This document shows, in pieces, positions 1-46,424 of a DNA stretch of 46,424 nt. How positions within the stretch are numbered: the stretch's first letter is position 1; each line of letters begins with the position of its first letter. A program made the translations under genes and the position numbers. The DNA comes from a virus (lineage: Duplodnaviria; Caudoviricetes): positions 1-46,424 of IMG/VR virus record IMGVR_UViG_3300037762_000087. One strand, written 5' to 3'. Under the pieces are notes generated by a model that was given only the letters and a program-made list of their open reading frames with translations, had not been told where the DNA came from and did not search any database.

Positions 1-65
1 CCGTCGCCTCCGGCCGCGGTGACGTCCGATACCGCGCCACGTCTGTCGCGCGAGGAGTTGATCGC

Positions 66-1481
66 ATGGCTGGGGTAGGGCGCGACACGGCGTACCTGGC
101 GGCGTGCCGACGGATCGCCCGTGAACTCGGCGCCAAGCCCAATGCCTCGCGCTTCAAGCAGGATCGGGCCTACGCGGCCGTGGTCGGTAATGACCGGCGG
201 AATCGGGCGACGACCGAGGCGTTTCTTTGCTGGCTCCTGCAGCACCACCCCCGTGACGTCATCGCGGCTCGGGTCGCGGCCAATGATCGGATCGGGGCAC
301 CGCGCCGGCACGCCATCTCGGGCGGACGCTGGAGCACAGGGTCGTTGCGCTTTCTGCAGGTTGCGGACGAGATCGGTGACGCGCCGGCCGTGTTGGAAAT
401 CGGGGGCGGCTATGGCGGACAGCGGGTGCTCTGTGCCGACATCAGCGACTACACGATCCTTGACCTGCCCGAGTCGCTGGCGGTGGCACGTGCCTATCTG
501 GCCTGCCACGGTCTCGAGACGCGCTTCGTCGAGCCAGACCGGCTTGACACGATCACAGTTGCGCCTGGGACCTTCTGTCTGAGCGATTACGCCCTGTCGG
601 AATGTGACGACGAGACGATCACTCGATACGCGCCTCTGGTGGCGATGTGTGCGCGTGGACGGATCACGTGTCGTGAGGATCAGGCCGAGCGCATGGCGAG
701 ACTGCTTGGTCCACTGGAATGCTCGGTCGGGCCGGAAACGCCCCCCACGTCGCGTCACGCCAACGTCGTGCTGCGGTTCAGCCGGACCGCGCGCCTCGCG
801 GTGACGCCAACGCTGCGCGACCATACCACGGCCCTGATGGCTCAGCGGCTCCGATCGCCGGCGCCGTGGGCCTGGTCCCGGTGGGGCGATGGCGAATGGA
901 GCGCGATTCTTGGGCGCGGGACGGCCAACTGCGACGGGCAGGCGTATGTGCCGGCGCTCCGAGACGATCTGCGTCGGGTCCTGCTGGGACGGCCGCACTA
1001 TCTGTTGGGTCTTCAGCCGCTGGCCGTGGATCGGTTCGGTTCGGCGATTGCCCGATGGCTCAGCACGCACGATCTCGATCTGCCGTGGTGGAACGCCGAC
1101 GTCTTCCATGATCTCTCGAAGGCCGGGGCGCTCATCGATTTCATTGAGCCCTTGCGCCAGCGCACGGTGTTACTGGTGGGTCCGGCCCATCTGCGCGCGC
1201 TGACGCCTGTGTTGCCGTATGCGGACGTTCTGGAGATTCCCGATCGCGATGCCTATGCCGCGCTCCCGCGCCTCCGGTCTCAACTCGGGGCCGCGCTCGA
1301 TCGGCATGGATCAGATGTCGTGGTCGCGCTCAGCGCGGGCATGTCCGCCAAGATCCTGATTGACGCCTACGCTACTCGCGCGACGCTCATCGACTTCGGC
1401 TCGGTCTGGGAGCCGTACGTCGGCCGCGCGAACCGGTCCTACCATGCGCCGTTACTGCAGGCGCTTGGTGGTGCGGCGTGA
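66..1481 (+). CDS. Fusion of a putative sugar O-methyltransferase (N-terminal) and a GT-D-fold glycosyltransferase-like domain (C-terminal)
   Basis: N-half has LRF..EIGGGYGG..YTILDLP..LSDYALSE, like the TIGR04371 sugar O-methyltransferases. C-half has SRWGDGE..LVGP..SAGMSAK..IDFGSVW, like the DUF1792/GT-D fold. GAGGAG RBS upstream. Confidence 0.7.
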   Translation: MAGVGRDTAYLAACRRIARELGAKPNASRFKQDRAYAAVVGNDRRNRATTEAFLCWLLQHHPRDVIAARVAANDRIGAPRRHAISGGRWSTGSLRFLQVADEIGDAPAVLEIGGGYGGQRVLCADISDYTILDLPESLAVARAYLACHGLETRFVEPDRLDTITVAPGTFCLSDYALSECDDETITRYAPLVAMCARGRITCREDQAERMARLLGPLECSVGPETPPTSRHANVVLRFSRTARLAVTPTLRDHTTALMAQRLRSPAPWAWSRWGDGEWSAILGRGTANCDGQAYVPALRDDLRRVLLGRPHYLLGLQPLAVDRFGSAIARWLSTHDLDLPWWNADVFHDLSKAGALIDFIEPLRQRTVLLVGPAHLRALTPVLPYADVLEIPDRDAYAALPRLRSQLGAALDRHGSDVVVALSAGMSAKILIDAYATRATLIDFGSVWEPYVGRANRSYHAPLLQALGGAA

Positions 1482-2155
1482 GAATCGTCTTGACGAGCGT
1501 CGGGTATGGCGACTTTCTGGCGGTGACGCTAGCCGCCTGGCAGGCCGTCGTGCCGTCTGGCTGCCTGTCGATTGCCACGGCTCCCGGAGACAGCCTCACG
1601 CAGCGTATCGCAGCCGATCGCGGCGTTCCGGTTCTCGTGACCGATGCGTGGTCGCGCACGGATCCCCGGTGCCATGTCGGCCGACGCCCTGGGTTCAACA
1701 TGTCGCTCGGGCTCGATGAGGCGTTGGGGCTCGTGCCAGGTCTGCGTCCGGCGCCGGCCGTTGGCGAACTCTGCGGGCACGTGAATCCGGACTGCTATCC
1801 ACTCGGGGCATGGCCGAACGAGGCGACGTTCGCGCCCGAGACGGTCTACGGGTTCTGGCGTTACGCCTGCGCGAGTCCTGCCGCTCTGACGGCTTACCTG
1901 GGGGGCGACCGCGAGCCCGACGCTTATCCGCGCATGAAGAACGCCAAGCACGGGCCGATCGGCTACTGCCAGATATTTCGCTGGACGTCGGGGATCCGCT
2001 TCGGGTCGTATCCCTCGGCTGGCGGCTTCGATACTGACTTTACGCGCCGGTTCGCGCATCGCGCGATGCGTGACGAGGTGTTCCTGCTGCATCTGGGCGG
2101 CCGCGATCGGGCGAACTGGGCCGGTCGCACCCTGCCTCGCTGGGGGGCGGCATGA
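1478..2155 (+). CDS. Putative glycosyltransferase (GT-A/GT2-like)
   Basis: VGYGDFLAVTL start, NPD at the DxD position, IGYCQIF, and C-terminal HLG..NWAGR, typical of phage GT-A proteins; translationally coupled. Confidence 0.6.
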   Translation: MRIVLTSVGYGDFLAVTLAAWQAVVPSGCLSIATAPGDSLTQRIAADRGVPVLVTDAWSRTDPRCHVGRRPGFNMSLGLDEALGLVPGLRPAPAVGELCGHVNPDCYPLGAWPNEATFAPETVYGFWRYACASPAALTAYLGGDREPDAYPRMKNAKHGPIGYCQIFRWTSGIRFGSYPSAGGFDTDFTRRFAHRAMRDEVFLLHLGGRDRANWAGRTLPRWGAA

Positions 2156-2787
2156 GGCTTGGGATTGCGATGACCACGGCGCCCCGCGCCCGTCCGACGA
2201 TTGAGGCGGCGATGGCCTCGCTCCACGCGGCTGGCTTCGATCAACCCGTCATGACGATTCACGATCCGGAGAAGCGCGGTGCGCTGCCGACGTGGGGGCG
2301 CGCCGTGGCGGCTCTGATCGCATCGACAGCGGACTGGCTGATGATCGTGCAGGACGATGCGAGCTGGGCCCGTCGGTCACGCGAGGCGTTGGAACGCGAG
2401 ATTCTGGCGCTTGGCGATCGCGCTTGGCGCGCGGGGCTCTTGTCGCCATTCCTGGTCAACAAGATCGGCCGCGAACTCCGGCAGCGTGGCGATCTCAGGC
2501 CGGGCTGGCATCCGTCCACGCTGGGCTATCAGTCGGGCGGGGCCCTCTGCTATGTGTTGCCGCGCGCCTCGGCGGAAGCGTTGATGGCCGATCCATGGTT
2601 CGCTGAATGCCTAGCGACGCGGCCCAAGAACATCGATCGCTGGGTCCCTGGTCGGCTGCTGGAACTGGGCTACGACACGCTCTATCGCTACCCCAGCCTT
2701 GTCAATCATGTGCTCGGGTCGGGCAACAGCAGCATCAAGCCCAAGAAGCCGCACGACACCCAGTTTTGGGAGCGGGTGGCGTCATGA
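2152..2787 (+). CDS. Putative glycosyltransferase (GT25/GT2-like)
   Basis: WLMIVQDDA (DxD-like), GALCYVLPR..A, NID, PSLVNH motifs. Confidence 0.65.
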   Translation: MRLGIAMTTAPRARPTIEAAMASLHAAGFDQPVMTIHDPEKRGALPTWGRAVAALIASTADWLMIVQDDASWARRSREALEREILALGDRAWRAGLLSPFLVNKIGRELRQRGDLRPGWHPSTLGYQSGGALCYVLPRASAEALMADPWFAECLATRPKNIDRWVPGRLLELGYDTLYRYPSLVNHVLGSGNSSIKPKKPHDTQFWERVAS

Positions 2788-3515
2788 CGGTTGTGACCTG
2801 GAAGTGGCGACCGGCTCAGGGCTACCGCTCGACGTTCGGGCCTGACGCGGTGAATACGCTGCGCGCGATGGTCCGCCGGCATTACCCGCATCCGCACCGG
2901 TTTGTCTGCGTGACCGACGAGGCCGCAGGGATCGCGCCGGATGTCGAGATTGTGCCAGACTGGGGCGACTTCGCCGACGTGCCTTCGCCTCATGGCGGAC
3001 GGAACCCGAGCTGTTACCGGCGGTTGCGGTTGTTTCACCCCGATGCGTCACGTTGGTTCGGCGACCGGATCGTCTCGCTCGATCTCGACGTCGTGATCAC
3101 GGCCGATCTGGCGCCGCTATGGGATCGGTCAGAGGACTTCGTCGCATGGGGCGACACGAATCCCCTGCCTGGCAGTCACTACAACGGCTCGATGATCCTG
3201 CTCACGGCCGGATCGCGGTCGCAAGTCTGGACACGCTTCGACCCGGCCACCTCCCCGCGCCAGTCGCTCAAGGCTCGGTGTTTCGGCTCCGATCAGGGCT
3301 GGATCAGTTACTGCCTTGGACCGGGCGAAGCGAAGTGGACACGGGCAGATGGCGTCTACAGCTTCCGAAACGAGATCGCGGCTACACGTGCGTTGCCGTC
3401 AAATGCTCGGCTGGTCGTCTTTCATGGCGCGCACGATCCGTGGGATGCCTACGTGCAGGCCAACTATCCATGGGTCCAACTGTACTACCATGATCGCGCC
3501 GAGGTGGCCGCATGA
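2784..3515 (+). CDS. Putative glycosyltransferase (GT-A fold, GT8-like)
   Basis: Start reassigned to ATG 2784, which overlaps the upstream stop. VVTWKW..VNTL..FVCVTD, LDLDVVI (DxD), YNGSM, SDQGWI, VVFHG..DPW. Confidence 0.8.
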   Translation: MTVVTWKWRPAQGYRSTFGPDAVNTLRAMVRRHYPHPHRFVCVTDEAAGIAPDVEIVPDWGDFADVPSPHGGRNPSCYRRLRLFHPDASRWFGDRIVSLDLDVVITADLAPLWDRSEDFVAWGDTNPLPGSHYNGSMILLTAGSRSQVWTRFDPATSPRQSLKARCFGSDQGWISYCLGPGEAKWTRADGVYSFRNEIAATRALPSNARLVVFHGAHDPWDAYVQANYPWVQLYYHDRAEVAA

Positions 3516-4120
3516 GCTGGTGCTGGGACCGGGGCGTGTCGTCGCGGTCGCGGCTGGTGACAGCGCCGGTTGGCCTGCCGCTTGACGTGGCCTATCTGCG
3601 CGACAAGGCGCTCCGGACCGCTGGCGAGACGGTGGAGGATGAGCTGATTGAAGCCTACATAGGCGCGGCGACCGAGGCGGCCGAGCACGACACGGGCCGA
3701 TCGCTGATGCCGCAGACGTGGCAACTGCTGCTCGGCCGGTTCCCGGCGGGCCCGATTGTGCTGCCGAAGCTGCCGGTTCGGGCGGTGACGCTCTTCGAGT
3801 ACGTGGACGAGGACGGAGTGCTGCAGACGCTTCTGGGCTCGCCGCCTGAATACGTGTTTCGCGGCTCGGGAGAATGGAGCCGGGCGGAACTCTCCCCGCT
3901 CTATGGCGAGGTATGGCCGTCCACGCGAGGCGAGGATGATGCGGTGCGCATCACGTACACGACCGGGTACGACGCGACGGCCGAGATTCCGAAGGCGATC
4001 ACGGCTGGCATCGCGCTGCTCGTCGGCGAACTCTATAACCACCGGACGCTCAGCGTGCATGAGGTGCATAACACGCCGGCCACGGTGCAGTTGCCTCGGT
4101 TCTGGAAGCAGGTGCCCTGA
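3512..4120 (+). CDS. Head-tail connector protein (gp6/phiE125 gp8-like)
   Basis: EDELIEAYIGAATEAAE..TGRSLMPQTW, WPST..AVRITYTTGY..IP.AI..GI.LLVGELY.HR. Confidence 0.9.
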   Translation: MSWCWDRGVSSRSRLVTAPVGLPLDVAYLRDKALRTAGETVEDELIEAYIGAATEAAEHDTGRSLMPQTWQLLLGRFPAGPIVLPKLPVRAVTLFEYVDEDGVLQTLLGSPPEYVFRGSGEWSRAELSPLYGEVWPSTRGEDDAVRITYTTGYDATAEIPKAITAGIALLVGELYNHRTLSVHEVHNTPATVQLPRFWKQVP

Positions 4121-4503
4121 TGGCGATCCGCCGTGCCCCCATCGAGCCCGGCCGGTGTCGCTGGCGCGTGACGATCGAGTCGCGTCCAGCCGACGACACG
4201 ACGGACACGAGCGGGGCACCGATCGACGGGCCGTGGACGACGCTACTCGACGACGTGCCCATGGCCCGCACGGATGTGCAGGGCCGTGAGCGGTTCATCG
4301 CGGATCAAGAATCGGCCCTGGCTGACACGCGCTGGGAGATGGGCTATCGAGCCGACATGGACCCGGATCTGGTGGATGTGGTGAAGCTGAGGCGACTCGT
4401 CGTGCGCGGGCGCGTGTACGATATCGAGGCAGCTTCTGTGATGTCCGTCGGCGGTTCCGTGCTGGCGGGTATCGAACTGATGACCCGGGCGAAGGTGGCG
4501 TGA
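4120..4503 (+). CDS. Head closure / head-tail adaptor protein (SPP1 gp16-like)
   Basis: RWRVTIE..D.SG.P...W, GRERF.A, YRADM, R.V.RGRVYDI; gene position. Confidence 0.85.
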   Translation: MAIRRAPIEPGRCRWRVTIESRPADDTTDTSGAPIDGPWTTLLDDVPMARTDVQGRERFIADQESALADTRWEMGYRADMDPDLVDVVKLRRLVVRGRVYDIEAASVMSVGGSVLAGIELMTRAKVA

Positions 4504-4985
4504 TGTTCAGGATGCGACATGAGGGCGGTGAGGCGTTGGCGCAGGCGCTGAATGCACTGCCGCCTCGCGTGTCACGTCGCGCGCTCCTCGATGCGCTGGT
4601 CGAAGCGGGTGAGCCGATGCGGCAGACCATGGGCCGGTTGGCGCCGCGAGAACCCGGAGCCCCGGACATCGCAGACAGCATGGTGATCAGCGAGCTTCGC
4701 ACCAAACTGGGGTCCTTCGAGGGGGAGGATCTGCGGCGGGATGAGTTCCAGCAGGCCGTGGCCGTCGGGCCGTCGAAAGGCTTCTTCTATGGCTACTTCC
4801 AGGAATACGGCACGTCGCGTCATGCGGCTCAGTCCTTTGCGCGTCCCGCCTTCGACTCGGACGCCCCCAAGGCGGTGCCGGTCCTCGCTGCGGCGCTCTG
4901 GCGTCTGTTGGCTGCGCGGGGTATTCAGAAGCCGATGGCGACGAGGCTCGGTCCGGTCACGAGCGTGGGAGGGCGCACACTGTGA
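4500..4985 (+). CDS. HK97 gp10-family tail component
   Basis: L..ALNALP..V.R.AL..A, VGP.KGFFYGYFQEYGTSRHAAQSFARPAFD. Confidence 0.9.
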   Translation: MMFRMRHEGGEALAQALNALPPRVSRRALLDALVEAGEPMRQTMGRLAPREPGAPDIADSMVISELRTKLGSFEGEDLRRDEFQQAVAVGPSKGFFYGYFQEYGTSRHAAQSFARPAFDSDAPKAVPVLAAALWRLLAARGIQKPMATRLGPVTSVGGRTL

Positions 4986-5404
4986 CGCTCACCGCGGCGA
5001 TTCGCACGCGGCTGCTCGCGCAATCGGCGCTGACGGCGCTGGTCGGGACGCGGGTTTACGCGCTCGTGATTCCACAGCAGCCGACCTTGCCGGCAATTCG
5101 GTTGCAGCAGATCGGGCGCGATGAGCCGATGCACCTGCGTGGGCCGGTCACGGTCTTTCGGGCGCGGCTGCAGGTGGATGCCATCGCCTACTCGAAAGAA
5201 ACCGCCGATGCGGTAGACGCGGCTATCGATGGCGACGGGCTGGGGCCTGATGCCACCGGGCTCAAAGGCTGGACGGGCGAGATTGGCAGTCCGCCGTTCG
5301 CGGTGAAGGCGATCTTGCCGGCAGATGTGCGAGAGATGTATCACCCGGAGGAGTTGAAGCAGTACCGGATCAGCCGGGACTACTTTGTATGGTTCAGCCC
5401 ATGA
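4982..5404 (+). CDS. Tail completion/terminator protein (DUF3168-like)
   Basis: AIR.RLLA..ALTALVGTRVY..IPQ..TLPAI, RLQVD, YRISRDY.VW. Confidence 0.85.
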   Translation: MTLTAAIRTRLLAQSALTALVGTRVYALVIPQQPTLPAIRLQQIGRDEPMHLRGPVTVFRARLQVDAIAYSKETADAVDAAIDGDGLGPDATGLKGWTGEIGSPPFAVKAILPADVREMYHPEELKQYRISRDYFVWFSP

Positions 5405-5425
5405 GGTAACACGCCACACGCTCGA

Positions 5426-5582
5426 CGTCGCGACTAGGCCGGCCAGCCGAATCCTGTCCTGACCAGATAGGCAGTCGCGACGACAGAGGTCACGGAGCAA
5501 CGGTCACTCCGGGCAGCGAGGCGCCATGTCTCGTGCTCGCGAGTGGCCGTTTGCTTTTGTGGCTACGGGTCAGGGCACGAGA
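5426..5582 (+). ncRNA. Candidate structured leader or attenuator RNA upstream of the tail tube gene
   Basis: Perfect 10-bp stem 5426-5435/5473-5482; second stem 5496-5509/5541-5555 followed by a U-rich tract; alternative pairing 5529-5538/5573-5582. Confidence 0.45.
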
Positions 5583-5610
5583 GACGAGAGACGACAGAGG
5601 AGTAACGACC

Positions 5611-6108
5611 ATGCCTGACGTGACGGGAACGTTTTACAACTCAGAGGCGCTGATTGGCTACGGCTGGGAGTGGCTGATCGGCGATGGTGCCAGCCCGGAG
5701 GTGTTCGAGGCGGTACCCTTCGTGCGGCGGATCGTGCCGGGCGGCATGCCCACGGCCGTACAGGACGTGACGCACCTGCGGAGCCCGGATGCCCACCGCG
5801 AGAAGAAGGCGACGATCTCCGACAGTGACGCCTTCACGATCGAACTCCAGTACAACCCGACGCACGAGTCGCAGTCGAATCTGGGCGGCGGGAGCGGGGT
5901 GTTCGCGACCGGCGGCATCCTCGCGATGAAGCGGCTCAAGACGGAGAAGAACATGATCCTCCGCGTGCCGACCGGGAGCCCGGCCGATGACTTCCCGTTT
6001 GCGGGCGTGATCACGAACTACGCGATCGGCGAGGTGACCGTCGATGGCGTGGTCATGCTGACGGTCGAAGTGACGCCGCTCCGCAGCTACGCGGCTGGCC
6101 TGCCGTAA
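5611..6108 (+). CDS. Major tail tube protein
   Basis: Start at ATG 5611 after GAGGAG; IGDGASPEVF, DVTHL.SPD..REK, F.GVIT; lies before the chaperones and tape measure. Confidence 0.9.
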   Translation: MPDVTGTFYNSEALIGYGWEWLIGDGASPEVFEAVPFVRRIVPGGMPTAVQDVTHLRSPDAHREKKATISDSDAFTIELQYNPTHESQSNLGGGSGVFATGGILAMKRLKTEKNMILRVPTGSPADDFPFAGVITNYAIGEVTVDGVVMLTVEVTPLRSYAAGLP

Positions 6109-6115
6109 GGGGGCC

Positions 6116-6508
6116 GTGATGGCGAATCGTGAACGCGGCGAAGTGCCGCTCGTCGTGACCAACGGCGACGGCACAACGCACATCTACATCCTGCGGCTGA
6201 GCATCAACGCGCTCTGTGAGGTGGAGGACTTACTGAGCCAGTCGTCTGGGACGCCCGTGAGCTTTACGGAGATTATGGCTCGGGCCGGCACAGGCCGGAT
6301 GCGCGAGATCCGAGCCATTGTCTGGGCGGCGCTTCAGGAGCGGCATCGCGACCAGTTTCCCACGCTGGAATCAGCCGGAGAACTCATCCAGCTCGTGGGC
6401 ATCACCAACCTGGGCGACCAGTTACAGGCGCTTCAGGGCTCGACCACTCCTGACCCGGCCGATGTTGCGGAGTTGCCGAAACCAAACCCTCCCGAGGCTC
6501 AGGGGTAG
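6116..6508 (+). CDS. Tail assembly chaperone (gpG-like)
   Basis: ANRERGEV.L..Y.LRLSINALCEVED, a GTA-gp10-like pattern; lies between tube and tape measure. Confidence 0.8.
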   Translation: MMANRERGEVPLVVTNGDGTTHIYILRLSINALCEVEDLLSQSSGTPVSFTEIMARAGTGRMREIRAIVWAALQERHRDQFPTLESAGELIQLVGITNLGDQLQALQGSTTPDPADVAELPKPNPPEAQG

Positions 6509-6846
6509 CGACGTGGCGATCGTTCTACATCGACGCGCGTCGCTTCGGCCTGAGCGGGGAGGCGTTCTGGGCGCTGACCGTGCGCGAACTCTACCGGGAG
6601 TTCGTCGCGCGGCTGCGCGTGCTGACCGATGACCAAGATCGTGATACCGCCCATGCCTATATGGTGGCGAGTTTCAACGCGGCGACGAAGTCAAAGAAGG
6701 GCCTGAAACCGTTGGCGCACTACTTGTCGAAACCGACGACGGATCGCGGACAGCCGCTCGCGCAGCGGAAGGCCGTGCTGGCGGTGTTGAGCCAGCAGTA
6801 CGGCATCCCGCTTCGGCGAGGGGCCAAGGTGCGACGCCGTGGCTAA
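6481..6846 (+). CDS. Tail assembly chaperone gpT-like C-terminal part, reached by -1 frameshift (fusion 6116-6846)
   Basis: The -1 frame reads ...WRSFYIDARRFGLSGEAFWALTVRELY..., so the gpT-like GL....FW.LT.REL motif lies upstream of the listed GTG start at 6580. Confidence 0.75.
   Translation, partial: TKPSRGSGVATWRSFYIDARRFGLSGEAFWALTVRELYREFVARLRVLTDDQDRDTAHAYMVASFNAATKSKKGLKPLAHYLSKPTTDRGQPLAQRKAVLAVLSQQYGIPLRRGAKVRRRG
6484..6490 (+). promoter_or_regulatory. -1 programmed ribosomal frameshift slippery site A AAC CCT
   Basis: XXXYYYZ heptamer in the correct phase just before the chaperone stop; the -1 frame is open to 6846. Confidence 0.75.
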
Positions 6847-9800
6847 TTCCGCCATCGTCGGCATTCTGCGCGCGCTGCTCATCGCCGATACCGCCGAGTT
6901 CGAGACGGCAATGAAGCGGGCGGCGCAGTCCGCCAAGACGTGGTCGAAGGATCTCGGCGCGGTGGGACGGCAGGCCAGTCAGATCGGGCTTGCACTCACG
7001 AAGACGCTGACGTTGCCCATCGTCGGCTTGGCGACAGCCTCAGCCAAGGCGGCAATCGACTTCGAGTCGAGCTTCGCCGGGGTCCGCAAGACCGTGGACG
7101 CGACCGAGCAGCAGTTTGCCGAACTCGCCCAAGGCTTCCGTGATCTGGCAAAGGAAATCCCGGTCAACGTCAACGAACTCAACAAGATCGGTGAAGCCGC
7201 AGGCCAGCTCGGGATCCAGACGGAGAACATTGTTGGCTTCACCAAGGTCATGGCCGAGCTTGGCGTCACCACGAACCTAAGCTCCGATCAGGCTGCCACA
7301 TCGCTGGCGCGTCTGGCCAACATCACCGGGATGCCGCAGACCGAGTTCGACAAGTTGGGCTCGACCATTGTCGCGCTCGGCAACAACTTCGCCACGACCG
7401 AATCGGAGATCGTGGACTTCGGCCTGCGGATCGCCGGCGCGGGCGAGATTGCCGGCCTGACCGAGTCGCAGATTCTCGCCATTGGCTCGGCCATGTCGTC
7501 GGTTGGCGTGCAGGCCGAAGCTGGCGGCACGGCCGTGCAAAAAGCCTTGAACGCCATGACCAAGGCGGTGGCGACTGGCAACCAGGATCTGGCCGTCTTC
7601 GCGCAGACAGCGGGTATGTCCGCCAAGGAGTTCGCGGCGGCGTTCCGCGAGGATGCGGGCGCGGCCTTCACGGACTTCGTGGAGGGGCTGGGGATTCAAG
7701 GCGACAAGGCGTTTACGACGCTGGACCGGCTGAAGCTGGGGAACGAGCGGGTCATTCGCGCCTTCCTGTCGCTCTCCAATGCGGGCGACCTGCTCAGGCG
7801 CAATCTGGACCTGGCCTCCGATGCCTGGCGCGAGAACACGGCGCTCACCGAGGAAGCGCGCAAGCGATTCGAGACCACGGCCTCACAACTCACGTTGCTC
7901 TGGAACGCGGTGAAGGACGTTGGGATCACGCTGGGCAATGCGTTGCTGCCGGCGATTCAGTCGGCGATTGCAGCCGCTAAGACGCTCACGCCGGTGCTGG
8001 ACAAGCTGGCGCAGGGCTTCGCGGATCTGCCGGGCGGCGTGCAGCTCGTCATCCTCGGTTTTGGCGGGCTGGTGGCCGCGGCCGGGCCTGTCCTGTTCGT
8101 CGCTGGCCAACTCATCACGGCAGCCTCCACGCTCATCGGGGCTTTCACGAAGCAGGGCATCGCCATGCGGGCCCTGAACGCGATCTACGGCGAAACCACT
8201 GTCGCGGCAACAACCGCCTCAGCGGCCATGACGCGATTCTGGTTGGCGCTCATTGGTCCTGCTGCCGCCTTTGCTGGTGTCGCGCTCATCGCGAAGGCGC
8301 TGAAGGACGCGCAGTTTGAAGCGGAAGGCTTGGGCGAGAAAACAAAGGCGGCTCTTCGGGAACTCGACAAGCTCGAACGATTCGGTGTCGTGACTGGCAA
8401 GGCAGGGCGTCAACTCGTGACCGGTCAAGACATTGCGCTGCCGCTCGAACGAGCCGCCGCGGCGGTCGGCGAAGTCGGCGCCTCGAGTGCTGGTGCCCAG
8501 AAACCGGTGGCCGGTCTCAATCGTGAACTGGACGGCTTGGGCGACACGTCCGATGCGCTGACCAAGCGCCTGGAAGCGCTGGGCGAGACCTTGTCCGGCC
8601 GGGCCCTCCAGCAGCAGGTGGACGAAACCGCCCTGGCGATTCAGCGGCTCGGCGGCATTCAGGCCGTGAGCGCTGCTCAGCAACGCACGCTAGCCGCATC
8701 AACGCTGGAGTGGGCCCGGGCCGGCGCGGCGCTCCCGCCGGTACTGCTCGACAACTGGCTGGCGAATATGTCGCTGGCCGAGAGCCTTGGCGGGGTGAGC
8801 CGGAACATCAAGGACGTGCTGGACCAGGCGCGTGACATGCCCGAGGTCATGAAAGCGTGGGAGAAGTCCTGGGGCAAAGACTCGGTCATCGCCAAGGGCC
8901 TCAGCGGCGTGCTGAAGATCGGCATTGGCACGCCGGAGATCGGGACGGACTTCACTGAGAAGCTGAAGGCGCAGTGGGCGTTCATGTTCGAGGAAATGAA
9001 GCCGGTGGCTGTCCGGCTTCACGAAGGGCTGCTTGAAGCCACCCGTGGCCTGCCGTCTGTCCTGATGCAGGCGCTCACGGGTGGCGGGGATATCGGGAAG
9101 TCGATCGGCGGTCTGTTCAGCGGATCGCTCTTCGGCAAACTGACCGGCGCGTTCGACGAGAAGTCCGGGCTCTTTGCCGGTGGCATCGGCGGGCTTTTAC
9201 AGAAGACGCTGGGCAAGACGATCGGCGGCGTCTTCGGGTCGCTCATTCCTGGGCTTGGGACACTCCTCGGCGCCGGCCTTGGCGGGTTGCTGGACAAGGT
9301 ATTCGACCGCTCCAAGGGGCGCGATCTTGTCAAGCAATTTGCCGAGCAAATGGGCGGCTTCGACGCGCTGCGCGAGAAGCTGCTGGTGCTTGGCGATGAG
9401 GGCGAACGGCTCTGGGTGAAGCTGACGCAGGGCGTGGGCCGCAACGACCCGAAGGCGGCACAGGCGGCGATTGACGCCATCACGAAGGCGTTGGAGCGCC
9501 AGCAGCAGCAGCTTGAGAAGGTCAAGCAGACCCTGGCCGGCGAAGGCATCTGGGACCGGATGACGCGCGAGATGGCGGCGGCCTCACTGGCAACGGGCGA
9601 AGACCTGCTTGGGATGGCTGATGCGATCGAACGCCAGCAGCAGCGGCTCGGCGCCGGCCTCATGGGCGTCACCGCTGTCGTGGCTGGTACACAGGAGGAG
9701 TTCGATCGACTGAGCCGGATCGCGCTGAGCACGTTCAATACCTTGGTCTCGTCCGGCATGGGGTCGGCCGATGCGATGCGCCAGATCGGGCCTTCGATCG

Positions 9801-10693
9801 ATGCGCTTATCGCCCAGCTCGACACGCTTGGCTTCACAAGCTCAGAGGCGCTGGACATTCTGCGTCGCTGGGCGGGGCTGGTGTCTGAGAATCAGCCGCT
9901 CCTTGATCAGATCGCCGGACTCAACGAACTCCTGATCGCAACCGCCAATCTGGGCGGGCTGACCGAAGACGCCTTTGACGATTTAGAGGCGCAAGGGCGA
10001 TCAGCCTTCGCCGCACTGCTCGAAGCTGGATTTACCGAAGCCGAAGCGTTGCGCCAGATGGCGCCGCTCCTCCAAACACTGATCGATCTGCACAAGGACC
10101 GCGGCCTCACGATCGACGAGGAAACCCAGAAGCTCATCGATCAGGCGCGTGAGCAGGGCCTGCTGGCCGAAGAAGGGATGGCCACCAACGACATTCTCAT
10201 CGAAGGGCTCGGCAAAATCATCGAACTGCTCGGCGGCCAACTCCCAGAATCCTGGCGTCAGATGTCGCAGCAGGCACGCGATGCGGTCGGAGATATTCGT
10301 GATTCGGTCGATGACCTGGGACGTTCCTTGACCGATCTCCCCGGCGTGCCGAGTACGAAGTTTGACATGGTATTCGATCCAGGCATGCGAATGGACCTGC
10401 CGGAGCTGGCTGGCGGCGGTGTGGTGACTCGACGCATGCAGGCGATTGTCGGTGAGGCTGGGCCCGAGGCGATTGTGCCGCTGGAGCGGTTCGAGTCGAT
10501 GCTGTCGCAAGCCATGGCCTCGCAGGGCGGGAGCAGCGCCCCGAACATCACGATTCAGGCGTTCGATGCCCTGTCGGTTCGCGAGTGGCTGGTCCGCACC
10601 GGCGGCCATGAGCTCCTGCGCTACTTCGAGACAAACGACGGCGGCGGATCTCCAGTGAGTCCGCTCACGCGCTTCAAGGCGCTGGCGACATGA
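6839..10693 (+). CDS. Tape measure protein
   Basis: 1284 aa, Ala/Gly-rich helical; TP901-type core (AIDFESSFAGVRKTVD, LGSTIVALGNNFATTE, AEAGGTA); C-terminal LAGGGVV..VGEAGPEAIVPL. Confidence 0.97.
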   Translation: MANSAIVGILRALLIADTAEFETAMKRAAQSAKTWSKDLGAVGRQASQIGLALTKTLTLPIVGLATASAKAAIDFESSFAGVRKTVDATEQQFAELAQGFRDLAKEIPVNVNELNKIGEAAGQLGIQTENIVGFTKVMAELGVTTNLSSDQAATSLARLANITGMPQTEFDKLGSTIVALGNNFATTESEIVDFGLRIAGAGEIAGLTESQILAIGSAMSSVGVQAEAGGTAVQKALNAMTKAVATGNQDLAVFAQTAGMSAKEFAAAFREDAGAAFTDFVEGLGIQGDKAFTTLDRLKLGNERVIRAFLSLSNAGDLLRRNLDLASDAWRENTALTEEARKRFETTASQLTLLWNAVKDVGITLGNALLPAIQSAIAAAKTLTPVLDKLAQGFADLPGGVQLVILGFGGLVAAAGPVLFVAGQLITAASTLIGAFTKQGIAMRALNAIYGETTVAATTASAAMTRFWLALIGPAAAFAGVALIAKALKDAQFEAEGLGEKTKAALRELDKLERFGVVTGKAGRQLVTGQDIALPLERAAAAVGEVGASSAGAQKPVAGLNRELDGLGDTSDALTKRLEALGETLSGRALQQQVDETALAIQRLGGIQAVSAAQQRTLAASTLEWARAGAALPPVLLDNWLANMSLAESLGGVSRNIKDVLDQARDMPEVMKAWEKSWGKDSVIAKGLSGVLKIGIGTPEIGTDFTEKLKAQWAFMFEEMKPVAVRLHEGLLEATRGLPSVLMQALTGGGDIGKSIGGLFSGSLFGKLTGAFDEKSGLFAGGIGGLLQKTLGKTIGGVFGSLIPGLGTLLGAGLGGLLDKVFDRSKGRDLVKQFAEQMGGFDALREKLLVLGDEGERLWVKLTQGVGRNDPKAAQAAIDAITKALERQQQQLEKVKQTLAGEGIWDRMTREMAAASLATGEDLLGMADAIERQQQRLGAGLMGVTAVVAGTQEEFDRLSRIALSTFNTLVSSGMGSADAMRQIGPSIDALIAQLDTLGFTSSEALDILRRWAGLVSENQPLLDQIAGLNELLIATANLGGLTEDAFDDLEAQGRSAFAALLEAGFTEAEALRQMAPLLQTLIDLHKDRGLTIDEETQKLIDQAREQGLLAEEGMATNDILIEGLGKIIELLGGQLPESWRQMSQQARDAVGDIRDSVDDLGRSLTDLPGVPSTKFDMVFDPGMRMDLPELAGGGVVTRRMQAIVGEAGPEAIVPLERFESMLSQAMASQGGSSAPNITIQAFDALSVREWLVRTGGHELLRYFETNDGGGSPVSPLTRFKALAT

Positions 10694-11532
10694 GCGGCTT
10701 CCGCTACTCGCACCCGCGGGATCAACTGTTGCGGACCGCGACGTCGGTCACCGTGTCGCTGGCCAATGCGCTCACCGACTACGGCGCAGAGAACCTGTCG
10801 ATTGGCGACCCGGCGCATCCGTTCAAGGCCGATGCTGGCACCGTGCGCGTGGTGTGGGGATGGGCCAGTCCCGTATTTCCCAAGCTCATCGCGCTGCTCA
10901 ACAGCAATCTCGATGTGGCGGCGCGCTGGCAGGGGCACACGTCATCGGACTTCGATGGCAGTCCAGGGCCGGACATCGATGTGGCTTTCGGTGTGCCGGC
11001 CTACAACGCGCAGACAGGCTTTTTCACGTCGCCGTGGCTCAACATGTCGGCGTACGAGGCGAAACCGTTCTGGAGCCTGCTGGTCACGGCGAACACGCTC
11101 GATGCCATCGTCGGTGAACTCTGGGCCGGCTCGGACATTCGCGACGTGGCGCACCACCTGCTGCTCGATGGGGCCTCCCTGAATCTGGACAGCAACGCGG
11201 TGATCCATCAGACGGGCTACGGCGTGGATCTGTCCTACGAACAAACGACCGAGCGCGAATCCATGACGGGCCAGCTTTATCTGGAAACGCCGGCCGAACA
11301 TGCCGCGGTGCGGGCGTGGGTGCAGGCGGCTCGCCGCAACGCGCGGCCGTGCGTCGTGGTCCCGGATGTGGATGTCGATGACGCCTGGCACGTCAAGCTG
11401 ACGGAAGCGGTCTTTGCGGTCAAGCCAACCGTTCCTGGGGCCTCAGCACAAGCGCCGGAACAGGCCGAGGTCATGCTCGGGTTTCGGATGACGTCGCGGG
11501 GGATGCCGTGGGTGGACCCCGATGCGGACTAG
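10690..11532 (+). CDS. Distal tail / minor tail protein
   Basis: Directly after the tape measure gene and coupled to it; beta-rich, 280 aa. Confidence 0.55.
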   Translation: MSGFRYSHPRDQLLRTATSVTVSLANALTDYGAENLSIGDPAHPFKADAGTVRVVWGWASPVFPKLIALLNSNLDVAARWQGHTSSDFDGSPGPDIDVAFGVPAYNAQTGFFTSPWLNMSAYEAKPFWSLLVTANTLDAIVGELWAGSDIRDVAHHLLLDGASLNLDSNAVIHQTGYGVDLSYEQTTERESMTGQLYLETPAEHAAVRAWVQAARRNARPCVVVPDVDVDDAWHVKLTEAVFAVKPTVPGASAQAPEQAEVMLGFRMTSRGMPWVDPDAD

Positions 11533-14500
11533 CCATGCGCGTTGGATCTGCATTCTGGTGCTGTTACTGATGGCTGGACACCGTCAAATCTTCGTGCAGG
11601 TCTCGCGCGTGGCGTCCGACGATGTGACGTCACAGCAACACACGACGCCGTTCAACTTCGGCTGCGGGACGTGGGTCTCGACGGCTACCGAAGGCGCGCA
11701 AATCCCAGTGCTGGTCGCTGGCACGTTCCGGAACATGAAGCTGACGCTGCCGAGCGTGCAAACGAAGGCGCAGACGTTCACGCTGCGCGAGAACGGATCG
11801 GACACCGCGCTCACGTTCACGATTCCAGCCGGGGAACTCACGGGTCAGATCGCGGGCGTGGACGTGGCGCATGCGGCGGGCGGCGAGATTGCGCTGGCTC
11901 GCACGCTGCCGGACGGATCGGGCGCGACGGTGCCCATTGGCTCGACGTTCTCGATCGAATGGGAGGCTGCATCCGGGAACGCTTGCGTGCATGGGCATGG
12001 GAGCCAAGGCTTATTGTCGCTGCTCGGCTCGACGTACGCCGGCCTGCTGCATCACGGGTCAAACCCGAACTTCTCCGAGGACGACGCGCCGAATCTGATC
12101 GCCGCCCCTGGCACGGTCACGCACTGGAAGCACGTGCTCGACGCGGCGCCAGGCGCCGGCAAGAGCTACATCTTCACGATCGTGAAAGTGGTGGCTGGCG
12201 TCGGCATCGAACAGGACGGCACGGGAGGCACACCGGATACACGGATCACGATTGCCGACGCAGAGACCGAGGGCAGCGCGACGTTCTCGCTGCCGCTCGT
12301 CCGCGGCGACCTCGTGTACCGCAAATGCGAGCCGGTGGGGTCGCCCGCCTTTGCGCGCGTGCGGACGGGCGTCGTCTTGGTCTCGGACACCACGGACCAA
12401 TCGAATCTCTGCGGCACGACGAATGATGGTATCGGAACCGGTCCGGAGTACAACACCATCGCGGCCGGATCTGAGCACCCCTGGGATCCGACCGAGGTCG
12501 GCCTCACCGTGCTCGGCGCTGTTCGTTCACTCACGCTCTCCGGGCTCATTGTCGCGGTCGATGATGCGCCCGGATCTGGTGACGCCTGGACCTTCCTCAT
12601 TCGACGGAACGAGGCGACACCGCTGAACGGGCCGAGCGTCACGATCGCTGATGCCGCTGTGACTGGCCAGGACGACAGCGGGTCAGTGGAGATCCAGCCG
12701 ACCGACACGGCGTCGATTCAGTACGACGACAGCGGGACGCCGACGCCGACCGTGGCGATCTGGGCGCTGGCGCTCTTTGCCGGCGAGATCGATGAAGCGC
12801 TGTCCCTCGAAAACGCGCTCCGCGGCGAAGACGTGGCGCTCGCCTGGGTGGAGTTCGAGGGCCAGGACGACGACGGGAATGACGAGACATTCGTCTGGTC
12901 CGGCATCGCGTTGGCCGATCCGGACACCTACTACGGCGGCTTCAAGGACGCCAAGCTCATTCTCGTCAGCGATCTCGTCTCTGCGTATTCAGATCGTTCC
13001 GGCCGCTTGCAGGCGACGAAGGCGAGCTTTGAACTCTCCGACCTGCCTGATGCGGACGGCAACCGGTCTATTGCGGCCTTCTTCGATCGCTCGACGGGCT
13101 ACGTGGTGCGAAACACGCCCATCACGATCCGGCTCATCAGCGACCGCGGCCGGCGGGCCTTGCGGACGCCCGTGACCATCTTCCGGGGCATGGTTGATGA
13201 AGCCTCCAGCGTCGATGAATACCGGATCCGGTTCGAGTGCGTGAGTTGGCTGGAGCGGCGCTTAGATCAGCCCGTGGTGGAGCGTCGCATTGGCGAGGAC
13301 TTCCCTGAAGCCGACGAGGATGCCCGCCAGTTGCCCGTGCCGCTGTGCTTGGGGCGGTTATCCGACGAAGCCTCCACCACGCCCGGGCCGGTCATTACTG
13401 ATGACGAAGCGGGCCGTGGAGTGTTCGCGATTCTCAGCGACGTCATCGGATATGGCGACCTCGGCGGCGATCCGCCCACGAGTCTTGTGCCGGTGGAGGA
13501 TGTCGGGGCTGGCGAAGTGGTGGCGGGCCGCTACTACTTCATGGCGTGGTCGATTGACGCCACCGGAGCCGAAAGCGACCCGGAGCCATTTGTCCCGAAC
13601 GCGAACGCGCTGGACGTGAGCGACGACGCGGCGATTGATGTTACGTTCACAAAGGGCGCGTCTGCGGTCACGACGCGCGTGGCGATTGGCGCAAAAGGCC
13701 CAGGGACGCCGCTCATCTACTTCGAGCACATCCTGGAAACCGCCGGCACGTCGGTGCGCTTCACGCGGCTGATCAAGCCGCCAACGGGGTATCTGAATCC
13801 CCACGATGCGACGCCTGGATCGATCTGGCCTTACGGCATCGGCTATCGCAGGTTACAAGTCGTGGCCGTTGTCGATGGCGAGGAAACGCTGCCGTCGATT
13901 GTCGTCGTGGCGTTCATTGACCCGTATCACCGGCCAATGCGGTTCGCGTGGGAGGCCGTGGTTGATGCGACCGAGTACCGCGTCTATCTGGCCTCCAGCA
14001 ATTACCGGCCGAATCCGCCGGCCTTCCACTTCGACCGGCGTCTGTCGGTCCCGATCACGCAGACGAACAGCAACGGCGACCCGTATGTCAGCGCGCTCTT
14101 TACCGATCCGGCGTGGGAGGTGGTCGATGGGCTAGAGAACGTGGCGCGTGGCGTCGTGCCGCTCCGGTTTGTCGGGTACTTTATCGACCTGACCGGCCGG
14201 AGCGTCGGCGGCTTTCTTGTCGCCGGACACACGCTCGCTACAAACGGCATCATCAATCTCTATCAGGATCAAGTGGTCATTACCGACGACCACTACACGG
14301 CCGGCGACTACATGGCGCCGGGCAAGCCAAGTTTCTCGACCTACTTCGCTAACACGTATCAAACGATCAACGGCCACCGGTACGTGCTCGTCTACATCGC
14401 GGCGACGGGCGTAGCGAATCCAAACCTGGACGACGCGATCACCGGATCGCGGCCGCTCTACGCCAACTGTTATGGTGCGGACGATGTGGGTGACGGCACC

Positions 14501-15793
14501 GGCGCTGAAATCACATCCAAGTACCAGCTCCTTAAGCTACTGCTGCGTAATCTCCTTGCGCCCTCCGTGCCGGTGCTCGGCACGAACTGGCTGACTGCCT
14601 CCCCGACGTTTGCCGACGGCGTGGCAATGATCGACGAGGCGAGTCTGGATGATGCCGAAGCGGAAGCGGGCAATCTGATTCCAAACGGACCGGATGGCGG
14701 GCGCTATCTCGCGGTCGATCTGACGTGGGCGCAACTGTTCCCCGATTGGTGCCCCTCGGCCAAGGCGCACATCGGCGTGACGCTGCAAGGGCAGGTGCGC
14801 GCGGGTGTCATCAACCCGGATGCAGACTCGGTTGTGACGGTCACCGAACAGCGCGAGATCATCAAGGGCTCGTTCGGGTGGCGCGACCGGGCTCAAGCCT
14901 TCGGCAATGCTGTAGCTTATCAGGCCGTGCCCGTCTACAGCCTGTCGGGCATCAGCGCGTATGCCGACGCGGACGAACTCGAACACACCGCGTCACAGGC
15001 CAGGCATCGCGGCGAACGGAACCTGCAACCAGCCCTGACCTTGACGTGGATCCGAGAGCCCGGCACGGCTCGGCAAATTGCCTCGGCGTTTCTCGATGAA
15101 GGCGCGTATCTGCCACGTGAAGTCCGGCAGAGTTCGGTCCTGCACTGGGTCCATCGCCGGCTCGGGGATGTGATCGGCGTTGTGCATCGCGAAGGGGCGG
15201 CCAGAACCGGATGGACCAGCACGAGTCCGCGTAAACATGCCGTGCTGGGGATACGGATTTCGATTCCGTCGAATCGGGTCGAGTATGTCTGTCTCGATTT
15301 GCGCCGGCACCTTGGCGACTTGTCGGACTTTGAACTGGAGTTGCTGATGTCTGTGATTCCGCTGGGCGGATCGATGCTGGACAGTTGTCTGGAGGATCCC
15401 GACGCGGGATCGCCCGTGATCAGTGTGCCGCCAGATTGGCGGATCGGCGTCGTGAATTGGGACGACATCCCGAGTGGTGGCGGGGCTGGCAGCGCATACG
15501 AGCTCGTGTTCGATGTCGATGCCAAAATCCAGCCCGGATCGCCCGTGGGCAGTCCGCCGCCGACGGTGCAGCCGGGCCTGTTCCTGAGTAACCAAAGCCA
15601 GATCGATACCCCCGTCGCGGCCGGCACGGCGACAAGTTCGGCGGTGCGCGAACGGCAACAGATCGTGGTGGATCGTCCGGTGGGCGGCGGCGTCAAGTCC
15701 TACTGGATGTTGCCGATTCTCGACAACGGCGCCGTCGCGACGGACGCCTACGTGTACGGCGTGCTCCGAATGAGGAAGGTCGGAGCGGAGTAA
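11522..15793 (+). CDS. Large tail tip / hub-fibre protein (multidomain)
   Basis: 1423 aa, at the Tal position; three related N-terminal beta modules (e.g. APGAGKSYIFTI / APGSGDAWTFLI); hub-like LPVPLCLGRLSD and LGDVIGV.H segments. Confidence 0.65.
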   Translation: MRTSHARWICILVLLLMAGHRQIFVQVSRVASDDVTSQQHTTPFNFGCGTWVSTATEGAQIPVLVAGTFRNMKLTLPSVQTKAQTFTLRENGSDTALTFTIPAGELTGQIAGVDVAHAAGGEIALARTLPDGSGATVPIGSTFSIEWEAASGNACVHGHGSQGLLSLLGSTYAGLLHHGSNPNFSEDDAPNLIAAPGTVTHWKHVLDAAPGAGKSYIFTIVKVVAGVGIEQDGTGGTPDTRITIADAETEGSATFSLPLVRGDLVYRKCEPVGSPAFARVRTGVVLVSDTTDQSNLCGTTNDGIGTGPEYNTIAAGSEHPWDPTEVGLTVLGAVRSLTLSGLIVAVDDAPGSGDAWTFLIRRNEATPLNGPSVTIADAAVTGQDDSGSVEIQPTDTASIQYDDSGTPTPTVAIWALALFAGEIDEALSLENALRGEDVALAWVEFEGQDDDGNDETFVWSGIALADPDTYYGGFKDAKLILVSDLVSAYSDRSGRLQATKASFELSDLPDADGNRSIAAFFDRSTGYVVRNTPITIRLISDRGRRALRTPVTIFRGMVDEASSVDEYRIRFECVSWLERRLDQPVVERRIGEDFPEADEDARQLPVPLCLGRLSDEASTTPGPVITDDEAGRGVFAILSDVIGYGDLGGDPPTSLVPVEDVGAGEVVAGRYYFMAWSIDATGAESDPEPFVPNANALDVSDDAAIDVTFTKGASAVTTRVAIGAKGPGTPLIYFEHILETAGTSVRFTRLIKPPTGYLNPHDATPGSIWPYGIGYRRLQVVAVVDGEETLPSIVVVAFIDPYHRPMRFAWEAVVDATEYRVYLASSNYRPNPPAFHFDRRLSVPITQTNSNGDPYVSALFTDPAWEVVDGLENVARGVVPLRFVGYFIDLTGRSVGGFLVAGHTLATNGIINLYQDQVVITDDHYTAGDYMAPGKPSFSTYFANTYQTINGHRYVLVYIAATGVANPNLDDAITGSRPLYANCYGADDVGDGTGAEITSKYQLLKLLLRNLLAPSVPVLGTNWLTASPTFADGVAMIDEASLDDAEAEAGNLIPNGPDGGRYLAVDLTWAQLFPDWCPSAKAHIGVTLQGQVRAGVINPDADSVVTVTEQREIIKGSFGWRDRAQAFGNAVAYQAVPVYSLSGISAYADADELEHTASQARHRGERNLQPALTLTWIREPGTARQIASAFLDEGAYLPREVRQSSVLHWVHRRLGDVIGVVHREGAARTGWTSTSPRKHAVLGIRISIPSNRVEYVCLDLRRHLGDLSDFELELLMSVIPLGGSMLDSCLEDPDAGSPVISVPPDWRIGVVNWDDIPSGGGAGSAYELVFDVDAKIQPGSPVGSPPPTVQPGLFLSNQSQIDTPVAAGTATSSAVRERQQIVVDRPVGGGVKSYWMLPILDNGAVATDAYVYGVLRMRKVGAE

Positions 15794-15805
15794 TGCGGAG
15801 GAACG

Positions 15806-16147
15806 ATGACATGGAGTGAGTTCGAGCGGCGCATTCGCGTCGTGCATCAGGCCGCTGAGCGGGTGCCGGAACTGGTGTCGATCATGCCGCGCTGGTTCAG
15901 TCAGGCGCTGGCGATTGAGCCGGACGAGATGGCTGAGGCTCGGCGGCGGTATCTGGCAGCGGCGCGGCGGCGACGGCCCGATCTGGCCGTGTCGAGCGAG
16001 GAAGACATCATCGTCGTCCCGCTCTGGAACTGTGACGACTGCCGGGACGATGAGGTGTGGGATTTCACGGGCGGGGGCGTCATTCGCTGTTCGTGGTGCG
16101 GGCTGATCGGGCTGGGCTGTGACGACTTCGAGTGCTTCGAGGAATAG
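15806..16147 (+). CDS. Hypothetical protein with a C-terminal Zn-ribbon-like motif
   Basis: GGAGG RBS; CDDC...CSWC. Confidence 0.5.
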   Translation: MTWSEFERRIRVVHQAAERVPELVSIMPRWFSQALAIEPDEMAEARRRYLAAARRRRPDLAVSSEEDIIVVPLWNCDDCRDDEVWDFTGGGVIRCSWCGLIGLGCDDFECFEE

Positions 16148-16642
16148 ATGGGTGCGTTGCCGACGGTCGTCAGGCCGAAGCAGGTGATTGAGATGACAGC
16201 GTTCAGCGCGGCGCAGCGGTACGTCGGTATCCGCGAAATTGCCGGTGTGGCGAATCATCCGCTCGTCGTCTGGTGGCATTCGCTCTGCGGGATGGCCGAT
16301 GCCACCGATGAGGTGCCGTGGTGCAGCTCATTCGTGAACGGTGTGTGCTGGCAGCTTCGACTTGCGCGGAGCAAGAGCGCGGCGGCGCGGAGTTGGCTAC
16401 TGGTCGGTGAGCCAGTCGCGCTCCGCGACGCGGAGGTCGGGTTCGATGTCGTGGTGTTGAAGCGCGGCGTCGGCGCGCAACCAGGGCCTGAGGTGACAAG
16501 TGGGGCGCCAGGGCATGTCGGCTTCTTCGCTGGCCGCGATGGCAATGCCGTGATCGTGCTCGGCGGAAATCAGGGGAATGCCGTCAGCCTGGCGCGGTTT
16601 AAGGCCGCCGACGTGCTGGGTGTGCGGAGGGTCTCGCGATGA
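16148..16642 (+). CDS. TIGR02594-family (NlpC/P60/CHAP-like) peptidoglycan hydrolase, probable endolysin
   Basis: G.REI.G, DEVPWCSSFVN, SAAARSWL.VG, GHVGFF, VLGGNQGNAV; catalytic Cys and His present. Confidence 0.88.
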   Translation: MGALPTVVRPKQVIEMTAFSAAQRYVGIREIAGVANHPLVVWWHSLCGMADATDEVPWCSSFVNGVCWQLRLARSKSAAARSWLLVGEPVALRDAEVGFDVVVLKRGVGAQPGPEVTSGAPGHVGFFAGRDGNAVIVLGGNQGNAVSLARFKAADVLGVRRVSR

Positions 16643-16890
16643 AACTGCCACCATCGGTGGCGGGCGCTGACGGCAAGTTCCACCCAGGCACAGTACTGCG
16701 CGTGGATGGCACGGGCGAGATCCTGGAAGTCGTCTCGGTCTTTCGACCAGAGGATGTGCCAGTGTCGAACCTGCTCAGGAGCACGGCTGGACAAGTCGCG
16801 GATCTGGCGGCACCTATCGGCCGGGACCGGCACGAGGCGGACGCAGCGAGACGCAGGCTGGCACGGCTCGGCACGCGTGGGCTGGCATGA
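16639..16890 (+). CDS. Hypothetical protein
   Basis: Coupled by ATGA overlaps at both ends; GGAGG RBS. Confidence 0.5.
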   Translation: MKLPPSVAGADGKFHPGTVLRVDGTGEILEVVSVFRPEDVPVSNLLRSTAGQVADLAAPIGRDRHEADAARRRLARLGTRGLA

Positions 16891-17726
16891 TCCGGGGCAT
16901 CAACGCCGGCTTCGGGGGCCAGATCGCCCACGAGCTACCCGAGCTTCAGCGCCGGGGTGTGCGCGCGATTCGGCAAGGCTTGATGCCGCCGCCGTCCGGG
17001 GATCTGCGGCCGGGTGAAGTGGGGTTGCGCTCATCGGCCCATGCCGCGCTGCTCCAGACCGAACTGGCCGAGCAGCCGTTCTGGACGGTCTGGATCGCCA
17101 ACCGCGAGACCTTGCCCGATGCCGTGGCGGGCTCGGATGTGTGCGTGCTGAACGAACCCAAGCTCCACGGATGGACGGCTGAAGCCTATGCCGACTACGT
17201 GAACAGCCTGTGGGACGACGCAGTCTCGCGTGACCTGACTGTCTGGGCGTGCAGCCTGCCGAACCTGACGCTCGATGATCTGCACTGGCTCGGGCGCGTG
17301 CTGCAGTTGGCTCCGCAGATCAAGTGTGTCGAAGTGCATTGGTATCCCGGCGACCGCGATCAGGAGCCGTGGAAGGTCAAGGCCGGTCACCGCACCCTGA
17401 CGCAGCAGTTCGCGCGGTTGCTTGGCGTGCTCGACGGACGGCGGTGGATTTGCGGCGAAGTCGGGATTCACACGGCGCGGCTGACGAAAGGCGCGTGGTT
17501 CTGGACGCGGCGTGTGAACCCACTGACCGACGCCGACCAGCGCGACCGCATCCTCTGGCAACTTGAAACCCTGGAGCGGTACGGGTGCGAGGCAGCATTC
17601 GTCTACCAGCTCAACGACGACCCGAATCCACGCTGGCGCGATCACCCGGAAGGGAACCGAGGTATCCGGCGGATTGACGGGACATGGAAGCTAGCGGGCG
17701 ATCCAGAACAGGGCGTGTTCGCATGA
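16887..17726 (+). CDS. Glycoside hydrolase-like TIM-barrel protein (clan GH-A)
   Basis: Acid/base motif LNEP, VHWY, nucleophile motif WICGEVG, FVYQL.D..GI.R.DGTWK. Confidence 0.6.
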   Translation: MIRGINAGFGGQIAHELPELQRRGVRAIRQGLMPPPSGDLRPGEVGLRSSAHAALLQTELAEQPFWTVWIANRETLPDAVAGSDVCVLNEPKLHGWTAEAYADYVNSLWDDAVSRDLTVWACSLPNLTLDDLHWLGRVLQLAPQIKCVEVHWYPGDRDQEPWKVKAGHRTLTQQFARLLGVLDGRRWICGEVGIHTARLTKGAWFWTRRVNPLTDADQRDRILWQLETLERYGCEAAFVYQLNDDPNPRWRDHPEGNRGIRRIDGTWKLAGDPEQGVFA

Positions 17727-19411
17727 GCGACCCGACCTATCCGGCCTTCGTGACGCAGGAGTCGGCGCAGATCCGCGCCCGCGTGCGCGAGGTCCACGGC
17801 CGCGAGCCGACGCCATCCGAGTACGCCCATCACCACTGGCGGCGGCTCAAGGAGGGCTGGGGCCTGCAGTCGCTGCTCAGGGCCGTCGATCCGGCCGAGC
17901 CGCAGGTGCCTGAGCCCGACCGCTTTTCGATTGACGTGAACGCGCAGGACGGCTCCACGGGCCTGCTCGTGCCCGGCGCGACGGTGCGCGTCACCGGTGG
18001 CCTGAACGCAGGCGTGTCAGGCGTGACGACACCGGCCGGCTACGTGACGCTCAGGAATCTCATCGAGGGCACGCTGAACCTGTCGGTGACGGCCGATGGC
18101 TACCGGCCCGGCGGCGACATCGTGCCGCTCACGCGGGATCTGCTGGGCGCGGAGGGTGTGTTCCTGCAGCTCCAGCCCGGCACGGCCCGTCACGGACTCG
18201 TGCGGGCGAACGGCAAGTCTCTCGCCGATGACGCCGGACCGTTTCAGGCACTCGGCACCTCGTTCTTCTGGAACCTGTGGGGGTTGCGCGCGGACCGAGG
18301 CCGCACGATTCAGAACCTCGACGCCCTCGCCGCCGTCGATGCGATTCGCATCCTGTGCTGTGTAGGCGAAGACGGAGACCCCAACGAGGACACGTGGTGG
18401 GACCGAACCGTGGACCCGACGTGGCCTGATTTTCAGGCCGTGCTACGCGATGGATTCAGGCTCGTGGGCGCCCGCAACAAGCGGGTCATCGTGACGGTCT
18501 TCGGGGACGTGACGAGCCGCGTCCCGACACCGGCTGATCGTCTCGCACATCTGGACCGCGTGCTGGACGTATGCCTGGAGTTCCCCGAGCAGGTGCTGAA
18601 CATCGGCATCTCGAACGAAGGCATCGGCTTTGACGACATCGACGAGATTCTGGCGCTCACGCAGCGCGTCCGCGACCGCACGCCGTTTCTGGTGTCGTCC
18701 GTGTCGTCGCTCGACTCGCCGCCCGCAACGGTCTTCGCTGGCCGGACCGACCGGAAAGTCACCGGCGATGGCGGCATGTGGGAGCACACCGAGCAGCCCT
18801 ACGACCTGCGTGAAGCCAGCGTAGGACCTGCGAGTGACGAGGAGCCCATCGGGATTGCGTCGTCCGTGGCGAATGACGACGACTCGCTCCGGCACGCGGC
18901 GCACGCGGCGACGGCCTGGATCTGCGGGGCCCCGATCTACGTCATCCACACCGGAGCCGGAACGCGCGGCGGCGGCGATTGGGACGTGAACCCAGGGCCC
19001 GGCGCGTCCTATCCGAAGCGTGAGGCGAACTTTTTCGATCAGCCGACGTTCGCGGAGACGGTGCGGCTGTGCGCGATAGCCAGAGACTTCCTGCCAGCCG
19101 GCGTCAGCGGATGGGGCAACTGGTCGCACAGTGACCCAAGCCATGAGGGGCGCTACCCGTTCCGCACCGGGCCGCTGCAGCCGTTCGATCCGAGCGGCTG
19201 GTTCCTGAAGACCTACGCGACGCGACGCGGACAGGACTACGCGCTGGTCATCTTGAAGATCGAGCGCGACGTGCCGCTCGAAGCGCCCGCGCCGATGACG
19301 TATCGGCTCTCGGATCTGCGCGGCGGTGTACGGAGTGGACGGCTGGAGGCGGGCGAACGCCTGACCGTTACTGAGCGCGGGGCGGTCGTGGTCACAGGAC
19401 GGTTCGACTAA
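17723..19411 (+). CDS. Carboxypeptidase-regulatory-like Ig domain plus a putative GH5-like glycoside hydrolase domain
   Basis: Start at ATG 17723; D.STG..VPGATVRV..G...G.TT..GY.TL.NL..G...LSVTADGY; then ISNEG and DEEPIG motifs with an IHTG segment. Confidence 0.5.
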   Translation: MSDPTYPAFVTQESAQIRARVREVHGREPTPSEYAHHHWRRLKEGWGLQSLLRAVDPAEPQVPEPDRFSIDVNAQDGSTGLLVPGATVRVTGGLNAGVSGVTTPAGYVTLRNLIEGTLNLSVTADGYRPGGDIVPLTRDLLGAEGVFLQLQPGTARHGLVRANGKSLADDAGPFQALGTSFFWNLWGLRADRGRTIQNLDALAAVDAIRILCCVGEDGDPNEDTWWDRTVDPTWPDFQAVLRDGFRLVGARNKRVIVTVFGDVTSRVPTPADRLAHLDRVLDVCLEFPEQVLNIGISNEGIGFDDIDEILALTQRVRDRTPFLVSSVSSLDSPPATVFAGRTDRKVTGDGGMWEHTEQPYDLREASVGPASDEEPIGIASSVANDDDSLRHAAHAATAWICGAPIYVIHTGAGTRGGGDWDVNPGPGASYPKREANFFDQPTFAETVRLCAIARDFLPAGVSGWGNWSHSDPSHEGRYPFRTGPLQPFDPSGWFLKTYATRRGQDYALVILKIERDVPLEAPAPMTYRLSDLRGGVRSGRLEAGERLTVTERGAVVVTGRFD

Positions 19412-19437
19412 CGTGCCGCAAAGGAGATGTGACGTAG

Positions 19438-19758
19438 ATGTCTGACGAGTCGATGGTCTCAGAAACGAAGCCCAGCTCCGAGATTCACGCGGAGGTATTG
19501 CAGAGGGCTGGGCAACGCGAGATCAACTTGATCTGGGAGACCACGCAGATGCGGGTCGCGTTGTCCGTGATCTGGTCGGCGCTCATCGTCGGCATCGCGC
19601 TCGGCACGTTCGGCGGCTGGCTCGGGACGCCGGACATGCAGCTCGCCGCGGTCGTGTTTCTCTTTGGTGTGGCGAACCTCGTGACTGGGTTCTACTTTGG
19701 GCGCACGAATCATCAACGTAGTGGCGGCATCGGCGGCGACCGCGCCGGGCCGAGGTGA
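19438..19758 (+). CDS. Small two-TM membrane protein, holin candidate
   Basis: Two hydrophobic segments followed by GFYFGR; AAGGAG RBS; lysis region. Confidence 0.5.
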   Translation: MSDESMVSETKPSSEIHAEVLQRAGQREINLIWETTQMRVALSVIWSALIVGIALGTFGGWLGTPDMQLAAVVFLFGVANLVTGFYFGRTNHQRSGGIGGDRAGPR

Positions 19759-19809
19759 GTTCGGTAGAGAGAGAACACGTGACGTACACGACTCGGAATG
19801 GAGACTGAC

Positions 19810-20226
19810 ATGTCAATGCGGTGGTTCATCGTCATTTTGAGCGGGCTTGCGGCCCTGCTCGTCACTACGCCACTTCTCGCTGGTCAGGCTGGCGATCCGG
19901 TCGGCAACATCCTGACGCCTGGGCAGTCGAACGAGTGGGGCATGGCGTTCATCTGGGCAATTGCGAGTTCCGGGTTCCTCCAGTGGCTCAAGATGCATCC
20001 GAAGATCACGCTCATGTCCGAGGACGCGACGCGCTGGGCGAATCGGCGTGTGGCGATCCTGCTCGCGGTGTTCTCGGCCATCGGCGTGCATACCACGTTC
20101 GACGCGACGGCCGGTGTGCTCACCGTGACCGGGCTGACCTTGCCTGGCATCTGGACGGCGCTCGGTGACGCCATCCGGCAGTATGCCCTGCAACAGTTCA
20201 CCTACCGCGCCGCCATTGAGGAGTGA
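19810..20226 (+). CDS. Multi-TM membrane protein, holin-like candidate
   Basis: Several hydrophobic helices; start at ATG 19810 after GGAG (19798 and 19816 also possible). Confidence 0.5.
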   Translation: MSMRWFIVILSGLAALLVTTPLLAGQAGDPVGNILTPGQSNEWGMAFIWAIASSGFLQWLKMHPKITLMSEDATRWANRRVAILLAVFSAIGVHTTFDATAGVLTVTGLTLPGIWTALGDAIRQYALQQFTYRAAIEE

Positions 20227-20230
20227 AGTC

Positions 20231-20638
20231 ATGCATCAACCGCTGCTCGTCATGAACCGACTGGCGCTCGTCACGGCGCTCTCGCTCGTACTGATGGGGG
20301 CCTCATGCCCGCCTGCTGGTCTCGACCCCGAAACGCGCGCCGCCGCCTACGCGGAACGCATGGTGTCGCATCTGGTGGAACTCCAGAGCGCGACGATTGC
20401 AGCCAACGAACAGGGTCTCGTGACCGACCGCGATGCTGTCAACATCGTGAAGTTCACCACCTCATCCATCCGAACAGTGCAGGCGTCGCCCTACGGCTGG
20501 TTTCCGGCCGTGGATGCGGGGTTCCTCGAAGTGCAAAAGCTCGTACCTGCCGGCCAAGGGTCGTCGCTGGAAGCATCCTACGTGACGATCCGAGCCGTGC
20601 TCGAACTGATTCGGAGTGGAGGCGTCGATGCCAACTAA
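20231..20638 (+). CDS. Putative lipoprotein
   Basis: Start at ATG 20231 after GAGGAG; hydrophobic stretch ending LMGASC. Confidence 0.5.
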   Translation: MHQPLLVMNRLALVTALSLVLMGASCPPAGLDPETRAAAYAERMVSHLVELQSATIAANEQGLVTDRDAVNIVKFTTSSIRTVQASPYGWFPAVDAGFLEVQKLVPAGQGSSLEASYVTIRAVLELIRSGGVDAN

Positions 20639-20825
20639 CGCGCAGTGGTTGAACGTGCTGATGACTCACATCGTCATTCCAGAACTCGCCCGCTGGTTGC
20701 AACGGCGTGGCGCGGACGATCCCCTACCGACCAGGGACGAGTACCTCGCACGTATGAACGCCATCGCGGCGCCAGCCTTGGAGGCCGGCGACGAGTTCCT
20801 CCGTACCCATGGCGGCGAGGGGTAG
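20628..20825 (+). CDS. Hypothetical protein
   Basis: GGAGG RBS before ATG 20628. Confidence 0.5.
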   Translation: MPTNAQWLNVLMTHIVIPELARWLQRRGADDPLPTRDEYLARMNAIAAPALEAGDEFLRTHGGEG

Positions 20826-20832
20826 ACGGCCG

Positions 20833-21291
20833 ATGCTGCTGGCGTCTGTGCTGGCCGGATGGCTAGGGCCGATGACAGGTGTCAATCCGGCTCTGTCGCC
20901 AGCGGCTATCCACGCGGCCGTCGTGGCGCTCCAGCAGGCGAGTGACGGGCAGAACGAGCCGACGGTCGAGCACCGGACGGCGTCCCGTAGAGGGCTTCTG
21001 GCGGCTCGGCTGGCCGTGGGTACGCAGATGGTGACGTGCGCCACCGATTACGGCGTGACCATGTACGCGATGGGGACTGGTCGGTTCGAGGAGCAAAACC
21101 CGCTCTGGGCATGGGCCGAGCACCGGCCCGTGGCGATGGGCACGGTGAAGTTGGGCCTGTGCGCTGGCGTGTCGGCGCTGCTCCTGAAAGAACACCGGGC
21201 GCATCCGTGGCGGACGGTCGCCATCGGCAGCGTGCTGACCGGTATGAGTGTCTGGGCCACGGCGCGCAATGCGCGCGCGATTGGCCGGTAG
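20833..21291 (+). CDS. DUF5658-like membrane protein
   Basis: TD..VT...M..G.FEEQNPL, ..VKLG.., hydrophobic helices. Confidence 0.5.
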   Translation: MLLASVLAGWLGPMTGVNPALSPAAIHAAVVALQQASDGQNEPTVEHRTASRRGLLAARLAVGTQMVTCATDYGVTMYAMGTGRFEEQNPLWAWAEHRPVAMGTVKLGLCAGVSALLLKEHRAHPWRTVAIGSVLTGMSVWATARNARAIGR

Positions 21292-21383
21292 TTCGTCCGG
21301 GGTGCTGGCTCGCTGGGCCCGTCTCTCTGCTCAGGAGGCGGGGAAGGGGTCATGGCCTCGGACGGAGAGTGGAGCGTAGAGAC

Positions 21384-23945
21384 ATGGTGACGATGCGTCG
21401 CTGGCTGTTCCCGCTGGTCCTGCTCGTGTTTATTGGCGTGATGATCTGGACCATTCACCTCGCAGGCCAGGTGTCGGTCGTCGTCGAGTCCGACCGGGTG
21501 CGGATTGGCCCGACCGAGTGGGTGCCGCGCTGCGGCAGTCTTCCACAGGTGTTGATTGTCCCGGCCGGCAGCAACTGGGTTCTCCCAAACAACGCAACCT
21601 TCGACTGCATTGAGATCGAAAGCGGTGCGTCGCTGGCAATGCCGGTCACGCGGCTCGATGTCACAACGGTGCTGAATCACGGCACCTTCGATGTGGCGTG
21701 CGGCGCGGAGGTCGTGTGGAGAGACGTGCCCATCGACACGTCGCGAGATCCGTTTCAATGGGGCAACGGGCTTCTCAATTTCGGCGCACGTCGGGCGGTG
21801 TGCCCGGTGAAGACGCCCTTCGTGGAAGCGTCTGAAGACATTCCTGCCGGCGCGACGAGCCTGACGCTGGCCTCCGCTCCAGTCGGCTGGGTGGCTGGTA
21901 ACGAGCTGCTGCTACCGGACATGCGCCAGATCGGCAGCGTCTACAAAGGACCGCCACCAAGCCGCGAAGCCCCGGCGTTCATCGCCAGTATCAGCGGGAC
22001 AAGCCTCACGCTGTCGAAGCCGCTGGACTTCGCGCACCCGTCGGTGCGTGACCCGGACGGCGGCCTTGTGCTCCGGCCGCGCGTGGCGAATCTGAGCCGT
22101 GGCACGGTCATCCGCTCGGAGAACCCCAACGGCACGCGGGGCCACATCGTCGATCTCGGGGCCGATGCATCGTGGGATTGGCAAGGGGTTGAGCACCGCG
22201 ATCTCGGGCGCACGCGGAACGCGCCGAGAGACAGCACGTCAGCCGACCTCTCGCACATCGGGACGAACCAGATCGGCAAGTACGGCTGCCTGCACGCGCA
22301 CCAAGCTGGGAGCAGCTTGTTTGTGCGTCGGTTCGTGAACAACGTCTGCACGAGCGTACCGGGGTTCTCGTGGGCAATCGCAGTACATGGTACGAACGAC
22401 ACGCTAATCCAGGACAACATCAGCGTCGGCTACGACGGCGGCAGCTTTGTGACCGAGGACGGTCCAGAAACCGGGAACGTCTTCACCGGAAATGTCGGCG
22501 CGTACAGCGTTGGCAACGGGCAGAACGCGCTGGTCAACGCCCAGCAGGGATGCCCCGGTTGCGAGGGCGCGGCGTTCTGGTTGAAGGGACTGGCCAACGT
22601 CATCGAGCGCAACGAGGCGTGGAACAGCAGTATCGGCATGACTCTCTTTAGCCGGCTCACGCCGCCGGCCAACGACAATGATGTCCCCCTGTCCTTTCGC
22701 GCGAACGTGACGATCGCCAACGACATCACGGGGCTGGAGTTCTGGGGCACCGAGCCGTTCCCGGCCGAGGATCACGTCTCGGCGCATAACCGGAACCGTC
22801 AGGTCTGGGCGGCGCAGCTTGGCGGCACCCAGGTGCATCTCGTCAACCCGATGCTTATCGACTCGGCCGGCCGGTCGCATTGCGTTGAGGCGTCAGCCGC
22901 CTATGTGCAAGCGTTGGAGATCGACGGGGGTCAGGCGCGCGGGTGCCTCCAGGGTATCGGGATGGCTGGGGACAGCCTCATCGTGCGCGACGTGCTGATG
23001 CAGAACGTGACGAACCTGCACTTCACGTCGCTCGACAAGCCTCGAACAGCCAGTCTGGAGTACATCGATCACCGGCCGCTCAGGTCGAATCCGCTCCGCT
23101 ACGTCGTGTACGGCGACGGCGCGGCGTGGCAGCCGGGCCAGTCGGTCGGCAAGTTCTCGTACCTCGACTGGTATCAGCACCGCGGTGCTCGCCACCAGAT
23201 CATCGACTGGCAAGGCACCGGGCAGGATTACGTCCTGATGACGGCGCAGCAGAAGCGAAGCGCGCCAGCCTACGACACCACGACACCTGGGGCGCTCACC
23301 AACAAGTTCTTTTTGCCCGAGTCCGGTCTCACGATGGGGCAGGCGTGGGACAAGTACGGCATGTCCTTCGCGGGCGATGCGGTCAACGACCCGGAGTTCT
23401 TGTTGATCCCTGGCATCATCAACGGCGGCGTGCGGGCCGGGCTGGGCCGCGCGCTCGGCGTGCCTCGGGCCGTGCTGACGCTACCGAACATGCTGGCCCC
23501 GGCCATCGTGGAGACCATCTCCGGTCAGCCGGGAATCCAAATGTTCTTCATGCAGGCTGGGATGCCGTCCGGTGACGTGCGGTTCACGATTGACGGTGGT
23601 CCCGCGCAGACGGCCACGCAAGGCGCTGGCGGCGACCTGCTGCGATTTGTGAGTCGCGTCGTGAGCGACGGGACGCACACGGTCGTGGCGTGGCGCGAAC
23701 TGAACGGCCAGATCGTGGCAACCTCTGAGCTGTCGTTCGGTTACTTCGTGGGCACGGCTGCGCCGCCACCGCCTCCGCCACCGCCTCCTGACACGGAAAT
23801 CTGTGGCGACGGCATCGACAACGACGGGGACGGTGAGATTGACGAAGGGTTCACGCCGCCGGCCGTGAGCGTGTCGCTGCTCGATCCGTCCATTCCCACG
23901 GCGGTGGCTCTTGACGCGAATGGATGCCCGAAGGTGTTGAAGTAG
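21384..23945 (+). CDS. Secreted or anchored G8-like / parallel beta-helix protein with a poly-Pro linker and an acidic metal-binding motif
   Basis: Likely start 21384 or 21393 after GGAG; N-terminal signal/TM segment; RVANLSR..VIRSE..RGH, DLGR..IGKY..LHAH, IAVHGTN...IQDN, FVTEDG.E.GN (fibrocystin/TMEM2-like beta-helix region); PPPPPPPP then EICGDGIDNDGDGEIDE. Confidence 0.65.
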   Translation: MVTMRRWLFPLVLLVFIGVMIWTIHLAGQVSVVVESDRVRIGPTEWVPRCGSLPQVLIVPAGSNWVLPNNATFDCIEIESGASLAMPVTRLDVTTVLNHGTFDVACGAEVVWRDVPIDTSRDPFQWGNGLLNFGARRAVCPVKTPFVEASEDIPAGATSLTLASAPVGWVAGNELLLPDMRQIGSVYKGPPPSREAPAFIASISGTSLTLSKPLDFAHPSVRDPDGGLVLRPRVANLSRGTVIRSENPNGTRGHIVDLGADASWDWQGVEHRDLGRTRNAPRDSTSADLSHIGTNQIGKYGCLHAHQAGSSLFVRRFVNNVCTSVPGFSWAIAVHGTNDTLIQDNISVGYDGGSFVTEDGPETGNVFTGNVGAYSVGNGQNALVNAQQGCPGCEGAAFWLKGLANVIERNEAWNSSIGMTLFSRLTPPANDNDVPLSFRANVTIANDITGLEFWGTEPFPAEDHVSAHNRNRQVWAAQLGGTQVHLVNPMLIDSAGRSHCVEASAAYVQALEIDGGQARGCLQGIGMAGDSLIVRDVLMQNVTNLHFTSLDKPRTASLEYIDHRPLRSNPLRYVVYGDGAAWQPGQSVGKFSYLDWYQHRGARHQIIDWQGTGQDYVLMTAQQKRSAPAYDTTTPGALTNKFFLPESGLTMGQAWDKYGMSFAGDAVNDPEFLLIPGIINGGVRAGLGRALGVPRAVLTLPNMLAPAIVETISGQPGIQMFFMQAGMPSGDVRFTIDGGPAQTATQGAGGDLLRFVSRVVSDGTHTVVAWRELNGQIVATSELSFGYFVGTAAPPPPPPPPPDTEICGDGIDNDGDGEIDEGFTPPAVSVSLLDPSIPTAVALDANGCPKVLK

Positions 23946-23959
23946 ACAGGAGCACATGG

Positions 23960-24241
23960 ATGGCGACACTGCAACCACCGGAACTCCAAACGGCTCGACA
24001 GGCCTGTGCGAGCACGTTCTCAGCCGTGGCCTACACCAAGCCGCAAATCAACGCGGCGCTCCAAGCGATTGAAAACGCGATGACCACGACCACGATGCCG
24101 GCCGGTGCGGTGGGCTTGACTATCCCGGCCATCATCAGCACGGCCATCGACGCCGCGACGACTCCGTTTGTCTTCACCGGGCCGCAGAAGAAAGTCCTGT
24201 TCGCGCTCTGGGCCCGGTTGAAGTTTGAGAGGGACAAGTAA
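23960..24241 (+). CDS. Hypothetical virion-associated protein
   Basis: AGGAG RBS before ATG 23960; coupled to the next gene. Confidence 0.55.
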   Translation: MATLQPPELQTARQACASTFSAVAYTKPQINAALQAIENAMTTTTMPAGAVGLTIPAIISTAIDAATTPFVFTGPQKKVLFALWARLKFERDK

Positions 24242-24750
24242 TGGCCATTCATCGCCTCGACATCCTTGGCGCGCCGACGCTGCCCGACACCTCCGGCAAC
24301 GTCTACGCGGAACCCGCTGCGGTCAATTTCCAAGCGAATGACCGCTATCCGAATCTTGTGTTCGTCTTCGCTGACACCGCGACACGCGACACGCTCGGGT
24401 TCGCGTTCCAGGTGCCTCAGAATTACGTCGGCACGCCCAAGATCGGCCTGATCTGGGCGACGACCGCGACGGCTGGCAATGCTCAGTGGGAAGTCGATCT
24501 GACATCCGTCGCGGACGGCGAGAGCGGCGACCCGTCAGCCGACCAGGAAGCCATCACGGCGACGGTCGCCGCGCCCGGAACCGCGCGTCTCCTGAAGTTC
24601 AGCGAGTTGACGTTCACCGGCTCGACGTTCGCCGCCGGGGACTGGGTCATGGGAGTCATCGCACGCGACGGGGCTGCGGCTGGCCCGCTCGACACCATCG
24701 CTGCGAGTCTCTACCTGCTCGGGGCCTTCTTCAGCTACGCGGATGCGTAA
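24241..24750 (+). CDS. Hypothetical beta-sandwich virion protein
   Basis: F.FQVPQNY.GTP, W.V, AAGD.V..I.RD..DT pattern seen in phage fibre-associated proteins. Confidence 0.55.
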   Translation: MAIHRLDILGAPTLPDTSGNVYAEPAAVNFQANDRYPNLVFVFADTATRDTLGFAFQVPQNYVGTPKIGLIWATTATAGNAQWEVDLTSVADGESGDPSADQEAITATVAAPGTARLLKFSELTFTGSTFAAGDWVMGVIARDGAAAGPLDTIAASLYLLGAFFSYADA

Positions 24751-24754
24751 ATAG

Positions 24755-25504
24755 ATGTCGCTGCTCTTTACCGACGCCAGCACGAACAAGGTTGACTTCG
24801 GCAGTGCGGCGTCTCTTGACAACTTGGGCACCGCCACCGTGCTCATGTGGGTCTATCCCACGAGCGTGGCCAACGCACTTCGGCATGTGCTTACGAAGGC
24901 GAACGCCGGAGGCCCCAACGGATGGGCACTTTTCAAGACTGGTGCCAACGGCACTAGCTGGGCTCTCCATAGACACCGAGCGACGAACCCCCAACAGGTC
25001 ATTCTGCCTGGGGTCACAGCCAACGAGTGGCAACTTCTCGGGTGGGTGTTCAATATCCCGGCGGGCAATCCGAAAGCCTTTCGAGGCACACTCGCGTCCA
25101 TCGTGTCTGAGGTGACAAACAGCCCTGTAAATGGGGCAGGCACACAAGTTGATGATTCAGCCTCCGATCTAGACCTTGGAGCCAGAGATACCGGGAGCGA
25201 TGCCGCGCCAATGCGCGTCGGGTGGGTGGGCATCTGGAATCGAGAATTGTCGCTGGGTGAGATTCGAGATCAGCAGTTCCGACCGCATGTGACGAATGGG
25301 TGCGTGCTGTTCCAGGCGCCGGGCTACGCCGGCACCGGCACCCAACCAGACTGGTCCGGTAACGGCAACGCCGGCACCGTCACCGGGGCGACGGTGGCCC
25401 CGCACGTTCCGCTCGGTCCCTTGTTTGGCCGACGGCAGAGCTTCGAGTTCACGCTGGCGGCTGGCGGGGCCGGTAACCCGTGGTATTCCTACGCGCAGCA
25501 GTGA
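24755..25504 (+). CDS. LamG / concanavalin A-like lectin domain protein
   Basis: VDFGS, TVLMWVYP, NEWQ, L.LGAR, GWVGIWNRELS..EI, DWSGNGNAGTVTGA. Confidence 0.75.
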   Translation: MSLLFTDASTNKVDFGSAASLDNLGTATVLMWVYPTSVANALRHVLTKANAGGPNGWALFKTGANGTSWALHRHRATNPQQVILPGVTANEWQLLGWVFNIPAGNPKAFRGTLASIVSEVTNSPVNGAGTQVDDSASDLDLGARDTGSDAAPMRVGWVGIWNRELSLGEIRDQQFRPHVTNGCVLFQAPGYAGTGTQPDWSGNGNAGTVTGATVAPHVPLGPLFGRRQSFEFTLAAGGAGNPWYSYAQQ

Positions 25505-25515
25505 GGGAGTGACCG

Positions 25516-28044
25516 ATGGATCTCTGGATGGATGTAGACGCGGCGCTTGCGGAAGTCCCCGTCAACCTGATGCCGCTTCTGGACGATAGCGACTTCAAGA
25601 CCCGCGAGACCGCCGTCGTGTTCAACCAGGCCGGGCTTGATCTCGTCTGGAACTTCGTCACCACGGCCGGGGTGATGACGCAGACGGCCGTCACGCCAAC
25701 CGACACGGCTGGCGATTACGACTGGGTGAATCAAGGCGACGGGATGTACTCCATCGAAATCCCGGCCTCGGGCGGTGCATCCATCAACAACGACACCGAG
25801 GGGTTCGGCTGGTTCACGGGATTCGCGACGGGCATCCTGCCGTGGCGTGGCCCCGTGATCGGGTTCCGGGCGGCGGCCTTGAACAACCTGCTCATCGACG
25901 ACGCCTTCAGTGCGACGCGAGGGCTGGCTGGCACGGCGCTCCCAGCCGCTGCGGCTGACGCGGCCGGCGGCTTGCCGATCTCGGATGCTGGCGGGCTGGA
26001 TCTGGACGGGCGGCTCGGCAGCGATATTCCCGCCATCCTCGTGGATACGAGCACGACGCTGCAAGGCGAACTCGACGGCATCCAAGCGGACACGGAGGAC
26101 ATTCAGGCCAGGCTCCCGGCTGCTCTGACGGGCGGCAAGATGGAAAGCAATGTCGGAGCGGTCACGGCCGGCGTCATTGCCGCCGCGTCATTCGCGGCAG
26201 GGGCCTTCGATGCGGTCTGGACCGTCGCGACGCGCATCCTCACGGCCGCCACGAACATCACCTCCACGGGTGGCACGACCGTGCCGCAGACCGGCGACAG
26301 CTTCGCGCGCCTCGGGGCGCCGGCTGGCGCCAGCGTCTCAGCCGACATTGGGGTCGTCGATGCGAATGTCGACACCCTCCTCGCGCGGATCACGTCCACG
26401 CTTTTCGCCGGTATCACGTCGCTGGCCGAATGGCTCGGGGCACTGGCGGGCAAGCAGACGGCTGATACCACGGCCCGCACGGAGATCCGGGCGACCGGTG
26501 CAGGAAGCGGCACGTTCGACGAGACGGCCGATTCGCAGGAAGCCATCCGGGACAATCAGCAGACGGCCGCCGCGGCCGCACTCACGGCCTACGATCCGCC
26601 GACGAAGGCGGAACTCGACGCCGCCGTGGCCCCGCTGGCGCTCGAAGCGACCGCGCAGGATGTGCTGACGGACACGGCCGAGATCGGGGCAGCCGGGGCC
26701 GGGCTCACCGAAGCCGGCGGCACCGGAGACCAGTTGACGGCCGTGCCGTGGAACGCCGCCTGGGACGCCGAAGTGCAGTCGGAAGTGCAGGACGGCATCG
26801 AAGTGAACCATCTGGACCACTTGCTGGCGGTCACCTACGACCCGGCCGCCAAGCCCGGCGTCGCTGACGCGCTCCTGAACGAGCTCGTGGAAAGCGACGC
26901 GGGAGTCTCGCGCTACACCGCCAACGCGCTGGAACAGGCCCCCAGCGGCTCCGCGCCAACCGCTGGGGAAGTGGCCGATGCGGTCTGGGATGAGACGCTG
27001 GCCGGCCATCTCGGCGTCGGCAGCACGGGTGAAGCCCTGAACGCGGCTGGGGCGGCCGGTGACCCCTGGGTGACGGCGTTGCCTGGCGCGTATGGCGCCG
27101 GGTCGGCTGGCAAGATCGTGGGCGACAACCTCAACGCCACGGTCAGCAGCCGCGCCACGCAAGCGACCGCTGATGACATCGAGGCTGATACGCAGGATGT
27201 GCAGGCCCGGCTTCCGGCCGCGCTCGTCGGCGGCAAGATGGAGAGCAACATCGGGTCGATCACGGCCGGCGTGATCGCCGCGGCCTCGTTCGCGGCTGGC
27301 GCCTTCGACGCCGTCTGGACCGTGGCGAGTCGCACCCTGACGAGCTTCGGCACGCTGACCACGGACACGGCCACGTCGGTCTGGGCGGCCGGCACGCGCA
27401 CGCTGACAGCCTTCGACGCGGCGTTCAAAACGGGGTATGCGCTGTCCTCGGCTGGGGTGCAGGCGATTTGGGATGCGCTGACGGCCGCGCTGACCGCCGT
27501 CGGCAGTGTCGGTAAACTGATTGTGGACGACCTGAACGCCACGGTTGGGTCGCGCGCCAGTCAGGCGAGCCTTGATGCGCTGAACGATCTCTCGACGGCC
27601 GACGTGAAGACACAAGCCGATCAGGCGCTCGTCGATGTTGGACTCACGACCACCATCACTGGGCGGATCGACGCGGCGATCACCAGTTGCGCCTCGGCTG
27701 TCGATCTCGCCACGGTGGACGGCATCGCCGATGCGATCAAGCTCGTCACTGACGCGCTGACCGAAGCCTCGGCGACCAAGCTGGCGGCAAGCGCGGGCGT
27801 CATTGTGCTCGGCACGGTGGACACGACCGGCTTCGCGCCGACCACGACCGAGTTCGAGGCTGACGACATCACTGAGGCGACGGCTGACCACTACATCGGG
27901 CGAGTGATCATCTTCCGCACAGGCGTGCTGACGTTCCAGGCGACGAAGATCACCGACTACGCGCTGAGCAGCGGGCGGGCACACTTCACCGTGGTGGCGT
28001 TGACGGAAGCGGCCGGCAATGACGATACCTTCGTGATCGTGTGA
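25516..28044 (+). CDS. Long Ala/Thr/Asp-rich tail fibre-like protein with internal repeats
   Basis: 842 aa; repeated ADAVWD/DAVWT..RTLT units; C-terminal EATADHYIGRVIIF.TG....QAT.ITDY...GNDDTFVIV. Confidence 0.65.
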   Translation: MDLWMDVDAALAEVPVNLMPLLDDSDFKTRETAVVFNQAGLDLVWNFVTTAGVMTQTAVTPTDTAGDYDWVNQGDGMYSIEIPASGGASINNDTEGFGWFTGFATGILPWRGPVIGFRAAALNNLLIDDAFSATRGLAGTALPAAAADAAGGLPISDAGGLDLDGRLGSDIPAILVDTSTTLQGELDGIQADTEDIQARLPAALTGGKMESNVGAVTAGVIAAASFAAGAFDAVWTVATRILTAATNITSTGGTTVPQTGDSFARLGAPAGASVSADIGVVDANVDTLLARITSTLFAGITSLAEWLGALAGKQTADTTARTEIRATGAGSGTFDETADSQEAIRDNQQTAAAAALTAYDPPTKAELDAAVAPLALEATAQDVLTDTAEIGAAGAGLTEAGGTGDQLTAVPWNAAWDAEVQSEVQDGIEVNHLDHLLAVTYDPAAKPGVADALLNELVESDAGVSRYTANALEQAPSGSAPTAGEVADAVWDETLAGHLGVGSTGEALNAAGAAGDPWVTALPGAYGAGSAGKIVGDNLNATVSSRATQATADDIEADTQDVQARLPAALVGGKMESNIGSITAGVIAAASFAAGAFDAVWTVASRTLTSFGTLTTDTATSVWAAGTRTLTAFDAAFKTGYALSSAGVQAIWDALTAALTAVGSVGKLIVDDLNATVGSRASQASLDALNDLSTADVKTQADQALVDVGLTTTITGRIDAAITSCASAVDLATVDGIADAIKLVTDALTEASATKLAASAGVIVLGTVDTTGFAPTTTEFEADDITEATADHYIGRVIIFRTGVLTFQATKITDYALSSGRAHFTVVALTEAAGNDDTFVIV
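26074..27341 (+). repeat. Intragenic duplication of about 56 codons (about 26074-26243 and 27175-27341)
   Basis: IQADTEDIQARLPAALTGGKMESNVGAVTAGVIAAASFAAGAFDAVWTVATRILT versus IEADTQDVQARLPAALVGGKMESNIGSITAGVIAAASFAAGAFDAVWTVASRTLT. Confidence 0.9.
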
Positions 28045-28045
28045 C

Positions 28046-28240
28046 ATGTCGGACCTGACTGGCGCGACGACGCAACTCCAGCCCGGCGGGTGGCCGGGGG
28101 CGATCTATGGGGACTTCAGCGGGAAGACACCGGCGGCGATCGTGGCGGCCGAAGCCATCACGATTGAGATCCCAGCCGTTGACCGGCTGATTGCGATCCC
28201 GGCGGTCGATCGGGTATTCGATATTCCCAGCGTGGAGTGA
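28046..28240 (+). CDS. Small hypothetical protein with a repeated IPAVDR motif
   Basis: Adjacent to the fibre gene; IPAVDR occurs twice, then IPSVE. Confidence 0.55.
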   Translation: MSDLTGATTQLQPGGWPGAIYGDFSGKTPAAIVAAEAITIEIPAVDRLIAIPAVDRVFDIPSVE

Positions 28241-28250
28241 AAGGGAGCCC

Positions 28251-28565
28251 ATGGCGATCAAGTGGAGTGAGCGAACGACCGTCAAGAAGGATCCCGACGC
28301 ACTACTGGTGTATGAGTTGGACTGGCGGGCGCTCGGATGGCTGGCGACCGGTGCGTCGATTGTCGATCATGAGGTGACGATCGATGGCCCCGACGCCGTG
28401 CTGACCTTCGACAACGACAGCATCGTCGATAGTGACACGGTGCAGTTTCGGCTCTTGGCCGGCACGCTGGGTGCGGACTACACGGTCACGGTCCACATCG
28501 TCACAGACGAGACACCGGCGCAGGAGGATGACCGGTCGATCCTGGTGCAGATTCGCGCGCACTAG
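28251..28565 (+). CDS. Fibre-tail adaptor-like protein
   Basis: Start ATG 28251 after AAGGGAG; KDPDA.L.Y.LDW...WL, L.AGT.G..Y.VT..I.T....EDDRSI. Confidence 0.65.
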   Translation: MAIKWSERTTVKKDPDALLVYELDWRALGWLATGASIVDHEVTIDGPDAVLTFDNDSIVDSDTVQFRLLAGTLGADYTVTVHIVTDETPAQEDDRSILVQIRAH

Positions 28566-28583
28566 CCACTGCCCGGCAGCGTC

Positions 28584-28916
28584 TTAGTTTGATTTGCAGA
28601 GCGTCAGCCCGCGTTGAATGAACGGCTGCACGTCCGCACCTGTCTTCCCTGGCTTTAGGATGGATCGATACGACGGATATCCGAACGATTGAGCAGACCC
28701 GTTCAGGCCGTACATGATGCCGTCCCCGGTGTCGAGGGTCACCAATAGCCGGCCAGATAGTCTACCCTCGCGGTCACACCTCAGCGTTCCGGCAGCGACC
28801 GTGAACGGCCACGCCTCGCCGTACTCGGCGCTCGTGACGTGGATGTTTTGGGTGTCACAGGCCCCAATAAGCAGGCCCAGCAGGACTATGGCCGTGGCTC
28901 TTTGATCGGCACGCAT
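28584..28916 (-). CDS. DUF2511/YebY-like lipoprotein
   Basis: Start 28916 after GGAGG; lipobox LIGAC; EYGEAWPFTV..GTL.C, YGLNG.A, I.RGL.LC. Confidence 0.75.
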   Translation of the reverse strand: MRADQRATAIVLLGLLIGACDTQNIHVTSAEYGEAWPFTVAAGTLRCDREGRLSGRLLVTLDTGDGIMYGLNGSAQSFGYPSYRSILKPGKTGADVQPFIQRGLTLCKSN

Positions 28917-28986
28917 TCGCGCCTCCGAGCTATGCTTCGTGAGCCGTTGCCGAGCAGGTAGGCCACTAGGGGGCCACCCTTCAAAT

Positions 28987-29160
28987 TCACGCTTCCTGGA
29001 GCTGCTGTTCGCGTTCGCGCCGCTTGCGGGCTTCGCGCTTGAGCGCCCGCGCACGCAGAATCTCAGAGCGCTCTTCCGGCGTGGTGTTGGCCCAGGCCAT
29101 CTTGCCGCCGTGCGATTGAATCTTCCTCAGCACCGCACGCTGAGCCTTCGTCAGCCTCAT
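28987..29160 (-). CDS. Small basic protein (GGK..A..TPEERSEI motif), possible nucleic-acid-binding regulator
   Basis: MRLTKAQRAVLRKIQSHGGKMAWANTTPEERSEILRARALKREARKRR; no SD sequence, and a -10-like TATCCT 7 nt before the ATG. Confidence 0.55.
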   Translation of the reverse strand: MRLTKAQRAVLRKIQSHGGKMAWANTTPEERSEILRARALKREARKRREREQQLQEA

Positions 29161-29167
29161 GTCGGAC

Positions 29168-29176
29168 AGGATAGCA
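29168..29176 (-). promoter_or_regulatory. Extended -10 element (TGCTATCCT) of a probable leaderless leftward promoter
   Basis: TGnTATCCT 7 nt upstream of ATG 29160; overlapped by the palindrome ATAGCAC-AGA-GTGCTAT (29171-29187). Confidence 0.5.
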
Positions 29177-29211
29177 CAGAGTGCTATTTGAGCGCTAACG
29201 ATACTTCGTGC

Positions 29212-29241
29212 TTGACAAGCACAGAGTAGGCTCTGTAAAGT
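29212..29241 (+). promoter_or_regulatory. Rightward sigma70-type promoter
   Basis: TTGACA, 18 nt, TAAAGT; spacer holds the inverted repeat ACAGAG-TAGG-CTCTGT; AGCACAGAGT occurs at both 29173 and 29218 (operator-like). Confidence 0.65.
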
Positions 29242-29296
29242 AGGCGCATTGCGGTTGGACGAGGCCGATACGAGTCGCAGACGCGCCCTTTCGGCA

Positions 29297-29324
29297 AGGT
29301 CCAATAATAGATGTTATGAACCTG
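29297..29324. other. dif-like (XerC/D-type) recombination site
   Basis: AGGTCCAATAA-TAGATG-TTATGAACCTG follows the 11-6-11 layout with the ATAA-N6-TTATG core of dif sites. Confidence 0.45.
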
Positions 29325-29358
29325 TAAGTGCTTTAGAATCAGTAACTTACAAGGTTCA
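29317..29358. promoter_or_regulatory. AT-rich imperfect palindrome containing an IHF consensus match
   Basis: TGAACCT-GTAAGT...ACTTAC-A-AGGTTCA; AATCAGTAACTTA (29337-29349) fits WATCARNNNNTTR. Confidence 0.5.
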
Positions 29359-29433
29359 ACGCAGTTTCGCCCGTCGCGGTCACGCGCTGTGACCGGCCGG
29401 GTCGTGAACTGGGGGGCAGCACGAGGACGCCAC

Positions 29434-29760
29434 ATGGTGCCGATTGGTTTACTCGTCGTCGCGCTTGGCCAGTCCGGGGCTGCGTTGCTCCGCGACGTGC
29501 GGGCTGCGCTCGACCACTCGCACATCCCGGTCACGACCGCCGCGCACGACATGGGCTGCCACTGGTCGCTCGTGGCGAAGGGGTTGGCGGGCGAGAAGCA
29601 CCTCTCGATCACGCGGCTGGCGGATCTGCCGCCGACGTTCTGGCAGTGGTTCGCGGTGCTGTTGGCGTCACGGCACGGGTTCCCGAAGGAACTGGAGATT
29701 CAGCCACGGATGGCCAAGGCGATGCTGCGGCTCAAGCTCGACGACCGGAGGCAAGCATGA
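29434..29760 (+). CDS. Cro/CII-like HTH regulator
   Basis: First gene after the rightward promoter; AA.DMG...S.V.K.LAGE.HLS..RL resembles an HTH. Confidence 0.55.
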   Translation: MVPIGLLVVALGQSGAALLRDVRAALDHSHIPVTTAAHDMGCHWSLVAKGLAGEKHLSITRLADLPPTFWQWFAVLLASRHGFPKELEIQPRMAKAMLRLKLDDRRQA

Positions 29761-29849
29761 CGCGCACGACCTTGGACCTTGCGGTGTTCGCGTACGTGGC
29801 GCTCAGCCTCGTCGGCTGGACGCTCCTGCGCGCGATCTTCTGGACGTGA
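29757..29849 (+). CDS. Small membrane peptide
   Basis: GGAGG RBS, ATGA overlap, one hydrophobic helix. Confidence 0.45.
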   Translation: MTRTTLDLAVFAYVALSLVGWTLLRAIFWT

Positions 29850-29964
29850 AGCGATGGCGATCTTGGATTCGCGGCGGCGGGGTTACGGGCGCGATGCGAA
29901 ATGGTGGGAGCCTCCGCAGGGCGCGCCACGTACCTCGTCGCCGCGAAGTTTTGAAAGCTGACTG

Positions 29965-30240
29965 ATGGGCAACGCACGAGCGCGCGGCTCCTACGCAGAA
30001 CGGAAGGCCGACGCGAAGGCAGCCGGTCGCACGGAGCGCGTGCAACCACGGAGCGACAGAGTCGCCAAGCGGTCCATCTTGTCGGACCTGTTCGGCTGGC
30101 ACCGCGCGAAAGGCACGGACGGGAAGGACCGCTTGTTCAAAACGAGAAGCCGCCCGGTGCAAGGCGCCGATGCGCGAGGGCGCGGCTACATCTTCGATGG
30201 CGTGTCGGTCCGACGCGCACGACAGACGGAGGACTCGTGA
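29965..30240 (+). CDS. Hypothetical basic protein
   Basis: ORF in the early operon; MGNA.ARGSY.ER start. Confidence 0.5.
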   Translation: MGNARARGSYAERKADAKAAGRTERVQPRSDRVAKRSILSDLFGWHRAKGTDGKDRLFKTRSRPVQGADARGRGYIFDGVSVRRARQTEDS

Positions 30241-30377
30241 TCAGGGCCGGCCGGGTGACCACCGCACGGACGTCTGCACGCAACCAGACCCGTGCCCTGC
30301 CGATGAGCAGGATGACCCCCGGCCGGCTCTTCTCTGAAGTGACCGATGGCACGGCAACAGGAAGAGGAGATTCGACA

Positions 30378-30656
30378 ATGGTGAGTTTCGATGTGAGCAA
30401 ACGCGACAGACATCTCATCTCGGACATCGTGGACAGAGCCATGGTCCTCGCCGAAAAGGCCGGCGCACCAAGGCACCGCATGACGCTGGAAATGGATATC
30501 ACTGCCGTTCATGCGAACGGTCGTCCGTTGCGGCTGGTGGAACTGGCGTCTGCAGATGACTTCAACTTGGCGCACGACGTGTTCGGAATCGAGAAGCACC
30601 TCGACCGCCAGACTGGCACGTTGGGTGGCTGCTTCGTGCCTCGCTTTTCGGTGTGA
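30378..30656 (+). CDS. Conserved phage hypothetical protein (DUF6874-like)
   Basis: GAGGAG RBS; MDITAVHANGRPLRL.EL..ADDFN.AHDVFGI.KHLDR.TG.L..CF.PRF. Confidence 0.7.
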   Translation: MVSFDVSKRDRHLISDIVDRAMVLAEKAGAPRHRMTLEMDITAVHANGRPLRLVELASADDFNLAHDVFGIEKHLDRQTGTLGGCFVPRFSV

Positions 30657-30665
30657 AAACGAAGA

Positions 30666-30688
30666 GGCCGCTGCGGTCAACAGCGGCC
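30666..30688. terminator. GC hairpin, probably a minus-strand or bidirectional terminator
   Basis: GGCCGCTG-cggtcaa-CAGCGGCC with an A-rich 5' flank (U-tract on the minus strand). Confidence 0.45.
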
Positions 30689-30706
30689 CCTGAAGGAGAG
30701 TACGAA

Positions 30707-31804
30707 GTGAACGAATCCATTGTAACGCAGTCCGTCAAGGCCATGTCCAGTCCTACACTCCGCGCCGACCAGGCCGAGCCGCTGACGTCGTTGGACGTCG
30801 AGCGAATGCGGGCAAGTCTGCACGGAACGTTCAACGGCGGACACCGCGATCCAGCGGCGATGGAGGCGTTCCATCACGGCATGGATACCGTGTGCAATGT
30901 GCTGGCAGCGCACCAGCGCGGCGAATCAACCAACGGGATTCCTGTGGCCTCAGCCACGCCCAGCCAGCCGCGCAGCCCGGCCGAAGCCCTGGCCGAGTCC
31001 TGCCGATCCTGGCTCCCCGGCCTGACGGCACAGGGCGACCGCCTCGCCGTGCCGCTCCTGGGGCCGTCGGGCACGCTGAGCGTGCAGGTGACGCTCATCC
31101 AGCCATCGCCGTGGACGTTCGTGACCAGTGACGCGACGATCATGGCGGCGTATCGGGCGCTGGGTGAGGACGCCGAGAGCATCGCAGGTTTCTCGCTAGA
31201 TTGTGAAGGCGACGAACTTCAGAGCGACGGGTTCGCCGTGCACACCTCCCACCTGCCAGCACTGTTCGCGTCCCTTCGTGACGGCTTGATCGCTCTGCTC
31301 TACGCGGCCGACATGCTGACGCCGGAGCCGGCGCCAGCCGCTGAGCCGTTCACTGAAATCGATCTGCAACTGAGCCAGATCGCAGAGACGGTCGCCCATG
31401 AGTTCTACAAGGTGCTGCACTACCTCTCAGGCGGCGCTGGCTATGGCGTGCCGTGGGAGAAGGTGCCGGCCGATCTGCGCCAGGAGTTGCGCGTGAAGGC
31501 TGAGCGCGCCGTCCGCACAGTGGACGCGATCCGCGAAGGCCACGCCCGGCGGCATGCACGGCTCTGGCTGCAGGCGTCTCTCCGCGAGACCTTCGAGCAG
31601 GTCTGGCAGGAACTCACCGACAGCCCGGCGGACAGGCCGCTGCAATACCTGCTGCGCGCGGCGCTGACCCGCGTCGAGAACCGGCTCGCTGCGGTCGATC
31701 CGGCCGAGCAGATGTTCAGCGTGTACGAGCGCGTGTTGCAGTTCGGGCCGGAGGCGGCGTGGGTGAAGCCGCTGCGGATTCGGCGCGAGAAAGGCGGCGC
31801 GTGA
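30707..31804 (+). CDS. Hypothetical protein
   Basis: GTG start after AAGGAG; long ORF with phage-like codon usage. Confidence 0.6.
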   Translation: MNESIVTQSVKAMSSPTLRADQAEPLTSLDVERMRASLHGTFNGGHRDPAAMEAFHHGMDTVCNVLAAHQRGESTNGIPVASATPSQPRSPAEALAESCRSWLPGLTAQGDRLAVPLLGPSGTLSVQVTLIQPSPWTFVTSDATIMAAYRALGEDAESIAGFSLDCEGDELQSDGFAVHTSHLPALFASLRDGLIALLYAADMLTPEPAPAAEPFTEIDLQLSQIAETVAHEFYKVLHYLSGGAGYGVPWEKVPADLRQELRVKAERAVRTVDAIREGHARRHARLWLQASLRETFEQVWQELTDSPADRPLQYLLRAALTRVENRLAAVDPAEQMFSVYERVLQFGPEAAWVKPLRIRREKGGA

Positions 31805-32039
31805 TGTTCAGCGTCAGACAGAAGCGTGAGATTGCCGACGCCGTGCAGAAGATCCTCCGCGACACGAATCATCCTGAGCTGCCGCGTGGAGAGATTGTAT
31901 TTCGCCTGCACGTGAAGGGCGCCGAATCGTGGAGCTGGGCAGACATCAGGAACAACGGCTCGGTTGGATTGCCTGCAGTAAATCCGTGGAACGAGAAGCA
32001 AGATCCGCAATCCACTAGCGAGAAAGGCGGCGCGTGATG
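31785..32039 (+). repeat. 22-bp exact direct repeat GCGAGAAAGGCGGCGCGTGATG (31785-31806; 32018-32039)
   Basis: Read directly; each copy contains RBS, stop and start. Confidence 0.9.
31804..32037 (+). CDS. Hypothetical protein flanked by 22-bp direct repeats
   Basis: MFSVRQKREIAD.VQ.ILR.T.HPELP...WADIRNN...NPWNE. Confidence 0.65.
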   Translation: MFSVRQKREIADAVQKILRDTNHPELPRGEIVFRLHVKGAESWSWADIRNNGSVGLPAVNPWNEKQDPQSTSEKGGA

Positions 32040-32810
32040 GCCCCCATCGTCAAGGAAGTCGCCTTGACCGAGCGCCGAGAAGACCAGGCGCTCACCCCGC
32101 AGGACCGGCTGGCCGTCACCGTCCAGGCGCTGGCCGAGAACCCGAACGTGGACGTGGATAAACTGGAGCGCATCATCGAACTCCAGCGGAAGATGCTGGC
32201 CGATCAGGCCAAGGCCGAGTTCAACGCGGCGTTCTCGCGGGCGCAGTCTGAAATGGAGCCGGTGAAGGCCGACGCGGAGAACCCGCAGACGCGAAGCCGG
32301 TACGCCTCCTACGATGCGCTGGACCGGGCGCTGCGCCCGATCTACACGCGGTACGGCTTCGCGCTGTCGTTCGGCACGGAGGACGGAGCACCGGCCGAGC
32401 AGGTGCGCGTCTGCTGCGACCTGACGCACGTCGGCGGCCACGCGAGTCATCGCCACCTGGACATGCCGGCCGACGGCAAGGGCGCCAAGGGCGGCGACGT
32501 GATGACGAAGACGCACGCCGTCGGCTCGGCGCTCTCCTACGGTCAGCGGTATCTGCTGAAGCTCGTCTGGAACATCGCCGTCACCGAGGACGATGACGGC
32601 AACGCCGCGGGAGGGCGTCCGACTCCGGCGCCGCCGCTCGGCTACGACGACTGGCTGACCGACCTCACGGCCACGGCTGACGAGGGCCTGCCGGCCCTGG
32701 AGGCGGCGTGGAAGGCGTCGAAGCCGCAGTACCGCGCCTACCGGACGCAGCACCAGAAGGCCGCCCACGAGGCGCTGAAGGCCAAAGCCCGGAAGGTGGA
32801 GGCGGCATGA
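32037..32810 (+). CDS. erf: ERF-family single-strand annealing protein
   Basis: VDKLER, A.AEFN.A, YAS.D, GFALSF, GSALSYGQRY.L..V.NIA..EDDDGN. Confidence 0.9.
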   Translation: MAPIVKEVALTERREDQALTPQDRLAVTVQALAENPNVDVDKLERIIELQRKMLADQAKAEFNAAFSRAQSEMEPVKADAENPQTRSRYASYDALDRALRPIYTRYGFALSFGTEDGAPAEQVRVCCDLTHVGGHASHRHLDMPADGKGAKGGDVMTKTHAVGSALSYGQRYLLKLVWNIAVTEDDDGNAAGGRPTPAPPLGYDDWLTDLTATADEGLPALEAAWKASKPQYRAYRTQHQKAAHEALKAKARKVEAA

Positions 32811-33463
32811 CGGCCGTCGTCGTTCATCACGTGGACCAGCGGACGCCGGAGTGGAAAATACTCCGGCTCGGGAAGCTGACTGGCTCACGGGCGGCCGACG
32901 CGACCGCGAAGATCAAGAGCGGAGCGGAAGCCGCCAGCGTGCGAAACCTCCGCGTCCAGCTCGTGCTCGAGCGCATCACGGGCCAGCCGCACGACCGCGA
33001 TCACAAGTCATGGGCGATGCAGCAGGGGATCGAGACGGAGGCCGACGCCTACGCGGCCTACGAAGCGCTCACCGGAACGCTCCTGCGCAGCGTCGGCTTC
33101 GTCGAGCGTGCGGATGCGCCGATGGGCTGTTCGCTTGATGGCGTCGTGGGCGACGCCGAACGTCCGACGGGCGTGATCGAGATCAAATGTCCGTACTCGG
33201 CCACGCACCTGGACTACCTCACGACGGGCAAAGTGCCCGGTGACTACCTGAAACAGATCGCGCACTCGCTCTACGTGACCGGCGCCGAGTGGTGCGACTG
33301 GCTGTCGTTCGATCCTGCCTTCCCGGCACCGCTCCAGGCGAAGCTCGTGCGGGTCCACCGGAAGGACGTGGACATCGATGGCTACGTCGCTGAGGCGCTG
33401 GCGTTTCTTCTGAGCGTCAGTCGGCGTGAGGGCGAAGTGCGCGCGATGCTGGAGCGTGCCTGA
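32807..33463 (+). CDS. YqaJ / lambda-exonuclease family protein
   Basis: QRTPEW..LRLGKLTGS, MQQG.E.E, GCSLDG, IEIKCP, Y.KQ, WCDWLSFDP. Confidence 0.92.
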   Translation: MTAVVVHHVDQRTPEWKILRLGKLTGSRAADATAKIKSGAEAASVRNLRVQLVLERITGQPHDRDHKSWAMQQGIETEADAYAAYEALTGTLLRSVGFVERADAPMGCSLDGVVGDAERPTGVIEIKCPYSATHLDYLTTGKVPGDYLKQIAHSLYVTGAEWCDWLSFDPAFPAPLQAKLVRVHRKDVDIDGYVAEALAFLLSVSRREGEVRAMLERA

Positions 33464-33948
33464 TGAGCCAAGACTCGGCCCTGTTCGTCGGCACGATCGA
33501 TGAGGACGGCGCGCTGTGCTTGGACTTCCCAGCCCAGCAACGCGCCTACTGCAAGCACAAGCTCGCCGGCCAGCCGGTCGATGTCTGGATTGCCCCGCAA
33601 GGGCTGCTCAAGACACGCCTGCAAGAGGCTGGCTTTCACGCCATGATTCAGCCCTGGGCGCGGCAAGAGGGCCATCGCATCGATGACCTCAAGCGCGACC
33701 TGCTCCGCGCCATCTTCGGTGAACGCGAGCACGTCAATCCGATCACGGGTGAAGTGCAGATGGTGCTGCGCGAGCCGCACACGTCCACGCTGAGCCGCGC
33801 CAAGTATAGCGAACTCATCGAGCGCACCCTGGAGATTGCGGCCGAGTGCGGGCATGTGCTGGAAGCGCCGAACGAGTATCGGGAGCGCAAGGCCCGCGAA
33901 GCCCGCGAGGCTGCACGAAAGGAGCCGGCATGCGCCGCAACCCAGTAA
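33463..33948 (+). CDS. NinB/Orf-like recombination accessory protein
   Basis: KT.LQ.A.FHAM, LK..L...FG, TS.LS...YSELIE; follows the recombinase pair. Confidence 0.55.
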   Translation: MSQDSALFVGTIDEDGALCLDFPAQQRAYCKHKLAGQPVDVWIAPQGLLKTRLQEAGFHAMIQPWARQEGHRIDDLKRDLLRAIFGEREHVNPITGEVQMVLREPHTSTLSRAKYSELIERTLEIAAECGHVLEAPNEYRERKAREAREAARKEPACAATQ

Positions 33949-34154
33949 TGCCACCGCGCGTTACCGCCTATCGCGTGAGCTACCAGGAGGGCCGCCACGA
34001 GCCGCGCATCGAGGCAGGCGTGATCTGCGAGGACTGCTTTGAGGGCATGCACGGGCAGCGCCTCTGGGGCATTCACTCGGAGTATCTGACGGCCGACGTG
34101 CCGGAGTCGTGCGCGTGGTGCCGGCTGCGGTTCACGGCGAAAGGGGTGGAGTAA
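33930..34154 (+). CDS. Small Cys-rich hypothetical protein
   Basis: AAGGAG RBS; CEDC..CAWC. Confidence 0.5.
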   Translation: MRRNPVMPPRVTAYRVSYQEGRHEPRIEAGVICEDCFEGMHGQRLWGIHSEYLTADVPESCAWCRLRFTAKGVE

Positions 34155-34393
34155 TGGATTTTGTGATCGGGACTGGCTCTGAACTGTGCCAGAAGTTCGC
34201 CGGGCAGAAGTGGGCCAGCGTTGAGGATGCTGCCGCGAATGGGGCCGACGGCTTGCGCGATGCGGGAATCCGATCTGCTGTTGGCGGTGCGCTGGCGCCG
34301 GTAGCGAAGCTAGAAGATGGCGAGTTCTGTTTGCGCCGCTGCACATCGATTGCCTTCGGCGTGATTGCGACGGTTTACGAGCAGCGGTTCTAG
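34154..34393 (+). CDS. Hypothetical protein
   Basis: TAATG coupling, GGAG RBS. Confidence 0.45.
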   Translation: MDFVIGTGSELCQKFAGQKWASVEDAAANGADGLRDAGIRSAVGGALAPVAKLEDGEFCLRRCTSIAFGVIATVYEQRF

Positions 34394-34395
34394 CC

Positions 34396-34818
34396 ATGAT
34401 CGGCTTCGCCAAGCCCGCCCGTGGCTCCGCGCTCCTGGCACGGCGTGAGCGCAAAGCCGAGCGCAAGCGCCAGTCGATGCGCGCGTGGCTGACGGACTGG
34501 CGAACGCGCACCAAGGCGAAGCAGAAGCTGAGAGTGTCCGCCTTCGAGCGCGACGGCGGGCGCTGCCGGGCGTTCTGGACGAAGCTCTCGCTGACCGGCG
34601 GGCCGTTCGAGGCCATGAACCTGCACCACATTGTGCCAGTCAGTCTCGGCGGATCGGACGAGCTGTTCAACCGCGTCAGCTTGTCGTTCAACGCGCACCG
34701 CATGATCCATGACGACCTGCTCGACTGTGAAGGCGACGGGAACGGTCTCGTGACGTTCACGCAGAAGGACCGCAAGGGCCGGATCGTGCATGCCTGGACC
34801 TCGGAGCCGCGCCGATGA
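34396..34818 (+). CDS. HNH endonuclease-like protein
   Basis: ERDGGRCR, HHIVPVSLGGSD...N...L...AH..IH. Confidence 0.75.
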   Translation: MIGFAKPARGSALLARRERKAERKRQSMRAWLTDWRTRTKAKQKLRVSAFERDGGRCRAFWTKLSLTGGPFEAMNLHHIVPVSLGGSDELFNRVSLSFNAHRMIHDDLLDCEGDGNGLVTFTQKDRKGRIVHAWTSEPRR

Positions 34819-34982
34819 ATCGCTACGTCTTAGCCCAGCGTGAGGCGGCGAGAGCCAAGCGGCATCGGCAGGTCGAGTCCGCGATGATCTGGTTGATGTT
34901 CGCCACGTTCTTTACCGTCGCGGGCGTGCTGACGCTGATCGTGCTGGGCAGTGTGGCCTATGGGGCGTGGACATGGCGGTGA
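34815..34982 (+). CDS. Small membrane protein
   Basis: 55 aa, ATGA overlap, one TM helix (below the ORF track cutoff). Confidence 0.45.
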   Translation: MNRYVLAQREAARAKRHRQVESAMIWLMFATFFTVAGVLTLIVLGSVAYGAWTWR

Positions 34983-35209
34983 ATCGCCAGGAACTCATCA
35001 TGGCAAATCCAGTCTTAACGGAAGCCGATTGCATCCGGTGGCAGACGAACGGCGAAGAATTACGGGCAGCCGTGGCGTGGCGCATCATCACCGACCAAGA
35101 TGACGTGCTCTCGGCATTTACCAGTGTGCCTCGATCGGTTCTGTTGAACTTCGCACACTCGGGGCGGATCGACGAACGGTATCGCCGGATTCTCGAAGCG
35201 TTCAAGTAG
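34973..35209 (+). CDS. Hypothetical protein
   Basis: ORF within the small-gene array; start uncertain. Confidence 0.4.
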   Translation: MAVNRQELIMANPVLTEADCIRWQTNGEELRAAVAWRIITDQDDVLSAFTSVPRSVLLNFAHSGRIDERYRRILEAFK

Positions 35210-35223
35210 GGAAGGAGACTCAC

Positions 35224-35352
35224 ATGCGATGGATTCTTGATGGGTTTCGGCAGTCGTTTATGCGCTGCGCGTGTGGCAAGCGCCACGTTGGGTTCCGCAC
35301 ATTCAAGCTCGCATGGGGGCAGCGACACTACGGTCGTGGGCTGGCCCGATGA
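35224..35352 (+). CDS. Small hypothetical protein
   Basis: Strong AAGGAG RBS, 42 aa, coupled to the next gene. Confidence 0.4.
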   Translation: MRWILDGFRQSFMRCACGKRHVGFRTFKLAWGQRHYGRGLAR

Positions 35353-35693
35353 GTGAAACAGCCCCGAAAGGCATCTACGTCTACCAGCCCTACGGATCCG
35401 CCACGCATCCTGATCGCGCCAGAACGGGCCGTCTCTTTGGCCTTGGCGGATTGCCGTTTGACGTGGAGTGCAAGGGCTTGACGCGCGAGGAGGCTGATGC
35501 GTTCGCCGAGGCGCTGAATGAGATTTGTTGGATGGCTGACCGCTGCTCGGCATGTGGCCATCGATTTAGATTCTCATCTACGTACTGTCCGCAATGCGGT
35601 GACAATGCCGTTCCGCCGTGGGAAGAACCGGAGTTGTGGCCAGAAAGATGTGACTGCGACCATTGTGTTGCAGCACGTGAGCGAAAGGACTAA
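35349..35693 (+). CDS. Zn-finger-containing hypothetical protein
   Basis: CSAC..CPQC..CDCDHC; ATGA overlap. Confidence 0.5.
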   Translation: MSETAPKGIYVYQPYGSATHPDRARTGRLFGLGGLPFDVECKGLTREEADAFAEALNEICWMADRCSACGHRFRFSSTYCPQCGDNAVPPWEEPELWPERCDCDHCVAARERKD

Positions 35694-35696
35694 CTG

Positions 35697-36071
35697 ATGC
35701 CACCCGCTGACCGGAAGGCGCTCGTGGAGCGGTTGGAGCGCATCGTGAATCTGCACAATGAGCATTGTGAGTTGCTCGATCTGGCTGAGGACGTGCTGGA
35801 CCTACTTCGCGCTGACGAGGCCGAGCGGGACAAGTGGCTGGATGCCTTCAATCGTTCGGAGCAGTTTCAGTCTGGGCCGCTCACGCGAGCCGAGCAAGCC
35901 GAAGCCCGAGAGCGGGTGCTGCTGGAGGCGCTGGCCGCCATCCTGCGAGAGCCGTTCGGGTGTCCTTGGTGTGATTCTGGGAAGTTGCGGCCGGGCTGCA
36001 CGGAACACGGGAGCGACTGCGGGTTCGCCTTGGCGCTGGCCGCCACCCGAGAGGAGCCGAGCGATGCGTGA
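35697..36071 (+). CDS. Mosaic hypothetical protein
   Basis: AAAGGA RBS; shares N-terminal, middle and C-terminal blocks with the ORFs at 45126 and 46008. Confidence 0.6.
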   Translation: MPPADRKALVERLERIVNLHNEHCELLDLAEDVLDLLRADEAERDKWLDAFNRSEQFQSGPLTRAEQAEARERVLLEALAAILREPFGCPWCDSGKLRPGCTEHGSDCGFALALAATREEPSDA

Positions 36072-36222
36072 ACGCCTGTATCAGATACGACGATTCTGGC
36101 GCCATCGGATTGTCCGAACGCACTACTGGTGTCGGTGCGGCGCGTCGGTAGGGTATCGATATCGCCGCGAACACGAGGAGTTTCATCAAGCCCTGCGCGA
36201 GTTCTCCTCGTCGCCGAAGTGA
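36064..36222 (+). CDS. Small hypothetical protein
   Basis: GAGGAG RBS; C.CG...H..H. Confidence 0.45.
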   Translation: MRERLYQIRRFWRHRIVRTHYWCRCGASVGYRYRREHEEFHQALREFSSSPK

Positions 36223-36226
36223 ATTA

Positions 36227-36481
36227 ATGGCTATCGCTCTCCTGCTTGCCGTCTGCTGTCTCGGCCTGTGCGCCGTGCTGGCGCTCCGCCGCTACCGCGA
36301 ACGCCGCACGCCCGATGCATCCTGGCAGCCCACGGGCACGAGACGCACGACAGAAGGCCACTACGACCAGCAGAAGGCCAGTGCAGGGGTGGCGAAGGCC
36401 AAGCACAGCTCGCCGACTGGCCGGGCGTATCAGCCGCGGCAGGGGCCTGTGGACGTGTTCAGGCGGAAGGCGGGCCAGTGA
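36227..36481 (+). CDS. Small protein with an N-terminal TM anchor
   Basis: Hydrophobic N-terminus; coupled to the next gene. Confidence 0.45.
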   Translation: MAIALLLAVCCLGLCAVLALRRYRERRTPDASWQPTGTRRTTEGHYDQQKASAGVAKAKHSSPTGRAYQPRQGPVDVFRRKAGQ

Positions 36482-37062
36482 TGGCGCTGACGCTGGCGCA
36501 ACGCGCGGACGCCTACGCGGACACGTTCCCGAAGTATCCCGCCTCGCACCTGCGGCTGGTGCAGGAAAACGGCGGCGACTGCCTGTACGGCACGTGGGTG
36601 CTGGGCAACAACTACCGCGCGAAAGAGGGCTACTACGGGGAGTATCCGCCGGACTATCTCACGCGCGTGATGGCGCTCTTTCCTGACGTGGGCAACGCCG
36701 TGCTACACGCCTTCTCGGGCTCGGTGCCGAAGGGACCGTATGACCGCTGTGACCTGACGCAGCCGTGCGAGTTCCCGGGAGACATTCTCACGCTCTGTCA
36801 GGACGTCTGGCGCTGGTACTTGGTGCTGGCCGATCCGCCCTACACGCCGGCCGATGCCGAACGCTACCGCACGCCGATGGTGAACCGAGCCAAGGTCATC
36901 CGGGCACTCGCGCGCGTGGTCTACGCAGGCGGTCATCTCGCATGGCTCGATACGGTCTGGCCGATGCACCGGAAAAGCGAGTGGCGCACCGCCGCCCGAA
37001 TCACCATCGTGCGCTCGACGAATCATCGCGTGCGCCTGTTGACCATTTTCGAGCGGCAATGA
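36481..37062 (+). CDS. Compact SAM-dependent amino-methyltransferase-like protein
   Basis: YYG.YP..YL, VLHAFSG (motif I-like), LADPPY (motif IV). Confidence 0.6.
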   Translation: MALTLAQRADAYADTFPKYPASHLRLVQENGGDCLYGTWVLGNNYRAKEGYYGEYPPDYLTRVMALFPDVGNAVLHAFSGSVPKGPYDRCDLTQPCEFPGDILTLCQDVWRWYLVLADPPYTPADAERYRTPMVNRAKVIRALARVVYAGGHLAWLDTVWPMHRKSEWRTAARITIVRSTNHRVRLLTIFERQ

Positions 37063-37265
37063 CGATGCTGCCCACCATCGACCGCCGTCCCGGCTCACCG
37101 CCCATGCGCTTGCAAGCTGGCGACAAGCGCTACCTGCTCATGCCCATCGAGTGGCGTGAAGGCCCGCGCGTGGTGGTGACGATCCTGCGAATCGGCGTGG
37201 ATGGGCAGGGCCAGCCCGTGACGGCCAGTTTGGGCCGGAGCGGCAGTGTGGTGGTGGGGACGTGA
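37059..37265 (+). CDS. Hypothetical protein
   Basis: Coupled at both ends. Confidence 0.4.
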   Translation: MTMLPTIDRRPGSPPMRLQAGDKRYLLMPIEWREGPRVVVTILRIGVDGQGQPVTASLGRSGSVVVGT

Positions 37266-38197
37266 CGCAGCAGAACAACGAGGAGGCGAGATTGACGAAT
37301 GCGCTAGCGAAGCCGACAGCAGGAAAACTCTCGAAGTACAACCCCGAGCGCGGCCTAAAGACAATCGCCGTCGCCGAGGCAGCCGTGAAGCACTACGCAC
37401 GAGCCAAGGACGCGGGCAAGCTCTCTGAGGCCATCCGCGCGAAGCTCACGGCACAAGCTGAGTTCGTGCTCTGGTGGGATACGCAGGTGGAGAAGCAACA
37501 GGGCTCCCGCGGCGTCGGTAAGAAAGTGGCGTCTCAGATCGGTGACGCCACTTTTCGAGCCGGCGATAACGGCCTGCCGGATCGTCAGACAATCTCGCGC
37601 TGGCGCAAGAAGCTCAATGATCCGGATCGGTTCGAGACGGCGTACGAGCAGGCTGTCGCCAAGTACCGCAAGCTCTTGGAGTTCGACACCACCGCGCACG
37701 TCGGCCATAACAGCGGCGAGAACGAGTGGTACACGCCTGCCGAGTACATCGAAGCCGCGCGCATCGTGATGGGTGGGATCGATCTTGACCCGGCCACGTC
37801 GGACGCGGCCAACCGCGTTGTGAAGGCCGCCCAGATCTTCACCGAAAGCGACGACGGCCTCACCGAGCAATGGGACGGCCGCGTGTGGATGAATCCTCCC
37901 TACGCGCAACCGCTAATCTCTACGTTCTGCGAGAAGCTGGCCGAGAGCGTTCGTGTAGGCACCGTCACCCAGGCGTGCGCGCTGGTCAATAACGCCACGG
38001 AGACTCAGTGGTTTCGGGCTCTTGTGGACGTGTCCGCAGTGATCTGTTTTCCCACTGGTCGGGTTCGGTTTTGGAGTCCGTCAAAGGAAAGCGCCACACC
38101 GCTACAGGGCCAGGCGGTGCTCTACGCTGGCGCAAATGTTTCAGTGTTTACTGAGCACTTCAGCGCGTTTGGCTGGATCGCTGACATCAGTCGGTAA
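37262..38197 (+). CDS. Phage DNA N6-adenine methyltransferase (Dam/T1-like) with an extra N-terminal domain
   Basis: NEWYTP, IDLDPAT, WDGRVWMNPPY, LVNNATET.WF, GRVRF, PLQGQ. Confidence 0.88.
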   Translation: MTQQNNEEARLTNALAKPTAGKLSKYNPERGLKTIAVAEAAVKHYARAKDAGKLSEAIRAKLTAQAEFVLWWDTQVEKQQGSRGVGKKVASQIGDATFRAGDNGLPDRQTISRWRKKLNDPDRFETAYEQAVAKYRKLLEFDTTAHVGHNSGENEWYTPAEYIEAARIVMGGIDLDPATSDAANRVVKAAQIFTESDDGLTEQWDGRVWMNPPYAQPLISTFCEKLAESVRVGTVTQACALVNNATETQWFRALVDVSAVICFPTGRVRFWSPSKESATPLQGQAVLYAGANVSVFTEHFSAFGWIADISR

Positions 38198-38643
38198 TGC
38201 TCGTGGCTACTTGGGAAAGCATCGCCGAGAAGCCGCGCGGAACCATTCGCGACCGGAATGCCGGCCGCCAACTCGTGGACTTTCGCGGCCTACGGTGGGG
38301 AAAGATCACGCCAACGGACTTGGATTTGTCAGCGCATCGTGTCAGGTGTTCAGTAGACATGGGCGGGCGGGCGTTCGCGTGGGTTGAGTTCAAACACAAA
38401 GGGGCCGAGCCAACAACCGGGCAATGGTTGCATCTGGCATATCTCGTGTCGAACTCGAAAGCCCCTGCCGTGGCTGTAGTTGCCGAGCATGAACACCAAA
38501 TCACTGAAGACATCGACGCGGCGACAGCGTTGGTACGCTGCCACCTGTCTACTTTTTCGCGTGCATGGGTGCAAGCGCGCCATGGCCTGACAGTGTTCGA
38601 GTGCCTTGATCAGTTCTTTAGTGAGAATGCCGGAGGCTTGTAG
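38197..38643 (+). CDS. Putative PD-(D/E)xK-like protein
   Basis: DF.GL..GKITPTDLD..VEFK.KG....GQ. Confidence 0.45.
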   Translation: MLVATWESIAEKPRGTIRDRNAGRQLVDFRGLRWGKITPTDLDLSAHRVRCSVDMGGRAFAWVEFKHKGAEPTTGQWLHLAYLVSNSKAPAVAVVAEHEHQITEDIDAATALVRCHLSTFSRAWVQARHGLTVFECLDQFFSENAGGL

Positions 38644-38813
38644 TGTGACCTGCTGCTGCTGTCTCTCATGGAAGCGCAAATCGTTTCGCTACGGCGTGTG
38701 CTGGCGGCATCAGGTGTACGTGCTGGCTGATGACCGCTGGCCGTGCTTCGAGCCGAAGCTGGTAGCCGTCCGGGAACAGGGCAGCGTGAAGCGGTGACGA
38801 AAGGGGGCACTGG

Positions 38814-39695
38814 TTGGCGTGGTTAAAGGTGGACGATCGCTTCCCGTCGCACCCGAAAGTCGTGCGCGCCGGCTTGGGCGGCTGGCTCGCGCTCTGCGGG
38901 ATCTGCTACTGCCGGGCCCACCTGACGGATGGATTCATTCCGAGAGAAGCTGTGCCGACACTCGCCCCAGGCTTGACGCGCGCGCTGCACCATGCGGCCC
39001 GTCTCGTGGCGCTGGGTCTCTGGCACGAGCACCCGGACGGGTATCTGGTGCATGACTTCCTGGAGTGGAACCCGTCCCGCGCCGACGTCTTGTCCCACAG
39101 GGACATGGAAAGGGACAAAAAGCGGACACAACGGGGACAGAGTGGGGACACTCGCGGGCGGGCGCGCGCAAGCGCGGGTGTGCGTGGCTCTCCCTCTCTC
39201 TCTGCCTCTTCGGGCTCTACGGACGGATCGGATCTCGATCCCGACAAGGACGCGGCGCTCAGTCCAGTCGGCCTAGCGGAACTCTGGAACACGCGCACCA
39301 CGCCGCCCCTGCCGCGCTGCCTGATCCCGATGTCAGGCGCCCGCCAGGGCCGTGCCCGGGCCCGTCTTCGCGAGCACCCGCAGCCCGAGTACTGGCAGAC
39401 GGTGCTCGACGGGATCGAAGCATCGGCGTGGTGTCGCGGCGAGAACGATCGCGGCTGGCGGGCGAGCTTCGACTGGCTGCTGCAGGCCGACGTTGGGGCG
39501 AAGGTGCTCGAAGGGAAATACGCCCGGTGCGCCAGTCGGCCGTCGCCGGCCACCACGAAAGGCCAGCGGACGATTGACGGAATGCGGGAGGTGCTCGATG
39601 CCTGGGACGACGCGGAACGAGAGCCGGAATCGCCGGGAGATCGGGAAGTGGCTCGCGTGGCTCGTGGCGGTTCGACGCGCAGAACTGAGCCGTGA
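38814..39695 (+). CDS. Phage replication initiator (O-like / replisome organiser)
   Basis: TTG start; AWLKVDD.F..HPKV, TDGFIP, LV..GLW, HDFLEWNPS; C-terminal GENDRGWRASFDWLL..KVLEGKY. Confidence 0.75.
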   Translation: MAWLKVDDRFPSHPKVVRAGLGGWLALCGICYCRAHLTDGFIPREAVPTLAPGLTRALHHAARLVALGLWHEHPDGYLVHDFLEWNPSRADVLSHRDMERDKKRTQRGQSGDTRGRARASAGVRGSPSLSASSGSTDGSDLDPDKDAALSPVGLAELWNTRTTPPLPRCLIPMSGARQGRARARLREHPQPEYWQTVLDGIEASAWCRGENDRGWRASFDWLLQADVGAKVLEGKYARCASRPSPATTKGQRTIDGMREVLDAWDDAEREPESPGDREVARVARGGSTRRTEP

Positions 39696-39978
39696 GGAGT
39701 CGGCGGCGTATCTCGGCGGGCTGGTGGATTTACCGGCCTGGGCGGTCGAGCGCGCATGCCGCTACGTGGGGAGCCATCCGCGCGGCGAGTACGAATCGGC
39801 CATGCCGGATCTCGGCGCGATTCGGGCACGAGCGCTCGCACAGATCCGGCTCGAGCAGGATCGACGCGACAGCGCTCGACTGTTGCGCGCGCCGGACTTC
39901 GAGCCGGTGCCAACGGAGCGTATCGAGTCGTTTATGGCGAAGATTCGGGAGGCGATTGGTCGAAAGGCGATGCCGTGA
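39598..39978 (+). CDS. Putative helicase loader/inhibitor (P-like)
   Basis: GGGAGG RBS before ATG 39598; Y..GL.DLP..AVERAC..MP....IR; directly after the initiator. Confidence 0.55.
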   Translation: MPGTTRNESRNRREIGKWLAWLVAVRRAELSREESAAYLGGLVDLPAWAVERACRYVGSHPRGEYESAMPDLGAIRARALAQIRLEQDRRDSARLLRAPDFEPVPTERIESFMAKIREAIGRKAMP

Positions 39979-40039
39979 TGCTGTTCGATGAGCTGGTTGG
40001 CGGTGTCGATGCGAAGCGCCGGGCCGCCGGGAGGGACGC

Positions 40040-41758
40040 GTGATCCGCGCCGTGGATCTGTTTGCGGGCGCCGGCGGGTGCTCAACCGGGCTGCTTCAGG
40101 CCGCCACACGACGCCGGGAGTCAGTAGATCTGGTCGCGGTCAACCACTGGCCGATCGCCGTGGAGACGCACACGCGGAATCACCCGGAGGCTCGACATTT
40201 CTGCGCGCCCGTTGAGACTTTGGACCCACGGGTTGCTGTGCCGGGCGGGAAACTCGACATCCTGATCGCCGCGCCTGAGTGTACCCACCACAGCACAGCC
40301 AGAGGCGGTAAGCCGATCAACGACCAGTCGCGCGCCTCGGCGTGGCACATTCTGCGGTGGCTCGAACTCTTGTCGGTCGAGCACGTCCTGATTGAGAACG
40401 TGCCGGAGTTCCAAACCTGGGGGCCGATCGGAAAGACTGGCCGGCCGTTGAAGCACCAGAAGGGCGAGACATTCCGCGCGTTCATTGCCGCGCTCGAATC
40501 CTACGGGTATCGCGTTGAGTGCAAGGTCCTGAACGCCGCCGACTACGGCGCGGCGACGACGCGCCGGCGGCTCTTCATCGTGGCACGCCGCGGCAAGGTC
40601 GCGCCGTCATGGCCGGCGCCGACCCATTCGAAGACCGGCGCGCCGACGCTCTTCGGTGGGTCACGGAAGTGGCGCGCGGCGCGCGAGATCATCGACTGGT
40701 CGCTGCCGAGTCAGTCGATCTTCACGCGGGCGCGGCCGCTCAAGCCGGCGACGATGCGCCGGATTCTTGAAGGGCTGCGACGATTTGGCGGGGCCGAACT
40801 CGAGCCGTTCCTGGTTATTCTGCGGCAGCACATGGCCGGGCGATCGCTCGACGGGCCACTGCCGGCGCTCACCGCTGAGGGCACGCACGTCGGCTTGGCG
40901 CAGCCGGTGATTGTTAAGGTCACGCATGGCGATCGGAAGCGCGAGCGATCGGTGGACGAGCCGCTGCCGACGATCACGGCTGCGAACCGAGGGGAACTCG
41001 GCGTCGCCGAACCGTTCTTGATTCCCTACCACGCCGAGCGCGCGGGCCAATCGCCCCGGACGCATGATGTGAATGCGCCGCTGCCGGTCGTGCCGACGTC
41101 GCCCGTGTTCGGCCTTGTCGAGCCCTTCATCGTCACGCCAGGTGGTCCGAATCTGCGCGGTGGTCGGTCCGTCGCGGATCCACTCGCGACGGTCTGTGGC
41201 GGCGATCGGTTCGCCATTGTCGAGCCTTTCGTACTGCAGCAGCAATCCGGCGGGGTTGCGCGAACAGTTGAGGAGCCCGCGCCGACGATCGCGGCGAAGG
41301 GCGCCGTGGCGCTCGTGGAGCCGTTCATCGTGCCTCCGCGGCACATGGGCGACGGCGCCGTGGACTCTGTCGATCAGCCCGTTCGGACCGTGACCGCCGC
41401 GGCCGGGCACGTCTTTGGCCTTGCCGAGCCGTTCCTGACGAAGTACACGAGCACCGGCCAAGCCTACTCGGTGGAGCAGCCGATCGACACCATCACGACG
41501 CGCGATCGGTTCGGCTTGGTCCAGCCGGTCGTCAACGGCTACGTCCTCGACATCAAGTTTCGCATGCTGCAGCCCCACGAACTGGCCGCGGCGATGAGCT
41601 TCCCGAAGGGCTACGTCTTCACGGGCAACAAAGGCGATGCGATCAAGCAGATCGGGAACGCGGTTGATTGCGCGATGGCCGAGGCGTTGACGGGTGCGAT
41701 TCTCGACACGCGGAACCAAGGCGCCACGACGCCCATTCGAAAGCGAGCGACCGCATGA
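40040..41758 (+). CDS. DNA cytosine-C5 methyltransferase with a repeat-expanded variable region
   Basis: DLFAGAGG, NHW, APECTHHS (catalytic Cys), ENVPEF, LNAADYGA.T.R.RLF, RMLQPHEL..AM.FP, KQIGNAV. Confidence 0.93.
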   Translation: MIRAVDLFAGAGGCSTGLLQAATRRRESVDLVAVNHWPIAVETHTRNHPEARHFCAPVETLDPRVAVPGGKLDILIAAPECTHHSTARGGKPINDQSRASAWHILRWLELLSVEHVLIENVPEFQTWGPIGKTGRPLKHQKGETFRAFIAALESYGYRVECKVLNAADYGAATTRRRLFIVARRGKVAPSWPAPTHSKTGAPTLFGGSRKWRAAREIIDWSLPSQSIFTRARPLKPATMRRILEGLRRFGGAELEPFLVILRQHMAGRSLDGPLPALTAEGTHVGLAQPVIVKVTHGDRKRERSVDEPLPTITAANRGELGVAEPFLIPYHAERAGQSPRTHDVNAPLPVVPTSPVFGLVEPFIVTPGGPNLRGGRSVADPLATVCGGDRFAIVEPFVLQQQSGGVARTVEEPAPTIAAKGAVALVEPFIVPPRHMGDGAVDSVDQPVRTVTAAAGHVFGLAEPFLTKYTSTGQAYSVEQPIDTITTRDRFGLVQPVVNGYVLDIKFRMLQPHELAAAMSFPKGYVFTGNKGDAIKQIGNAVDCAMAEALTGAILDTRNQGATTPIRKRATA

Positions 41759-41952
41759 GCCAGCAAGGCGTCCTGTCCGACGTGGAGACAGTGGCCTCGC
41801 CGCTCTGCATCTACGTGCGTTGCAGCAGGAAGGGCCGTGCCGTCCTGGGCGACCCGCGCGACTGCGGCGGGTGCGTGAACCGAACGATCCGATGTCTCGG
41901 ATGCGGGGCGACTGGCGAACAGAGCACGCGGAAGGATCTGGCGAAGCCATGA
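41755..41952 (+). CDS. Small Cys-rich (Zn-ribbon) protein
   Basis: Three Cys pairs; ATGA overlaps. Confidence 0.5.
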   Translation: MSQQGVLSDVETVASPLCIYVRCSRKGRAVLGDPRDCGGCVNRTIRCLGCGATGEQSTRKDLAKP

Positions 41953-42242
41953 GACGCGCCGCCCGCACAGACAGCACGCAAGCCGAGATTGTGGACGTGC
42001 TCAAGGCTTACGGCTGCCGAGTGCGCCGGATTCAGTCGCCGGAGCCAGGGACACCGGATCTGCTGGTGCTGCGCTATGCCCCGCACAGCTTGAGGCCCCT
42101 GGTGTTCGAGGTTGTCCTGGTCGAGTGCAAGGCCCGCACAGGGAAGCTCAGGACGGCCCAGCAGCGGCTGAGAGACGACGGTTGGCCGATTGTGGTCTTG
42201 CGCTCGGCTGACGAGGCGATGGCGTGGCTGAGGGGCGGCTAG
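41949..42242 (+). CDS. VRR-NUC / Holliday junction resolvase-like nuclease
   Basis: RRAARTD..Q.EIV..L...G, GTPDLLV, VECK...GKL...Q, V.RS.DEA. Confidence 0.8.
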   Translation: MRRAARTDSTQAEIVDVLKAYGCRVRRIQSPEPGTPDLLVLRYAPHSLRPLVFEVVLVECKARTGKLRTAQQRLRDDGWPIVVLRSADEAMAWLRGG

Positions 42243-42508
42243 GGGCGTATGGGCTACTTTCCGAACGGCTCGTCAGGCAGCGACTACGAAGCGCAGTATT
42301 GCAGTCGGTGCGTCCATCAGAATGGCCCGGACGGCACGAGCGGCTGCGCGGTCTGGCTGGCGCACCTGCTGGACAACTACGACGAGTGCAATCAGGACGA
42401 GAGCATTCTGGACCTCCTGATTCCACGGACGAAGGACGGGCTCGCGAATGAGCGATGCCGGATGTTCGTGCCGCGCCTGTATTCTGCGCGGCTCAGGGGC
42501 GGCTAGGG
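42231..42508 (+). repeat. 14-bp direct repeat AGGGGCGGCTAGGG (42231-42244; 42495-42508)
   Basis: Read directly; both adjacent ORFs end in LRGG-stop. Confidence 0.8.
42249..42506 (+). CDS. Conserved Cys-containing phage hypothetical protein flanked by direct repeats
   Basis: MGYFPNGS.G.DY...YC.RC.H...C.VW..H..C.MF. Confidence 0.65.
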   Translation: MGYFPNGSSGSDYEAQYCSRCVHQNGPDGTSGCAVWLAHLLDNYDECNQDESILDLLIPRTKDGLANERCRMFVPRLYSARLRGG

Positions 42509-42664
42509 CGTTTCCAGCCCTTTCTGGCGCAGGTAGGCGGCCAGTGGCAGTTTGGCGGCTCGAGCCAGCTTGCGGAGGGCCTTGGCCTCAGCCTGGGAGG
42601 CGGTGACCACGGCGAGCGGGTGGCGCTTGTGCTTGCCCAGGAGCGGGCGACCAATCTTGGCCAT
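42503..42664 (-). CDS. Small ribbon-helix-helix-like DNA-binding protein
   Basis: MAKIGRPLLG..., EAKALRKLARAAKLPLAAYLRQKGL; probably leaderless, with TGCTATCCT 8 nt upstream. Confidence 0.6.
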   Translation of the reverse strand: MAKIGRPLLGKHKRHPLAVVTASQAEAKALRKLARAAKLPLAAYLRQKGLETP

Positions 42665-42706
42665 ACCGGGGCAGGATAGCACGATTTTGGCCCCTGTCGA
42701 AAGGGC

Positions 42707-42735
42707 TTGACATTCGGCATATGGCGATTTAGAGT
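42707..42735 (+). promoter_or_regulatory. Rightward sigma70-type promoter for the accessory gene array
   Basis: TTGACA, 17 nt, TAGAGT, then GGAGG RBS and ATG 42758. Confidence 0.65.
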
Positions 42736-42757
42736 GGATGGCATGGAGGGACGGCCC

Positions 42758-43048
42758 ATGACGACACAAGCCAAGACTGTCGCGCGTCCAGCCTGCCCCT
42801 ACTGCGGCGAACAGCAAGGCTACGATGAAGCCACGCCATCAAAGCCAGTGCTTGGTCCGAAGTACATGGACGGCGTTCACAACGGCAAGATTGTGTGGAA
42901 GCGCGATACGTTCTTCAACACTCATTGCCGAGCCTGCGGTCAGCGCATAGTGTGGAGTGTGCGTCTGTATCCCAGACCTGCGCGGCCACGTTGGGGGAGG
43001 CCCTGGGGCGAGCGCAGTAGCAGTTCGGCTCCCTCCGGGGGCCAGTGA
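42758..43048 (+). CDS. Zn-ribbon hypothetical protein
   Basis: CPYC..CRAC; GGAGG RBS. Confidence 0.55.
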   Translation: MTTQAKTVARPACPYCGEQQGYDEATPSKPVLGPKYMDGVHNGKIVWKRDTFFNTHCRACGQRIVWSVRLYPRPARPRWGRPWGERSSSSAPSGGQ

Positions 43049-43486
43049 GGTTGAACGTGGGCATACAGGAGCTTTGTGACGCGCTGTTCAACGCCATGCG
43101 CGACACGCGCAAGCGCTACCACCTAAAGCTCGGTCAGTTGATCGAGCAGTTGCAGCGGTGTCATCCAGACATGAGCGTGCGCTTCGACGTGTCCGGGCAT
43201 CCTGGTCTGTTCGACAGCTACCGAGGATACTACGAAGACCTATCGATTGCGCCAACACGGAATCAAGTCACAGTGCGAACGCTGTTGTCCGAAGCCGTGA
43301 GGGCGCTCGGTGCGACCTTCACCGGCTATAAGGGCGGCGAGTATGTGATGGATGCTGACACGCCGCTGTGGATGGCCGAGTACGGACACTGCGGCCGAGC
43401 GGTCATCGCAGCAGACATCAGAGACGGTGAATTATGGCTCATCACGAAGGCAGACGAGGGCTGAGCAGTGGGGGCCAGTGAGGTTG
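43037..43486 (+). repeat. 17-bp exact direct repeat GGGGGCCAGTGAGGTTG (43037-43053; 43470-43486)
   Basis: Read directly; brackets ORF 43045-43464. Confidence 0.88.
43045..43464 (+). CDS. Conserved phage hypothetical protein
   Basis: LGQLIE.L, SYRGYYEDL, G.TFTGYKGGEY.M..DTPLW.A.YG. Confidence 0.7.
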   Translation: MRLNVGIQELCDALFNAMRDTRKRYHLKLGQLIEQLQRCHPDMSVRFDVSGHPGLFDSYRGYYEDLSIAPTRNQVTVRTLLSEAVRALGATFTGYKGGEYVMDADTPLWMAEYGHCGRAVIAADIRDGELWLITKADEG

Positions 43487-43617
43487 TGGACGCGGCACTG
43501 AGGGGCAGAGCCTCAGTAGAGAGTCGCGTAGGGCGCTGGGAACCCTGTGACCTGAGACTACGCCACAGGCCAAGGCAGGTGATCCAACAGTCGGATGCAA
43601 TCCGGCCCGCGTCCACA
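43485..43617 (+). ncRNA. tRNA-like structured ncRNA candidate
   Basis: 11-bp closing stem 43485-43495/43607-43617, a T-arm-like hairpin GTCGG-ATGCAAT-CCGGC next to it, and two internal hairpins. Confidence 0.55.
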
Positions 43618-43642
43618 GCAACCGTGAGAGGAGCAGGGGAGC

Positions 43643-43942
43643 ATGGCGACTGACGATCTCCGCGCCCTGACCGACGAGCAGCTAGCCGAGCGGCTGGAGC
43701 AGCTTGTCTACGTACGGCACGGGACGTACCGCATGAACGGTGAGATTGAACTAGAGGCCGTCCGTCGCTTGCGCGAGCGCCAGACGACGTGTGAATGGCT
43801 CTCGCCAGACAATGAAGCAGAATCAGCGTGGTCAACATCATGTGGGCGTCATTGGGAGTTCATGGATGGCGGGCCACTGGAGAATCGTGCGATGTTCTGT
43901 ATGGGGTGCGGCCGCATGGTCGCGATAGGCGTGCGCGAGTAG
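43643..43942 (+). CDS. Hypothetical protein with a C-terminal Cys motif
   Basis: GGGGAG RBS; TCEW..W.TSCG..FC.GCGR. Confidence 0.6.
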   Translation: MATDDLRALTDEQLAERLEQLVYVRHGTYRMNGEIELEAVRRLRERQTTCEWLSPDNEAESAWSTSCGRHWEFMDGGPLENRAMFCMGCGRMVAIGVRE

Positions 43943-43956
43943 GATGGGCCGTACTA

Positions 43957-44166
43957 ATGAGAACAGGCGCTGCGACACGCATGATTATCCATAGCGGTCC
44001 TGATAGTCACGGCCGGTATGTCTACACGCTGTTGTGGCTCACTAACTACCCTCCAGGCAATCTCGCTGGCGAGCAGCGTCGGTCGGAACGCGGACAAGTG
44101 TTTCATGCACGACTGCCGACGCGACAGCGGTTGGCTGAACTCGACCGAGATTGCCGGGAGGGCTGA
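43957..44166 (+). CDS. Hypothetical protein, paralog of 45823-46011
   Basis: H.GPD..GRYVYT..W...Y.PG...GE.RR.ERGQVFHA. Confidence 0.6.
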   Translation: MRTGAATRMIIHSGPDSHGRYVYTLLWLTNYPPGNLAGEQRRSERGQVFHARLPTRQRLAELDRDCREG

Positions 44167-44354
44167 TGTCTCGCACGGATCGTCTCGGCACCCAGCGCGA
44201 CGTGGAGGACTTGGCCGCTGCCGCCTTGCTCGACGCCATCACCAGTCATGCCCAGCGCACGGAGGCGGACTGGCAGCGACGGCTTAAGCAGGTAGCGGAG
44301 GCGGATCGAGCCGGGAGAACGAGGCCCGGCGCGTGCGTCGGGCAGGAGGGCTGA
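44166..44354 (+). CDS. Hypothetical protein
   Basis: GGAGGGCTGA junction at both ends. Confidence 0.45.
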   Translation: MSRTDRLGTQRDVEDLAAAALLDAITSHAQRTEADWQRRLKQVAEADRAGRTRPGACVGQEG

Positions 44355-44456
44355 ATGCTTATTGCGTTCATCGGCGGCGTGATCGGTGGCCTGCTTGGCT
44401 GGTTCGTCATTGGGCCGTGGATGTTGAGGCGCGAACAAAGACAGGGGAGGGGCTAA
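44355..44456 (+). CDS. Small TM peptide
   Basis: AGGAGG RBS; MLIAFIGGVIGGLLGWFVIGPW. Confidence 0.4.
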   Translation: MLIAFIGGVIGGLLGWFVIGPWMLRREQRQGRG

Positions 44457-44459
44457 CCG

Positions 44460-44663
44460 ATGGCGAAGCAGCCGCCGCGCGTGTGGGTGGTGGAGATGTG
44501 GGACGAGAATCGAAGACGGTGGGAGCCGTGCAGAGGCATCGGGCTTACGCGCGATGTTGCGCGAGAGGTTAGAGACGGTTGGGCAGCACGCAATCCCGAC
44601 GACCGATTTAACGTGGCCCGCTACGCCCGCGTGGAGCCGCCGAGACGGAGGGGGACGCGATGA
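44460..44663 (+). CDS. Hypothetical protein
   Basis: GGAGG RBS; VWVVE..WEP..F.VARY. Confidence 0.55.
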   Translation: MAKQPPRVWVVEMWDENRRRWEPCRGIGLTRDVAREVRDGWAARNPDDRFNVARYARVEPPRRRGTR

Positions 44664-44797
44664 CTGACACGTTTTGGAGAGGCGTGCTCGTCGGCGCAAC
44701 TATTGTTGCGATGCTCGGCCTGACTTGGGCCATCGGCTACGACCAAGGTGTTCAGCATGGCGTGCGGTTAGTAGATTGCGCTGAGGTTGAGCGATGA
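44660..44797 (+). CDS. Small TM protein
   Basis: GGAGG RBS, ATGA overlaps, one hydrophobic helix. Confidence 0.45.
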   Translation: MTDTFWRGVLVGATIVAMLGLTWAIGYDQGVQHGVRLVDCAEVER

Positions 44798-45129
44798 CCG
44801 ACCGAGACGCGGCGATCCGGCAGGCGCTCTACGATGGGCTATTCGACGCCACGATGATGGAAGTTGTTCGCGCCTCTGACGCCTATTTCAGAAACCGCCA
44901 ACCGTACCAACATAATCTTGAGGCTGGGAAAACGGAAGCCGTGGAGGCCCTGGTCCCCGTCGTGCGCCAGTTGGTGGACGAGGAACGGCTGGCGGTGCGG
45001 CGCGAGTTAACCGAGGCCGTCGAGCGATTCGAGGAGTCAGACGGCCGAGACATTGGTAAGTTGCTTGAGGTCATCGATCCGTGGCTGTTGCCCGTGACGT
45101 GGCCCGCCCCACCGCAGGAGCAGCCATGA
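44794..45129 (+). CDS. Hypothetical protein
   Basis: Coupled ORF in the array. Confidence 0.5.
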   Translation: MTDRDAAIRQALYDGLFDATMMEVVRASDAYFRNRQPYQHNLEAGKTEAVEALVPVVRQLVDEERLAVRRELTEAVERFEESDGRDIGKLLEVIDPWLLPVTWPAPPQEQP

Positions 45130-45650
45130 GCGAACGCCTAACGACGGAGCAGCTTGCCCTACTGAATCAATTCGTGTCCACGGCAACGCGGGTGAAGGAG
45201 CGCGCCGAGCAGGCCGAAGCCGAGCGGGACGAAGCGGTAGCGAAGCAGCGGATTGATGAGGCGCAGTGCGACGACATGACGGCCACGGCTGCGCGACTCG
45301 CTGAGCACGTGTCTCAGGCCGAAGCGAGAGAGCGGGCGCTGCGGGAGGCGCTGAAGGCCATCTACACAGCAGCAAGGGGCGATGAAAAGAGCGAGTGTTG
45401 GACGATTCGTCAGTGGCTTGATGCTCATGATGTCTTCAACGGGGACTTACAGGGCGCTGAGCGGCTGATTGCGGAAGCCTGCAAAGCCGCGCTGGCCGCC
45501 ACCCGAGAGGAGCCAGTCGTTAAGAAGCGTATTGGCCCGATTTCTGAATCGTGGGAGTGTTCGCGGTGTCACGCGGTGTCGGTCATTGGGCCTGAGCAAG
45601 TTCAGCACTACTCGAATTGCGCCACCCGAGAGGAGCCGACGACAGAATGA
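45126..45650 (+). CDS. Mosaic coiled-coil hypothetical protein
   Basis: AGGAG RBS; RAEQAEAERD, EARERALREAL, two ATREEP blocks. Confidence 0.55.
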   Translation: MSERLTTEQLALLNQFVSTATRVKERAEQAEAERDEAVAKQRIDEAQCDDMTATAARLAEHVSQAEARERALREALKAIYTAARGDEKSECWTIRQWLDAHDVFNGDLQGAERLIAEACKAALAATREEPVVKKRIGPISESWECSRCHAVSVIGPEQVQHYSNCATREEPTTE

Positions 45651-45826
45651 GCAACAAGGTGGTTCTGGTGCTGACGCGAGTCGAGGCCGATCACGTGTTG
45701 GCGTTGTTTCTCAATGAGCGCGATGACGGTACGTACTGGGGCCCAGTTATTCAGCATCATGCTCGGCAGGAGAGGATCATCAAGAAGCTCGAAGCGTTAT
45801 TGACGCGAGAGGATCCGACGACATGA
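45647..45826 (+). CDS. Hypothetical protein
   Basis: GAGGAG RBS, ATGA overlaps. Confidence 0.5.
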   Translation: MSNKVVLVLTRVEADHVLALFLNERDDGTYWGPVIQHHARQERIIKKLEALLTREDPTT

Positions 45827-46011
45827 GCCGAGACCGCATTGCCGTGCATCGCGGCCCAGATGAGCGCGGGCGCTACGTCTACACCCGGTTCTGGATCGCG
45901 GACTACCACCCTGGGCATCCAGACGGTGAGTATCGTCGTGCGGAACGCGGACAGGTGTTTCACGCCGCGATGCCACGACGCTCGGGACGACGAGAGGAGC
46001 CGACCCGATGA
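45823..46011 (+). CDS. Hypothetical protein, paralog of 43957-44166
   Basis: Shares GPD..GRYVYT..ERGQVFHA. Confidence 0.6.
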   Translation: MSRDRIAVHRGPDERGRYVYTRFWIADYHPGHPDGEYRRAERGQVFHAAMPRRSGRREEPTR

Positions 46012-46292
46012 CCCATGCTCAGCGGCAGGCGCTCGTGGAGAGGCTGGGGGAGGCCCTTTACTATGGGCTGAGCGATGCTGCCTTAGAGGCGCTCCTGCGT
46101 GATGTGCTCGCCCTGCTCCGCGCCGACGAGGCCGAGCCGCCAGCGACCCCAGCCCCGTCCAGACCAGCGGGCGGGGCTGCGAAGCCGACTACCGAAGAAC
46201 TTCTTGAAGCGGCCGATATGTGTGAAGCTCGGGGCTGGATTCCGTCCGCGTCTGCGCTGCGTGCCCTTGCGTTTAGTGAGCGAAAGGACTGA
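46008..46292 (+). CDS. Mosaic hypothetical protein
   Basis: N-terminus matches the ORF at 35697 (ALVERL..DVL.LLRADEAE). Confidence 0.55.
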   Translation: MTHAQRQALVERLGEALYYGLSDAALEALLRDVLALLRADEAEPPATPAPSRPAGGAAKPTTEELLEAADMCEARGWIPSASALRALAFSERKD

Positions 46293-46295
46293 CCG

Positions 46296-46424
46296 ATGCC
46301 TGACCCGACCCCGCCCGCGCCGCGCCTGACGGCTGAGCAGCGCACTCTACTGGCGATACTCACAGATCATCTCAAAGAGGAGTTCCCTGGCCGAGTGGGT
46401 AGTGGGCTCCTTTCAAGGAGCCCA
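46296..46424 (+). CDS. Hypothetical protein, truncated by the window end
   Basis: AAAGGA RBS, ATG 46296, open to the end of the window. Confidence 0.4.
   Translation, partial: MPDPTPPAPRLTAEQRTLLAILTDHLKEEFPGRVGSGLLSRSP

Follow-up and report, generated by a model that had tools for sequence, protein, structure and literature searches.

Virion glycosylation was reportedly described by Freeman et al. (2023) for the mycobacteriophages Che8, Corndog and Myrna, and to our knowledge it has been demonstrated only in a few mycobacteriophages, at C-termini. The enzymes concerned would be Che8 gp108-110 and Corndog gp36-38. Three sources refer to virion glycosylation in these mycobacteriophages (PMC12619734, PMC12363180, PMC11256854), and one reports the modification of the Che8 capsid and tail tube at their C-termini (PMC12619734); by sequence, both proteins end in Gly-Ser. 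An earlier, sequence-only reading of the locus studied here had taken actinobacteriophage glycosyltransferases to be encoded among structural genes, which is not general, because the Che8-type enzymes lie near the 3' end of the genome in Maravista (PMC11256854). A different described system is that of the Maf enzymes, which O-link ulosonic acids to Ser or Thr of flagellin in the cytoplasm, and whose flagellin acceptor sites are reported to follow no recognised sequence consensus (PMC7591256).

In the uncultured phage analysed here and its relatives, short Gly-Ser-Pro (GSP) loops in virion proteins are conserved, optional, and gained and lost together with a Maf-like gene. The window, the whole stretch of 46,424 nt that was analysed, carries GSP on its plus strand with codons starting at 3836, 5285, 5974, 10646, 10957, 12338, 15407, 15536 and 15548. 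These nine sites fall in six of the eight virion ORFs, which total 3782 aa and in which each protein's own composition predicts 1.13 (Poisson P 3e-6); the sequence-only reading had listed the same sites in six structural proteins, with the flanking residues that we find there, and had expected about one. The five codon sets that it quoted (ggc-tcg-ccg, ggc-agt-ccg, ggg-agc-ccg, gga-tct-cca and gga-tcg-ccc) are also confirmed, and as the codons differ between sites, the pattern lies at the protein level and a DNA repeat is rejected as its source.

Tripeptide enrichment, which that reading had proposed to compute, ranks GSP highest in the eight ORFs, with no other tripeptide in at least five of the eight proteins and only 6 of 2000 shuffles containing any equally extreme tripeptide. 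However, the top tripeptide reaches P <= 2e-6 in two of eight control phage virion sets (YQV in S20, GGG in CcrColossus), and real proteomes are not shuffles, so the excess in a single genome is not decisive and we reject it as proof. The later late genes of the window have no GSP in 3710 aa (1.16 expected). As had been claimed, it is also missing from the chaperones (none in 218 aa, for 0.05 expected) and from the cassette itself (none in the 1150 aa of its four genes, for 0.35 expected), but proteins this small make the absence uninformative. Nor is it a general property of glycosyltransferases, as one GT2 family found in the cassettes of relatives carries DDGSP at 15 of 19 loci.

The four cassette genes, all on the plus strand, are joined to each other and to the connector gene by 4-nt overlaps. 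The coupling described in the sequence-only reading thus stands, while its attribution of glycosyltransferase motifs to all four genes needs amendment. Gene 1 (66..1481, its start uncertain because the open frame continues to the edge of the contig) fuses an N-terminal putative sugar O-methyltransferase (TIGR04371, E 2e-10, 40.5 bits, below the cut-off of 44) to a GT-D-like domain, residues about 242-470 matching GT-D/GT-D-like clusters in Atlas structure rows (TM 0.76-0.85 by row). Gene 2 (1478..2155) is likely a GT-A/GT2-like glycosyltransferase, with an Atlas feature score of 0.98 to a cluster that has PF00535 in 36% of members; it has NPD instead of DxD (NAD or NVD in homologues) and no Pfam, PHROG or relevant NCBIfam match. 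Gene 3 (2152..2787), with QDD at residue 67, may be a GT-A glycosyltransferase, given a weak match to the phrog_854 glucosyltransferase (E 0.009), and its single homologue stands in a Maf-led cassette (L021). Gene 4 (2784..3515) is a glycosyltransferase (phrog_1962, E 1e-10) with DLD at residue 100 and 55% identity to gp41 of phage S20; no mycobacteriophage was among the four records that it matched in the phage collection. A Pfam search of the four genes gave zero matches, and single-sequence locus searches returned 0 and 1 loci.

Ser-Pro is retained as a short loop in three neck and tail proteins, again encoded on the plus strand. In the head-tail connector (3512..4120; gp6/phiE125 gp8-like, PF05135, phrog_442), GSP at 3836-3844 sits in a short insertion, and the site is Ser-Pro in all 11 closest homologues (7 GSP, 2 ASP, 2 VSP) and absent in the 5 more distant ones. 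The tail terminator (4982..5404; PF11367) has GSP at 5285-5293, where the aligned site is Ser-Pro in 26 of 50 glycosyltransferase-bearing loci versus 1 of 8 loci without glycosyltransferases; in the first comparison set described below, this site taken alone (10/24 versus 1/8) is not significant (P 0.21). The tail tube protein (5611..6108) has the lambda gpV fold (AlphaFold model pLDDT 88; Foldseek to gpV E 1e-7, TM 0.71), with ASP in its first loop (5689-5697, between strands 20-24 and 32-34) and GSP in a hairpin turn (5974-5982, between strands 112-119 and 126-139); by analogy with gpV both loops would face outward. Across 86 evaluable loci the hairpin reads GSP in 61, VSP in 5, ASP in 2, xTP in 8 and none of these in 10, its Ser being encoded by TCN in 54 and AGY in 14 and replaced by Thr in 8 of 76. 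The tube of the window ends in GLP, and the capsid gene is absent from the contig. The aligned sequences would allow (G>A,V,S)-S-P as the motif, with GS at the end of the capsid protein as a further form.

Over the 50 glycosyltransferase-bearing loci, GSP is enriched in the terminator (26 versus 1.6 expected), the tube (50 versus 4.2) and two connector families (8 versus 1.2 and 5 versus 0.2); the portal, head-closure and neck proteins of these loci have none, for 2.7, 1.2 and 2.0 expected. The sequence-only reading had placed all nine sites of the window in one system spanning the particle; of these, the reading favoured here keeps the connector, terminator and tube loops. The tape-measure site (10646..10654, in a protein at 6839-10693) is probably incidental and is not supported as part of the system: it lies near a C-terminus where no other full-length tape measure compared has GSP, the nearest (L083) having GAP. 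A protein called Dit-like from its position only (10690..11532; phrog_8610, unknown function) has GSP at 10957-10965, and 4 of 15 homologues (L121, L157, L162, L147) have Ser-Pro in the same loop. The tail tip protein (11522..15793, 1423 aa) has four sites (12338, 15407, 15536, 15548), three of them inside the C-terminal 130 aa. In relatives, the tip protein closes with GSP or GSPx in several cases (L050, L074, L172) and lacks the motif in others. These tip sites are weaker than those of the neck and tube, because relatives without the Maf-like gene also carry GSP in large tip proteins.

We compared two sets of loci, excluding from both those with unreadable cassette status; L177, whose tube is cut by the contig end, was scored as a miss. 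Set 1 holds 32 non-redundant loci with the stretch from portal or capsid to tube, the short locus L119 and the outgroup S20 being excluded; set 2 holds 39 loci with another tail-tube family, regarded as distinct since it took separate profiles to detect the two. All 24 loci of set 1 with any recognised glycosyltransferase have the Maf-like gene, and the tube hairpin is Ser-Pro in 23 of these versus 1 of the 8 others, where it lies in a non-homologous inserted domain; the records lacking glycosyltransferases are 25-63% complete, and genes elsewhere in those genomes could be missed. The first tube loop gives 22/24 versus 2/8, and capsids end in GS or GSPx in 14 of 19 loci with the gene versus 0 of 7 without. 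In set 2, where a Maf query yielded one class and a portal query the other, first-loop Ser-Pro is found in 12/12 versus 2/27 loci, and any GSP in tube, terminator or connector in 11/12 versus 0/27, with totals of 25 in 5526 aa and 0 in 10,571 aa.

The Maf-like gene changes state at least six times on each tree, and of 12 branch-independent pairs, 11 show the higher GSP density in the member that has the gene and 1 is tied. The co-occurrence of a GSP loop insertion with the cassette, proposed as a test in the sequence-only reading, is therefore found in two tail-tube families and in independent pairs, and tube-loop Ser-Pro is not equally common without the Maf-like gene (23/24 versus 1/8 and 12/12 versus 2/27). 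Loci of set 1 without glycosyltransferases are not free of GSP (9 over 14,460 aa, against 56 over 40,494 aa; P 0.016), the exceptions including a terminator GSP in L179 and a first-loop GSP in L068/L075. The neck and tube genes examined in L339 and L343 have none, and the rule that any glycosyltransferase cluster implies GSP is rejected by S20, PAJU2, Psp6 and L339. As read from these genomes, the motif tracks one gene, the Maf-like putative transferase, and not glycosyltransferases generally.

In relatives this gene leads cassettes of GT2, GT8, GT9, GT-D and O-methyltransferase genes within phage morphogenesis operons, and in L041 and L056 it stands alone between connector and head-closure genes with the motif kept. 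Its product, about 200 aa, is predicted to have a Maf/GT29-like fold: the best fold match of the model from L008 (pLDDT 90) is the Maf structure 5mu5 (Z 16.1, rmsd 3.5, 185 aligned), the alignment covering only 262-517 of the 632-residue chain at 14% identity. Searching its profile against PDB sequences gave nothing meaningful. The gene has no match in the window record, which is 63% complete and breaks inside the cassette, at gene 1; in the one run that contains it, a Logan contig lengthens it upstream by no more than 11 nt. Where the start of the cassette can be seen, all loci with a homologue of gene 1, gene 2 or gene 4 of the window carry the Maf-like gene (4/4, 6/6 and 51/51, redundant loci included), and we infer that it lies just upstream of the contig break.

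Since the presence of the GSP loops follows that of the Maf-like gene, the loops probably serve as the points at which a sugar coat made by the phage is attached. From gene content and predicted folds, we consider it rather probable that the short loops on the connector, terminator and tail tube, together with the capsid C-terminus of relatives, are acceptor sites of a phage Maf-like transferase that starts an O-glycan, which other genes extend and cap. The enzyme would attach the first sugar to the Ser of Gly-Ser-Pro, presumably in the cytoplasm and on subunits or assembled particles, and the donor would probably be a host CMP-activated ulosonic acid, Kdo or nonulosonate. Cytidylyltransferases (PF02348) occur in the probable host type (best E 7e-51) and also in 11 of 14 control genomes. 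The variable genes downstream, which in this phage encode the methyltransferase/GT-D fusion and three enzymes of GT-A type, would lengthen the chain and cap it with methyl groups, so that every phage would have a surface coat of its own. The sequence-only reading had assigned the whole O-linked, possibly methyl-capped glycan on GSP Ser to the four visible genes. The link between motif and cassette survives, but since the motif-tracking gene heads the cassettes of relatives and is absent from the window, these four are more likely extenders and cappers. The gene 4 family in particular is unlikely to initiate, because the GSP-positive loci L007, L012, L056 and L081 do without it, and S20 has its copy and no GSP in 12 virion proteins.

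Other explanations of the pattern were weighed. GSP could be a genuine enzyme tag for a non-sugar group, with the Maf-like protein transferring phosphate, pyrophosphate or a nucleotide, or a proline-directed kinase reading Ser-Pro, and with glycosyltransferases perhaps building on that linker. The second-best fold match is indeed a pterin pyrophosphokinase (8sd5, Z 11.7), thiamine pyrophosphokinases reach Z 7-9, and Pfam shows only a weak MptE-like match. We nevertheless find this unlikely, as Maf leads by more than 4 Z units, sialyltransferases also rank high, and the gene heads cassettes of sugar-transferring and methylating enzymes. A docking role, in which the loops bind a phage protein non-covalently, be it a decoration protein or a Maf-like protein that is itself part of the virion, would fit the annotation of the PAJU2 homologue as a 'structural protein' and the position of the P1 homologue at pmgO/pmgP ('putative morphogenetic function'). 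Yet PAJU2 and P1 lack GSP enrichment, and the strict Ser, variable flanks and C-terminal GS tails seem better suited to a hydroxyl acceptor than to a binding epitope, which makes docking very unlikely.

The motif might instead be just a favoured beta-turn that came along with the neck-tail module, and common descent would then account for its tie to the cassette. First-loop Ser-Pro does persist in L068/L075 and S20, DGSP occurs at an internal capsid site of loci without glycosyltransferases and in a GT2 nucleotide-binding loop, and the tip proteins of Maf-less relatives carry GSP. We hold this to be quite improbable, because the motif is placed differently in each of two tail-tube families, in two families of connectors and in the tails of capsid proteins, follows the gene through the independent pairs, and rarely has Thr, an equally good turn residue. 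The cassette might also modify phage DNA or the host surface and be unrelated to the motif, since glycosyltransferases of phages are known to act on DNA or on host serotype (PMC12619734). This is highly improbable here given the position of the cassette between portal and neck genes with 4-nt overlaps, the tight co-occurrence with a motif on virion subunits, and a lead gene resembling a protein O-glycosyltransferase.

Beyond acceptor loops in this lineage, we give an even chance to a broader reading, drawn from the same genes and models: that a class of phages widespread in soil and sediment relies on a minimal Maf-like enzyme of one domain, which recognises a portable Gly-Ser-Pro, or terminal Gly-Ser, and O-glycosylates any virion loop carrying this sequon, while an exchangeable extending and capping cassette sets the virion 'serotype'. 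If true, virion glycosylation would reach a large uncultured phage group, a common 'sialyltransferase/hypothetical' gene of head-neck operons would be explained, and a cytoplasmic, sequon-directed O-glycosylation system, transferable to other proteins, would offer a short tag for O-glycoengineering. The finding puts forward a candidate enzyme (about 200 aa) and a candidate sequon, and loci that have or lack the gene provide natural controls. In listings and abstract openings from the open-access literature, neither a GSP sequon nor virion glycosylation of a Maf-like kind is described.

Among cultured phages, the phrog_4603 'alpha-2,3-sialyltransferase' genes (D3 orf7, PAJU2 gp10, the P1 pmgO region, S20 and CcrColossus gp126) belong to the same family as the Maf-like gene, at 30-37% identity, and in D3, PAJU2, Psp6 and S20 they stand among head-neck genes with other transferase genes. 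Six such sequences fall outside the clade of nearly all GSP-associated copies (FastTree, midpoint root), and these phages have little or no GSP excess in virion proteins, none of it clear (S20 0, P1 0, Psp6 1, PAJU2 2, CcrColossus 2; D3 5 versus 1.3 expected). The tail tube of D3 has GSP in its first loop. In P1, pmgO and pmgP are reported to be non-essential (PMC10695390).

The Maf flagellin O-glycosyltransferases (5mu5; PF01973 fold) have the fold predicted for the lead gene of relatives, although the phage protein would correspond only to the central domain of those multi-domain enzymes, and it would act on virion proteins marked by a short linear motif rather than on flagellin. Like the Che8-type system, with its proposed coating of capsid and tail tube by phage-encoded enzymes, the locus has several glycosyltransferase genes, and the Gly-Ser ends of the Che8 proteins recall the capsid ends of most Maf-bearing relatives. 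It differs in that the motif also occurs away from the protein ends, in loops of several virion proteins that are not homologous; that the tracking gene is Maf-like and the cassette lies between portal and neck genes; and that the host probably lies outside the actinobacteria, a related prophage being present in a Vicinamibacterales genome. GSP behaves as a glycosylation sequon would, recurring in non-homologous candidate acceptors and following its candidate enzyme.

The Gly-Ser-Pro (GSP) motif is real and lineage-wide at the protein level, and strong comparative support points to it as the probable site that a phage Maf-like transferase recognizes. A sequence-only reading had proposed GSP as an O-glycan acceptor in neck and tail proteins; the nine sites it located in the window were confirmed, with mixed codons, and GSP is the top tripeptide of the window's virion proteins (9 observed versus 1.13 expected). 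An equally extreme tripeptide of any kind arose in 6/2000 shuffles, and because 2/8 virion sets from control phages contain a tripeptide at similar P, this single-genome statistic is insufficient alone. The tape-measure site drops out of the proposed pattern, being specific to the window genome, and the tail-tip sites, although present as described, are weaker evidence because large tip proteins of relatives lacking a Maf-like gene carry GSP too.

Related loci were fetched with tail-tube alignments and scanned with profiles made from their own gene families. Their cassettes bring together GT2, GT8, GT9, GT-D, TOD1-like and methyltransferase families (Pfam and PHROGs) in many combinations. Among 32 non-redundant loci having the portal/capsid-to-tube stretch (set 1), 24 contain a cassette, and a phrog_4603 gene, here called Maf-like, is common to 24/24 and nearly always first. 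With this gene present versus absent, Ser-Pro occurs in the tail-tube hairpin in 23/24 versus 1/8 loci and in the first tube loop in 22/24 versus 2/8, and a capsid tail motif (GS or GSPx) in 14/19 versus 0/7; the terminator difference (10/24 versus 1/8) is not significant. The Ser-Pro loops track the cassette, a co-occurrence that the sequence-only reading had put forward as a check. The eight negative records, 25-63% complete, have no Maf-like match anywhere (positive control, 4/4). Loci lacking glycosyltransferases hold 9 GSP in 14,460 residues, versus 56 in 40,494 for glycosyltransferase-bearing loci.

The association recurs in a second tail-tube family (set 2, 39 loci), found among loci retrieved by Maf-like gene and portal queries. 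First-loop Ser-Pro occurs in 12/12 loci with the Maf-like gene versus 2/27 without, and GSP in tube, terminator or connector in 11/12 versus 0/27, the two classes coming from different queries, a possible bias. Additionally, of 59 loci in which the first Maf-like copy and two or more neck/tube proteins could be read, 55 carry GSP in those proteins or a GS/GSPx capsid tail.

The tail tube is predicted to adopt the lambda gpV fold (AlphaFold model, pLDDT 88). Its GSP (5974-5982) forms the turn of a hairpin that pairs strands 112-119 and 126-139. The loop following strand 20-24 contains another Ser-Pro (ASP, 5689-5697); judging from the known gpV fold, both loops probably face outwards. The hairpin could be evaluated in 86 of 102 non-redundant loci, where it carries GSP in 61, VSP in 5, ASP in 2, xTP in 8 and none in 10, with serine codons TCN (54) and AGY (14). 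Connector homologues, taken without genome context, have Ser-Pro at the same short insertion in 11/11 of the closest and 0/5 of the more distant. Across 50 glycosyltransferase-bearing loci, the terminator, the tube, both connector families, the capsid and the Dit-like proteins are enriched for GSP, counts that are non-independent since the sites are homologous. Portal, head-closure and neck proteins of these loci have none. Capsid C-termini in relatives are often GSPA, GSPS or GS. The loops are conserved and optional, and they co-occur with the Maf-like gene of the cassette.

The window is a linear, whole virus record (46,424 nt, 65% GC) from a sediment metagenome. It opens within the transferase cassette, and the neck and tail genes that follow are lambda/HK97-like. 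It lacks terminase, portal and capsid genes, and upstream extension from the only public run containing its DNA gained 11 bases. Four genes with 4-nt overlaps (66..3515, + strand) precede the neck and tail. All four had been read as glycosyltransferases, which stands for gene 4, a clear phage glycosyltransferase, and broadly for gene 2, whose language-model features are GT2-like; the glucosyltransferase match of gene 3 is weak, and gene 1 is a fusion of sugar O-methyltransferase-like (TIGR04371, under cut-off) and GT-D-like domains. The record, 63% complete (CheckV), contains no Maf-like gene. As visible-start cassettes with homologues of genes 1, 2 and 4 include one in 4/4, 6/6 and 51/51 cases (redundant loci), the window phage's copy probably lies past the contig break. 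A radical SAM/SPASM enzyme or PIG-L de-N-acetylase is part of some relatives' cassettes (L035 875-1939, L074 3550-5082, L043 5769-6509), which suggests further glycan tailoring. One related prophage (n=1), within a Vicinamibacterales genome, hints weakly at the host.

The lead gene product is predicted to have a Maf-like fold, the model's best structural match being the flagellin glycosyltransferase Maf (Z 16.1, rmsd 3.5, 185 aligned). We consider it reasonably probable that GSP or terminal GS is the acceptor: the Maf-like enzyme would join a first sugar to its serine, probably from a host CMP-activated ulosonic acid, and the remaining cassette genes would extend and methylate it. Such a coat may shield virions against proteases, grazers or host defences, or alter adsorption. 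A pterin pyrophosphokinase ranks next among the structural matches (Z 11.7), ahead of a sialyltransferase (Z 10.6), and a phospho- or nucleotidyl-type modification at GSP is improbable, though the leading competitor.

One GT2 family carries DDGSP in its nucleotide-binding loop in 15/19 loci, so GSP also arises as an ordinary turn; that GSP is a structural turn inherited along with the module is slightly less probable again. With the motif masked during tree building, each set shows six or more changes in the presence or absence of the Maf-like gene. Of 12 branch-independent pairs, 11 have the higher GSP density on the side with the gene (one of these 11 reflecting equal counts over unequal lengths) and one is tied. 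In L041 and L056, two related loci, the Maf-like gene is the sole gene between connector and head-closure genes and the motif is kept; L041 has a gene 4 homologue farther downstream. We regard GSP as a docking site as quite unlikely, and cassette enzymes acting on DNA or the host surface as least likely of all.

Glycosylation at GSP would belong to part of the Maf-like family. Cultured phages with distant members show no GSP excess in S20, P1, Psp6, PAJU2 and CcrColossus, and 5 GSP versus 1.3 expected in D3; the cultured members tested fall outside the main GSP-associated clade, which would confine the motif to one branch. By gene set, S20 (L002, NC_020840, 'Tetraselmis viridis virus S20') is a tailed phage; a long glycosyltransferase cassette including two Maf-like genes lies between its capsid and head-closure genes, and its virion proteins contain no GSP. 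Nor do those of P1, whose pmgO-region protein is a family member with matches in 560 plasmid records, of which 503 are from Escherichia (L267 and P1-like plasmids). A table in PMC10695390 gives pmgO and pmgP as non-essential, and the main text of PMC9024508 does not mention them. Among their head-neck genes, the Pseudomonas phages D3, PAJU2 and Psp6 have a methyltransferase as well as a distant Maf-like gene with a conserved transferase-like neighbour. D-S-[NS]-G occurs in their tail tube loops, also twice in the PAJU2 adaptor (L264 10074-10595; L265 7055-7429, 10721-11215; L266 34111-34599), possibly a different acceptor motif.

In two phages without the Maf-like gene, terminator and tail tube are separated by another kind of two-gene insert (L324 10715-12423, L321 5299-7031), by eye a putative methyltransferase and a putative glycosyltransferase. 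Another locus without a Maf-like match (L301) encodes, past its portal region, a 407-residue ORF (13235-14458) with ~17 Ser-Pro in repeats (SGASP, GTSP etc.). Elsewhere in the window, a programmed -1 frameshift seems to join the two tail assembly chaperone ORFs (6116-6846): ahead of the first stop the second frame is already open, and it stays open through CCGAAACCAAACCCT near 6475-6490. A small peptidoglycan-hydrolase-like protein after the tail tip gene (16148-16642; phrog_1259, E 5e-21) is a likely endolysin. Past the lysis region, large late genes (21036-28565) encode CEMIP beta-helix, LamG-domain and 842-residue Ala/Thr-rich proteins that may be fibres or decorations; their called ORFs contain no GSP. 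An ERF and YqaJ recombination pair, a Dam-type adenine methyltransferase and a long C5 cytosine methyltransferase also occur (32034-33463, 37262-38197, 40040-41758).

In its predicted fold, the lead enzyme of the proposed GSP system resembles flagellin Maf, for whose acceptors no consensus is known (PMC7591256). The system would work like mycobacteriophage virion glycosylation. In Che8, an example of the latter, capsid and tail tube both terminate in Gly-Ser. The linked residue in these proteins is reportedly serine. Several reports citing Freeman et al. 2023 locate the mycobacteriophage glycans C-terminally on both capsid and tail tube (PMC12619734, PMC12363180, PMC11256854, PMC12582341, PMC10955285).
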